From assembly GCA_010015585.1 (NCBI GenBank), contig ML975149.1: a stretch of 64,000 bases of DNA. One strand, given 5' to 3'. The translations under genes and the position numbers were made by a program. The notes beneath the pieces are model-generated. The model made no database searches. It worked only from the letters and a program-made list of their open reading frames with translations, and was not told where the DNA came from. Numbering within the stretch: the first letter of the stretch is position 1; each line of letters opens with the position of its first letter. The stretch comes from Eremomyces bilateralis CBS 781.70 (taxonomy: Eukaryota). This document shows positions 1 through 64,000 of the stretch, piece after piece.

Positions 1-303
1 CCACCCTCCGCGACCAGTCGATCATCTCCGGGATCGCTTGCTGGTTGAGCTGGAGTCCATCCTGGCGAAACTTCTCCAAGACCTGGAAATTTGTCTGCAG
101 TGTGTTCAACGCGGCCACGGCTGCCTATGCAACTACATCGTTAGCCGAGGGACTCCAAAACTTAGGGTTTCGAGATGGCGATGACGGACACTGTAGTCTC
201 GTGCCATGGTGGCGTATGTGCGGTACGCGTGGTATTTTCTCGGCGGTAGGATAGGTGTATGACGCGCAAGCGTTGCCAATTTAAAAGGAATGGCTATTCG
301 CAT
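1..303 (-). CDS. MET7: Folylpolyglutamate synthase (FPGS), 5' part only; runs off the window start
   Basis: Not in ORF track. Exon 303..190, intron 189..125 (GTCCGT...CTAAC...TAG), exon 124..1 translate to MRIAIPFKLATLARHTPILPPRKYHAYRTYAT-MARDYS/AAVAALNTLQTNFQVLEKFRQDGLQLNQQAIPEMIDWSRRV, matching the fungal FPGS N-terminus pattern (AVxALNxLQxN...AIPEMxxWxRR). Second in-frame ATG at 207. Confidence 0.85.
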
Positions 304-1073
304 TGGTGGACAGGCCCAGGACGCGAATGATGCCGACGTTCATGTGAAGCGAAATGGATGGTTGAAAAGTCCACTAGCTGCCGGTTCTGAATTGAGGATG
401 AAACAGGAGCTCTGGAGTCTGGAGTATGGAGGGATGTATTCCGTACCAAACCTTCGATAATAATCTCGATATGTAATAATAGTACCAAGGTGTCACGAGC
501 TAAGTCCTAGTGAATCCGAACATCGGAATTCAGATCCCCCACAGGGGCCTCCAGTATCAGCTGTCGACTACCAGTACCACCATCTATCACCAAGCGATCG
601 CGGGCAGAGTACTCCAGCCTCTGATCTTGCGGGGAAACATGTGGCTTATTCTTCGTCTCCAGTTATCAAGACGAATGACGAAACAAGTCTCAACTCTGGG
701 GATACCCTTGCTATTTACTCGAATCCTATCACATTGTATATTCGTATTGCTCGGAAAACAGTGAAAGCATCAGCATACTACGTAGGCCTGTATGATACTA
801 GATGGAGATTCCTGGTATCGCCGAGGTTTCATATGCGATGCCCGCCCGCTCGCCATGCCTTTCACATGGAGCACGGAGAGTTGGCACTCAACCTCCTCCG
901 TTCGAGTTTAGTTATTTCAAAAGCCTCAAGTCCCGTTGGGTGACCATGATATAATCGAGATTTATACTGGTGGCCCTCTGTGTCCATTTCGTCTCGCTGT
1001 CTGAGCCCGTTGTTAAGAGGCTAAGCTAAAAGAAGATTCCCCTTGACCACCAGTTACCACCATCGCCGCCATA

Positions 1074-2825
1074 ATGGCGTCTGGAAAGCTTCCATTGTTA
1101 ATTGGGTCATCCCTAATCGAGTCTCTTGCTATTATTACGTTTCTCCCTCAATATCTCCCTGCAAACCCGCTAGTATGGACATTGTCACGAGTCTTGGCTG
1201 TGAATAGTGGGATTCTACTGGTTTACTTGATATTCATATATCCATTCTATATCAGCCCCTTGCGCCATCTTCCGTCGCCTGGTGTAAGTTGAACACGTAT
1301 AAATCCATGGCTAGTTCTCGAAATTGACACTATTAGAATGGAATTCCGATTATAGGGCTAGGGGCGGCCATGTTCAAGCGACCCCCAGGGCAAGACTTCT
1401 TGAACTGGGTCACCAACGTCCCGAACGATGGCCTCATCCTCTTCCGTGGCCTCTTTCACAGGAACATTCTCCTCCTGACGAACCCAAGGACGATTGGAGA
1501 AGTCCTGGTGACCAAGTCCTACGAGTTCCAAAAGCCAACCAAGGTCCGGAACTTTCTCCGTCGCATCTTGGGCGATGGATTGATCATCGTGGAAGGCGAT
1601 GAGCACCGATTCCAGCGCAAGCACATCATGCCTGTCTTTAGCTTCCGAAATATCAAGGAGTTGTACCCCATGATATGGGGCAAATCTGTTGCTCTGACTC
1701 AAGCTCTCAAGGCGGAACTCGAGCATGGCAAATCGGCTTCCACGGGTGAGCTGGAGCTCAACCACTGGGCGAACAATGTTACCATGGACATTATTGGTGT
1801 TGCCGGCCTTGGGCGCGATTTCAATGCGCTGAAGAACTCCGATGACCCCCTGATCCAGAACTACGAGGAGATTCTCGAGCCCACGGCCGAGAAGGTTGCG
1901 TTCTTCGCCTGCCAGATCATTCTACCACAATGGTTCATTGAGATGCTCCCGTGGGGGTTGAACGAGCGGGTGAAGGTGACAACCACTAATCTCACCAACA
2001 TCTGCCTGCAGCTGGTCCGCGACAAGCGTGAAGCCATCAAAATGGGGGGAGAGGAACACTTCGATATCTTATCCATTCTCATCAAATCCGACAATTTCTC
2101 GGACAAGCAGCTCGTTGACCAACTTCTGACCTTCCTCGCCGCTGGGTAAGCCTCTGCCAGGCTCTAACCATCTTCATTATGCTGATTATGTTGACAGCCA
2201 CGAAACCACCTCCTCCACTTTCACTTGGACTGCATTTCTCCTTGCCAAGTACCCCCACATCCAAACCAGGCTCCGCGAAGAAGTGCGCGCCTATCTCCCA
2301 GCTGACCCCTCCAACGAGCCGAACCTGGCTCAAATCCTCGAGTCCATGCCCTTGCTCAACGGTGTGTGCAACGAAACCCTCCGCCTGTACCCAACCGTCC
2401 CCATTACTGTCCGCGCCGCCGTGCGCGACACCACGGTCATGGACCTGCCGGTCCCCAAAGACACCGAGCTCGTCCTCTGCCCCTGGGCCGTCAACCGCTC
2501 TCCTCATCTCTGGGGTAAGAACGCCAGCGAGTTCGTACCCGAGCGATGGATCGATTTCGACGCCGGCGCGGAGAAGGAGGGGCGCCCGAACAATACGGGC
2601 GGTGCGAAGAGCAATTATGCCCAGTTGACGTTCTTGCATGGGCCGCGGAGCTGCATTGGGCAGAACTTCGCGAAGGCGGAGCTGCGGGCCTTGACTGCAG
2701 CGCTTGTTGGGGCGTTTGAATGGACGTTAGCGAACCAAAGCGAGAATGTGATCCCTGGGGGCGTTATCACGACGAAGCCGCAGAATGGCATGCATCTGAA
2801 GCTGAAGCCAATTGCAGATTGGTGA
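1074..2825 (+). CDS. Cytochrome P450 monooxygenase, 3 exons (1074-1283, 1337-2145, 2198-2825)
   Basis: N-terminal hydrophobic anchor and PLRHLPSP hinge. I-helix AAGHETT is formed across intron 2. ExxR (ETLR), PERW and heme motif FLHGPRSCIG are present. Both introns are GT..AG with branch sites. Confidence 0.95.
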
Positions 2826-3287
2826 ACATGGGAGACAGGGGGACGGGAATTGGAGTTTCAGGAACTGGTCTGTTTTGCTGGACACCATAGATGCCAGAGC
2901 ACAATCTAGCATGATCGCGACGAATTATTGGACGTACAAATTTATCAAATATTATATTGCAATGACGCCAGGATGCTATAGAAAAGGCATAGTGAAGAAC
3001 TAGGATATCTCAATTTGCCCCATCGTTCTCACAATGTGGTCCAGTGGTAACCGTGCCAAATAATCGTACCTCTCAAACCAATTCTCGTACAACCCGCTTG
3101 CTCTCAAACCAGATAAAGCAACATCCAGTACTGTTGCGTACGGTACCTCCCTATGTAAACGAATGTAGATTGCCCAGCAAATCCAAGAAGAGGCTCGCAC
3201 GCCCAGCCGTGGACCCCTGAAATGGATCCCTGCCAGACTCCGCTACGTCTCTATGAACAAGATTAGCCACACACGTCGTATGGGCGT

Positions 3288-4676
3288 TTAAACAGCAACT
3301 TGGTTACTGAAGAACACCTCCTCTGCCTTATTCTTGACCGCATCGACAATCCTTTGCATGCCGCCCTCCGCTCCCTGCTCCTCTTTAGGCGCTGGCTTCG
3401 GCGCCGCACCTAGGGTCTTCAGCTCGGGGGTATGAAGGACTGCCATGCGGTTCTCTGCGCGGATACGCTTGGCGGTGATACGCTGCGGGTAGTTCCTCAT
3501 AGACATGTTGGTGAAATGAGTGCCGTAGTGGATGCCCCTGGAGTTCTCATCGCTCTCAAACCCGGGCAGCGCCTCCAAGGTAGCCTGAAAGTTGGGCTCA
3601 TGGAAGTAGGCGAAGGCGAAACGCTGGTCATTGTTGAGCCCGACCTTATGCGGAGTGGATGGGAGGTAGGAGTTGGTGATGTATTGCATCATGTCGCCTA
3701 AAACGATTGTTAGTTGTTGCTAGTTAAAAAAAATAACGAGGCGACTGGGCTTACCTGGGAAAACAGTGAAGACGTTAGGGACCGGCGGTACATATACCCA
3801 GCGGTGATCATTCTCATACGCGCCGGCGACGCTCTTCTCCCAGTTGGCGTACTTCTCGTCCTTGTACGGTGGGCGGATGAAAAGTCCTCCCACACTGTCT
3901 TGCGAAGCGATAACCAGAAGGCCATAGTCGGTGTGGGAGCCGATGCCACGGCCATCCTTCCCCTTGCCGTTGGTCTTGTCGCGGGCGGGGAAGCGCAGTA
4001 CCCGAAGGTGGTGCCATCCATCTCGGGTATACTTGGTGAGTTCATTGATATCGGGCAGCTCAAGGCCACAGGCGATGAGCTGGAGGATCTTGTCACCGGA
4101 GTCGCCAAGATGGTTCATGTATGTCTTGATAGAGCTCTTCATCCTAGTATCTGGCCATGGACAAGGGCCATGGCATGGCCACTTCGCCTTCACGCGCGGG
4201 TCGGACTGAGGAAGATCCTTGGTGACGGTAAAGATTTCCGAGTAGTCGGCGATGTTGTCAGTGAGTTCTTCACCCGAGGCGATATATCCCGAGAAGCTCT
4301 GGTCATTGACACAGCTCGCCTTGCGGTCGTATGGTATGTCGAAGTAGCGCTGGGACGTCGCAAATGCCTTGTCTGCGACGCTGCGCTGGGATTCGTCCAT
4401 GGATACTTGAAGGATCCCATCACGGCGCCATGCGTTGATCATGGCTTTGCCGAGAATAATGTCGCCACGGGAGCCAGTGACCTGCTGCGGGATCTCGAAA
4501 GTTTGGAAGGCTCCAGCTTTGGCTTTGTAGCCTGGAGGCATAGTCGCCTGCTTGTCCTGCATAGTTGCAAACGGCCTGGTGAACTTGGTGATGGCCTGGT
4601 AGCATTTGGCAAAATTCTTGCATTGGTAATTGCGGCATCCTGCCACAGCGGAACGAAGGGCGAGTGAGGCGAGCAT
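3288..4676 (-). CDS. efe: 2-oxoglutarate/Fe(II)-dependent ethylene/succinate-forming enzyme (EFE) with probable mitochondrial presequence; exons 4676-3755, 3697-3288
   Basis: Collinear with Pseudomonas syringae EFE motifs: QTFEIP, SGYIASGEE, EIFTVTKDL, WPCHGPCPWP, GWHHLRVLRFP, GIGSHTDYGLLVIA (HxD), TVFPG/DMMQ across intron 3754..3698, STPHKV, RFAFAYFHEPNF, HYGTHFTNM, YPQRIT. The start at 4676 (MLASLALRS) is preferred over the ORF-track start at 4949. Confidence 0.93.
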
Positions 4677-7600
4677 TATGCTGGCGATAGCTATGCTTAG
4701 TGAGTAAGATAATTCTGGGAATAAACGAAAGTCAAGGACTGCAAACGAGTGACAAGAACAATAGAGTTTTGCAGTATCTACCAAACCACTCATTGCTCTT
4801 CCTTTGGGATGTCGATGATATAATCCAACAATGTGAGTCAAGCATCTCGAATCATAAAAGGGGCAAATAAAGGGAGAGAAAGTTATTCCAACAAGGAACA
4901 AAATTTTGCTTGAAAAATATGACTGAAGGGATAGAAAGAGGTTGTACATGTGACAATGAATGTGGATTTATACTTACTCAAAGTGGATATCAATATCAAC
5001 AAGAACTCGAGCCGTCGCTGATGGGAAGTCTGCTCGGGTCCACCGAAATGACATATCATCTTGGACGTATCTCAGGGCCACCGGAGTGTAAATATATTCC
5101 CTCGAGCTGTTAATGCCGTTCTCTCCTCCAGAGGGACCGCCACCTCCTCCACTCAAACCTACCATACTTGGACTTCTTGGCCTATTCATCACAGGCTCGT
5201 ATATCAGGTTATACACAAGCGTGAATAGCCGGCATTGTTGCAGTGCTCGTCGAGTGATTGAGCTCTCGGCGTATTCTCGCGTCTTAAAACACCAATGAAG
5301 ATGTTCACGCGGTGAATCGGTCCGATGTGGCAGGGGATGCCATCATTTCCGTTCTTGCGTCTCCATGAACAGCTATCATGGAGGCCAACTAGATCAAACT
5401 TTTGCTCCATTTGGATAGAGCGAGCCCTAGACGTCTGGCACCGGATGCAATGCAGCCCTCCCCCCGATTGTGACGAAAAATGGACCACTGCGAGGTGCGT
5501 TGAGTAGTGATATGTTGTGTAACTGTTTTCGTAAATTCGGCCAATGACGACAATGCGACATGAGGACAATGGTGGCCTCTCCGCGGGCATCCTTTTCTCG
5601 GCCGCACATCGGTCGTTTCTTTCATTTGAATAGTCCGACGAGTCGACAGGTAGAATCGGGATGAAAAAGTAAAGATCGACAAACCCTCGCGTCTCGGACG
5701 ACGCGCGCGGTTGGGCGGTTGCTCGCGCATGTAGTCGAGCGGCCGCAACATCTTTTTTGGCCTAAACAGGGCATTTCAGATCCTTCTGCGATGCATCCAA
5801 TTAGGAATTCGGGATATTCAAGGAAGCGAATGCATCTACCCGAAGTTCTGTGGAAGAAACGGGCGTGATGGCGTAGATGACATATGCGCGCTCTGTACAT
5901 GTGGATGCAATCCATTGGATAGCCAAATGTCTATGAAGTGACGCCTTGAAGATGTGCATTAGACTTCCGTTCTGTAAGAACCGTTGGAGCGTGGAGATAA
6001 GACTATTAGACGCCACCTGAGATAACAACATCAGTGGCGGGAAATGACGTCTGTCGCTGACGTTTGATCTGGGAACGCTCCTCGTTGACTCGGACAAGGG
6101 TAGAAGCGGAAAGATTGTAACAAGCGCTTAGGTTGATAATCGCTGAAGGAAAGGGTAGGCCGAGGAATGAGAGGAATGCCCTGATCGACCTAACAACTGC
6201 ATCGTCAGTGAGCATGCATGGGGCGAACTAGAGGAACACTCTGCTTCTCCCGCCGCCCAGCGGATATCCGGATATCCCGCTTGAAGTGTTAATCACTCCC
6301 CAGGGTGAAGTGCCTGACCCCTTGCACTGGAAGAAATCCTGGTTCGAAATGCTGCATGTAAGAAATAGTCCACTGTGTAACCGGAGTGCAGACAACGCTC
6401 CCGGATGCTAGGTTTATATGTTTGCTTAACCAATCGTAATATTCTCAACGGCCACCTTCGACGCAGATCGATGTGCGCGATCATCCGTACAATCTGCTTC
6501 AGTGCGTAGATCATCGTTCGTGCTACCATGATCGTCGCTGCGCTGTACACAATAGTCGTATTTATTTGACTGAGAGTCTGAGACGGATGTTGAGGAAGGG
6601 AGCTTGCAGACAGCTGTAACGGAGTGGGGGACAGCGGCACAATCAAGCAACGGTTCCGGATCAACAAAAGCCTTCGACGCCGAACATAGCCACTCAGATT
6701 CCGAGTCTGGTCGGACCGGGCCTGGGTTGCATAGATGGGGCACCAGGGCTTTCCTGACCACTTCGACATATCAGACGACGACAATCAACTGAGCGTGTTC
6801 GCACACCAATTATATTGCCATAGTATCGAAACGGTGTTGGGATCTTGAGGGTCGCTCATATGCCTAAGTGCCGTCTAAAGATTCGTCGTCTGGATGGAGC
6901 TTGGCCCAACAGCCTTAGACACGTTGCAAGGCTTCTCTACCGTCGTCCAGAGCTCAGTCACCCTGCATATCGATGGTTCAGCAGCAGCGAGTGTGACTTC
7001 ATTTGCAAGACTGCATATTCGAAGCGCGGTCAACCAGCAAGACTGCGTCGAAAGGACGTGACAGACCGTACACAAAGCCCGAGGACACCGATGTATTACA
7101 ATGACATAACCGACCTATCCCAGCGATAGGCTGTCATATCAAGCCAACCAAATGAATCGATTTTTTGGCCGGACTTGACTTTGTGTAAATCAGGGAAGGT
7201 CCAGCTGACCATTAGTACTGCCTATGTAGGCTCCCGTCAGTTTAGTATCGCTAACGAGCAGCAGACTAGATTCGCAAATAGCCAGGCCCAACTCGTTTGC
7301 CTCCTTTCACATGGGAAGGAAAGTCGTCAAACAAAAATGAAGAATTCAGCATTCGTCATCGAGGCAATTGGAGTCCTTGATCTGGGCACCGTTATTTCTC
7401 AGCTGCATCCTTGTTTCTCCTTCCAGTTTTTTAATTCTGCCTGTCTTCCTTTTTCTTACCTCTTTGGATCCTTTCTATTGCTGCTTCCAAGTTTGGATCG
7501 AGGAGCTGCAGGATAAAACATCGAGACGGCAGATGCGGCCTGTTTCGGAGTCAGCTGAAGTCCGGGGCGGCGGGGCCTTTGGTTGTGATTGTTAGGCGGC

Positions 7601-9091
7601 TTGGAGTCTGGGATCCTTTGCTGCCCGAATCACACTTGCGTCCCGCCAATGAGTCCTAAAAATCGTCGGATTGGAAGAAATCGTAATTGGGATAGATTTT
7701 TCCCAAAGAGATTCTTGGTGACGCATTCGAGGGCTGATTCGGTATTTATACAGTGAGCACTAGCTGAGGAACTGAGCACGATGACCGTTCCTCGCGATAG
7801 AGGGTATGAGGCTGGTACCGAAAATGAGAAAGGTCCCTCGGCCACAGCCTAAAGGGGGGTGGTGAAACCTTCGAAATAAAAGTGATAACCAATATATTTC
7901 TTCACCAGCAATTTGGCTCCCCACTATCTGAACCCTCCATGCCAGATGTCCACTTCCGTGTGCTAGGTCTCCACCCTGGCATCATCCTCTGCACCACTCT
8001 TACTGCTATATTATGATCAGATAACAAGCGTACAACCTCTTGAGCTATCTCCAAATTTTCTGGTTCGAATGTGCTAAGGATACCCAGTGGCAAAAGGCCC
8101 TTTAAGAGAAAAGCAAGCCCTCATGTTGACCACAGCAGCATACATAGCATGCTCGATTAAGATAGTATAGAATGGAAGCAGTAGATAAAGGCCGCATACT
8201 GGTAATAGGAAAGGTTGAGAACCAGCAATGAAAAGATACAAGACGAATTTGGCTTGAGCATGTATCAAAACGAACAGGGCTTTTCAGACACATGGAAATT
8301 TTGCACCGGAATTAAAACAAAAGAGCCACACTGTGTTTGACTTTGGCAAATGCGCTCCCCAGATGTTGAATGATTGACTTGTACCGGTAGGTGTTGGGTT
8401 AAGGTACCTGTAGTAGTACACAAGTTTGAAGTTTGTAGCCTGGAAGAGGTATTATCCATGGATCCTGACGATTCTACAGGGTGCCCAAAAGGCTGGAGGT
8501 TAGTGCGCGTGAAAGAAAATAGGATATTAGGATTTAAGAGTTATTGCAGATGTTGAAGACATGAAGCTATCAATGAATCCTTTGATGATTTGACGTGGTG
8601 GAACTCATGGTAGAGGTGAAACATGCCAAGAAACCCGCTCAGGCAAAACGCCTGACCTCTCCGCCCTCCTATACGCGGACCAATACCACACCTCACACCG
8701 CCACACTGGCTAATCCGGGCGGAGCGGAGATCGGGATGGTTCATTGATGTGATGGAAACCTAGCGAAGGCAACAGACTTGCCATCAAGTGTCATCCAGAT
8801 GACAACAAGGAGTTCCAATTTCACTTATATTCTCTCCCCACTCCTTCTACATACTCTGTTGTAACTGTCTTCTCTACAGCTGCATCACCGAATCCCTCAT
8901 CGAATACCTCACTGAATACCTCTCACCCCATCGTCACAGCCCCTCAGTTGTTGACTAAGGCTTATCAGCGCCTTCCCATCGTCACCATCTCTTCCCCCGA
9001 GAGTTCCGAGCCCTCAACTGTCGTGAAAGTCGTCAAGCTGGGGAAAAGAAGGTTTTCCGGTGACGGCTGTCATAGCCCTAACAAAAAAGCT

Positions 9092-12000
9092 ATGACTGTA
9101 AGTCTACCTGTTGGCTATTCACTTAGTGATGCTATATATGCTCTTGATCCCCCTCCAAGCCTCAAGCCTGAGCTTCAAAGCTCCGAGTGCTCCCGCCCCA
9201 GTCCTTTACTCGCTCATCTATCGCTACGGCTCTTTGAGACACCTACTAATACTATTCCAAGGAAATGCAGGTCGACAGCCCTGCGGCGGCTGCCGAGCAG
9301 ATCAAGAATTCGAGTGGCGAGATCGATGAGGGCCTGTACAGCCGGCAGCTCTACGTCCTTGGTCATGAGGCTATGAAACGTATGAGCTCTTCGAACGTCC
9401 TGATCGTCGGCTTGAAGGGTCTTGGTGTCGAAATCGCGAAGAACATCGCTTTGGCCGGTGTCAAGTCTCTCACCTTATACGATCCCCGCCCCGCCGAAAT
9501 CTCCGACCTCTCCGCACAATTCTTCCTTTATCCCGAAGATGTCGGCAAGCCTCGAGCGGACGTGACGGTCCCTCGTGTGTCCGAGCTGAACCCCTACACG
9601 CCTGTCCAGGAGCATCCGGTCAAAGATCTGACATCGAACCTCGAGGAGCTCAAGCGATATCAAGTTGTCGTTCTCACCAACACGCCGCTGGCAGATCAAA
9701 TCAAGATCTCCGAGTTCTGCCACCAGAATGGGATCTTCGTCGTCATCGCAGATACTTTTGGGTTGTTTGGCAACATCTTTACTGATTTCGGAAAGAACTT
9801 CTCTTGCGTGGATCCTACCGGAGAGGAGCCGTTGACTGGCATTGTTGCCGGCATTGACGACGATGGTCTTGTGTCTGCCCTCGATGAAACGCGACACGGG
9901 CTCACCGATGGCGATTACGTGACTTTCACCGAGATCGAAGGCATGGAGGGGTTGAACAACGCTGCTCCCCGCAAAATCTCCGTCAGTGGACCATACACTT
10001 TCAGTATTGGCGATGTATCGGGGCTTGGCCAATACAAACGTGGTGGACTATACACCCAGGTTAAGATGCCTAAAATCATTGACTTCAAACCCATTACCGA
10101 GTCCTTGGCTGATCCAGAATTCCTCATCTCCGATTTTGCGAAGTTCGATCGTCCGGCGCAGCTACATGTAGGTTTCCAAGCCCTCCATGCATTCGCTGCA
10201 AACAACGATGGCAAAATGCCTCGCGCACACAACGACGAAGATGCGAACGCTGTCATCAACATTGCCAACGATCTGGCTAAGAAGGCAAAGGAGCCTGTGG
10301 AACTGGACGAGAAGATCATTCGAGAGCTCAGCTATCAGGCACGTGGTGAAGTAAGTCCGGTGGCAGCTGTTTTCGGCGGCCTTGCTGCCCAGCAGGCCCT
10401 TGAAGCGGTGTCCGGCAAGTTCCACCCTATCGTCCAGTGGATGTACTTGGATTCATTGGAGTCATTGCCTACGTCGTTTAAGCGGTCCGAAGAGCTATGC
10501 AAGCCTCAAGGAACTCGTTACGATGGCCAAATCGCGGTCTTCGGCGCAGAATTTCAAGAGAAGATCAGCAATATGAAACAATTCCTGGTCGGTGCTGGGG
10601 CCATCGGTTGCGAGATGCTGAAGAATTGGGCTATGATGGGTCTTGGATCTGGACCGAACGGTCACATCACGGTGACGGACATGGATCAAATCGAACGGAG
10701 CAACCTCAACCGACAGTTCCTCTTCCGTCCCAAAGATGTTGGGAAACTGAAGGCCGACTGCGCGGCTGAAACTGTGCAGAAGATGAACCCCGACCTCAAA
10801 GGCAAAATAACCCGAATGAAGGATCGCGTTGGACCGGATAGCGAGCATATCTTCAACGAAAACTTCTGGGAATCATTGGATGGTGTGACGAATGCTTTGG
10901 ACAACGTTGAAGCCCGTACATATGTGGACAGGAGATGCGTGTTCTTCCACAAACCCCTGCTCGACAGCGGCACATTGGGCACAAAGGGCAACAGCCAGGT
11001 CGTTCTCCCCAGACTCACCGAGTCTTATTCAAGCTCCCAGGATCCTCCTGAGCAATCGTTCCCGATGTGCACACTGCGAAGTTTCCCCAACAGAATTGAG
11101 CACACGATCGCATGGGCCAAGGATCTCTTCCATACGTACTTTGTTGGACCCGCTGAAATCGTCAATCTGTACTTGACGAAGCCTAACTACGTGGAATCCC
11201 AACTCAAGCAGTCAGGCAACGAGAAGCAAACCTTGGAGACCTTGAAGGAATTTTTGGTCACCGAGAAGCCACTGACGTTCGACGACTGCATCACTTGGGC
11301 ACGGATCCAGTTCGAGAAGCAGTACAACAATGCGATTCAGCAGCTGCTCTACAACTTCCCCAAAGACTCCCAGACATCGAGCGGCCAACCGTTCTGGTCC
11401 GGGCCGAAGCGAGCTCCTGACCCATTGAAGTTCGATCCCAACAATCCAACGCACTTCACCTTCATTGAAGCGGGAGCCAACCTCCATGCGTTCAACTACA
11501 AGATCAACCCGAAGGGTGTTACGAAGGAACACTACCTGAAAGTCCTTGCCGACCAAATTGTTCCGGACTTCAAGCCTGATCCAGGCGTCAAGATCCAAGC
11601 GTCGGACAACGAACCGGACCCCAACTCCGATGCATCCCGAGCCAGCGGCAACGAACTCTCCGATATAATCGCCAGCCTGCCTCCTCCCAAGTCCCTGGCC
11701 GGCGTCCAACTGGAACCCGTCGAATTTGAAAAAGACGATGATACCAACCACCACATCGACTTCATCACCGCGGCCTCCAACCTGCGTGCCGAAAACTACA
11801 AGATCGCGGAAGCCAACCGCCACAAGACCAAGTTCCTCGCCGGGAAGATCATCCCCGCCATAGCCACCACGACCGCGCTGGTGACCGGCCTCGTCAACCT
11901 CGAGCTGTACAAGATCATCGATGGAAAGACCGACCTCGAGCAGTACAAGAACGGGTTCATCAACATCGCGCTGCCCTTCTTTGGCTTTAGCGAGCCGATC

Positions 12001-12403
12001 GCGAGCCCGAAAGGCACGTACAAGGGGAGTAATGGCGAGGACGTCGTGATTGATAAGCTGTGGGATCGGTTCGAGACCGAGGATGTGACGCTGCAGCAGT
12101 TCGTCGATGACTTCAAGGCGAAAGGGTTGGATATCACGATGATCAGCTCGGGGGTTAGTTTGCTTTATGCAAGCTTCTATCCACCAAGTAAGCTGAAGGA
12201 CCGCCTGCCTTTGAAGTAAGTCTTCTCTCTGATAACTCCCACTTCTTATGCTAACGAGTTCTAGGTTGAGTGCGCTTGTGGAAACCATCAGCAGGAAGCC
12301 CATCCCCGAGCACCAGAAGAACGTCATCTTCGAGATCACTGCCGAAGATAGTACGGAGGAGGACGTGGAAGTCCCGTATGTGATGTTGAAGTTGAGGAAG
12401 TAA
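9092..12403 (+). CDS. UBA1: Ubiquitin-activating enzyme E1; exons 9092-9097, 9262-12215, 12265-12403
   Basis: [37 protein letters not shown], catalytic [27 protein letters not shown]. The last exon ([45 protein letters not shown]) is recovered after intron 12216..12264. The 6-nt first coding exon ATGACT is followed by GTAAGT. Confidence 0.97.
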
Positions 12404-12895
12404 AGACCCTGGATGATTGCAACGGCTACATGAGCAATGTTTACTCGGACGCTGTCTATAGCAGCGATGCGATGGATTACGGTGGGGTTGAGGAACCAAC
12501 CAAGCAGTGTATTATCCTATTCTGCAGTAACCATAGATAGACATTAGCTATACGGCACAGTAACGAAAATGTATTTTTCATCTACTTTAATTGCCTAGTA
12601 GAAGTGATGGAGACCGTCGAACAAGCATATATTGTAAGAAATGAGAGCCTGATCTAGAGTGATTCCATATACCATGCATTTGCCAAACTCATACGGTACC
12701 GTCCATGCCATTGTGATCATCGCCCATAAGTCATGAACTACAAGATCCGCGCCTGCTTATAGCCGTATCGCACACCATCTCCGACGTGCCGCGCAGAACC
12801 AACACGGAACGCCAACTCTCGCTGAAAGACATGGTAAATCACGCCCAAGTACGCCAACCGCAGACACACGACAGTATTCCCACAGTCCGATGCGA

Positions 12896-14659
12896 TCACA
12901 GCTTGACTCCCCACACCCCTCGTCCACCAACCACACCCACCCACTCCCCCCCATGCCCCGTCAACGAACTATGCGGCGCCCAACTCAAATTCGACACCTC
13001 ATAATCACACTTCCACGCACTCATCGGCCCCTTCGCCGCGACGTTCCCTCCCTGTGCCTGCCCCTGCGCCGGTCCCTGCGCCACCGTCTGCGCACCCGGC
13101 CCGTTCCCTCCCGCCCCATTCTCCCTCGCGCCGCCCGTGCCTGCGCCGCCCGTGCCTGCGCCGCCCGTGCCCGCGCCGACCGGCCCATCCAACGCAGCGC
13201 CGCTCCCGCCGAGCAGATCCCAACCGAGCACCTGGCAATCGTCGGCGCCGGTGACGAGGACGCCGCGGCGGCTGGGGGCCCATTCGACGGCGTTGACGGC
13301 GGCGGAGTGGCCGCGGAGCTCGAGGAGGGCTTGGCCGGGTTGGCGGACGTCGAGGATGCGGACGATGGGGGAGTCGGCGGCGAAGGTGGCGAGGAGGTGG
13401 GCGTCGTGCGGGGAAGAGGCGAGGCGGAGGAGGGGTGGGGGGGTGGTGAGGGTGTGGGAGGTGGCGCTGGATGAGGTGGTGGCGGGCGTTTTGGTTGGGG
13501 AGTTTCGGGAGGGGGTGGGAGGGGTGTCTGTGGGGTGTTAGTGGGGATGGAGGAGGTTAGGGAGGGGGTGGAGCTACCTTTTGATGGGTCGGGTTTCTCG
13601 GCCGGTTCGTAGATGATGGTAGAATGCTCGAGGCTGCGGAGGTCAAACATGCGGACGCTGCCGTCTGCACCGCAGGAGACGAAGACATCGACGCTGCCAG
13701 CGCAGAAACGGACGTCAAAGACCTCCTTGTCGTGAGCGATGAGTTGGGTCTTGGCGGTAAGCGTCGGTATGTCCCAGATGGTGCATGTGGTATCGATACT
13801 GCTGGTGATGATGAGCTTCGGGGAGACCTGGTTCCAGTCAAGGCTGGTTAAGGGAGCCGTGTGTTCCGGTGTTTTGGAGTTCGAGAGGAGAGCGAGCGGG
13901 GTTAGCTTCGCCGTGGGCGGACCGCGCTGGTTGGCGGTGGACGTTCGATTAATGCTGTTCGAGAGGGTCTGGGAGCTTGCTTGGGAGGAATTCGGTAGTG
14001 ACCATAACCGTAGATGGTCGCCTGCTGTTGCGAGGAGATCCGACTGTTTCGATGCCGAAGGCGGTTCCCACAGTATGCGGGTGACGGGGTATGAGCACGT
14101 CGCCTCAGCGACTTTGACATATTCAACGCCATAAGGTACCCCTCCCGATGTATTCATGTCTTGCTGGTTAATCTGAGTGTCAAGGATTTGGATCTACAAT
14201 GCACTTGGTCAGCATATTGCTGTCCCTCAAAGTAGATAGGTGAAAAGCGGGCAGACTCCAAACGACGCATCGTGAGTATGTCGGGCCACGATCCCTTCCA
14301 GACATGATGACACTCACGAAATTATGCGGATCTTCCAAGTAACTCCCAATTGCCATCTTTCCCGCGCTTCCCAGCCCACCGGCTCCTCCACCAGGGGTGC
14401 TTCCACCATGCACCGTCCACTTGCACCAATCGAACGCGAATATCGGCCAGGGCGCGACATAGCTACAGTTCCCAGGAGTCACGTTCTCGCGGTAGGTACT
14501 CCCCATGCTGATGTCATGATTCTCGCTGTTGGCACGCGGTCGGATCTGGTCCAGCGCGAGCGGCATGCTGTGGGCGTGGGAGGGTGGTGGACGAGACTGC
14601 GGCGCGGGGGGCACGCCGCCGCCTGCTTGGAGGCTTTCGGGAAGGGCTTGATTCTGCAT
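12896..14659 (-). CDS. WD40-repeat scaffold protein, DCAF7/WDR68/AN11 (yeast YPL247C) family; exons 14659-14318, 14193-13578, 13527-12896
   Basis: Motifs APLTSLDWN, TSSIDTTCTIWD, KTQLIAHDKEVFDV, SCGADGSVRMFDLRSLEHSTIIYEP, PLLRLA, ILDVRQPGQALLELRGH. A 50-nt intron 13577..13528 (GTAGCT...CTAAC...CAG) restores the frame. Confidence 0.92.
13131..13178. repeat. 15-bp tandem repeat (CCGCCCGTGCCTGCG, ~3 copies) encoding GAGTG repeats in the WD40 C-terminal insertion
   Basis: Directly visible at 13131-13178. Confidence 0.8.
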
Positions 14660-14701
14660 GGGAGGCAGTATCGGTATAGAGTCGGTAGGAGGAGAGAAAG
14701 G

Positions 14702-14750
14702 ATAGAGGGTAGAGGGTGAATAGAGGGTGAATAGAGGGTGAATAGAGGTG
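14702..14750. repeat. 11-bp tandem repeat ATAGAGGGTGA (~4 imperfect copies) just upstream of the WD40 start codon
   Basis: gatagagggt agagggtgaa tagagggtga atagagggtg aatagaggtg. Confidence 0.75.
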
Positions 14751-15050
14751 TGATTCAGGTCATTACCAGCACATCGAATGGCTTTTACAGGGATGAGGTT
14801 GATGATTGTTGATCAAATGGCAGGGGGTGGAGACTGGAGCTCCTCACACTATGGAACCCAAAGCACACGGCATCAACTCCTTGTCATGGACAATCGGTTA
14901 GGATGTTTTTCAAGCAAGAGTAGTGTAGATGAGGATCGAACAGTCTCAGTACAGTTGAAAATATTAAGACAAATACATCGTTAACTCATTAACTTAATCG
15001 TTCAACTAATAGCAGGCCATCCGAGAGGCTCCCCAAGTCATACCATCATC

Positions 15051-17211
15051 CTATGTCACCGCTGTCCCTTCTATAACTTCGGCTGCTCTCTCCAACAGCC
15101 CATTGAACTCCTTCAATTTGCCGAGCAACCCATCATCCTCTTTCCCACACACCCTCATAGCCACATCCTGCAGCTGCAGCGAGAGCCTCTCGTTCATGTG
15201 CGACTCGTCCTGCCCCGTCTCCTTAACTCCATCCTGCACCTGATCCAACGCAAAACCCACCCGCTCCCACCGCCGCACCAGGTCGCGTCTCCGCACTGTC
15301 TCCTTCTCCGCACGCGAAAACCGCGCCCGCACTTCGTCCATTCGCAGGGCCGCATTGTCTCTCTCCCGCCGCACGGTCATCAGCTCTTCCCTTCGCAACG
15401 CAAGGTCCGCTCTCGCACGCCGCAGCCGCGACTCGAGTACGTCGGAAGCATATGCCGTTTCGGCAAGCTCGAAGAGAGTGGTTTGTAGGGTTGAGTCAAA
15501 GGCACGGAGAATGTTGGACTTGCGAGCATGGGCTGCGGGCCCAGTTGGTGGCTGTTGGATGGCAAGGTGCGTTGCAAGGAGCCGATGGGTTAGCTCGGAG
15601 GTGACTTGTGCAAGGACCTCTGGAGCGGTGACTGCGGTGCTGGTTGGATGGCTGGGAGGGGGGTTGGCGAGGCGGTGCGTAGTGATGGGGATGGAAGTCC
15701 CTGACGGTATCGCCACGGGATCTGGTGACGGTTCTCGAGAGGGAGGTTGAAGTTCCACCTGGATGGTGATCCGCTGCCGTTTGGTTAGGGCGAGTTCTGC
15801 CGGCAATTCATCTGATCGACGCTTTCGTGGGATGTAGTGCGTCTCCGGTTCGTAGGATGGGTCGGTGAATGTAGTCATGGCAGACATGGCTGGAGAGGGG
15901 GCAATGGAATCTTCCAACGCGGCATGCAGGAGCTGCCTTTGTGGAGGGTTCCGTCGGCGTGTTAGAACATCCTCATCAAGTTCGTCACCAGTACTGGCGT
16001 CATCGATTATGGTGGCTTCGGGTCGATCGGGCTCCATTTCAGCTGTGATTCGAGAGGATGGGTGAAGACTAGGTGTCCTTGGTTTAGGAGTAACGAACAG
16101 CGGGGATGTAGTGATGGGATTTCGGGTAATCTCAGCAGCGAGGCCTTCCCGCTCCATACGTTGGTTGTGGACTGGAGTCCCCAACATTTTATCAATGTGA
16201 CGTTCGATAGAGGCGTCGTCGACCGTCGATTCATGATGTTTGTCGGGCTGCCTATGCGGCGATGCCGATCCCAGAGCAGCAATCGGCTCTGTTGATTTCG
16301 GGGAGTTGAGGATCGCTTCCTCCAAGTCCTCCAGAGGCAGTCTTGTCCGTCTCCGGCCTCTTTCGACGCTAGGCGGAGCGTGTTCGGATTCGGTAACATT
16401 CTCTTTGCCCTTCAAGAACGATTTCGTCTTGAGCGGGGTGCCAATATTGGCCGAGGGAACAATACTCCCTCCCATGGACGCTCTGGTCTTCCCTAAGTTC
16501 AGACTACTCATACTAAGTCGTCCGTTTGATGCCGCCGGGAGCGGTTTGGAAGGAACCACGTGGTATTTCTTTCCGGTCGATTTGGCCTTTGCGGATCGTA
16601 ATGTTCGCTTATTACCAAGTGTTTTGGGCCCCTCGTCCTCTTGTTGAACTTGGCCATTTTGACCTAGTGTCTGCTCCGGTGTGTGTTGAACAGGTATCTT
16701 CTGCTGCGTACGAACATTCGGGGTTCGTTGCTCGCGCTCTTCTGCGACAAGAGGATCCGTGTCGTTGTGATCGCTAAGTGCCCTATTGCCTTCTGAAGCC
16801 GACACAACTACTTCAGGCTCCTCCTGGACGGGAGCAAAACCACCGGAGACCTCACTATCGCCTTCTGCTTGTGCCGACCATCCCGCGTTCTTCGTAGATG
16901 TCGATTTCGTTGAAGTTGCGGGAGTCTTTCTGGCACTCCTTGTTTTTGTAGAAGCTGGCGTCTTCTTTGACACCCCACTCCCTCGATTTCGGGGAGTCTT
17001 CCTTGACGACGGCTTTGGATTCAATGGCGCAGGTGTTGGAGCCTCTCTCGGCGGAATCGATGGACCAAAGGAGAATCCGAAGTCCGCATTCTTGATTTCG
17101 CGTGTGCCTGCGCCTCGCTGGCGGAGGAGTCGTCGCTCTTGTCGGTCTGATATTGCGATTAGCATTGGTGAAATCCAGGGTTCCAGGTCATTTATTACCA
17201 TTTGGCGCCAT
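15051..17211 (-). CDS. Probable inner-kinetochore protein (CENP-U/Ame1-like): long disordered region and C-terminal coiled coil; exons 17211-17199, 17146-15051
   Basis: ATG GCG CCA AAT G / intron 17198..17147 / DRQERRLLRQRGAGTREIKNADFGFSFG (N-terminal motif of Pezizomycotina CENP-U-like proteins, from memory). IPITTHRL...EVLAQVTSE precedes the coiled coil. An MCB element lies upstream. Confidence 0.6.
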
Positions 17212-17319
17212 TTCCGTTCATGCGCATGCCGACTTGCATCAGTGCATGTCAAGAATGATTGAGTTTTTGACAGAATGCAACACTACAGATACAGTGCATC
17301 TCCACAACCGCGACATGGG

Positions 17320-17325
17320 ACGCGT
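17320..17325. promoter_or_regulatory. MluI cell-cycle box (ACGCGT) in the divergent CENP-U-like/ATG28 promoter
   Basis: ACGCGT about 110 bp upstream of the kinetochore gene ATG. Confidence 0.4.
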
Positions 17326-17579
17326 CGAGGGCATTGGAGGTGGAACTGAGTCAGGTGTAAACAGTCTTGGCGTTGTACAATGATAAATGCGCGAGTCATG
17401 TGGCCTCTCCTCTCAGCCTACCAGTTGTACGAGCTGGTCACGTTCATTGTTCACAAGGCAGCATCATCCTCGGATTACATCGCTATACGGGGATATATTA
17501 GCGTTATCTCGAGGTTAAAGCGTCTTTCTTTCCATCACTCCGACTATGAAGCCGCAATTCCTTTCCCTGCTGTAATCCG

Positions 17580-19229
17580 ATGTCTGCATTCCGCTCCTGG
17601 CTCCCTCCTTCAGGAGTCCATCGCGCAACCCATGAACTCCCACTGTATCACTCTCCACCAACCTCTCCTCCTCCAGGTCAGCGGACGCTCTCTCCTCATC
17701 AATCAGCCCCTCGTGCGTCGTCCTCGCTGTCACCGTATCGTAGGACAGACAGCCCTCGAACTAATCGAGGACAGGCCGCGGAATCGATCCATGCCTCCAC
17801 GCTTCGACTCCAGCATGCACGGGAAACTCCCACCGAGCTTCTGGCTCTCGAACGAAAGGCCACGGAGTTGCAGGAGAGGCTCCAGCATTTAGTCGACGCG
17901 CAGTCCGAAGCTCTCCTGGCGGTAAATGGCCCTCAAGGAGCTACCGATCCCGAGCTAGATCCCGAGCTGGGAGACTTCCCTGACTACCTCGACGATGCCG
18001 ACAACAGCAGCTTGACCGGAACAGCGTGGAGCACGCCTTCATCTAGGTCTCCAGCAGGCCGCGGTCATCGCCTGCCACCGCATGTATCAGGGAAGCCAAA
18101 ATCCCTCCACTCGACGAGACACAATATCTACAAAACCATGCTACGGCTCTCACGCCTGAAGTCTCGCGAGCATGAGCTCCTAACACCGCAACTATCCTCC
18201 CACACGGCCAACCTCCACCGGATTGACACCTGGGACCGCCAGAAATCACGCATCGCACGCGCCGCGTCCGAACTCCAATTCTCGCCGGATGGCCGACGCG
18301 CCCAAGAGCTCGGGGAGGAGGTGGATCGTGTAGATCAAGAGATTGAGGAGCTGCAGACGCGGTTGAATCAGCTGAAGTCCCAACGGGACAGACTGGATGA
18401 TGAGCATCAAAAATTGTTGAATCGCTTGGAGGCACAGCAGGCGAAGTTCCGGCGAGAAGAGCAGAACGTCGAGGCGGAAGTCCGGGACTTTGTGGGTAGA
18501 GCTCCGGAGAACCTCGGAGATGGTGCCAAGGGTGGCAATGGACGCATGGGATGGCGGACTCGCGAGGATGTAGATAATGCTGATGGACAGGGAGCGATCT
18601 GGAATATCAAGCCGGAACGACGGACGTTGGAGATGGCGAAGGACTATTGGGAATGGCGGTTGGAAGGCTCAGAGAGACGGGTTAAGGCTGCTGAACGCGA
18701 AGAAGATGCATTAAAGGACGGTGCCCAGATATGGCGACAGGTCGTTGAGAGAGTCAACGAGTTCGAGAGGTCACTCCGAGAGTCTCTCCAAGCGATCGCT
18801 GCGTCCACAAAACCTGGTGCCAATATGGAAAGCGTGTCGAAAACGTCCCGATCGATCCAAAACGCTATGGACGAGGTGGCATCCTACCTGGAAGAACAGC
18901 ACGAAGTATCCATCCAGAAGGGCTGGAACCTGCTCATTACCTGTATTGGAGCCGAATTGGAGGCGTTCAGGCAGGCGCAGGATGTCTTGGGTCAAACGCT
19001 TCAGACATTGCAGCAGACAGAGTTATCTGAGCTGCCGTCATCGCCGTTTGGAAAGGGTTTAAGGAGGCGTAGCAAGCGTATGTCACAACCGGTGAGCGAT
19101 GCATCGACTGCGACAGTCATCTCGCCTTCCAAGCAAGTTGTCATATCGCCATTGGATGATGATTCTGAGGATGCGGATCCAGATCCGGATTTGCTAATCT
19201 CACATCTGGACACGGATCCGGAATCATAA
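17580..19229 (+). CDS. ATG28: Autophagy-related protein 28-like coiled-coil protein
   Basis: Intronless 549-aa ORF with LQHLVDAQSEALL, a long coiled coil, RRTLEMAKDYW, ALKDGAQIW, WNLLITCIGAELEAF and acidic C-terminal DPDPDLLIS. Confidence 0.75.
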   Translation: MSAFRSWLPPSGVHRATHELPLYHSPPTSPPPGQRTLSPHQSAPRASSSLSPYRRTDSPRTNRGQAAESIHASTLRLQHARETPTELLALERKATELQERLQHLVDAQSEALLAVNGPQGATDPELDPELGDFPDYLDDADNSSLTGTAWSTPSSRSPAGRGHRLPPHVSGKPKSLHSTRHNIYKTMLRLSRLKSREHELLTPQLSSHTANLHRIDTWDRQKSRIARAASELQFSPDGRRAQELGEEVDRVDQEIEELQTRLNQLKSQRDRLDDEHQKLLNRLEAQQAKFRREEQNVEAEVRDFVGRAPENLGDGAKGGNGRMGWRTREDVDNADGQGAIWNIKPERRTLEMAKDYWEWRLEGSERRVKAAEREEDALKDGAQIWRQVVERVNEFERSLRESLQAIAASTKPGANMESVSKTSRSIQNAMDEVASYLEEQHEVSIQKGWNLLITCIGAELEAFRQAQDVLGQTLQTLQQTELSELPSSPFGKGLRRRSKRMSQPVSDASTATVISPSKQVVISPLDDDSEDADPDPDLLISHLDTDPES

Positions 19230-19476
19230 ACATCATCTGCAACACAGCGACATACTAGGTAGCAAATTAAAGCAAAGCAAGATACTTCAATTGTTACACG
19301 GAACTAAAGGTACAAAAGAAAGTCGACCGCTGTCGATGGTGATCCTACTATGTGAATCGCTCCAACCCAAATGACCGCTACACATAACCGAAACGCCTCT
19401 CTGATCACCAGAGCATGTCCACCACCAGCCCACAGAAAACCCAAGTCAATCTGAACAAAAAAAAAAGGGGTATCTT

Positions 19477-22400
19477 TTACACTTCTTCCGCTTCCGCCAT
19501 GATCCTCTCCCCTTCATCCAGCAAATCCATGATCATCCCCAGATCCCCCACCATCTCCTTCGCCTGCGCCTTCAGCAACAACTTCTCTGCATTGGCAGGC
19601 AAGCCCAGGAATGCGGGCGGTTCTCGCTCAGGCAGGACGTTGACCCAGTCCATAAACGCTTTCCACGACGTTTGCGGCGGTACGGCGAGGCCATTCTCCG
19701 CGTCTTTGCTCGGCTGAACGAGGAGATGGTTTTCCTCGAATGCATCGGGCGTCATGAAGGATGAGACGAGATTGCTCAGGACCGCGTGATCCTCTTCGTC
19801 ATCGATTTTGCCGCCGTACATCTCCGTGATAAGAACGCGTATGATGTCCCATGGGATGGAAGTGGGGTTGATGTTGGAGCGGGATTGGGCGGCGGAATCG
19901 ACCCAGTAGTCAATGATAAATGCGCAGCATTCGTACTATTGAATTCGTGTTAGCGACAATTGAGGATACTTTGTGAGGCGGAACACTTACGTCGCTGTCA
20001 TTGAACTCCCAGAACCCCTTCCAACCCAACCGCGGCGCATACCGCAACCTCTCCTGCACCACCGCATGTAGGAAAGAGAGCAAAAAGTATATTCTTGCTC
20101 TCTCGACCGGCTCCTGCGTAGCTCGGTTCGCCGCGCTAGCAAGCGAATCTTTCATGTTCGCCCGAATGCCTGCTGGCTGCTCATACATCAAGACTCGGCT
20201 TGCCCGGAGCAAATTGACCGGGATCTTTGGACTGGTCTCCATGCTCAAAAACAGGCGGAAATCCTTGTGCGGCTTCAACGAGTCGATGCGTTTCTCAAGA
20301 CTCTGAAGCCAGGTGGGTGCAAGATGCACGTTTTTGACGAGCACCCACGAGCCGGTTGCTGCGGCGTTGCTCACTGCCTTGTCTGCACTGGCGAGGCCTT
20401 CCGAAGAACCCATCGCAATGTTCGTGCAATGAACACCCATGCGCTCGACGAGGTTGTCGACCTTGTAGCTGGCGTCGAAACCAGGAGACGAACTGAGTGC
20501 GATGGGCGTAGTTGACTGGACTTGGTCCACTATATCGCCCAGATCTCCAGACGCGTCGAGGAGATCTTTACCGAAGACGGTGGTCACAAAACGCTCCACC
20601 GCAGGAACAAGACGGTCAATGCGGAAGATTTTGACCAGCACGAGTGACCGCAGTTGTTGATCGTATCGGTCGACATTGGAGCTCCATACCGGTGGGATAT
20701 GTTGTTCGGCGAGTTCTTCGGTGGAAAACTTGTCCCAGGCTTCGGAAGGAATGGCGTTGATGTGGTCTTTGAACACCCGGAGCTTCATTGCTCTCGCCAT
20801 TGCTTCATCCTTGCGCGTAGTCTCGGTAGACACATCGAGGCCTTCAAGGTCCTTGTCGAGCACCAAGTCAATTAAAGTTTTGTCCATCTTGAACGGAGCT
20901 GCTTGCGCAAGAAGCATCGCGAGCGTGACTCGATCCTTCTGCAAAAGTGACATGGAGGTACGCCGATAAGTGTTGATGAACAGCTCGCGAATGATGAGGT
21001 CGATCCGCGCTTGATGGTGCGTCTCCTTAGCTTGCCGCGCACGACTGAGGACGGTTTCGAAAATGTCGATGAAATACTGCAAGGAGAACTGGTAGAAATG
21101 ATTGATGTGATGCACTTGCTCCAGAACAGCAAAGATTGCAGCGCATGAGCGAGCAATGCCAGTGTACTGTAGGGTAATGTTCTCGACTTCAGTCATAACA
21201 CCTTCTGTCTCTTCAACCTTGGCACTGATTTCTCCCGCTTCTTTTTTGAGTGTTTCAAGGGTCTCAATAACATTGTCATCATCGAGGATATTGCCCCGAG
21301 ACTCGTTAAGGGCCTGCAATAGCTGCTTCTCAAGCTGTCGGAGATGAACGTTGAACTCTCCCTGCATCTTGATGAGGTTCGAGCGCCTCTCATCGACATC
21401 TGGTCTTTCGGACTTGAGCACCTCATTGAGCGATTGGGTTCGAAGACTGCTTTGGGTAATGGTGAAGTTGACAAAGGTGGTGCGGCTGCAGATATCCGGT
21501 GCGAAGGTCGCTGAGGGATCCCGGGTTGACAGGTACAATTTGAATGAAGGCGAAAAATCGATCTCTTGCTTTCCAAGTTGGATAAGAACACGGCCACCGG
21601 TCTTCTGGTATTCTTTGTTCAGGACATGAGTCAGGATTGGATCGAGATGCTCGGCATCTTGGATGAGAATCGGGTTGCCAAATCGTAATGAGCTCTCGAG
21701 TTGCTTCACGAAGGAATCGTCTAAGAAGCTGGTGACGGTGAGACGGCGGTCCTTGCACTCATTCTGTAGGAACTCGTTCACTCGGCCCGATGGATCGATG
21801 ATGAGAGGATAACGGTTGAACCTCTTGAGGATGATTGCGTTCTCCGTGCACAGATCATCCACAGGCAACGTATTCGCCTGCCATTTCAAGCGCTCATCCG
21901 CGGAAGAGAGATATTCCGTAACTGGGTTGAGAGGCTTGAACTTGATTCCGGAAAGCGTGAGCTGTTGGCGCCAGTCATCACTCATCTTCTGGCGGTATTG
22001 TTGGTCGTAGAAGCCTCCATACGTGACGAAGGCCGCCGCAACGAGAACGTCGCCAACAAGCGTGTCAATCTGTGTCTCAAACGACTTGCTCGTCTCCTCC
22101 CAACGCCCTCGCTCCGAAGACAAGCTCTCAAGAAGTCTGACGCTTCGGTCCACCTTGTTTTGCACTCTCTTCATCTCCGTTGAGATGGATTGGGTTTGGC
22201 TGATCAAGGCCGCATATTCCTCCTTGTATCGTCCAATGCTCGCCTCGAGCCTCTTAACTTCGTTCTCAACAGCCATCGCCTCCGCCTTGGTTTGCTCCGA
22301 ATCATCCTGCAGCTGGACAACCTCCTCGCGGAGTGGTCCGACTCGATCAAGAATCTCGGAGAAGTTGACTTGAGCCTCGACCCATTGTACAAGAGGACCG

Positions 22401-25400
22401 CATGCCCTGCTTGCACGATTAACCCGTTCGAAGGTGAACTCCTCCTTAGACAGGAACTCGTTCCTCATACGAACACGGAGGTTCTTCGTCATTTGGGCCT
22501 CATTGTCGTAGGTAACAATGCTAGCAATAAAATCGTCGCGACGGATGATTGCTTGAATGGCCCTCCAATCTGCAGCTTTATGTCCTAGCAGTGTGCAGAC
22601 AGACTCCAATGCGAGCTTCACGCCAGCCGGAGGGCTCGTCATGGATCTGACCTCAGTCAAATGCTGCCTCTTGATGTTGCTGACGCTCTTCTGCGCTTCG
22701 AGGACTGCCGGTTCTGCCCTCGCCAGATCCTGCTCCACGACTGCGCGACGAGCAGTGATTTCCTGCTCTTGCTTCTCCAACGCTTCCCGGATTTCAAGTG
22801 ACGCCGCTTTGCGCTTCTCCGCTTCACGTTGATCCGCAATCATCCGTTGGAGTTTCTCGTTTGCTTCGGCATCCTTTCGCTCTAATTGGCTCTTCTTATC
22901 AGCAAGGCTATGCCGAAGATCGCGGACTTTGTCGACAGTCTCGCGCAATTTGTCCAGACCAACGTTCAAATGCCGCTGTTGCTCCTCTAGGTCTTCTCGT
23001 TTCTCGTGGTGGAGTTTCGCGTATTGTGCCACAAAGTCTAGGAAGTGACGAGGTGTGAGATACGTCGTCTTGTTATGCTGCTTCTGGAGGCGGGAGTTGA
23101 GATGGGCAATTGAATGATGTATGAAGACCATAGAGTTGACCACTGCATCGCGATGTGAAGGCGGGAGGATGAGGTCTGGGTATGCCGCAGGCAGGGTATC
23201 GGGCGCCGTGTAAGACGATCGATCCAGGTCGATTGATTGTGTGAGTTCCGAACCAACCTGGAATAGAGCTTGATCTGACCAGTCGCCGAACCAATTAAGG
23301 ACGCAACGATTGAACAGTGCAGGGCTAGTGGCGGCTTTGGATGAAAGACCTTCTTCTGGCGGATTCATTGTGAAGACGACGTGCAAATTCTTGATGATCT
23401 GCTGCGTGAACCACTTATAGAGCTCCTCATTGGAGTCAAGGAGGAGACCTTGCCTCTGAGCCCCTTCACGACACGATGTCATGAGCGTGGCGTATTCGTC
23501 GCCTTCGAACAATCCAGGAACCTCAGCATTGGCAAGCAGCGTATTCATGCGTTCCAAGAAGCCAGAATCCAAGACGTTCGACTCATCCATGATGAAGCAA
23601 ATCTTCTCGCCTTTGCAGCCACATCTTCGAAGCACGTTTCGAAGGTCGTCATCGAAATCGGCCGCTGAGTATTTTCCGTGCACTTTGATCTGATAGACCA
23701 TCAGGCCGTTCATCCATGCGACAAACCGGGACAGGGTCGTCTTTCCACTTCCGCTGACTCCAATAAGGATAAGATGACCTTGTGGTTGACGGAAGACACG
23801 GTCAATACGGAGGACATGTTCCAAGACATCATTGAACAAGATCAATGGCACGTCGAGCTCTTCCTCGCAGAATGTCTTGAGTCTCGCTTTTACGAATTCG
23901 CGGAGTTCGCCTCTGTCCACGGGCACGTAGTTCTTGGAAAGCCAATTCGAGAATAGAATCGGTCCACCAAGTGATTTTTCTTCATCAATGACAGGGAAGT
24001 GCTCCAGCGCCACGCGGCGAATACAATCCTCAGTCCAGTTTCGCTCGTCCTCGTCCACGAGTCGATCCTGGAATAATCGTAAAGCTTCGTGGGCCCAGAT
24101 GCGAACCAGGCCCTCCACAGACAGGTTCTCCAGTGGCTTGATCGCTTCGTAGAGACCTCTCACCCAGCGGGTTAGTTCACGAGGAGAATAGACGTAGTGG
24201 GGTTGGATGTCTGGCGTAAAGCGTTTCTGCGACTCGGCATAAAGCTGAACCATAGCCTTCGTGAGAGCATCTGCATGACCACGCAGGGAGGGAAGAATCT
24301 TGAGCACGGCATTGTTGAATGTCCCATAGATTTGGAGCAGAGACTGCTGTCCGGGATAATCGACCATGATTAAAGGAGCATGTCGTAGGAAACGTGAGCC
24401 CATCGGCGTCCGGCCGGCATCCGTAGGAGGGTTACATGCGCCAACAAATTGAATGCGGTCCAAGGTCACCCATGTCTTGTCAGTTGTCCTCCAGAAACCG
24501 TTTTGCTCCACCAACTGTCGGAGGAAGGAGATGGCACGTTGAGTACCATACTTGTCCGGGGCCGGAAGATTGATTTCGTCACAGAAGACGACGAGCCACC
24601 TGCCGATCTGCCGAGGCGAGAGAATAACCCCGTTGAGTGTTTTCTTATACTCACAGTGTTGTTCAAAGGTCTTAACGAGCAGCTCGGGGGTCGTTGCACT
24701 TGAGAAGTTCAGACCGACGGTTTCCATGTTTGGAAGTTTCCTGAGCGCGCTAAACAGCGTCATCGTCTTGCCTGATCCAGGTGGACCGCACAGCAGCAGA
24801 GGCTTGTGTTCAGCGAGCCATGAGTAGAGGACTTCTTCGTGTCTCACCGTATCCAATGTTGGAATGACAACGTCCGTCTGGGTAACCGAATGGGTGTTCA
24901 CTTCAATCGCCGGCACCTGGTTCTGCCACATAGTCCATTCAGCCCTTGGCAATAACACTTCGTAGTCGATAAGGGAGGACGCATCGGTCAAGACAGGAAC
25001 ATCGACGGTGGTCAAGCCAGCAACCATGTCTCCAAACGTCTTGCGGTCAGCCAACGGGCAATCCCCAACTAGAGACCAGACGAGCGCGATGAGCAGCTTT
25101 TTAGACAAAAACGCTTCGATCTGCTCCAGCTCGAGCGGGAAGTCCGCATGCTGGATGTTGTACTCCAAAATAGTCCGGCATGCTTTGTTGAGCAACGAGA
25201 AAAGCGTATTGAGCGCTCGGATCGCGGTGAATTCCATAATATGACGGAAGTTGCGCGCTTGCTCGAGAGTCTTCTCGATGAAGTTGTCGCGATCGACTTT
25301 AGCCTGGAGGAAATCGGCAACGTGGGATTGAACCAGAAGGTTCTTCTGCTGCAGCTCGGCTGGGGGAACGGAATCGTCCTCCACGTCTTCGATGGGAACT

Positions 25401-28400
25401 TGGCGGAGGTTGGCGAGATAGTTGGATATCATCATTTCCGTCGTTACAGTATCGGCACTAAACCAGACCATACCGCAGCGACTGACGGTAGCCAATGTCG
25501 CGTACTTGAGAGTCTCGACTTCGAACATAATCCGGACATTGGGAGGAAGGCTCAAACGCTCCCCATTGGGTAGAGTGAGGAGCTTGTTGTCGTCCAAGAC
25601 CGAATTCAAGTTCTCGACCCATTCAGGGTCAACATCTCCATCGAAAATGATCCAGTGTCTCCTGGTATCTTCGCCGCGAAGGTTATCGACAATCTTCCGC
25701 AGGATGCTCGTGAATAAACCGTCGGTCCATTCTCTCGTCGTGCTATCCAATGTGCCGTACAGCTCTTCTTTTGACATGACTTTCGGGTCAATGACATGGG
25801 ACACTCCTTCGACGCCTTCGACTTTCTGAAGCGCTTGTAATAACACGCTCCACGCGCTGGATTTTCCTGACCCAGATGCACCGACCATCATCACACCGTG
25901 ATGCAACCCCTGAATCTGGAAGAGCTGAAGGGTTTTTGCCAGCCAGTCATCATTGACAACGAGTCTCCTCTCTGCAGCAACTTCTTTGATGGCCTCCTTG
26001 AGGTCATTCAAAGGTGCAGGGACATACTCAACGCCTGGGAATGAGTCATGCTCAATTTTATGCATTTCAATCACATCTTGCCCAATTAGCTTTGGTCCCA
26101 TGGTTTCCCGGAGGCTTTGCACGATGATCTGGGGTTCCACAACGTCTTCTTTTAGACTCTCGCTATCCTGAGAAGCCAGTCTTGCTCGCTTCAAGCCACC
26201 AGAGCTGACCAGCACACTCTTTAACGCACGCAGGCCGAAGTCGTAATGTGCCTGCTTCGATAACCGCCGAGCGCATAGATCGAAGAACGGAACCGTTTGT
26301 CGGGAGAGTTCTTTGGCACAGGAGAAACCTTGCGAGTAAAGCATGACCTCCGCAATGAGCTCCTTGTCCGGCTTCGACATGGCGACACTCCGGAAAAGCT
26401 TCTTCAGGTTATCCGGAAGGTTGGATCGGCCGGCATACCCTGGATTCATGGTGATGAAGATTCCCGTGTTCGGCTCCACGCGAAGATTCCGTCCAATGAG
26501 GTCGATCTGATGTTTGGGGTCCTGTTGTCCCTTTCGGAGACCCAGCTGGATGTTTTGGATTTGCTGAGACACAGCCGACAGGATCCGCTCTTCGAGACGG
26601 TTAAATTCGTCGAAGCAACCCCATGCCCCGACTTGACAGATACCGAGGAAGATGCGTCCCATTGCTTGGAAATCGAACGTGTCGTCACAACAGAACACGA
26701 GCGTAAAGCGTCCCAGTTGAAGCCCGAGTGCCTTGACGGACTCAGTCTTACCAGTTCCTGCGGGTCCGTACGGCGAACCTCCGAGACGTTGGGATAGAGC
26801 CTGTGTGAGAGTCATGAAGCATCGGTCCGTAAGTGGAGTGCGAACGAGACGATCAGCAACGCCGAGATATTCGTACCCGTACACGAGGCTGGCATTGGTC
26901 ATGTCGACGTTCAGTCGCTTCAAAAGCTCCTGATCTGGCTTGTACGCATACCGCATCTGGGCTAACCAAAGGTAATGTGATGGCGAGTCTGCATGCACTT
27001 TCTGCAGATTCTCCGTCACATCGCGCTGGTGCACGAACTCCGTGATCAAATGCTCGTACTTCTTTCTCTGCAACGCATCGAGGTCGGTGAGTACGCCGCC
27101 AGCGAGAATGCGAAGCAGCGCAAGTTGTTGTGAGTGAAGCGCGGACAGTCCCTCGCCGCCGCTACGTAAGCACGCTTCCACAGAGTTGGTCCAGCAGACC
27201 TGCGACCCAAGAACGACGATTTGGGCGGGGAACGTCGAAACGTATTCATCGAATGAAGCTGCATCGATCGTCGGCGCAGCGAGGATTTCTGTAAACTGAG
27301 CTACGGCGTCTGCAAGGAGCTCTGCGAGAGTCGTCTTCATGCTAAGTTCCAGAGCGGCGAGCCACTCGTTAACTTTAGGGATCTTAACAAGGGAGACTTC
27401 ACGCCTGAGCATCACTTGCTCACCCTCTCGCGATGTCAACCCCAAGATTATGTTGTCGTCATTTGTGATGAGGCCTGCGATGCCGGCGAACATCTTTCGG
27501 AGATGCTTGGCGACACGTGTAGTGTTGTTACTGTTGCCGATAATCTCCAACAGATCCTCGTCCCCGACGAAGTAGAACCGAGGGAACGAGACGCGCTCGC
27601 GCTCGAGATACTCTCCAAGCGCTTTCTGGATCTTGCCGAGGAGCTGCGCTAACCGCTCAAGTTTCTCCTGGACTCCCGGGATGGTGAGCACTTCCAGAAC
27701 GAACGGCGAACGAACGACCTTCTTCATCAGGTCGAGGAACTCGGAGTTGATGTTCTGGAATCGGCCGGACTCCATCGGAAGCAGGTGCTTGATATCTGCG
27801 TTGCCGGTGAACACGCCTTCGAGATAAACCCATTGCCGCTGCACATCGATCCAAACATCGAAAAGCACATGGACCCGATTCAGCTTCTCTTCCCAGTTGC
27901 TTGCCTCTTCCTCGAACTCCTTATAGTACGGGGAATGACGCATCGCCTGCAACGAGTTGAGATTCTCGCTACACTTCGCGAAGAGGTCGTCCCATCCTCG
28001 GATGAGCCGGCATTTCGTCTGGTAAGGGATCAAGTCCAATGCGTAGGTTGACCACGTTTCGCGAACCTGTCGCACGAACTCTTCGAGAGCCATTTCGCCT
28101 TGCGCTTGCGCGATCACGTCCCGGATGATATTCTCGGACGGACCGAGCTGCAGGTCCCAGACGTCGCCTAGGGTCATACTCAGCTGGCTATACCGCTTGC
28201 TAGGCTTCAACATCTTGAAGATCTTGATCCAGTGTCGCTCTCGGACGGCTTCGGATCGCATGTCTTGAAGGAGAGGATTGACCTTGAGTAGTTGGCGCAA
28301 CACGTTCTGGACGTGCTCGAACGCCGCATATTGCCGCATGCGAGCCGGCATATCTTTCGTCATCTGGATGAGTTCTTCCAGGCCCTTTCGCAGACGCCGA

Positions 28401-31400
28401 GGTTGGATGGAAGTCCATAGCGTCTCTCGAAGGTCGTTCAATCGCGACCAGATCGTGCTCAGTGCGCTCCAAACGGATTTGAAGTCTTGAACCTCCTCAA
28501 GAAGGGCTATTAACACTGTCTCCGGAGAACCGGGAAGATCAAGTGCCTCCTTCGCCTTCGCCACCATCTCGGACTCATTTCGAAGCTTCAGAAGCCGTGA
28601 ATCGAACGACTGCAGTCGTGAGCTGGCTTCCTCCGGAGGGATTGTCCCTGACACCGGTTTCTCTTCCGCCCACTCCCGTGCAACATCCGCGATCTTCTGG
28701 CTCACAGCCCGATCTTCCGCCACGATCTTGGCTCGCAGTGCATCGGTCTGATCCTGGACGATCTTGGCCTTTCGCTCGAGGATGTCGTTGAGCGTCGCCC
28801 ACTCATTCTCGACCTGATCGACATGTAGCCATTCGGACGGGAACTGATAGCGCTGACGGGACAGCGTCGTTTGGCCGGACCGGAAGGTTTCGATTTCCGG
28901 AGCCCATGTCTTGACGCGTCGTTTGCACTGCTGGACCGTGGTGATGAAGCTGACGGCGTGGGCGGTTGACGAAGCTTCCAGGGAATGCGTCTCGAGGTCT
29001 TTTCGCGCCTTCTCGAGCTCGTTGAAAACGTCTGTCATACGGGCACCCAGTCGCGAGGCGAAGTTGATGAGGATCTCATGTTGCCATTGGTCGTACTTGG
29101 CATTCACCTTCACCTGGACCTGCTCGTAATCGACCGTTAAGAACCGGCCGAATCTCTTGCTATTGGCCGATGTATCGAAGGTCGATCGGCTCTTCCGGAG
29201 CTCTTGGAGAAGTTGCAGCCACCGTGCGAGGTCGTCGCCGAGATTGTCGTAAACGTGCTCCGACCGGAGATCCCACAAGCTTTGAAACTGTAGCCATTTG
29301 GCAACGTACTCGCTAGTTTCGGCGACGCGAGCTTCCACGCTGCTGTACACCGTGGTCAGGCTATTGGCGCATTTGCTCGTGAGCTCGGAGAAGGTTTCCT
29401 CCACGCTGGCGTCAGTACTAGTCTCAACTCGCAATTCATATCGGGTTGCTTTGATCTTCGGCAGCGCGCAGATGATGGATAGCCATTTATGCAGCTGCTC
29501 GAGCCAACTGGCCCTAGCGAATTCCAGCGGTGGGTCCAAGTATATCAATTGATTCTTCATGCAGACCTCTAGTAGAATCGCGTTCAACTGCGGCAGGTAC
29601 TTCGAGGGCTCTTTGTCTGGCTCGGCTTGCTTGAGGCGAGCCTTGGCCGCGTCGGACAATTCCTCAGAATCAAAGAGCTCAATCCATTCGGCGATGGCAT
29701 GGTCTAAACGCGCCCGCAGAATATCTGCGACGCGGTCATTCATCCCAGCAACCCAATGAGGGAGGTTGACATAGTTTTCGAGATTTAGTTGATCGACCGC
29801 GCCCTGGATGGTCCCAAGATGTCTTAGCAGGTCTTCGCTGGTGCAGTGGCAGGTCTCCAGGTCGCGCAGCGCAGCTTGGACGGTTGCGAATATTGACGCC
29901 AGGGTAGCGACCTTCGTTTGCAACAGCGATACTGCCGAGGCGAACTCGCGGATAAATTGGACGTGTTTGCTCTCGCCCCTCGAAACGGGTGCGGAGCCGT
30001 CTGCCGAAGGGCCGGCCGGGAACGGCTGGCGGAAGTGGATGTCGTAGGAATGGACAATTGATTCCCATCGCAGCGGAATTCCTTTGGCAATCAAGCTTTG
30101 AGCGTCGTTTTGATATCCGGAGAGGAGTAAGGAAACGTCGGTCATGCCGCTGATGACGCGGGATGTTTGCGAGTAGGTCCGAACCGATTCCATGAGAGAG
30201 ACTGCGAATGGGTATACGCGCTTTGCCTCCTTCGAGATGTTCGCAATGGCGTGAGGAACCTGATAGTTCAGCCAGAGTAAATTGCGGACCTCCTTGAACA
30301 GCGTGATGATCTGAGGATCGAAGTTTACCGCGATTTCGTAAAGGTTTCCAGACGCTCTTGTCTTGTTGATTGCGAATAGTCTTCCCGAGATTGTAAGATT
30401 CCGTCTTGCAACCTCATGAAGCCATGCGTCGAACACGGGTCTCGTGTCGAGCTTCTTTCGGAACATGTTGCTTTCGCTCTGCAACTTCTGCCCCTCTGCA
30501 TGGAGATCCCATTCTTTGCCAAGAATATCCTCGACGCGCTTCATGTACCCTTCCAACTGCCTCTCGATTTGCCGGGCCCAGATCACGGCGCCTGACACGG
30601 GGGGTAGGTCATGAAGCTGAGCCATCCCGTGGGCCTCGGAGTGGCCATACTGCTGCTTAAATCGTTCATGAAGCGCCGAGATGTCCGCTTTCACGTTGTC
30701 GATGAGCTGCGTTTGATATTCATGAATGGCGCTGCGAATTTTCGGTCGGACAAAGAGCGCATTGAACTTGGAGAAGACCCGAAACATTTCGTTCGCGTTC
30801 CGGGCAGTCGCAAGGCGATCCCGTAGTCGTGCGATGATGGAGTTCTCCACTCGTTGGGTCCGGTCATTGTAGGCAACTTCAGCGTGAGCCCACGTCTGCG
30901 TCCCCTCCATGGTAACATCGAGGACATCAATGTCTTTAACAGCAGCGTATGCTTGGGCAACCTCCTCGACAGCGTCAACATCGCCCATCTCCGCGACAAG
31001 AACAGCATGGGTGCCATTGATCGAATCGGACAGATCTTTGACGACACCAGAGCTCGCAGGACCAAGCACGTTGATGATGGTTCTCTGGAGCTGTTCGTGG
31101 TTGTGGCGGAATTGGCCGATATATTGGAGTCGCTCTTTCGTCTTCAGATGGTTTGCGTTGACCTTGACGGGGATGAAACCATCTTTTCGGCGTTTCAATG
31201 TCTCTCGAGCGACATTCGTGAATCCCCTCAGTTGGTCTTCCCAAGCAATCCAGATTCCGTTCGTGATTTCAATGACCTGCTGGAACTCGCGGTACTCCAG
31301 GTGCATAAGTCGCCGTCCATTGACCAGAGAATGGATCTTCGCGTCCAGGTCGCTAGAAATGGCCTCGACAAATGGAATCGCTCGTTTAATCGGATATGGT

Positions 31401-32676
31401 GACGCGCGGAGCTTCTTATTCAGGTGCGAGAATATGAGGATAATCGCCTCTTTCACCTTTGCCAGCGACTGGGAGGATAGCAGCTCTTCCAAGGGAAAAT
31501 CGCGCATAAGCAAGTTGTACTTCTGCACCATTTCCATCGTCTCTTTCAGTCCTGTGTCTGCGCTGAAGCTAACCGTAGCTTGGAATCGTTTGGCATGCCG
31601 CAAGACTTCCAGAGTCAACCGCACCCCATCGCTCCGCAATTGCTCTTCGATATTCTCCAGCGCCGACTCGAAGCTGATCCAAAAATTAATCTCTTGCGAG
31701 GCACTTCCTGTTGCTGGATCCCGTGTCGTCTTGGTGATAGTTTGAATGTTCCGGATCCAACCGTTCACCGTGGCTTGCAACTGGTTCAACAAATGGGCAT
31801 CGGTGAACAACTTCTGGGGAACCAAATCTATTTTAGGACGATCGTCTGAGCGTGTCTGGGCTGCATCCAGTCCCATCTGAATAAGCGGGTGCATCGGTAG
31901 CGATAAAGCCGGGATCTCAATGTTCTGCTGCAGATGTTGAAGGCTGAGTTCGAGCTCGGCCAGCTTCTTCTTCGCGCCAGGGATTCCGGTTCGAGAATCC
32001 GACTGGCCTTGAGATACCCATGGTCCTGATTCATCGAGTTGTCCCCGTTCGTATGCATCGAAGAATGGGCCGAGGGTGTGGTGAAGGAAGGAATGGAAGA
32101 CCTGAAATGGATTCGCTGCTGGGACGACCGAAGAAGACTGCGCTCCGGCCGCACTCAAGCCAGGGAGGTTTATCAGGCGAATCTGGTCGGCTATCGGGGC
32201 GCTGGGATCGAGCATTTCCGCTTGTTTGAGAAACGCGACGGACGTGACGCAAGTCGTGGTGGGCTTGAACTCCCCGGAGAGAACATATCGAAATCGGTCG
32301 CTGCTAAGTCCTGTATTGCTGTGATTAGTTACGCAGATAGAACCATGGTGAGATAAATCGCACCTTGCTCCCCATTCACAGCATCCGTATCATCTTCTAA
32401 ATATGCCTCTTTGAAGCAATATAGGGCAACAGCGCCCTCCTTGGAAAACCATGTACATTGCGAAAGGGTATTCTCAATTTGTGACGGGGTTAGGATGCTT
32501 CGATTCTGTTCCAAGTCCTCCTTCGTGGCGCCCAAAGTGACTTCCAGCACCCGAGTGATATGATCGAGGAGAATGTTCGGGTCGACAGCTGCGGGTGGTG
32601 AAGGGAGGCCGGGCGTGTCTGTTGGGGAGATGCCATTGGAGTTGACCCCTGGAATGACCGCCAGAGGGCCGTCCAT
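19477..32676 (-). CDS. DYN1: Cytoplasmic dynein heavy chain; exons 32676-32364, 32310-19991, 19935-19477
   Basis: More than 4300 aa with four P-loops ([32 protein letters not shown]), [38 protein letters not shown] and the stalk coiled coil. Both introns have canonical ends. Orthologue of nudA/ro-1. Confidence 0.99.
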
Positions 32677-33350
32677 CGTGATTTAGGATAACAGTCGTGT
32701 TTCGGAAGGCATCTGTTGGTTAGGAGCTTGGTAGAGTGGAGGAGAGGAGGAGGAGAGGAGTGATAGAAGAAAGGGCGGTATGACGAGGAGAAATCATTCA
32801 CGATGGTTGTAGGAATGGAGATTGTAAACGTTTCGATCCATCGGTTGCAGTGAGAGTTTACAGTGAGAGTTTACGGCAGCCAGTAAGCAAGTCGCGTGTC
32901 GCGTTCAAGGGTCGCACCTGCCATGCGGCTTGACTAAACGTGGCGTACCAAGAAATAAACGGCAAAAGATTACAGAGTCGATCCAATCATAGAGCTCCAA
33001 AATTACATCTTGAAGCTTAGACCATCGACCTGACCTCGTGATGGAATTGGTGCCTCAGGCTTTTATCCTCGACTCTTGCTTTGGCGCGATGCATACAATA
33101 TCACAGGCACCTCAAGAAGTCAAGATAAATAACAGTGTTGGTCTGAGGCAAAGTTCTCGCTAGTGGTGGAGTACCTGATACTCTATTGCATTGCCTCATG
33201 TTAGGCAAGCTTGGCTAATTAACAATCCGCTCTCCTCGCACAATCCAATTATCGATTTGTCGTCGTTGTCTGACAGCACAGGGCAGGCCAGGGCAGGCCA
33301 GCATTTCGTGAGACTGCATAGAATTTATCATATATATGTGTGTCAGTTGT

Positions 33351-34363
33351 CTATTTCTCTATCTCGCTATCATCAGCGATCGCGTCATCCAGATTCCCGC
33401 TCCCTTGATTATGATTGTGCTCCCTTCCCAACCGCTCCTCATCGTCGTCTACCAGCTCATACGCCGGTCGAAACTCGATCATCGACCGTCCGGACTCCGA
33501 TCGCGATTCGCGTCGTAGAGCCGGGTTTCGATGCGTGTCGGTGGTGCCTCCGAGAGACGTGTAGCCCTGGTCATACAACGGACAGTACGGGATATTCAAG
33601 TGTCGTATAAACTATCCCAGGTCAGTGTGCGGTGCGAGGGTCAGCGTCGGGTGGGAACGTACCGTCCAGATTTGAACATAGTGCCAATCAATCACTGGGT
33701 GAATCCGCATGAAGCTGGGCCATCCATGATCCGTCGGATCGAAGTGCGTCAAAAGTGCTCCGTGTGGATCGGTCCGTCGAGTGCCGACGAAGATGGCTCG
33801 GATGTTTGTGTGCTGGTCCAGGTACTCGGTAAAGGCCGCCTTCATCGGGGACGAATATCGCACCAGGGAAAGGTGATAGGTTTTACATGACGAGGCAACA
33901 AAGTCTTCAACCTCGCGGAAGGGGTCTGAGGACTGGATATATACGGTTTGGAGGAGAGTGGGGTTCGCGTCGTTGGGGGGTTGGAGAGTCGAGAGGGCCT
34001 GTCGGCGGTGGATAGCGCAGAGGTAGAGGATCAGGAGGACAAGGCAGTCTTTCCCGCCATTATAAGAAAGCGACAGCGCATTTAAACTAAAAGTACGATC
34101 AGCCACATCTTCAAACAAACAGGAGGACGGCAAGAGACACGATTTACATACCCATATCTGTCCAGAGCGCTGTCAATGACCCCCAATGCCACCTTCGTCT
34201 GTTCCTGTACCCTCTTCAATCTCTCCGATCCCGGCTTCTGTGCCAAGAACGCTGTTATTCGGGCATCGATCCGTTCGCAAAGCTCTGGCAGAGGGATATT
34301 GGACGGCTCATCGACCAATGGCGGGAAAGGGTAGGAGTCGGAGCGGTTTGTCGGAGCCTGCAT
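33351..34363 (-). CDS. FAD1: FAD synthetase (FMN adenylyltransferase, PAPS-reductase fold); exons 34363-34152, 34086-33663, 33611-33351
   Basis: LSYNGGKDCLVLL, FVGTRRTDPHG, PTDHGWPSFMRIHPVIDWHY, YCPLYDQGYTSLGG, RPAYELVDDDEERLGR. Confidence 0.93.
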
Positions 34364-35224
34364 CGCGGGACTCGACGTATGGAAATGGAAGGCTACCAGG
34401 AGCTCATGGTACCATGATCATATTACGCCAGGTGCGATGGGAACGATAGAGGGATCACCAGCAAAATTCCGTTACGGGATTGGATTGAATTGATGCTTTG
34501 TCGGGTTGTAAGGCCTGGATAATAATAGGTAATCCGGAATATTGCGCGAGTTGTCACCAAGTATCAGGCCTGTATCAGACCCGAACCCATCCCCCTCCAG
34601 TCATCGTCGGTGACGTGCGGCATCGGACAGCCGAAGCAATGCCCCCCGTTTCGGCGTTTCCCCGTTTCCCCCCACCAATTCGGCTTTCGTCCCAGCTGAC
34701 CATCCTCGTTTCATGTTGGCTCAAAACTGGGGATGAGGAATAGGTAATGTGAGAACAACAGGAAACATATTGTTGGGAATAATAACGGAAGCCAAGTCTT
34801 CTCGGGATTGCACTCTTATGACACAGTATGAGAGCATAAATAATAACCAAGGAATAGCAAGGCGACGTTCTTCTTTTCGGTTATTCTCATTGCATCACGC
34901 TTCAATCGTGCGAGAAGCCGAAAGTGCAGTGGAAACCTTCTGGAATCCCGAGATCCAGACCCTTACCCATCCGTAAGAATAATAACGAAATCTGAATAGC
35001 GTGGGAGCCGACGATGATGTGCTTTGCGCTTGGCCAATGAAAATCGACATGATCAAACAAAATTCCAAAATTCCATTGTCATTGATCAGCCACGCCGACA
35101 ATATAACCGTACGTGCTAGTCAATTTTCCATCGCAGATTTAGTTTCCTCATCAACTCTCTGAACCCGGAATTCGTGTTGCATGTCCGCGTCGCAATTCCG
35201 TTTTGCACAAGTCATTGGAGAACA

Positions 35225-38200
35225 ATGGCTTCCATCTCCTCTGCTGGAGAGGCTGGTATGTGGTTTGCGCCCCTCTATTGTTCTTCACAATGGCTCCCCC
35301 GCAATGCGAAGCCTTCGTAGACAGTAATTGTCGTGAGAAGAACCATCGCTAACAGATACAGTGTCGCGAGTCGCCTACTTATCCAGCGATGCAGTGGTGT
35401 CCGTTCAACCATCTCTAGCTCAGGATTCGGAATTCTCCTCGCATCTCCGAGAATACGCTACGAAACAGTTACTGAGCATTGTCTCACGAGACACGCCCGA
35501 GGCAAGTCCATTGATGATTGTTTTTGAAAGGATTTCTATATTGACGAATGACTCAGATCCTGTCGGTACGACATAATGCGGATCCTCTACTTTCCGTATT
35601 CGATCCAATTCGAAGCGGGAAGCTCGTCTCGGTGACCACCACGTCCTCGGTTCTCCTCCGTGCCATCCCCTACCTCTACAAACTCGCCCACTACCCGGTC
35701 GTCATCCACGTCTCGCTAGAGCCGGGCGAGTACCCCGACTACTCCTCCATCACGTCCATCCGTCAATGTGGATTCATCTTCCTTCAATCGGAGAGCCTCC
35801 AGGAAGTGCAGGATCTGGCCGTGTCGGCGCACGCTCTCGCGATCAAGTCCGGGAAAGGCGTCATCCACTTCTTCAATTCCAATGCCACTGACCAGGATAA
35901 TGAAATCAAAGACGAGACTCGTGAGCTCGTCAAGCGTGTTGTTGATGTCGATGGAGCTCGACTTTGGCAAGCGGCGAAATCCGATGACTGGGGAATCTAC
36001 GCCGACGAAGGAAGGCGAGCCACCACGACGGTTTTCGGCGAAGAGAAGCCCCTCATCACCGGCGTTCCTTCTCAACTGGATCCCGCTGTCTCAGAAAGAC
36101 TAAAGCAGGACAACGCAAGCGCAAGAGAATCGTCGGCGACCTCCTCATCAAATGCAGACAGCAGCGGTGACAGCGCGCCAATCTCTTCCGCAGCCACTTC
36201 AATCGAGCCAGCGTCCACCCGCCCGATCAATACCGATGATATCTCTAAGCACATCGGCCAAATATGGGACACGATCCACGATTTGACCGGGCGGACGTAC
36301 GAGCCCTTCTCATACTCGGGATCCAGCCGGGACCAGGCCGCTCTGTTTGTCTTCGGCGCAGATACGGCGCTTCTAGCCAAGGCTATCGATTCAGCGGGCT
36401 CGACCGATCAGTTCGCTAAGGTCGGCATTATCACCGCACGGTTATACCGGCCTTGGTTGACGCTCAGCCTGGCTGATTTACTTCCGAAATCGTTGAAGAA
36501 GATCGCCGTTCTGGAGCAGGTCCGACGGAAGACGACGAAGTGGGGTCCGTTGCTGCTTGATGTGCTCGCAACGATCAGGACTCCGGGCTCCGCGAACCCT
36601 AGCATTGTTGGCTATCAGCTTGGATATATCACCGAGGCCACCGCTCAGCAGGCTTTGAAAGGGATCTTCCAGAATCTCGCACTAGAGACTCCGATCCAAA
36701 ATCTTACCGTTGGCCAGCCAGATGGCCCAAACGAGGAGCAGCTAACAGGACAGCTCCAGCAACCTGAATTGGAGAACGCCTACTTCAAGATCTTGGACCA
36801 GCTGTTCCCCGAACGGCTCTATGTTGCCAACCGGTTGGGAAAATCGACTGCTGGTTTAGAACCAACCACGTCCAACAGCCCGGAGTTTGGTCTCGGTTCC
36901 TTGATCTCGCGACAGGAAGCAGAAGCACGCTTCGTCGAGAAAGTCAAGCAACTCGTCAAGAACGCAAATCCCTTTATCACCTCGGCCCCCCAAGATTGGC
37001 TCTCAAAATGGCTCTTGGCTCGCCAGGAGCCTAAGAAGCTGCCTGCCGTCGCACAAGATACCCTCTCGCGCCTCAATGTCGACGGGTCTACCGCTGCCTC
37101 TGATCTTCTTTCACAAAAGTCTTTCTTCCTCAATGAAAGCCGCTGGCTGATCGGTTCGGATGCTTGGGCTTACGACCTTGCCAATAGTGGCGTGCATCAC
37201 GTCCTCGCCTCCGGACTCAACATTAACATGTTGATCATTGACTCCACGCCCTACTCAGAGAAGGCTGCCGCCGATGCATCCCGAAGGAAGAAAGACATCG
37301 GCCTCTATGCGATGAACTTTGGGAATGCATATGTTGCGTCCGTCGCCGTTTACGGAAGCTATACTCAAGTCCTCAGCGCCATGTTGGAGGCCGACTCGTT
37401 CGATGGGCCGAGTATTGTGATGGCGTACTTGCCGTACTTCAGCGAAACCGAGAGCCCCTTGACCGTCATGCAGGAAACCAAGAAAGCGATCGACATCGGC
37501 TACTGGCCGTTGTATCGCTGGAACCCCAAGGCGGAAGAGAACAGCGAGCCTAACTTCCATTTGGATAGCGAACGGGTCAAGCAGGAATTGAAGGAGTTCT
37601 TGCGCCGAGATCAGCATATGAGCCAGGTCATGCGCAAGCACCCGGAATTCGCACCGGCCCTAAACAAGGATTATGGAAAGGAAGTGAGGGCGCTGCAGAA
37701 GCGGAAGGCGAAGGATGCATATGCTCAGCTGCTGGAGGGACTCGCCGGAGCTCCGATGACCGTGCTGTTCGCCAGTGATAACGGGAATGCCGAGAACTTG
37801 GCCAAGCGGCTCGCGAACCGAGGCAAGGCTCGCGGCTTGAAGACGATCGCCATGGCCATGGACGATTACCCCATTGAGGATATCTCGACTGAAGAAAACA
37901 TTGTCTTGGTCACCAGCACTGCCGGACAGGGAGAGTTCCCGCAGAATGGACGGTCGTTCTGGGAAGCGGTCAAGAACTCCACCGATATCGACCTTGTCAA
38001 TGTCCACTTTGCCGTCTTCAGCTTGGGAGACTCGCATTACTGGCCCCGAAAGCAAGATAAGATCTACTACAACAAGCCGGGTAAAGACCTTCACACGCGT
38101 TTTCTCGCTCTGGGTGGCCAGCCTTTGGTCGACTGCGGTCTTGGAGACGATCAAGACCCTGATGCCTACCAAACCGGCTATCAAGAGTGGGAGCCCCAGC

Positions 38201-40035
38201 TATGGCAAGCATTAGGAGTTTCGAACGTCGAGGGGCTGCCGGAGGAGCCTCCGCCAATCACCAATGAAGACATCAAGATTGCAAGCAATTTCTTGCGCGG
38301 CACAATCGTGGAAGGGCTGAACGATCCGACCACTGGAGCGATCAGTGCCTCCGATTCTCAGCTCACAAAATTCCACGGCACCTACATGCAGGATGACCGA
38401 GATCTGCGAGACGAGAGGAAAGCTCAGGGTCTTGAGCCCGCATATTCCTTCATGATCCGATGCAGACTACCGGGTGGTGTCGCTACTCCCGACCAGTGGA
38501 TCAAAATGGATGATATCGCGACGACGCTCGGTAACGAGACGATGAAGTTGACCACGCGACAAACCTTCCAATTCCACGGAGTGGTGAAGGGCAAGCTCAA
38601 GCCGGCCATGCAAGCGATCAACCGAGCACTCATGACGACCATTGCGGCCTGCGGTGACGTGAACAGGAACGTCATGTGCAGCGTCATTCCTGATCAATCC
38701 GCATTCCATGCGGAAGTGCACGCAGTGTCGAAGCGTGTCAGCGATCACCTGCTACCGAATACGACTGCGTACCATGAAATCTGGCTGAAGGATGAAGACG
38801 ACAAGAAGACGCTAGTTGCCGGAGACGCGGTCGTGGACAACGAGCCGCTATATGGGCCCACCTACCTTCCTCGAAAGTTCAAGATCACTATTGCTGTGCC
38901 ACCCCACAACGATACCGACGTGTATGCCCACGACATCGGCCTGATCGCCATCAAAGGCAAAGACGGCAGCCTGGAAGGGTTCAACGTCACTGCTGGAGGA
39001 GGAATGGGCGCGACGCATAACAACAAGAAAACGTATCCGCAAATCGGCCGCATGATGGGCTACGTCGCGAAAAAAGACACCCACATAGCCTGCGAGAAGA
39101 TCATGCTCGTGCAGCGCGACCACGGCGATCGCAAGAACCGCAAGCACGCCCGTCTGAAGTACACCATCGATGACCTGGGCGTCGACGTCTTCCGGTCCAA
39201 GGTTGAGGAGATCTGGGGCAAGGCGTTTGAACCCGAGCGATCATTCAAGTTCGAGAGCAACATCGACACGTTCGGCTGGCAAAAGGACGAGAACGGCCTC
39301 AACCATTTCATGCTCTTCATCGAGAACGGCCGCATCGAAGACACGCCCGAGTTCCCGATGAAGACCGGGCTGCGCGAGGTCGCGAAGGTGCATAAGGGCG
39401 AGTTCCGCCTCTCTCCCAACCAGCATCTCGTCCTGTCGAAGGTCGCAGACGAAGACGTCCCGGTGATGAAGGAGCTGCTGAAGAAATATAAGCTGGACAA
39501 CACCGATTTTAGCGCCCTACGACTGAGCAGCTCGGCATGCGTTGCCTTCCCCACTTGCGGTCTTGCGATGGCGGAATCGGAGCGGTACCTCCCGGAGCTG
39601 ATTACCAAGCTCGAGTCGACGATCGAGGAGGCGGGTCTCCGCCAAGATAGCATCGTCATGCGCATGACAGGTTGTCCCAACGGCTGCGCACGACCATGGC
39701 TCGCGGAGGTGGCGTTTGTGGGCAAGGCGTTCGGGGCGTACAACATGTACCTGGGCGGCGGGTACCATGGACAGCGGCTCAACAAGCTGTACCGCAGCAG
39801 CATCAAGGAGGACGAAATCCTGGAGATCCTGAGGCCGATGATGAAGCAGTACGCGAAGGAGCGGGAGGAGGGGGAGCGGTTTGGCGACTGGTGCGTCCGG
39901 GCCGGGTATATTAAGGCAACGAGAGAAGGGAGGGATTTCCATGAAGATGTAAGTGCTTCAATCTACTCACGATGATGGGATGCAGTGCTAACGATATTAC
40001 AGACGGCTGAAGTGGAAGAAGACGACGAGGAATGA
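35225..40035 (+). CDS. MET5: Sulfite reductase (NADPH) beta/hemoprotein subunit; exons 35225-35255, 35362-35501, 35557-39948, 40003-40035
   Basis: PFOR-like N-terminal domains, flavodoxin domain (SDNGNAE, TSTAGQGEFP), KFHGTYMQDDRD, siroheme/[4Fe-4S] cysteines CVAFPTC and TGCPNGCARP. Confidence 0.96.
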
Positions 40036-40808
40036 GCGGATTATGATTTCCGTCATGATTGCATTGGGAGGAAGCATGCGAGCATATCGCGTACATTTCT
40101 GCATTTGAATAACGGCGCTTGCATGGAGCATAATAACTAGTTGTTTCCAATGATACCATTCTCCTCATACGACCTAAGGATGTGCCGTCGTGAATTTCTA
40201 ATACATTCAACCTGTGGCAACTCGTCGCGCTAGCCCCTGAGCTCCGGTTATTCCAATCCGACCACAGAGCCGAGGACATCAATATGCCTCCCAAATCCCA
40301 GCGTCCACGCCACCGAACATTAGTCATGCAAAGACAAACCCGTCTGTGCAGGCTATGCCGCATGAAGACTGAAAAGCCGACGACCAGTAACCGATAACGC
40401 CGTATTAACGCGAGAAGGCGAGGCCATCACAGTAGTCAGCACCTAGAGATCCTAATTGCTAAGCACGAACTTCAACCGAACTAAATCCACGAGTGACATC
40501 ATCGAATCTGTTGAGACCTTATTGCCTGACGACAATCATTTCGTACTCCGCTCCCTGTTGTTGTCCACTGCAATCGGTCTGTAAGCATTCATATCCCCAT
40601 TTAACCTGTTCAAATATTTAGGTACGTACCGAGTGCCGATCATTCGATACAACCATGAGCATTCGCGGATCCGTAATTATCCCCGAGTTCGTGAGTGGCT
40701 TGGGGTTCATTGGAAATCAAAGTGGTATAGAGACTAATGATATGCATCATGATGATCGGACCCATGACAGCCGGCCCCCATATCGTCAATACAATTGATC
40801 ATGTCAGA

Positions 40809-40817
40809 ATATAAAAG
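40809..40817 (+). promoter_or_regulatory. TATA box (TATAAAAG) of the MDR reductase gene
   Basis: atataaaag about 100 bp upstream of ATG 40914. Confidence 0.5.
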
Positions 40818-40913
40818 GGCTGCAGAACTTCAGCGGTCTTCGAAAAGCGCGAATTAACTCAGTTGACGTTTACAACACAAGCGTTCTATCCATCTCACAG
40901 ATTCTCGTTCACA

Positions 40914-42246
40914 ATGGCTCCAAAATCCATGAAGCAGTGGTCGTTGCCCGATTTCAACGGGTTCGACAGTCTGAAACTGGAAGAAGTCCCGGTGCCCGAA
41001 TGTGGAGATGATCAAGTCCTCGTCAGACGTAAGTAGGCGTGTCAAATTGGCAGCTTCGTGGAATTGTGACTAATTCCTCATAGTGACTGCCGCTTCTCTG
41101 AATTACCGTGATCTTATCATCTCCAAGGTGGACTTTCTCGAGACACGGAGACTTCGTTTCTATAGATCGACTGACATCTCGTACCTAGGCAAAATATCCA
41201 TTTCCGACGAATCCAGGCGTTGTCCCAGGAAGCGATGGTGCCGGCGTCGTCGAAGCCGTGGGCAAGCGTGTCCGGCTGTTCAAACCTGGCGATCGTGTTG
41301 TCACGCTATTCAACCAAAGACATCTGGCCGGACGGCTGACAGACGACATGATCTACAATGGTTCGCTCGGGGGTAATGCCGACGGTACCCTTCGAGAGTA
41401 CGGCGTGTTCTCGGAACATGGGGTTCTAAAGACGCCCAGTAATTTGAGTGACGTGGAAGCTAGCACGCTGACTTGCGGTGAGCTCAATCTCGAATTCGCC
41501 TGGAGGTTTAAACACTAATGGAAATACAGCTGGTGTGACTGCTTGGAACGCGTTGTTCGGTATGAAAGACCGGGCGATCAAGCCGGGTGACACCGTTTTG
41601 ACGCAGGGCACTGGCGGTGTCAGCCTCTTTGCCGTCCAGGTACGCATTCCATGGTCTCCCTCGGGTGGATTAATGCTTATATACGCTTGCAGTTCGCGAA
41701 AGCGGCCGGCGCCACCGTCATCGCAACGACCTCATCCGAAGAAAAAGCCCAGCGACTCAGGAAGCTCGGCGCGGACCACATCCTCAACTACAAGGAGAAC
41801 CCCAACTGGGGCGAAGCAGCGAAGAATCTGACCCCGAACAAGGTCGGCGTTGACCATGTAAGTCACCATCCCGCATTTTCCGAGCCTGGACTAGGAAGTC
41901 AGGTGCTGACTCGATCTAGGTGATTGAAGTTGCCGGCCCAAAGTCCATGGAACAGTCCCTCGCCGCCGTGAGGATCGAGGGTGTTATCACTATAATTGGC
42001 TTCTTGGGGGGGGTCGTAGCGCAGAACGAGCCCGGATTTCTCAATGCGCTAACTCACCAGTGCACTATCCGAGGATTGCTGGTTGGATCACGCCTCCAAT
42101 TTGAGGATATGAACGCGGCGGTCGAGTCTCAAAACATCAAACCAATCGTCGACGAGAGGATCTTCAAATTCGATCAACTGAAGGAGGCATATCAGCACAT
42201 GTGGGATCAGAAGCATTTCGGCAAGGTTGTTGTCAAGTTCGATTGA
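40914..42246 (+). CDS. Medium-chain dehydrogenase/reductase (zinc-type ADH-like / quinone reductase-like), 6 exons
   Basis: Introns 41029-41083, 41128-41188, 41478-41529, 41640-41692 and 41858-41919 join AASLNYRDL, PGSDGAGVVEAVG, EASTLTCAGVTAWNAL, QGTGGVSLFAVQFAKAAGA, HFGKVVV. Confidence 0.92.
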
Positions 42247-42841
42247 TCTGCAAATAGGAAGAGTTGTCTGGCTTCGTTGCAACTGATATTGTCCCCCAAT
42301 TATTGGCTATATAGTGGTAAATATGCAGGAACGAGCTCCGGTCTATAGACATATTGTTCTTTCTAAGTTACCTCCTGTTCACTGCTCGCAATCCAATCGA
42401 ATAAAAGGCATTTTCCTTGGCTCTAAATCCGTGACATAGGGCTAAGTGGCCGCACAGAATGACCAAACAATTGTACAGGTATTGAAACCTATTCCGCTGG
42501 TGCCAAGTCAATTTATCTAAAGGGTTTGGAGCGTATACTCTCCTCTTCACTTGCACATTAAAATGCGCAAACACCATTATTGGTCAGTCATTCGCTTTTC
42601 CTAAAGCGAACAATCCTCAAGGCCAATCTATGTATAGCGTGCCCCAATCAACTTTGTTGTATAATTAAGGTTTTATTAAGCTTAAACAAACCATCCCCCT
42701 TGTGGAACAATTAATTCCCTTGAATTGAGTTCCTAGATACCCTAGCTCTATTACGGTTGCTCGTTTTCGCTCGACATTGAACTCGGACCCAGTGAACGGT
42801 ATATTCTTTCGACTCCTGTGACGGCAGACATCGAGATATGA

Positions 42842-42856
42842 TTATATATATATAAG
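42842..42856 (+). promoter_or_regulatory. TA-repeat/TATA element upstream of the secreted protein gene
   Basis: ttatatatatataag about 70 bp before ATG 42923. Confidence 0.45.
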
Positions 42857-42922
42857 CATTGTGCGCCTCCTCCCAAATTGCCTGGCTTTTGAAGTTCAAA
42901 TTGAGTGAGCCCTGCATTAGCC

Positions 42923-44469
42923 ATGAAGCCCTTCGTAGTCCTATCAGTCGCGGCCATTGCTAGCTCTGCAGCCGTTCCGAATCTTGGTAAGCCACTTCCC
43001 CTCGCCTCTTGGATGGTTCGACTAAGTCACACACAGTCTCTCGCCAACTTGGAAACTTTCTATCCCTGTTCGGCGTCGGTGGTGCCGTCCAAGCCCCGAT
43101 CCTAAACCAGGAGCTGAAGCCACAACACGACCCGGCAGCGAAGCGTGAACTCAAAGTATGGGGACCGTTCAAACTCCAGCCCGCCAACGTGAGTGCCAAC
43201 CAACAGTGATCTGCACATCCCCAACAACTGACATTCCCTAGAGCACGCACGGAAAACCGAATGGGCTGAAGCTCGATCCAAGCAGTGATGTTGTCAGCGC
43301 GGCACTGAGCGGTATCTGCAATGGGTGTATGGTACTGGAAGCCCAGGGGCAAATGTCGTTTGCGAATGGCTCCCGCCAGGATATTCAATTCGGAGTGTAT
43401 ACGCATCACATCCTTTTTGCTGATATCGGGCGTCCGGCAGTCAGTCTACCCCTCGGAGCTGTCTGCCCCGACGGTATTAAGAATGCAGGTGGCTTCGCAG
43501 GCCAAGGTGCAGCCCTCGCAGGCAGTGGTCCACCGCCAGGAGTGACTGCAAGTGGCCCACCAGGGCAGAGCGAAGGTCACTCTCATGGACGCAAGCGCCA
43601 GGCGCCACCGGGTTCTAAAATCCCTCCAATATCCATCTTAGTCGGGAATGGAGAAGATGCATCTCCACTGGTGTTTGCGTCGAAGGACCCATCAGTCAAG
43701 AGCGGGTTCTACATCGGCGAGGAGGACAAGTTCGGCCTCATGGCAGAAGTGATAAATTATGACAACCACGATAAGGATGTCTGGTTCTCAGTCGATATCG
43801 AATACATCGAGGGGCCTCGTGAGCCGGACTATTTGGACGTCGGTGGTGGAGCTTTGAATATCGATGGCTGCAGTCGTGGACTGGCATTCCGTTCGTTCCA
43901 AGCTCTTGTGTATCGTTGGTCAACATGCTAACTGTGAATCCAGATCCACCAGCTGATAAAGCGGTCTCCTATACTTCGAATGACTTTATCGTCGGCGCAG
44001 ACGGATACCTTCTAAATTTTAGTCAGTTCTTAATCTACTTCCTTGGCCAAGCATATCAAGCTGACATGTCAACCAGCCCCTCACCTCCACGATGGGGGTA
44101 TAAATATCGAAGTGTTCCGTAATAAAACACTGGTATGCCACTCAGACGCCGTCTACGGTGACGGCGAAGGTACGACTGCGATCGGCGGGGAAGCATGGGA
44201 GACCATCACAGCATATACACCTTGTGAGAAGGCCGTAAAGGTGTCAAAGGGGGACATCCTCAGTATGTCTGCGGAATATGACCTAACGAAGCACCGACTG
44301 TGAGTTCAGAATCTCGATCTGCCAGTTGCCCAGTTCGTTCTGCTAACTCATCTCCAGGCGGCCCGATTCCAATAACCATGAAATGGGAGCCGAAGCGATG
44401 GCGCTTGCAACATACGTGTACGCACGAGAGCCTGTTGCACCGGCACCGGCACCGGCAGTGGAGGAATAG
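42923..44469 (+). CDS. Secreted protein of unknown function with His/Met pattern of copper type-II monooxygenase (PHM/DBH, SURNod19-like) fold; exons 42923-42986, 43037-43188, 43242-43890, 43944-44021, 44077-44299, 44358-44469
   Basis: Signal peptide MKPFVVLSVAAIASSAA. Motifs VYTHHI, TPHLHDGG, AEYDLTKH, GAEAMALATY and paired Cys. All five introns are canonical and frame-consistent. Confidence 0.75.
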
Positions 44470-45330
44470 GAACCTCGCAGCTCAAAAACTGTGGTCTCTT
44501 GTTGTGGTTCGAGATATTATCGTGTATATTAGAAATGCTGCCACAAACATTGATGCGACAAAGATCTCATCGCATTGCCATGGCAAATACGGTACCAACC
44601 CGATTGAGATGTTTAGAGTGATGTCCGCGGATACTTGTATCCTCAACCCTTTCCAAATGCGGCACCAAGGGAACGCGTCCAGCGTCGACTGGAGTTCGAT
44701 CCAGCTGTGGCCGTCCGAAACCATTGTTTAGCAGTGATACCTAGCTAGCAAACGCACTGCTCACCGTCATTGGCTTCTCTTTCATCATGGGGATATCTTC
44801 CAGCGTCACATGTAGGATGGGGACGCGACGAGGTGACTAGAGAGCAGAGCGGAGACTAATGACTTAATGAGTGTCATGGTCGACGTCCCAAAGCGGTTAG
44901 TGCATTCCGACCTTCACTCTTTGTTTTAGTAGCCCGGCATGCGATCATTCAATCTGGAGCCTTTGTGAATTCACTTACCTTAGTTCCATTGGTTTTTGCG
45001 ATTTTACAGATGAAACTACTAGGATACTAGCCAACCAGTTGTCAATATCTTAGATGGTCAAGTGTATTATTGACATGTGAATCATGCTTACTATGTGAAT
45101 TCAATCTGCACATGAGCTGCGTCTCCCACGCATCAACAGACAACAAGTGAACGTGGGCTATGTTCTATTGCCAGCGCGTTTCACTTCACTTTCGAATGAT
45201 ATAAGTATTATGATTAACTCCAATACCTACCACCCATCCATCTCTCTCCACACCTCCTTTATCACAGGGCCAGACACCGCATTCTCCCAGTCTGCTCGCC
45301 TCAAGAAACAGCACAATCACACGGACGACC

Positions 45331-46239
45331 ATGGCGAGACTAAATGAGAATAACCTTCGTCGGGCCACCTTTAGCTCGCTTTTCCGATCGAATGGCGGGC
45401 AAGGGAAGGGGAAGGGAAAGGCTGTCCCTCGCCGACACCGGTAGGTGAGATCATGATAGCGCTGAACTCCACATTGGTATATCGTTGACCCTTTAATTAT
45501 ACCAATCCGTATAATCGCGGCTAACCAAACCACTCACTTCACAGTATCTTACGCGACGATATCCAAGGCATCACGAAGGGTTCCATTCGGTAAGGAGCAG
45601 CGTGCGATCTCATCATGATCCATATGAAATCCAGAAACTAATATCCATTTCTGCTTAGTCGACTGGCTCGTCGCGGTGGAGTGCGACGCATTTCGGCCAC
45701 GATTTACGATGAGATTCGCAAGGTGATCAAGATCAGGGTCCACGAGGTATGCATTTTGTTACCCATCCATCCTAGTCTACTGTTGAGCGCGTTCGCTGAA
45801 TAATGGTGTCCGACTAACTTGCTATGTAGACACTGAAAAACATCACGATCCTTCTTGGTACGTGCTGTTGAAACGAAGAACGGTTATGAGTGACAAATGA
45901 ACTATCTGACTTAATAATAGACCACAAGAATCGCAAAACTGTCATGACCCGAGATGTGAGTTGCACCGGTCCTATTTTCGAGATTGACATGACTGACAAT
46001 TGCTATTCTAGGTGGTTTACGCGCTGAGGAGAGTAAGCCGATTCTTCCAGGTTCATGTGATGCGGCAGATGATGGCTAATTCTCGATTGCGATATTTACA
46101 GATGGGCACGCCAATCTACGTAAGTCTTGGTGCTCTCTTACAATGGAACCCCCCGATTAGCTTCTTACAGTTGTGATAGGGGTTTGGTTCCAATGATTTC
46201 CTCGCTCGACACAAGGAGGTCCTTGTTCACGGCCACTGA
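45331..46239 (+). CDS. Divergent histone H4 variant (H4E/hH4v-like), 8 exons: 45331-45440, 45545-45589, 45659-45746, 45830-45857, 45921-45955, 46012-46032, 46102-46119, 46180-46239
   Basis: Absent from ORF track. Spliced product: MARLNENNLRRATFSSLFRSNGGQGKGKGKAVPRRHRILRDDIQGITKGSIRRLARRGGVRRISATIYDEIRKVIKIRVHETLKNITILLDHKNRKTVMTRDVVYALRRMGTPIYGFGSNDFLARHKEVLVHGH*. Retains H4 hallmarks IQGITK, IRRLARRGGV, RKTV, DVVYAL, YGF. All seven introns are GT-AG. Confidence 0.9.
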
Positions 46240-46676
46240 TTCGTCATCGAACGTTTCTTGGTGCAACACCTGTGCGGTCGCATATCTCTACGGTTTTCGC
46301 GACGTCTTTTAGCCTTGGGGGTCCATGGTTATTGGTTGATTGTAATCCTCCCTATGGTTGTCTATGGCTGGAGGGTTCCATGAGATGGGAGATTTCTATC
46401 TGTTAGGGGCTCAAGGCAAATCTATAGGATAGCATGATTATAATGCTAATGATGGACGAATAACATGACGGGATGTCTGGGCTGTCCTATCTGGGTCCGA
46501 AAGAGGATTCAACATGTTCAAAGATCAGGTGTGAAGGACACGCCGGTGTGAATTTGGCGTGTACGGCAAATAGGAAATTGAGTTGAGCACCGAGCTCCTC
46601 CAATATGCTCAATGAGCTAGCTCGTCACTTCATTATTCCAATCCTAACAATAACGCGTTTCGCCTCGCAAAAAAGA

Positions 46677-47801
46677 TCAGACAGCGTAGGGATTATCGCC
46701 GTATTTTTCATGCTCCTTCCCATTGGACCTCGACATCCTACCTGCACTGCTTCTCAGCACCCCTCGGCTAGCATCTACCAGAGGATTAACCCAAATATCC
46801 CTGCCTTCCGGCTTTTCGGATGGGATCTTATATCGAGCAGCACCTTGGGTATGTCAGCAACCTTGCTCCTCTCGCATTTTTCTAGACCATAACACTTACC
46901 ATGCGCAACAGGGTGCGAGTTGATGTAAACACTCTCCCAATTGCCCGATGGCACCGAATAGACCTCATGCCAGATCGAAAGGTAGTCGGCGGTCCCTTCT
47001 TTTACGATCTTGTTCCACCATTCCCAGCCACGACGGTGAATTGGGTCATGGGCGAACTTGTGAACACCCCTGGAACTGTCAGTTGTGGTATCATCGTGGT
47101 GGATAGAGAAATGCCTTACTCAACGTCCCGGAAGTAATACAGGTACATTATACCGTTGGAAGTCGATCGTTCTCCACCGCCCAGCCAGGCACCAGAGCCG
47201 AGCATGCCGTACTTGTCCATTTCCTCTATCCGCAAGTTTAGACTTGTCCACCTCATGTCCGCGGGTATCATGAACTTACTCTCCAGACTCTTTCCCATCT
47301 CGGCGAAATATTCGCCAATCTTTTTTCCGTTCGGCGAGAAAACGCCCATCGGGCTATCCACTACTCGTCAGCACAATGCGATGCCTACAGGTACCGATAT
47401 AAAATGGGGCGAACGTACTGATTTATCCTTACCCCCAGCAGCAGCACCACGACACTTCCATCCGACGGCTTATCCCCAAACTGCCCTCCAGCGCTCGGCA
47501 CCTGCGCGGATGTCTTCCTCCCCACCGCCACATTCTCCAAGTACTCGTTCTTCTTCCACCCCTTCGTCTGGGCGACGGTGTCGATCGTGGCCCAGGTCAG
47601 CCAGACGAGTCCGGGAAGCAGGGCAACGCGAAGAGGAAGAATGAGAGTAAGGATGCTCTGGAGAACAGCGCCGATGGCAATTATGGTGGGAAGAGCGAAT
47701 TGATCGCGCAGAACGGCCAGGCCGAAGGAACCGCGGACTTGGCGGGTAGTTTCTGAGGGGATGGGATTTGGGGACGGGGAGAGGAGCGGTGAGAACGCCA
47801 T
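46677..47801 (-). CDS. DUF4188 / af470-like monooxygenase (dimeric alpha-beta barrel type) with N-terminal membrane segment; exons 47801-47419, 47353-47280, 47225-47120, 47069-46900, 46843-46677
   Basis: Spliced motifs VVVLLLGVRINHPMG, YYFRDVEGVHKFAHDPIHRRGWEWWN, IWHEVYSVPSGNWESVYINSHP, PLVDASRGVLRSSAGRM. Confidence 0.8.
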
Positions 47802-48366
47802 CGTAGACAATCAGAAGCGATGACTTGGGTGAAGATGGAGTTTGCAGTATTTCAGATGATTCTCAAGGATTTATAAAGATACTATTAATGGTCTTTAGGA
47901 CTTGCGACAGAGGACCGCCTAGTTCGAAGACGTAAATGGTGAATTCGTGACTGAGACACGCATGTCGGCGTACTCCTATGTACGATGATACGGCCGAAGC
48001 AAGGGTTGAAACCGCCACCATTTGTCCATTTGTCCCGATCCCGACTGCATCTGATGATCACTAATAATGTCTAAGTTCAACACCCAAACTTCATCATCGA
48101 CTTGACGACTTCACGCTGTTTCTGTTTCAGTACAGAATACATCCTATGATGCATTCAAACTACGATATCGATACCAGAGATACTCTATACAATTACGATT
48201 GTTGGCAGTATTGTGGTCATATGTTTTGAAGACTTACTGTGTTACTACAAGTAGCAAGCCTGATTGCCTTGGTCACAGATCATATCGTTTGGGAGAAGAC
48301 GACTTCGGAACAGAAGACGCGAGCTTTTGAAATTCGATGACTCTAAGCTAAAATGATGACCTTTCC

Positions 48367-50235
48367 CTAGTTCTTATATCGTGGTCGTGGCAGGTTGTCA
48401 TAGTACGGCACAACAATCGTGTCCGGATCATCCGTCACACTCACCATTATCGCTGTGACGGGATGGATGGGTTTCTGATCCACAACCAAGTTGATGCACG
48501 ACGGTCCTGGGGTTCCCTGCAGCTTCTTCACGGTGCTCTCGACGTCGGCAATCTTATCAACCTTCGCGGCAGCATTTCCGAGTCCCTTTGCGACCGTCTC
48601 GTATTCAGTGGTGGGACTCAAGTCGCTGACCGGACGAGCGGGATTCTTAGTTCCATAAATGAGCTCCTGGCCATTCGAGCTCATGCCCCAGCAGAAGTTG
48701 TTGACCACGATGGTCATGATGTTGAGGTTGAAGCGCTTGTACGTGTCTAGCTCCATGAAGTGGAATCCAGCGCTCCCGTCTCCTTGAATGTTAATGATCT
48801 TGCGATCGGGAGCGGCGATGGCACAGCCGAGCGAGTATCCGAAGCCGTTCCCTAGGAACCCGAGATACCCACATGCCGACATCACCGCGAACGGCTTGGA
48901 CGTGGCAGCGAGTCCGTTGGACCAAGCTCCGCACTCACCACCGTCATTGATGATGATGCATCCAGGCTCGATAGATGAATAGACCTTCTTCAAGGCGTGG
49001 TATGGGTGAATTCTGCCAGGACTTTGTTCCTCCGGTGCAGTGTCGAACGGTGAAGGGAGCGATTTTACGGAGAGGGCAGCTTGGACCCAACTAGCATCCA
49101 CTGATCCTTGGAAACCAGATTCGAGGCTGGCATTCAGCGCATTCGCCATCTGAGTCACATCCGAGGTGACGCCTAAATCAGTAGGCAGAGTTCGTCCGAT
49201 CTCGCCGCTATCGACATCCACATGAACGATCTTGCATCCCTCATTGGGAATGATCCCTCCACTCTTCCCGCCCAGGAACATACCCGTCCTAACCCCAAGC
49301 AGCAGCGCCAGATCCGGCTGCTCCTTCTTTAGAAGAGGTAACACGCCCAAAAGTCCCGCATGCGTTCCGAGGAGCTCGAAGTCCGCCGGCACGGTCGCCA
49401 GGTATTTCTGGCTATGGAACAACGGAATCCCGCACGTCTTCGCCAACTTCATCAGTGCCTCTCCCGCCTCCTTCGATCGTCCTCCCGTCCCAGTAATGAT
49501 CACCGGCCGCTTCGCCGCCTTCAATAACGCTAGCGTGTCCTCCACTGCCTTCGCATGCGGTCCCGGCGCATATGACAACGGCGACGTGATCGATCCCCAG
49601 GAGATTAACCGCTCCGTGACGGGGCTAAACAACACGTCGATCGGGAAATCCAGCAGCACTGGACCGGGAGCCCCGGCGAGCGCCGTGCGGATGGCATGTG
49701 ACACAAGCCGTGGCGCGTCTTCTGCGTGGGTGACCCGGTGAGCAAATTTCGTGAGCGGACGTGCGACGACCACCTGGTCGATTTGGCCCTGCAAGCTGTT
49801 GTTCTCGGCATCACGCAGCGGCGGAGACGAGGTGATGCAGAGGATGGGACTGCGGTCCGCATACGCGGTTGCAAGGCCGGGGAGACCGTTCGAGTAACTG
49901 GGATGATTTAGTGTTTATGTATCTTGAAAGGAAAATCCATATATATGGAAGAGAAGCGCGTGGGAAAGTACCCACCCACTGTTCGCAGTGACGAAGCAGA
50001 CGCCGATGGTATCCCTGATTTTGGAGTAGCCTTCCGCTGCTTGCACTGCCACTGTCTCATGTCGTGTGTCAATGAGTTTGATGCCGATGGACTCGCATCC
50101 CATGAGAAAGGCATCAAGATGTCCGCCATGGAGACCAAATGCCACCTCGACGCCCATATGCTTCAGACATTGAGCGAGGAGGTCGCCTCCGGTAAGCTCC
50201 CGGGTGCTGGGGTGTTCCAAGGTGAATCCAGCCAT
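48367..50235 (-). CDS. Thiamine-diphosphate-dependent enzyme, benzaldehyde lyase / acetolactate-synthase-like family; exons 50235-49976, 49897-48367
   Basis: TGGDLL, FGLHGGHLD, DTRHE (catalytic Glu), PGPVLLDFPIDVL, GYLGFLGNGFGY, ThDP motif GDGSAGF...VVNN. Confidence 0.9.
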
Positions 50236-50883
50236 GGTCAGGGATAGTTCAGTCTGGCTTCCAAAGGTAAATGTTGAGATGGGTTAACGTTTGTTAATTG
50301 AGGAATCTCGGGAATTCACCGGGAATATTCGAATGGCCGTTATTTTATTTATTTATGCCTCAAGCGGATGTCGTGCATATATATCGCGACGCGGCACCAT
50401 CTGCGGGGCTACAGGTAGAGATCCGAAGTACCGGTATGCGGGGAAGTGGCGGTACCGGAAGAGTGAAGACCGCCCAGAACATCCTCTCCACTCCGGATAT
50501 CTTTGTCCTGGAATCGAGTCGAAAATATTGGTAGTCTATGGCCTGATCAATTTCTTTTAGTCTACAGATGTATTGGCATGGTCAGTTGTTGCCGTATAAT
50601 CCGTGCAGGCCTATTAGGAGGGGTTCTGGGACCATGAGGTGAATCCCAGCAAGCACCGATGCGTCTATCCCAAATGTATCATATCCCATCAGTCACTTAC
50701 CCAGCTACATCAAGGAGAAAAGGTGGCATATTTTGAATGAATGCGGTACCACTCGCTTTATCGTCTTACGTCAGAGCACCTGCTCAATATTTTCTACACG
50801 TCCCGCCTGCCCAATACCGAGCCAATACTACGGATGCCTCCAACACCAGACATGAGAAGTTGACCCCAACCCTTCACCCAGCG

Positions 50884-51417
50884 CTAAGAAAGCCGCCGGA
50901 TCCGGAAATAACATTTATAGGTCCCGACGTCTTGATCTCGCGACATAGAGCCGCGCGTGAACATCGCGATGGCCACTGGACTCGACTGAAACGAATCGAG
51001 TGGTGACGCTCGTATCCTGGAGATGGACTCGGTGAGTGTGCAGGTCGCGGTGCACTGTGCGAGTAAATGGTGGCCATGCCTGCCGCCCGCAATCCTGAAA
51101 CGGGCAGAGGATGGATTCTCTGCCGCGGCCGGTAGGTTTTGTATCTCTCGATCATGCCGCAGAGGACCGCTCATGAAACTGAAACCCTCCAAATGTTCGC
51201 ACCCGGCCTTCTTACATCTGTACAGACAGCGATTGCCATGCGTTCTGCGAACCTCTCGCACATGTCGGAAAAGAGCGCCGGAGGAAGTGACGGTTTCGTG
51301 ATGTTCGCACCCGGGATTATTGCACATGTATAGGCCGGACGGTTGGATCGTCCAATGATCTATAGACGGATCAGGTTTTGGTACTTGAGATTCTAAGAAG
51401 GGCTCTTTGGAAGCCAT
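50884..51417 (-). CDS. Small ORF with degenerate C2H2-like zinc-finger motifs; gene or relic uncertain
   Basis: YMCNNPGC...ALFRHVREVRRTH and YRCKKAGC...PLRHDREI resemble C-x4-C...LxRH fingers with damaged second His. Confidence 0.35.
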   Translation of the reverse strand: MASKEPFLESQVPKPDPSIDHWTIQPSGLYMCNNPGCEHHETVTSSGALFRHVREVRRTHGNRCLYRCKKAGCEHLEGFSFMSGPLRHDREIQNLPAAAENPSSARFRIAGGRHGHHLLAQCTATCTLTESISRIRASPLDSFQSSPVAIAMFTRGSMSRDQDVGTYKCYFRIRRLS

Positions 51418-51509
51418 TGTAATGATCCGGATTCTTCAGTGTCGTCGAATCGGCTTGTCGAACCGGACGAATTGCGCGGCCGTCAGCACTTCATTACAAT
51501 TTACAGGGC

Positions 51510-53625
51510 TCAAATATCATTGGCCACCTTCTCCACCCACGCAAAGTCGGGATCATACCCAACATGGATGCGTATGGGAAAGGTTCCTGAAATATCCCGG
51601 TACAAAACCTCACGCGTCCCATCCCCTCCACTCTTGATCTTTTCCGCCTTCTTCATCCCCTTCTTCTTCGTTCCCTTCTCCGGTTTTCCGAATTTGGACG
51701 CAACCTCCCATACTTTGTAGGTCACGGATACGCGCTGGAGTTTGAAGTGATCCTCCCATATGAACTTTCCACTCCCGCTGCCATCGGCACGAGACAGGAA
51801 ACCATTGACAATGCCAAGTAGGATATTGCGACCAGGCTCATCTGGCTGAGGATGCCTTGCCCAACTGTCATGGGGGAAGCAGGTGATGGATGTCAGGTTG
51901 GTGCCACGGGAGAGCGCTTCTCCAATTTCATTCTATGTGTGTTAGTACGTTTGGTAGGATTTGACCCGTAGAATAATGGACAATCCCTACAATTTCTGCT
52001 TCTTCTGGTGCAAACTCGAGATCCTGCAATTGAGGCAAGTTATCAATGATAGCCGCCACAGTTGTTGCTGATAGGTATGGAATCTTGCAGCCGCTGACCA
52101 TCCCCTGGTACGATATTTTCAGACTTCTCAGATTTTGATGCTTGAGAATAGCCTGCAACAGCGTGTCCGGCAGTCCAGGATTAGTGGTGATTGTATTCGG
52201 ATATTGATTATAATCCTTGACTTCCAGGGTCGTCAAAGTGTCGAACGCAGAGATGAAGCGACATTTAGCCTCGAAGTTTGTCTGGATATGTTCAGGTGTC
52301 TCCCCGTAGCGGTCATCTGACATCTCCAAGCATAAGCTTCGCAAGCTAATGCCTGTAGCACTATTATGGGACGAGGTTGCTAAGTTCGTAAGATGTTGAA
52401 AGAAGAGGTGTTTGCCATCTGACAAATGTCCAAGTGTGAGCTCACACAACCCCATATAGTCAATGGCCCTTTGCAACGAAGTGATGAAAGTCGCATCAAA
52501 TGAGACGCCACTAAGAGTGAAAGACTTTAAGACGGTAAGACTATACTCTCGTTTCGCAAGAGCATCGTCTGCAGAGACCTTCTTCTCCCAATCTTGCAAA
52601 AAACTGATCGCATAGCCGTTTCCCTTTACGACTAGGCTCCGAAGTGTTGACGTCGAGTTCAGAAGTATGGACTGAACGATGTTATTGTTGAAGCTGCTGT
52701 TCTCAACACTTAAATGCTTCAAGTTCTTGATTTTTGCTAACGGTGTCATGGCTTCAATTTCGGGCTCGTGTAGTCGCAAAGCTTGGATGTTCTTTAGTGA
52801 TGCAATGCTCTGACCCATTGACCTGCGAATTTCGTGAGCAAGCTGCAACTATAACGAGGATGAATATGCAGGGTGTCGACGAAGTACTTACTTTGTAAGA
52901 AAATACACCTCCACAATCTCCAGATTGTTCACATTTTTAAACACCTCTTCCACGTATCTATGGACAATGTACTGATGCTTTCGTCCTGGATCTGCAACAC
53001 CAACCACCATCTCGCGTACATGGGATGCAGAAGCTGGTTTGGCGTTCGCATCGAGGTGGCTTGGATATCGTTCTTGTTGACCTTTGTAATTGCCTTCTTT
53101 CTTCAACTGCCTCTTCTGTGCTATGGTGAGATGTGGTTCAAGGGCACGAATGAGCTTTGAAATGTGCGCGTGAAACATGACAGCGACAGCGACGCGCTTA
53201 TGAAGCAGTGGCATCATGAGCGAATAGTATCTTTTGCAAGTTCGACCCAGTTTGCCTATGGTTGATGGGTCTTTGATCTAGGGTTTTTGAAATTAGTAGA
53301 GTAAGGATATGATGCCTTGAGTTCATCTACTCACGTTGTCTAGAATCAGGAACAGTATTTCTGCCGGCAGAGACGATAGAAGGTCATTGGATGAGCTGAA
53401 CTGGGCTTGAGAAGGCGGCTTGATGCCCTTCCCAAGTGTATTCCCAATTGCCGGTTTTGTCGCTTTTTTCTTTGGCCCGGTACTCCCTTCTGCAGGAGGT
53501 GCTGGAGCTTTACGCTTCTTGTTGTTCCTGACCACTTCAACAGGCGGAGGTCTCTGGACCTCGACTGGTTCCGGGCCATCTTGGGTCACCTGATTTTGAA
53601 GTCTGGTGCTTCTTCTTAATGACAT
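51510..53625 (-). CDS. F-box domain protein with LRR-like C-terminus; exons 53625-53335, 53277-52892, 52822-51991, 51932-51510
   Basis: LSSLPAEILFLILDN/IKDPSTIGKLGRTCKRYY F-box across intron 1, basic NLS-like N-terminus, LxxLxL repeats. Three canonical introns join four ORF-track fragments. Confidence 0.8.
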
Positions 53626-53920
53626 TTTAGTTCGCTTGAAGTTTTTAACCTGGATGTAATGTCAAGGTTAGTGCCGTGTCTAGTTAGGTGAAGTTGTCAA
53701 CTCAACTCTGTCAAGGTGAGGCAGAGCAGCAACGAGGTTAGGCAACCACGCTATCACGTGCTCGCGTGCTGATGGCAAGCCTCCAATCGCCAAGTGCAAA
53801 TATTATATGTATTGATTGAGAGATTCAAAAAGTATGGGAGAATTATGGAGGAGTAAAAGAGTTGAAATAGATATGGTTGGATGGCGATGATTACCAATAA
53901 CCACCTCGGCTTGAGATCGA

Positions 53921-53956
53921 ACGCGTCGAAACGCGACCGAACGCGTCACAGCGCGT
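53921..53956. promoter_or_regulatory. Array of four MCB-like elements (ACGCGT, ACGCGA, ACGCGT, GCGCGT) at 10-bp spacing upstream of MCM6
   Basis: acgcgtcgaa acgcgaccga acgcgtcaca gcgcgt, about 330-360 bp upstream of a DNA replication gene. Confidence 0.75.
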
Positions 53957-54283
53957 CGCACTTGCCAAGCCACATCAGCAGGGGTTAAGGGGATGAGATG
54001 TCGAAATTGTCCAGCCAACTGAAAGCAATGAGGGACGATGCCATTTCATAGTGCACCAACTTATGAGCTACCGTCAAACGGAAGAGAAATCCGTAATTCG
54101 TTATCCCAAAGATCGGAAACTCGGATGAAATAAGATCACCGTTCACAGAGTCCCTTCCCTGACTTCAGGGTCATTGACATCCCCCACGCCGGACCGTAAC
54201 CCCTCCAACTTTGCCAGCATCCACGCCTCGATTTCGAAACGATTCCCATCACACACACAAACAACAGCAACTGATTTGCAACC

Positions 54284-57204
54284 ATGCCTTCTGTCGTTGC
54301 TGAAGCTCCGGGGAGGTCTTCCTCCATGCCTCGTGGCCCCCCTTCGGGGAGCGTTCCCCCTGGAAGCGATGCGCAGTTCTTCGGAGGAGATGACGAGATC
54401 GTCGGTGCGAGAGGGACCGTCAAGAAGCCAGTGGGACCTCGTGGTGAGGTTCAGCGAGTTGTAGATGTGACCGGAGAGACCCTCGCTGAGCGGTTCCAGG
54501 ATTTCCTCGAGTCGTAAGTATATGCGCTGCGGAAAGTTGGATTCCAGATACTGATGATACGCTGCATCCAGATTCGCAGAAGAGTTGTCCTCATCAGGCG
54601 CTCCACCCTCGTCCAGCATGGGAACGGATAAGTTCTACATTGGTCAGATCCACGGAATGAAACTATACAATCTCTCGACGCTCTACGTGGACTTCAAGCA
54701 TTTGGCGAGATATCAAGAAGGCGTCCTGGCAAACGCCATTGTTGCCGAATACTTTCGGTTTTTCCCTTTCATGACCCGGGCTCTGCACAATGTACTTGCG
54801 AAGTACGAGCCACAATACTTCCGACAGCATCGGCAGCCATTGTCAACGACAACGGGCACCGACACGTCACTTGCAGGGGATGCCTCGCAAAGCGATATGT
54901 CACGTAAGACGACGAACCAGCAAACCGATCGCCTCTTCACCATCGCATTCTACAACCTTCCACTCGTTTCACGCATTCGGCAGCTACGCACCAGCAACAT
55001 TGGCCAGCTCTCATCTATCTCCGGCACCGTTACCCGAACCTCAGAGGTGCGACCCGAGCTCTCGCTTGCGACCTTTACCTGCGAAGCATGCAATACGGTG
55101 GTCCCGAATGTGGAGCAGATATTCAGATACACCGAGCCTCCACAATGCCCCAATATGACGTGCGGCAATCGGCAGGGGTGGCGGTTAGACATCCGACAGA
55201 GTACATTTGTGGATTGGCAGAAGGTGCGAATTCAAGAGAACAGTAGCGAGATCCCCACTGGAAGCATGCCACGGACTATGGATGTGATTCTACGCGGAGA
55301 AATCGTCGATCGGGCGAAGGCTGGCGAGAAGTGCATCTTTACCGGCAGCCTCATCGTCGTCCCCGACGTCAGCCAGTTTCGACTCCCTGGAGTTCGTCCT
55401 CAAGGGACAAGGGATAACGGATTCGCACCGAGAGGCACTGACGCCGGCGGAACTGGCGTTACTGGACTAAAGGACCTTGGAGTTCGTGATCTCACATACC
55501 GTATGGCATTCCTTGCTTGTATGGTGACCCCCGATGCGAGTACCCCGGGGCAATCAGCGAATCAAAATATGGTCGGCCAAGCGGGCAACATTCTGGCGTC
55601 CCTGAATCAGGTGCAGCTGTTCGACAGTCTGACAAGCGGAGAAGAGGCACAGCGGGAATTCCTCGCCACCCTTAGTCCACCGGAGATCGAGGATTTGAAA
55701 TATATGGTCCACCGGCCGAATGGATTTATGAGGCTGGTCGACTCGATTGCACCTATGGTGTATGGCCATCAGGTCATCAAGAAGGGGCTCCTTCTACAGT
55801 TGATGGGTGGTGTCAGCAAACAGACCCCCGAAGGAATGGCTCTCCGAGGCGACATTAACATTTGCATTGTGGGGGACCCGAGTACCAGCAAGTCTCAGTT
55901 CCTCAAATACATCTGCTCCTTCCTTCCTCGCGCCGTCTATACTTCTGGAAAAGCCTCGTCCGCGGCTGGTCTCACCGCCGCCGTGATTAAAGACGAGGAA
56001 ACTGGCGAGTTCACCATCGAAGCCGGAGCGCTCATGCTTGCCGACAATGGCATTTGCGCGATCGATGAATTCGACAAGATGGACATCAAAGACCAAGTCG
56101 CCATCCACGAAGCCATGGAACAGCAGACCATTTCCATCGCCAAAGCTGGCATCCAAGCGACCTTGAACGCTCGAACGAGCATTCTCGCCGCCGCCAACCC
56201 GGTCGGCGGCCGCTACAATCGCAAAACCACCCTCCGCGCCAACGTAAACATGTCCGCCCCCATCATGTCCCGATTCGATCTCTTCTTCGTCGTGCTCGAT
56301 GAATGCGACGAGGCCGTCGACCGTCACCTAGCCGACCATATCGTCAACATCCACCGCCTCCGCGACGACGCCGTCGAGCCGGAGTACAGTACCGAACAAC
56401 TACAGCGATACATCCGGTTCGCACGCACATTCCGCCCGGAGTTCAACGACGAGGCAAAACGGACGCTCGTGGAGCGGTATAAGGAGCTGCGACAGGACGA
56501 TGCGCAGGGCGGGATCGGCCGAAACAGCTATCGCATCACGGTGCGGCAGCTGGAGAGCATGATTCGGCTGAGCGAGGGGATCGCGAAGGCGAATTGCGTC
56601 ACGGAGGTCACGAGCGAGTTCGTCCGCGAGGCGTATAATTTGCTGCGGCAGAGCATCATCTCCGTCGAGAAGGACGACGTGGAGGTCGAAGAAGACACGC
56701 AAGAGCCGGAGGACCGGGCCATGGACGGAGCGGACGCTGAGGATGTGGGAGAGGAGGACGATGACTCACCGATGGCCGATGGAGGGGCGGTGGATGGGGC
56801 GCAGGAGCCGGCGAAGGAAAAGACGAAGATCACGTATGACAGGTACATGTCGATTCTGAACCTGTTGGTTCGACGGATTGTCGACGAGGCGGAGGATTTG
56901 GAGGACGGGGTGGAGGAAGAGGAGCTGCTGGTGTGGTATCTGGAGCAAAAGGAAGCGGAGATCGACACGGAGGAGGAACTGGAGTTTGAGAAGGCATTGG
57001 CAAAGAAGGTGTTGAAGCGGATGGTCAAGGTAAGAAGATTGTAGGCTTCTGTGCTCCGGACGATTACTGACGTTGAACTAGGATCAAATCCTCATGCAGA
57101 TCGCAGGCGAAGGGTTGGCAGACCAGCAGGGCGATGGGTTGCAGCAGGAGGACAAGGTTGTCTACGTTCTGCATCCCAATTGCGCGGTCGACGAAGTGGG
57201 ATGA
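54284..57204 (+). CDS. MCM6: DNA replication licensing factor MCM6; exons 54284-54513, 54572-57029, 57082-57204
   Basis: Zn finger CEAC...CPNMTC, ENSSEIPTGSMPRTMDVILRGE, Walker A GDPSTSKSQ, IDEFDKM, SRFD, SYRITVRQLESMIRLSE, C-terminal YVLHPNC. Confidence 0.98.
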
Positions 57205-57935
57205 TTGGATCGTTCTTCGTTACTTGGAGTTTGGACAACGGCTTTGGCCTCAGGTAGGCTGTTTAGTGCGGTATTATAAGGTGTAATGAATGAAGAATGA
57301 ATGAAGAACAGAATCGACGCCTAGAATAGGTATCATGCTTTTGAATGCTCCATACTCAACGGATGAACTCGATAGTACACCATAAACCTACTCCTCAAGA
57401 CTATGTGTCCAAAGTTGTGTCGACCTGTCTAGCGGAAAGGGGATGAAACGGGAATCCGTTCACTACAGCGTGGTGTAGCCAGGCAAGCATGGCAACGATT
57501 TAGGAGATTCCTATGCTCGGAAGGTGTGCCTCACGGCCATTACTATCCTTTCCCCAAGAGGTATTCAGAATTCCAGACCAGTCGACACTAGGACGACTAG
57601 GTGAACCGAAATCCGAGGGACGTCTCACGGGTAGGGCTAGGGAGGAACTAGGAAGAGAATGATGACGTAAGCGGCTAGTTCTAAGTTGCACGTGACCCGA
57701 ATTGTCATCAAAAGCAAGCTCTTCAATTCTTCACAGCTCGAAAATTTTATTCCTTCACAAACACCTATGAAGCCTTCCGCCTACCAATATTCAACGTAGC
57801 CCACAGGTTTGGAGTTGGCCAAAAAATGATGAACTAATGATACAATAAAGTCTTTGCAACTTGACAGCCCGCATCTGGGCACCATCCGCTCGCTTCTGTA
57901 CGTATTTTTACCCTCAGCACCACACCCCCTCCGCA

Positions 57936-58025
57936 TTTGAAATGATTAAGACTCAATATCTGTCAATCCTCTGAGCCTATGGCGAGAATGAAGATACCAA
58001 ATGAGTTGGTCGACTAATGATCAAA
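57936..58025 (+). ncRNA. Box C/D snoRNA, predicted guide for 2'-O-methylation of 18S rRNA U1231 (S. cerevisiae numbering), inside a 5'UTR intron (57898-58091) of SEN34
   Basis: Terminal stem TTTGA(57936-40)/TCAAA(58021-25). Box C ATGATTA 57942-48. 13-nt guide ATCTGTCAATCCT 57958-70 is complementary to conserved 18S AGGAUUGACAGAU. D' CTGA 57971-74, GCC/GGC mini-stem, C' ATGAAGA 57988-94, box D ATGA 58017-20. Flanked by donor GTACGT 57898, branch CTAAT 58076 and CAG 58091. Confidence 0.85.
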
Positions 58026-58121
58026 CCTTCCCTATTATCTTGGAATTATACCGACAGTTTGACAATGATCCCCGGCTAATGCAAAATTCAGATCCACTAC
58101 CCGTGCTCTCTTAAACCAACA

Positions 58122-59096
58122 ATGACTGATTCACCCGACCCCGTATCCCTCCCCATCCCCATCTCCCACCTCGCCCACCGCTACTTCCTCTACTCACCTC
58201 CCAATATCGCCTATCTCCGCCGCCACCACAATGTCTGCGGCGTCCTCATCGGCTCCCTCCCTCAAGTCCCTTCTCAAAACGTCTTCATGGGCCTCCCCCT
58301 CGAGCTGATGCCCGAAGAAGCGCGCGTGCTCGTCGAGCGCGGTGTGGCGTACATCGTCGACGATGTCGCGGCGCATCGAGAAGGGCTAGAGAAGCTGAAG
58401 ACGGCGGACGGGGCGGAGCGGCGGCGGGAGTATATGCGGTTGCTGCGAGATGTGGGGCGAAAGGATGCGGAGGAGGTGATGCGGAAGAAGGAGGAGGTGA
58501 GGCGCGGGGCATTGGAGCGGGCGGCGAAGAAACGGGCTGAGCAGCAGAAGAAGAACGGCGAAGATGTAGGCGCGGAACAACGCGTAGAGGGAGGCGATGC
58601 GCAGGACGTGGATGACGGGACAGAACTATTCTCTCAGCGTTCAGGCAGCGTGGCGTCTAGACCCAGTATCCCAACCGAGTCATACAATTTCATCACCCCC
58701 ACCTCCTCCTCTCCCCTCTTCGACGTCCCTCCGTCCTCCGAGTGCGCCAGTACCTCCCCCGCCGCCATCCCCGTCCCCGACTCGTATCCCCTCTTCGCGC
58801 ACCTCCATGCCAACGGCTACTTCCTCTTCCCCGGCATGCGGTTTGGATGTAATTACGTCGCGTATCCCGGCGACCCGCTGCGGTTCCATTCGCATTTTTT
58901 GTCAAGGGGCGTCAAGTGGAATGAGCAGGTGGACCTACTAGATATCGTGGGAGGAGGACGATTGGGGACAGGTGTTAAGAAAGGGTACTTGCTTGGGGGG
59001 AAGGTAGAGGCTGAGCAGGCCGCGAGAACGCGGGATGGAGATGGGATATCCGAGGACGATGTACGGGTTTTCTCGTTCGAGTGGGCTGGCATGTGA
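58122..59096 (+). CDS. SEN34: tRNA-splicing endonuclease subunit Sen34
   Basis: CGVLIGSLPQVPSQNVFMGLPLELMPEEA and the catalytic region PGMRFGCNYVAYPGDPLRFHSHF...GGGRLGTGVKK. Confidence 0.95.
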   Translation: MTDSPDPVSLPIPISHLAHRYFLYSPPNIAYLRRHHNVCGVLIGSLPQVPSQNVFMGLPLELMPEEARVLVERGVAYIVDDVAAHREGLEKLKTADGAERRREYMRLLRDVGRKDAEEVMRKKEEVRRGALERAAKKRAEQQKKNGEDVGAEQRVEGGDAQDVDDGTELFSQRSGSVASRPSIPTESYNFITPTSSSPLFDVPPSSECASTSPAAIPVPDSYPLFAHLHANGYFLFPGMRFGCNYVAYPGDPLRFHSHFLSRGVKWNEQVDLLDIVGGGRLGTGVKKGYLLGGKVEAEQAARTRDGDGISEDDVRVFSFEWAGM

Positions 59097-59627
59097 GGTC
59101 CATCTCAATCAGCATCGCTTTTTATAATACCTACTGGTTTTCTCATGGAACCTGCGGGACTAAATCATGCGTGAAATTCAATGATTATGATGAATATGCG
59201 ACCCAGAAATCCATCGAGGCTGTTGTGCATGATTGATCCATGATAACCAGACTACATGTGTTCCAAGATCGTGGTTCGTGGCCAACGAATAGCCCAACAG
59301 TTTTGGCTCGCGAGTCACAAAAGGCTACACAAAACCAGTTCTAGCCCGATGTCCGTTGATGCGCTTTGATTGATCGCCACTGTCCTTGCCTTGTATCACA
59401 GCTAACGGTACTGAAGTAAACACTAATAATGCATATTCAGCAACGGCCTCCCTGTCGAATGCTGCGAAGTGCAAAATATCGGAACCCCCCGTCCCGTCCC
59501 GTCCCTATCATCCCTCAACAGCGGCCCGTCCATTTGAATACCCTCGGCCGCAAACCCCAAGCTAAGCCACGTGCGCCATAATACAGGCCCCATCTCCGGT
59601 CGACCGTCGCAAGTGCGTTGGAGTGGA

Positions 59628-62117
59628 CTACATGCCATATCCGGGCGGCATGCCTCGTCCCGGCCCAAATCCACCCGGTCCTTCAAAACCCCGACGGAGC
59701 ATCTCAGGAGGCGGCGGTCCACCAGGCGGTATCCCCGACCCCATGAACCCAGGCGGCGCGCCCCCGGGACCAAAGGGAAAGCCAATGTGCGGCGGCATCC
59801 CAGGCAGGCCGTTCGGAGCGCCCGGGGGCGGGCCTTGGCCGGGCGAAAACAGCGGGGCCATGCCGGGCGGTCCGCCGCGAGGTCCGCCGGGCATGCCGGG
59901 ATGCGGGCCGGGCATTGGCGGCGGCATCCCAGGGGGGAAGCCGGGGGGATGGTTGACGCCCATGCGGTTTCGGAAACCGGGTGGGGGGCCGACGTTGCGG
60001 TCGGGGGGGTTGCTGGGGGGTGGGTGTGCGCCCGCGGGAATTCCGGGCGGCGGGCCGTGGCCCAAGCCGTTTTGTTTGGGATTGGACCAGTACGGGTCTT
60101 GGGGGGGGAGTTGTTGCGGGATGCCGAGATTCATGGTCATCTGTGGTCCGCGGGGGTTGACGGTTTCGGCCGTATTTCGTCGTTGGAGGGCAGCCAGGAC
60201 GTTGTCGTCGAAGAGACCCGGCGGAGGCTGGGGTGCGCCTCGCTGGGATGACTTACGGGAAAGTTCATTGCCGATCGGGTGATCGCCCTCGGAGAAGGCA
60301 TTGGGTCGCTCTTCGAAGAAAGGAGGAAGATTCTGTAGATGGGGACGGTTCTTTGGTGGCATCTGCGGCAACATAGGGCCGGGAGCCGAGTGTTGGCGGT
60401 TAAGGGTGCTATTGCCATTGTTGACTTGACCATGTTGCTGGTCAATTTGCTGCTCAAGCTGCAGATGTGGCGCGTTCGGATGCTGTCGCATAAGATTCAA
60501 AAGAAACTGGCTGTCCTGGTTGAGCAAATGCTGTGGAATACCACCGGCACCATGCAACCCAGCCATGGGTGCAGAAGCGTTTCGGTGCACCGGTTCCTGC
60601 TCTGCTTCCCGCGATCGTCTCTCTCCATGGCCTCCGGGCGGACTTTCACCGTTTATGTTCGGCATGGTTCGAAGCATTTCAGCGGCATCGAATGGATTTC
60701 GACCACCTTGGTTGGGGGAGACAACGGTCTCGTGATCGGCCCCATTACGTCTCACATATTCGGGAGGCGAGTGTACCGTTTCTGATCGACCTGCTGCGTT
60801 CTCCATTGGCGGTGGTCCCCTAGGAGTGAACTGGGCATTCCCACCTGCAGTAGGCTGCGGCGATTTGGATTTGCTGTTGAGCATGGCTAGGATTTTCTGG
60901 AATCCCAGAACATCTTCGTTGGCCTCGGGGAGCGTAGCAACCTCCACAGGAATCTGAGGGGGTTCGGGTCTGAGAGGTGCAGGAGCAGGCTCGTCCTTTG
61001 CCGCGAAGAAACCGGCGAAGCGCGACTTTGACTTGGCTGCCGCATCGATTTTCGGCGTCGGTACAACCTCTGGGCTGTCCACATCCGCCTTCTTCTGGTC
61101 TCCCCAGGTAGAGAACTTATCAAATCCGAGATTCATGTCCTTGATAGAGAGTTTGTCGGCTTGATGGTGTTCCTGTGTCCCAGTAACCACATCTTTCCGA
61201 AGGTTCGACTTCTCATCAACGCTCGGCTTTTGAGCGCGCATTCTCTTCTTCCACTCTTCAAAGTCCTCTGCGGTCTTCGACGACTGTTGCCCGTGATTCT
61301 TCTCCTCTTTGATTGGTTCCTCTGCCATCCACTCCGGGTCTGCTTCGACCCTGACTTCTCGTCCTCGAGTCCATTCGCGATCGTCTCGATGCTCTCGATC
61401 ACGCCAGCCGTCGGTTCGAGAGCGCATTTGGGAAGGCTTCCCTTCAGTGGGTATCTCTTCTCGCCACCTTCCCTGCCCGTTCCGTCGGTCAGAGGGCGCC
61501 TTGTCTCTCCAACCGTTAAGATCCTCAGGGCTCGTTAAATTATCCCATCTCCCCCCACCAGTTCGAGCTTCGCCTTCATTCCTTCCCATTCTACGGCCAT
61601 TTGAAAGCCCGCTAGCATCGCGTGACCGTTCCGGGTCACGCCTTGGCTTTCCAAAGGTATGCCGATCAGATCCCAGCACAAAATCGTCGGACGTAGGAAT
61701 GCCTCTATCGCCGGATTCGTGGCTGCGGGTATTGCCCCTTGCAGTGGATGCAAATGGTGTCCTTGGAGGGCCGAGAAGAAGAAAATCGTCGGCTAGATAA
61801 ACAGTCAGCAAGCATTCAGCAAGAACTTCCGGAACACCAACCTGTTGCAGAGCCTCGTGACTTGTTCTGATGGGGGAAAGGGCGTGACGAGCTATTTTCG
61901 CCCTCATCACCTCGGTTGATGCCAGCTGTTCGTGTCTTGCGTTGGGTGGCGTCGTTTGAAGAACTGTGCAATATGTTAGCCGCTAGATCAAACGGAACGA
62001 AAGCGTATCCGCTCACTCTATCCATTGCTCGATGGATGGGAGAGCGTCCGGTTTGTGTACTAGCGGTGATTCGCGTAATGTGAGCAGCTGCTCTCGTGTG
62101 TATTGGATAAGTGCCAT
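59628..62117 (-). CDS. eIF4E-binding, Pro/Gly-rich protein (Eap1/4E-T-like); exons 62117-62017, 61963-61842, 61792-59628
   Basis: The first exon, missing from the ORF track, encodes MALIQYTREQLLTLRESPLVHKPDALPSIEQWI (YxxxxLphi 4E-binding motif). Then LGPPRTPFAS, DPEWM, DFEEWKKRMR, KSRFAGFF and a PPGF-rich tail. The 3' end is less certain. Confidence 0.7.
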
Positions 62118-62834
62118 CACAGGATTGGGCTCTCGCCCGATGGCGACGAAGAATCGGAGGTTTGGGTCAAGTATTCGGTGGCGGGAAAATGTGTAGGGAA
62201 GGATATGGCGCGAATGAGGATGTTAATCCCCGAGAATGGGGAAATACACAGCCAGCACAGAGCAGTATGCAGACGAGAAAGGCTAGGCCCTCAAGGCTGA
62301 AATCGGAAGAGCAGATGGTGATCGCAGATGCAGAGTGAAGGGGCGAGACGGGAAGACCCTTTGCTTCCACTGAGAGAAGGGTATGGTTGTGACTTTGGTG
62401 AGCGCGCCTGGTGGAAAGAAAACTGGTAGATTTAAGTGGCTGCGGATGTCTGGTTTTGTAGCATGTGAGGTTCTGTGTCGAGAAATGAGTCTTGTTGTAG
62501 CAATTTGACTGGAAGGTTATCGTCTGCTTTGAAGGTTGATGTCTCTCTCTGTCTCTGCCGCTCCGCACCACCAAGGCACGAGTGGGCTTGGCACTGTCCT
62601 GATGCACGTGATTGATTTGTGGCGGAACATTAGTGGAACGGAGCGGAGCGGATATTGTGTTGTCTTGGCACGTCATAGCGGAGCCCTCACGTGACACTCT
62701 GCTCCAGAGCTCCAGCATGCAAGTGAAACTCAAACTTTTGGGAATGGGTTGCTGTCCAACGACAAAATTATCAACCGCTGCGAAACACCACAAAACCTCC
62801 CGGGCCGTTCATCGTACCTGTCATCGTAAGTGCG

Positions 62835-63884
62835 ATGACCACACCATCTTGCGCGCGGAGGTGCCGCTCTAATATCCCTACCCTATTCTCCTCTCCTGTC
62901 GTTTCACATGTCCGTCGCTATACCGCTGGCAAATCCTATCTCCATACTCCTGGGACATCGCCGCATATGAATGGCCTTGTCGGCCGCAGTGGACGGTATC
63001 GGGGCCGGTCGTTTAGCTCATCTCCTCGAGCGCGATCAATTGCTCCTGAATCGCCGAGATTCATCGATATCCCTCAACCTCCCCAGCGGGATGTAGTGAA
63101 AAGGCCCATAGTGAAGGGTGTCCTGCCCGTGCCCCGTCAGGTGTTTCGAAGCAACACTGGAAACAACATGATCGATCCTAAGACGCTATCACTCAGCACA
63201 ATGGAACCTTCGAATCCCGAGCAGGAGTTGGACACCGATACAACGACCCTATCCAGAAGATCGTACAAGGCAAGGGCAGCACAAACGAGAAGGCAAAATC
63301 TACGACAGGGTGTAATGGATCTATATACTCGGCAAGAGACGCAAAGAACGCGTTCGGAGCGAAAACAGGCTGCCATCTTCAAAGCACACAATGCAGCTCG
63401 AGTTGCCCCCGAGCGTGACGACGAGCGATTTACCCGGACCACGGTCCCCCAAGCCGTTTTGGACCTTCTAACGAAGCAGCCTACCTCCGGACGGAAATCG
63501 GATCCCGAAGCCATGGAACGGAGTCGAATGAATTATCAGCGTGACCTCCAGAAGAAATCCGAGCGTCGGCGGGAAGCCCTTCAGTCTCTCTACGTCCATG
63601 CCAGGAATTTCATCGTCAACGAAGCCCAGCTTGACGAAGCCATTGAGAAGACGTTCGGCACCGAAGAGAAACCTATCCGATGGTCTACAGGATCCTGGTC
63701 CAAGTTCGAGACTACAAGCATCTGGGCGATGGGCACGCCAGACACGACGAATGATATGCTTGCGAGGTTGAACCGAGAGGGAGACAGCAAAACCACACAG
63801 AGGATCAGGGACAGGCCAATGGGTACCTCATCGGAACGATTGAAGAAGATTGCCGAGGTTTTGACCGGAGGAAAGTCGACCTAA
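62835..63884 (+). CDS. Probable mitochondrial small-subunit ribosomal protein (mS26-like)
   Basis: Arg/Ser-rich, acid-free presequence ending RSFSSSPRARS. Motifs PESPRFIDIP, VKGVLPVPR, RRQNLRQG, DERFTRTT, LQSLYVHARNFIVNEAQLDEAIE, LTGGK. Confidence 0.6.
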   Translation: MTTPSCARRCRSNIPTLFSSPVVSHVRRYTAGKSYLHTPGTSPHMNGLVGRSGRYRGRSFSSSPRARSIAPESPRFIDIPQPPQRDVVKRPIVKGVLPVPRQVFRSNTGNNMIDPKTLSLSTMEPSNPEQELDTDTTTLSRRSYKARAAQTRRQNLRQGVMDLYTRQETQRTRSERKQAAIFKAHNAARVAPERDDERFTRTTVPQAVLDLLTKQPTSGRKSDPEAMERSRMNYQRDLQKKSERRREALQSLYVHARNFIVNEAQLDEAIEKTFGTEEKPIRWSTGSWSKFETTSIWAMGTPDTTNDMLARLNREGDSKTTQRIRDRPMGTSSERLKKIAEVLTGGKST

Positions 63885-64000
63885 GGACCAGGATATATGG
63901 AGTCAACTTGTGCACGGAGCGTAGTGTATGTTTGCGCTATTTGCTTCTAAATCAAAGCATTGGAGCGGATCGGGCGTTTGGATCGATTTGTACGGTGCCA

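Follow-up and report, generated by a model that had tools for sequence, protein, structure and literature searches.

Is the H4-like gene at positions 45331..46239 of this DNA from Eremomyces bilateralis CBS 781.70 a working histone, and if so, of which kind? The window that we analysed is a stretch of 64,000 nucleotides of contig ML975149.1. Histone H4 variants are rare, and the ascomycete H4E/H4v family has recently been tied to ATRX-type genome defence. A sequence-only reading had proposed a hidden, heavily split member of that class, without lysines at the K16 and K20 equivalents of canonical H4.

The gene lies on the plus strand. Its eight exons (110, 45, 88, 28, 35, 21, 18 and 60 nt) join to 405 nt, which encode 134 amino acids and a stop codon. 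The seven GT-AG introns, the protein of about 134 residues and the tiny exons that had been read from the letters are thus all present, the smallest exons being 18, 21, 28 and 35 nt long. The introns, every one of them GT-AG, measure 56-104 nt and have phases 2, 2, 0, 1, 0, 0 and 0. A CTRAY branch site is found at -30 to -8 in 6 of the 7; shuffled sequences have 0.58 such introns on average and 0 of 5000 shuffles reached six.

The arrangement of these exons resembles that of Aspergillus nidulans H4E (hheA, AN12228). The text of Flipphi et al. 2024 (PMC10878826) describes the H4E pattern as a phase-2 intron i1, exons of 29-32, 16, 88, 63 and 21 nt, then a final small exon of 19 nt, which is 18 nt long in Dothideomycetes. 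Exon 1 (45331..45440, 110 nt) has the start codon and a lengthened Arg-rich N-tail with three lysines, and it ends within the basic patch. Intron 1 (45441..45544, 104 nt, phase 2) is equivalent to i1, and the K20 codon is absent directly after it. Exon 2 (45545..45589, 45 nt) corresponds to H4E exons 2 and 3 fused (29 + 16 nt), without intron i2. Intron 2 (45590..45658, 69 nt, phase 2) equals i3, and exon 3 (45659..45746) is the 88-nt exon, which encodes helix 1, loop 1 and the first half of helix 2. It is followed by intron 3 (45747..45829, 83 nt, phase 0), the equivalent of i4. The 63-nt exon of H4E is cut here into exon 4 (45830..45857, 28 nt) and exon 5 (45921..45955, 35 nt), the latter encoding loop 2 with the K79 and T80 equivalents; the intron between them, intron 4 (45858..45920, 63 nt, phase 1), is absent from the text of PMC10878826. 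After intron 5 (45956..46011, 56 nt, phase 0), exon 6 (46012..46032, 21 nt) matches the H4E family model, and after intron 6 (46033..46101, 69 nt, phase 0), exon 7 (46102..46119) is the Dothideomycete 18-nt exon. Intron 7 (46120..46179, 60 nt, phase 0) is the one without a CTRAY branch site. Exon 8 (46180..46239, 60 nt) encodes the end of the core, a C-terminal extension and the stop codon; a helix is predicted in it with low confidence (residues 121-131). Six of the seven introns therefore stand at described H4E positions. Unlike the H4E pattern in that text, intron i2 is lost, one phase-1 intron is extra and the Eurotiomycete insertion is absent, and the same text allows intron gains and losses within the family.

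Is this structure also seen in RNA? One RNA-type sequencing run provides a 1285-nt contig with exact joints for introns 1-5 (intron 1: 45439>45544, GT..AG). Exon 1 occupies contig positions 362-471, and base 46180, where the contig picks up again after intron 7, is contig position 707, which equals the summed modelled exons; introns 6 and 7 are thus supported by length, with no separate joints. The RNA nature of the run is itself deduced: its contigs skip GT-AG or CT-AC introns in both neighbouring genes as well as in the H4 variant gene, and therefore represent spliced RNA. The run may be that used for the genome annotation, so it is not independent of the public gene model. With all splice sites intact and a spliced transcript present, the earlier impression of a functional-looking gene stands. 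The word hidden was only half right. An open reading frame track does not see the gene, but it is already annotated, though without the name H4E: a public E. bilateralis model of 134 amino acids, labelled 'histone-fold-containing protein', is identical in sequence to our spliced product. Three other candidate acceptors for the last intron (46160, 46170 and 46215) would make the end of the protein shorter or unlike H4; they were rejected, since the spliced contig restarts at 46180.

The contig begins 361 bases 5′ of the start codon (44970-45330), and this leader has nine upstream ATGs, of which that at 45210 begins a reading frame of 45 codons, out of frame with the H4 variant and overlapping its start. 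A putative TATA-like element on the plus strand (45200..45207, 124 bases 5′ of the start codon) suggests that the main transcription start may lie 3′ of most of these upstream ATGs. RIP indices across the window gave no RIP signature at the gene.

We are highly confident that this gene is a single Dothideomycete orthologue of H4E/H4v, which are the same family according to the text of PMC10878826 and that of a preprint on Neurospora crassa H4v (Carlier et al. 2026, bioRxiv 10.64898/2026.08.11.744009). Introns, tree and profile scores agree on the membership that the sequence-only reading had proposed with Neurospora hH4v and Aspergillus H4E in mind. In the canonical H4 genes of this genome the only introns are two of phase 1, after codons 3 and 49, and the variant has neither of them. 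In a tree built from 50 rows and 80 columns, with one tandem and one gapped model excluded, the variant falls on the H4E-like side, apart from canonical H4 (split 99/93), and is nested inside further forks (99/89, 98/89 and 93/92); the H4E-like grouping formed one side in 100% of 200 bootstrap trees. This tree was built without the reference A. nidulans H4E and N. crassa H4v, a Neurospora sp. protein with an RGGP motif and a 35-aa extension serving as stand-in. Left out of the H4E profile, the variant still scores 127.9 bits on that profile, compared with 104.7 bits on a canonical one, and it has 7 of 10 family signature substitutions, including P32G, F61R, I66L, T96P and L97I. In profile searches with a 33-sequence alignment, tandem or extended models of canonical H4 crowded out other matches, and no named H4E was gained.

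Could the gene instead be a canonical H4 duplicate in decay, or a variant that arose independently of H4E? Its ungapped 80-residue core is 57% identical to the canonical H4 of the same genome, and according to the text of PMC10878826 no stable tree could be obtained there for the H4E family. However, the profile scores favour H4E, the transcript is spliced, and an intron pattern with six of seven introns in common with H4E and none with the canonical genes largely refutes a decaying duplicate. We give such an origin almost no credence. No second variant copy was found in a protein search of the genome, the one copy lying on contig C1. Two genome searches, with PF15511 and with PF00125, did not pick up the H4 variant itself, so that a further split paralogue might have escaped detection.

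What kind of histone does this orthologue encode? Like canonical H4, it has an ungapped core, helix 1, loop 1, R45, K79, T80 and the YGF end, and its best solved-structure matches are all histone H4 (E 8e-30). Unlike canonical H4, which is a near-invariant protein of 102 amino acids with K5, K8, K12, K16 and K20, it is 134 residues long with other introns, longer tails, K44R, K91R and neither K16 nor K20. The lengthened, replaced N-tail reported earlier has 40 residues before the D24 equivalent, compared with 24 in canonical H4; in 42 relatives this length ranges from 21 to 119 with a median of 52. The His-rich C-terminal extension is also real, with 16 residues and three histidines (0-35 residues in the 42 relatives, median 9). 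Helix 1 and loop 1 are near canonical (9/11 and 6/7 residues) and the DNA-contact residues are retained along with them. Helix 2 is heavily substituted, as had been noticed, its C-terminal half keeping 1 of 16 canonical residues. In the nucleosome, the parts that are kept here bind DNA and H3, while the changed parts (Y72, K91 and the T96 region) face H2B and H2A. By this pattern, the variant would be competent to pair with H3 but altered in its dimer docking. Pfam names no family for the protein: the matches to TAF (E 0.0023) and CENP-T_C (E 0.033) are both below the cut-off. A monomer structure prediction (pLDDT 71, pTM 0.43) has helices 1 and 2 fused, and its Foldseek matches, H4 chains at an rmsd of 12-27 Å, add nothing to the sequence information.

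The absence of lysine at the K16 and K20 equivalents holds under both ways of aligning the tail. When residues are counted back from D24, the K16 equivalent is a proline and the K20 equivalent an arginine; when a one-residue gap is allowed, K16 becomes an arginine and the K20 residue falls into the gap, at the intron-1 junction that the RNA-type contig confirms. With both lysines absent, this copy cannot be modified at either position, as the earlier reading had it. The remaining N-tail lysines are residues 26, 28 and 30, therefore the tail is still acetylatable; the basic patch, Arg-Arg-His-Arg at residues 34-37, has no lysine and is shorter by one residue.

As a trait of the class, the loss does not stand. 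K16 is kept in about 35 of 42 sampled relatives and replaced in about 8-9 (one of these is a doubtful gene model), K20 is kept in 41 with one relative lacking K20 only, both are kept in 33 when positions are counted back from D24, and none lacks both. Neurospora H4v, moreover, is acetylated at its K16 equivalent. Replacement of K16 as such is familiar, being described in the text of PMC10878826 for many H4Es, among them the A. nidulans protein. The 42 relatives come from the best 120 of 422 protein matches, of which 52 were named ascomycete proteins; ten redundant Aureobasidium proteins and the unnamed matches were dropped. On sequence comparison, the double loss is private to this lineage among these 42 relatives, a sample biased towards query-like proteins and without Eurotiomycetes, so that 'one of 43' is not valid for the whole family. 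Here the K20 codon is deleted, unlike in H4E, although the 29-32-nt exon 2 in the text of PMC10878826 suggests a one-codon difference elsewhere too. Our literature searches brought up no paper on a double loss of K16 and K20 in H4E; neither 'K20' nor 'Eremomyc' occurs in the main text of PMC10878826, and its supplement may include this species. This lineage-specific loss leaves an unacetylatable Arg/His basic patch and probably tunes, rather than defines, the function of the protein.

The orthologues provide a guide to what that function may be. The sequence-only reading had called the class poorly understood, a description now out of date, as the text of bioRxiv 10.64898/2026.08.11.744009 presents H4v as a cofactor of SAD-6/ATRX. 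According to that text, N. crassa H4v forms complexes with H3 and ASF1 and sits in MNase-resistant nucleosomes; its deposition, at about 2,700 sites where chromatin is perturbed, takes place only if SAD-6/ATRX is present; H3K9me3 and the small RNAs of a perturbed array require it; and it raises DIM-2-dependent RIP, while its deletion causes no growth defect. It is acetylated at the K8 and K16 (K41) equivalents and tentatively ubiquitinated at K45, which by our own count, four residues past K41, is the K20 equivalent. A. nidulans H4E likewise binds H3 and is nuclear, and its deletion has no phenotype in the text of PMC10878826.

By analogy with these systems, we think that the Eremomyces protein probably is an ATRX-deposited surveillance histone that works as in Neurospora, with the DIM-2 output probably missing. 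The variant would pair with canonical H3 on ASF1, and an ATRX-like remodeller, SAD-6, would put it into nucleosomes outside replication. Deposition would take place where chromatin is perturbed and sensitive to nuclease, for example at transposons, tRNA and rDNA loci and promoters, and there the variant may help to nucleate DIM-5-dependent H3K9me3 and small-RNA silencing.

Are the partners for such a pathway encoded in the genome? Like Neurospora, E. bilateralis has ATRX-like, DIM-5-like and RID-like proteins. Among 26 matches of an SNF2 profile search, an open frame of 1817 codons on contig C7 (1699-7152, minus strand of the examined segment) combines SAM, DUF7607, SNF2 and helicase C domains; its best solved-structure match is ATRX (E 2.6e-36) and its Atlas cluster is named CHR20. 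The helicase motif V of this SAD-6-like protein seems one or two residues shorter than is usual in this family. A Pre-SET/SET gene is a candidate DIM-5, a name assigned here. Only two C5 methyltransferases were found, at C9:688052 and C2:857516. The first, a 763-codon frame, has no BAH domain and groups with short ascomycete enzymes, and is therefore RID-type; the text of PMC7862722 describes RID as lacking BAH. The second is DNMT5-type and fused to SNF2. DIM-2, which is needed for the SAD-6-dependent arm of RIP, was not found with PF00145, TIGR00675, BAH or DUF7893. As the genome is a draft assembly in 95 contigs, DIM-2 is likely, though not certain, to be absent. With no DIM-2 found, the DNA-methylation and DIM-2-RIP output known from Neurospora is probably missing too. 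Eremomyces does not appear among the matches listed (15 of 168) in the DIM-2 and DNA methyltransferase literature. A search for the HP1 chromo-shadow domain had no match in the genome, nor in the controls.

The likeness to Neurospora has its limits. The Eremomyces protein shares N- and C-terminal extensions and about 60% identity to canonical H4 with N. crassa H4v (hH4v, NCU04338) as described in the text of bioRxiv 10.64898/2026.08.11.744009. However, the Neurospora protein keeps K16 (its K41, acetylated) and K20 (its K45), bears an RGGP motif for methylation and ends in a C-terminal part of 35 aa, none of which is present here, where the C-terminal extension is 16 residues long. The Neurospora function itself comes from one preprint, not peer reviewed, on a fungus of a distant class; the string 'Dothideomyc' is absent from its main text. 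The lack of a phenotype in A. nidulans, the two missing lysines that are modified in Neurospora, the missing DIM-2 and the distance of some 245 kb to svf1 all weigh against our reading, as does the fast evolution of the gene.

How fast is this evolution, and is it still constrained? The end branch of the variant is the longest in the tree (1.14, median 0.33), partly because no close relative was sampled, and its leave-one-out family score is the second-lowest of 43. L62 and K44, which nearly all relatives keep, are changed. One might therefore read the gene as an H4E orthologue under relaxed selection, spliced and probably translated, that has been drifting since the DIM-2 part of the pathway was gone, with the K16 and K20 losses neutral. 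It would fit that no other of the 43 sampled, query-like members lacks both lysines, that four profiles failed to find DIM-2, and that, according to the text of PMC10878826, A. nidulans can do without its H4E, while Penicillium, Ophiostomatales and Botryosphaeriales have lost the family outright. However, of the 27 differences from the family consensus, L62V alone falls at one of the 24 core sites that are invariant (P = 1.1e-4), and two lie among the 31 sites conserved in 90%. The 80-residue core has no indel, the splice sites are all intact, the SAD-6-like frame is unbroken, and the missing close relative has lengthened the branch. The variant thus appears fast-evolving but constrained, with 23 of 24 invariant core sites spared, and drift under relaxed selection is unlikely, though it deserves to be kept in mind. 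Another possibility is selection for something new: an H4E whose unacetylatable, one-residue-shorter patch and rewritten helix 2 have been selected, making it constitutively compacting or giving it another partner or chaperone, so that it no longer equals Neurospora H4v. Both lysines are gone while the Arg/His patch stays, K16 acetylation is reported in the text of PMC10878826 to oppose compaction, the C-terminal half of helix 2 is far below the family mean of 36% canonical residues, and the genome has a divergent H3-like gene. Against this, K16 is replaced in several relatives and in A. nidulans too, and the H3-like gene is carried by a hAT transposon, as is known for passenger genes. We regard re-specialisation as distinctly improbable.

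The surveillance histone that we favour would be of comparative value. The family, the gene structure and a function are already published, and what is new here is one more species, which is ordinary for a family found across Pezizomycotina; the analysis adds RNA support for the Dothideomycete intron pattern. The only copy without both K16 and K20 among the 43 in our query-biased sample, in a genome with no detected DIM-2, may also be a natural test allele for the tail marks of the SAD-6/H4v pathway. A bolder version, quite unlikely in our view, is that the SAD-6/H4v defence module has been re-wired: DIM-2 was lost, H4v shed both patch lysines and one residue, and a permanently unacetylated H4v would silence via H3K9me3/RNAi or DNMT5 without the DIM-2 arm. 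If true, this copy could serve as it stands as a separation-of-function allele for the roles of K16 acetylation and K20 modification in ATRX-deposited H4v.

The position of the gene in the genome also bears on its origin. The text of PMC10878826 describes H4E as unlinked to H3 and near nudA, with longer divergent N- and C-tails, a conserved core and basic patch and, in many H4Es, K16 replaced, and all of these are found here. Canonical H4 has two identical copies, on contigs C2 and C28, and H3 adjoins the C28 copy; the earlier statement that the variant is not paired with an H3 gene is thus correct. The main reading frame of the dynein heavy chain nudA (19910..32389, minus strand) lies about 13 kb from the variant and is transcribed away from it. 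In Eurotiomycetes and Dothideomycetes the H4E locus is reported, in the same text, between nudA and svf1. Here, unlike in that arrangement, four genes separate the variant from nudA, and svf1 is on the same contig but about 245 kb off, therefore the reported three-gene order is broken. The link to nudA is kept, which suggests an old core gene rather than an accessory acquisition. The 'accessory block' of the sequence-only reading describes the nearest neighbours, which are small enzymes and unassigned genes, but not the surroundings as a whole, as dynein heavy chain, sulfite reductase, MCM6 and a tRNA endonuclease lie within about 5-13 kb.

Some further features of the neighbourhood may be of use to curators. 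Between nudA and the variant, a gene with a PAPS-reductase domain stands head to head with a sulfite reductase beta subunit gene (33612-39975). Directly upstream of the variant is a spliced, expressed gene without a Pfam match (43000-43965, plus strand; intron 43189-43241). On the other side, the contig of the variant reaches 46758, near or overlapping the 3′ end of a convergent, intron-rich, af470-like monooxygenase gene on the minus strand (46240-47900). Further on, a multi-exon gene (50884-53661, minus strand) has weak leucine-rich-repeat matches (E about 0.002-0.01) and, by eye, a possible F-box-like start.

The H3-like gene mentioned above has two introns and is distinct from both canonical H3 and CenH3. 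It lies inside a hAT transposon (115-6914 of contig C57, and again on C64) with inverted ends of about 137 nt that are 88% alike, and a transposase that is broken by stops (Dimer_Tnp_hAT, E 1.2e-9). We set a partnership with the H4 variant low because this gene is a hAT passenger; capture of H3 by hAT elements in other Dothideomycetes is described in the text of PMC6710886. The two contigs are identical over bases 1-7039, and may represent separate copies or a double assembly of one region. The TpA/ApT ratio of the hAT region, 0.8-1.1, exceeds the value of about 0.5 for genic DNA and is thus mildly skewed in a RIP-like way.

Follow-up and report, generated by a model that had tools for sequence, protein, structure and literature searches.

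The gene for Sen34, a subunit of the tRNA-splicing endonuclease, lies on the plus strand of the window, by which we mean the whole 64-kb stretch of DNA that was analysed, and its upstream neighbour there is MCM6. No tRNA gene was found in these 64 kb. The open reading frame at 58122-59096 holds a tRNA_int_endo domain (PF01974, 1.1e-12 in a domain search), and when it is compared with the solved structures of the PDB, the top six of nine matches are all Sen34 (best 8hmz_B, E 1.6e-25), the remaining three being archaeal-type endonucleases; Sen2 is absent from these nine. The domain and the nearest solved relatives thus bear out the identity given to the host in the original prediction. That prediction had also placed a 194-nt GT..AG intron in the leader of the gene, ending 30 nt before the ATG, and its coordinates hold. 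The sole public run that contains the stretch, X1, is stored as contigs, its RNA nature being a guess; it was examined over positions 57300-59300. In a single contig, 57897 is followed directly by 58092; the 194 nt left out have GT..AG ends, and the shorter side of the joint measures 46 nt. We may therefore take the intron as real and spliced. The X1 contigs leave 57903-58036 without cover, and are uninformative on the mature small RNA. The host features are as follows.

57778..57897, plus strand: exon 1 of the SEN34 transcript, 5' UTR (from the X1 contig; the 5' limit is only the start of that contig)
57898..58091, plus strand: 194-nt spliceosomal intron in the 5' UTR, GTACGT...CTAAT...CAG (sequence and joint in the X1 contig)
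57898-57903, plus strand: 5' splice-site motif GTACGT (sequence)
58076..58080, plus strand: branch-point motif CTAAT (sequence), 12 nt before the 3' splice site
58092..58121, plus strand: 30-nt 5' UTR part of exon 2 (sequence and X1 contig)
58122..59096, plus strand: SEN34 coding sequence, 324 aa, tRNA-splicing endonuclease subunit (open reading frame, PF01974, PDB matches)

Inside this intron, and in the sense of the host, the elements are laid out as in a box C/D snoRNA, with 38 nt between it and the 5' splice site and 54 nt separating it from the branch point. The main 5' distance of intronic snoRNAs in Neurospora is 41-60 nt (Liu et al. 2009, PMC2780460). Its parts can be listed in the same way; model R1 and alignment A1, named in this list, are described further on.

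57936..58025, plus strand: predicted box C/D snoRNA, about 90 nt with its terminal stem (SNORD110 match at 57937-58024, model R1 match at 57937-58022)
57936..57940, plus strand: TTTGA, 5' strand of the terminal stem; with its partner 58021-58025 it makes up the k-turn's C helix (sequence)
57942..57948, plus strand: box C, AUGAUUA, with U and not G at position 6 (sequence)
57958..57970, plus strand: D' guide ATCTGTCAATCCT, 13 nt, complementary to the 18S motif AGGAUUGACAGAU (sequence, and duplex of Neurospora Nc CD44)
57971..57974, plus strand: box D', CUGA (sequence; invariant in A1, partly since the search pattern demanded CTGA)
57988..57994, plus strand: box C', AUGAAGA (sequence; in the same A1 column as TGATGA or TGACGA of the relatives)
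58003..58016, plus strand: D guide GAGTTGGTCGACTA, 14 nt, also given as GAGUUGGUCGACUA (sequence; the +5 rule points to a C)
58017..58020, plus strand: box D, AUGA, with A and not C at position 1 (sequence; covaries with position 6 of box C)
58021..58025, plus strand: 3' half of the terminal stem, TCAAA (sequence)

All the elements that had been claimed, namely the C-D'-C'-D order, the TTTGA/TCAAA stem and the unusual boxes AUGAUUA and AUGA, are thus found in place on a reading of the sequence. A guide of 13 nt abuts box D', in a class that is defined by an antisense element of at least 10 nt, and the internal D' and C' boxes are present. The predicted fold of the molecule is no better than that of shuffled sequences (z -0.28), as is usual for box C/D RNAs, and the terminal stem is absent from the minimum-energy structure. 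The ends can nevertheless be drawn by sequence as a standard k-turn: the C helix TTTGA/TCAAA, in which one A separates TTTGA (57936-40) from box C (57942-48), the bulge A-A-U, the G.A and A.G pairs, U.U, and then a U:A pair. Box C departs from RUGAUGA at one position (G6 to U), and box D is AUGA instead of CUGA; together, these two changes put a Watson-Crick U:A pair at position 4b:4n of the k-turn, where the canonical form has G:C. The next position, 5b:5n, is an A.A mismatch in the window, and most relatives have a U before ATGA. In box C/D k-turns, 3b:3n is U:U and 4b:4n is G:C (Ashraf, Huang and Lilley 2017, PMC5689011). Another way of aligning box C, which cmscan proposed as an insertion within UGAU[uaa]GA, was considered and rejected, the relatives reading ATGATTA followed by varied letters, without a downstream GA.

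What family does such a molecule belong to? At gathering thresholds, Rfam returns no match in the whole 64-kb window. Under permissive settings, over 57500-58300, the best match is SNORD110 (RF00610), which covers 57937-58024 along the full model with 26.4 bits and E 0.0057. SNORD110 we take to be HBII-55, the guide for human 18S Um1288. An Rfam assignment for the element therefore stands as a full-model match, and fails as one at gathering strength, 26.4 bits being below the 64 that are demanded by a family whose seeds are animal and plant. A second model, R1, was built from sequence only, with 24 metagenomic fungal relatives and with the window excluded; its members are 22 loci with a SEN34 match and two with short flanks (L080 and L100). 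In the 64 kb it has a single match, at 57937-58022 (30.1 bits, E 2e-8), running from position 2 to position 94 of its 98. The relatives themselves fare similarly with Rfam, in a scan that took 20 of the 65 box-bearing loci: four of 12 SEN34-linked loci gave a match with E no higher than 1 (26-29 bits), all 12 staying below gathering, while among eight canonical loci the only one to pass was plant-like (L106, matching snoR14 with 66 bits).

The D' guide points to a known function. The fifth nucleotide upstream of box D', the A at 57966, selects the U in the 18S stretch AGGAU*UGACAGAU, as read from the sequence and the Nc CD44 duplex on the 18S of other organisms. In seven rDNA loci present as contaminants, in which the start of 18S can be recognised, this U stands at about 1227-1230, in an assumed numbering and with the motif present by construction of the search. 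Nc CD44 is an intronic RNA of 85 nt, detected by northern blot and reverse transcription, with a D' guide for 18S-Um1227 (15 bp) and a D guide for 26S-Cm776 (PMC2780460). Its homologues are given as snR82 of Schizosaccharomyces pombe, Arabidopsis snoR14 and human HBII-55, with none in Saccharomyces cerevisiae (PMC2780460), and primer extension has borne out the snR82 site in S. pombe (PMC4138321). The conserved 18S uridine that had been proposed as the target is the one drawn in the Nc CD44 duplex for 18S-Um1227 (PMC2780460). The same duplex, together with the SNORD110 match, leads us to see the RNA of the window as a local member of a known guide family. Read in this way, the element is a putative intron-encoded box C/D snoRNA of the CD44/snR82/snoR14/SNORD110 family, housed in the SEN34 leader intron.

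It is worth placing this RNA beside its known counterparts. Like the RNA of the window, Nc CD44 is intron-encoded, has the C-D'-C'-D order in 85 nt and directs its D' guide to the same 18S stretch (18S-Um1227); unlike that RNA, it has the canonical boxes AUGAUGA and CUGA and an unrelated D guide (26S-Cm776) (PMC2780460). The main text of that article does not name its host gene. SNORD110/HBII-55 (RF00610), snoR14 (RF01280) and snR82, grouped in clan CL00076, share the 18S site and the position of the guide upstream of D', whereas the RNA of the window differs from them by its U:A-type boxes, by its host gene and by a score of 26.4 bits against a gathering threshold of 64. Another Neurospora RNA, Nc CD55, has a sequence that starts ...GAUGAUUA and ends ...AUGA, the boxes being as we read them ourselves; it is, in contrast, an orphan of 137 nt from another family (PMC2780460). 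In a further filamentous ascomycete, Trichophyton rubrum, a survey of small RNAs lists a cloned RNA labelled SNORD110 (PMC3890542, Table 2). This RNA, TRnc_3297, carries the label RF00610 and is a candidate relative of the RNA of the window; it differs in being 138 nt long, in being assigned to a '3'UTR' and in having no target (PMC3890542). The accessible text of a survey of Aspergillus fumigatus snoRNAs lists no counterpart (PMC2377427).

The unusual boxes call for a broader comparison. Metagenome contigs were scanned for the guide followed by its D' box, which gave at least 118 loci, 80 of them with 2-kb flanks. Among the matches listed, 65 combine a correctly spaced box C with a box D that can be recognised, four are near-duplicates (L050, L061, L095, L116), six are ambiguous or truncated (L024, L038, L063, L088, L102, L103), and 43 have no box C and were taken as chance matches. 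The 65, less the duplicates L118 and L105 and with the window added, make up the 64 distinct sequences of alignment A1 (MAFFT). Among these matches, position 6 of box C (column 16) and position 1 of box D (column 161) read U:A in 34 of 64 sequences and G:C in 29, with one other, counts that overstate the number of independent events because the homologues are related. The exception, L104, was shifted by three columns by MAFFT, its actual boxes being ATGATGA and CTGA. A pair changed on one side only was found in none of the 64, again among the matches listed. Pairing between the two columns amounts to 98.4 % against a mean of 49.6 % in shuffles, none of 500 shuffles reaching 98.4 %, and it falls to 31-55 % when the partner is slid by one to three columns. 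The columns of the terminal stem pair in just 31 % of cells when held in fixed register, among the matches listed.

Since the box D positions of A1 had been picked by eye, a separate, uncurated motif test was also run on distinct sequences among the matches listed, in which CTGA and ATGA were both sought 28-85 nt after D', the latter outside box C'.

G at position 6 of box C (33 sequences): CTGA in 28, ATGA in 5
U at position 6 of box C (34 sequences): CTGA in 4, ATGA in 31
without box C (41 sequences): CTGA in 9, ATGA in 13

The three U-type sequences that miss ATGA (3/34) are two long RNAs, with a box D beyond the scanned span, and L104. This test agrees with the covariation seen in A1, and the compensatory signature that had been recognised in the AUGAUUA/AUGA pair of a single sequence is recovered across 64 homologues, among the matches listed, as 34 U:A against 29 G:C without any single-sided change. 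The switch may have occurred several times. Nc CD44 is of the G:C form, yet L003 and L044, which have the same D guide, are U:A; conversely, the D guide of L073, itself U:A, recurs in L025 and L026, which are G:C. These differences argue for repeated double switches between the two forms. In fungal snoRNAs at large, box D lacks its first C in 4.2 % of cases, mostly with A in its place, and all other positions are conserved at 99.7 % or more; candidates with non-canonical boxes were discarded in that study, the accessible text of which makes no mention of a covariation of the box pair (PMC5824354). Our literature searches found no earlier description of a UGAUUA/AUGA covariation. The odd box pair is no private oddity: among the matches listed it stands as a U:A variant of the k-turn, conserved and covarying, that a large fungal group has in common.

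The relatives can also be compared by their genomic setting. When the Sen34 protein of the window was compared by tblastn with these loci, at least 118 in number, a homologue with 37-58 % identity was found at 24 distinct loci among the 118 matches listed, on the same strand and some 150-200 nt after the guide. All 24, among the matches listed, have ATGATTA (ATGATTC in L002 and L107) with ATGA, and all have a 5' splice-site motif 40-60 nt ahead of box C and, past the snoRNA, a CTAAC, CTGAC or CTAAT motif followed by AG, a short leader and ATG. At all 31 curated G:C loci among the matches listed, a SEN34 match is lacking. Some U:A loci have other surroundings: in L030 and L031 the snoRNA lies in an intron of a gene for an RNA polymerase subunit of the Rpb11/AC19 type (PF13656, 1e-18 and 2e-27). 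Two observations may be added on U:A loci, a look-alike exon at L013 and, at L027, an apparently non-coding context without an obvious coding host. MCM6 was found near the snoRNA at none of the 118 loci among the matches listed. Given this lack of MCM6 nearby, and other U:A loci located elsewhere, the conserved linkage is that of the snoRNA with SEN34, inside one large fungal group. The coupling of the guide to SEN34, originally put forward from this one locus, thus recurs as the same leader-intron layout at 24 of the 118 loci listed. Among the matches listed, the SEN34 leader-intron location is conserved inside that fungal group and not beyond it. As judged by title or abstract, no earlier description of SEN34 as a snoRNA host was found in the literature.

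The two guides of the molecule have had different histories. Among the A1 relatives, within the matches listed, the D' guide is fixed and the D guide varies between lineages. Targets of the latter were sought in 29 stretches of eukaryotic rDNA that contaminate prokaryotic assemblies, the 11 longest serving for the comparison of relatives. For the D guide of the window, no run of 10 bp or more was found inside the 18S, 5.8S or LSU of these 29 stretches from other organisms, the best match in a conserved region being of 9 bp, one of them G.U. Two longer runs, of 11-12 bp, were set aside: they are at chance level and belong to unrelated organisms, where they fall in the spacer ahead of 18S. This D guide had been described as having no recognised target, and the conserved rRNA of the 29 stretches indeed yields no convincing one; the scanned rRNA belonging to other organisms, we call it a guide without known target and not a proven orphan. 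Within the window its complement has 11 matches at up to three mismatches against 4.3 expected, one being the guide itself, and none of the 11 is a convincing partner. Several relatives have perfect matches in conserved rRNA, of 12-13 bp for the L004 group, 14 bp for L107/L109, 14 bp for L046 and 12 bp for both L030 and L073, while L012 has 11 bp in 5.8S and L003 has 10 bp at the Neurospora Cm776 motif. For L034/L062, the L049 group, the L072 group and L074, the 11 longest rDNA stretches gave no match or weak ones only. Across these lineages, the D guide is the labile half of the molecule.

Could this nevertheless be a relic, a snoRNA in decay whose box changes cripple the assembly of the snoRNP, so that the RNA is degraded with its intron? 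Both terminal boxes are off consensus, the Rfam score is far under gathering, the D guide lacks a target and 5b:5n is an A.A mismatch in the window, all of which would suit decay. Decay does not, however, explain why the same box pair recurs in 34 of 64 homologues with none half-changed, or why the D' guide stays the same in SEN34 hosts that share just 37-58 % protein identity, both among the matches listed. Moreover, Nc CD55, detected as cDNA and by northern blot, apparently has the same AUGAUUA...AUGA ends (PMC2780460). We find an inactive relic very improbable.

A different doubt bears on what is being conserved. At 24 loci, among the matches listed, the element is confined to the SEN34 leader intron, as it might be if it acted mainly in cis on the expression of SEN34, by changing how efficiently the pre-mRNA is spliced or by assembling a snoRNP on it, with the guiding of rRNA secondary or absent. 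Against such a role, the same snoRNA with its guide is found in unrelated hosts, the Rpb11/AC19-type gene of L030 and L031 and the apparently non-coding L027, which tells us that the conserved thing is the RNA and not its relation to the host; the invariant stretch, furthermore, is exactly the 18S antisense element. A role chiefly in cis is accordingly very improbable. There remains pure coincidence, a 13-mer complementary to 18S and some box-like motifs in an ordinary intron. Matches of the 17-mer without boxes are common, 43 of the 118 listed loci having the guide and CTGA without a box C, but a full architecture in the correct order and spacing, an R1 match at E 2e-8 and a syntenic context at 24 loci, among the matches listed, effectively refute this reading, for which hardly any credence is left.

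The reading that we retain, with a probability of about 0.86, is that a genuine box C/D snoRNA of some 90 nt is encoded in the 5' UTR intron of SEN34 and would guide methylation at the equivalent of 18S Um1227, with an inherited and selected U:A pair and a labile D guide. The corresponding chain of events is easily sketched. The SEN34 pre-mRNA would be transcribed and its leader intron spliced, a step for which the X1 contig speaks directly. The lariat would then be debranched and the snoRNA trimmed to the ends protected by the snoRNP, if the general pathway of intronic snoRNAs applies; the distances to the 5' splice site (38 nt) and to the branch point (54 nt) suit such trimming. The C and D ends would fold into a standard k-turn with U:A at 4b:4n, and the D' guide would pair with 13 nt of 18S, allowing fibrillarin to 2'-O-methylate the U opposite the fifth guide nucleotide. 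Orthology with Nc CD44, snR82, snoR14 and HBII-55 suggests that this site is the equivalent of Neurospora Um1227. In a large fungal clade, most of it with SEN34 as host, the U:A box pair would have been inherited and kept by selection, and the D guide, prone to change in evolution, may in this organism have no recognisable target in conserved rRNA.

One may go further and imagine the U:A k-turn as a selected, clade-wide alternative, rather than a defect that is merely tolerated, that switched as a double change more than once and travelled with hosting in the SEN34 leader, the D guide possibly addressing a substrate other than rRNA. We consider this extended version rather unlikely. Taken for itself, the snoRNA is a real but fairly ordinary addition to a known and widely conserved guide family. 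The repeated placement in the SEN34 leader intron ties the production of an rRNA guide to the transcription of a tRNA-processing enzyme. The covariation from G:C to U:A is natural evidence that position 4b:4n of the k-turn needs pairing and not a fixed sequence. As to detection, the present fungal branch of SNORD110/CD44 escapes the gathering threshold of Rfam and may also escape the pipelines that drop non-canonical boxes; as a result, an 18S methylation guide could falsely seem absent in many ascomycetes. Should the U:A form be a true clade-wide alternative, pipelines built on canonical boxes would systematically miss such snoRNAs.

The snoRNA of the SEN34 leader belongs to a family that resides in more than one host gene and in which the D guide differs between lineages. 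Among the loci listed, a gene of the Rpb11/AC19 type, coding for an RNA polymerase subunit, is a second recurrent host of the family, as judged from sequence. In two metagenomic contigs (L030 and L031) the same snoRNA, of the U:A type (box C AUGAUUA, box D AUGA), is encoded within a 5′-terminal intron of such a gene, the product of which carries the PF13656 domain in both cases, while in a third contig (L013) a look-alike exon of the same type of gene is found beside a U:A-type snoRNA:

L030:2220-2669, Rpb11/AC19-type host, PF13656
L031:1794-2213, Rpb11/AC19-type host, PF13656
L013:61-534, − strand, Rpb11/AC19-type host, look-alike exon

The same non-canonical pair of boxes, assigned here from the bare sequence, is shared by the window snoRNA and Nc CD55, an orphan snoRNA of Neurospora known by cDNA and northern blot, the published sequence of which has GAUGAUUA at its start and AUGA at its end (Liu et al., 2009, PMC2780460, supplement 1). 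Further snoRNAs accompany relatives in two other metagenomic contigs: an snR61-like one (53.7 bits, above gathering) and an snR55-like one (49.1 bits, just below gathering) in L074 (2876-3215, + strand), and a plant-like cluster made of U61 and two snoR14 copies in L106 (119-583, + strand).

As to SEN34 itself, exon 1 of its leader contains two overlapping mini-uORFs, and the spliced contig spans the stretch that they occupy (57826-57848):

57826-57837, + strand, mini-uORF 1, ATG ATG AAC TAA
57837-57848, + strand, mini-uORF 2, ATG ATA CAA TAA

The AUGAUGA within this stretch matches Rfam SNORD43 no better than expected by chance (E 9.8). Beyond the 3′ end of SEN34, the minus strand carries an ORF of 759 codons (59628-61907) with abundant low-complexity sequence made of Pro, Gly and Arg.

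The complement of the window's D guide, with at most three mismatches, is matched 11 times in the window versus 4.3 expected, a count reached by none of 100 shuffles; one of the 11 is the D guide itself, and we saw no pattern in the other matches in the window. Contigs with eukaryotic 18S rDNA, some of them with whole rDNA units, occur in 29 or more assemblies of prokaryotic genomes or MAGs (L119-L147), presumably as contamination, and the 11 longest of these rDNA stretches served to seek targets for the D guides of relatives. According to predicted pairing, the conserved rRNA site addressed by the D guide differs in almost every lineage (L003, the L004 group, L012, L030, L042, L046, L073 and L107/L109), the predicted targets of L042 and L107/L109 being neighbouring sites within one LSU stretch. 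It looks as if the D guide frequently switched targets while the D′ guide stayed fixed.
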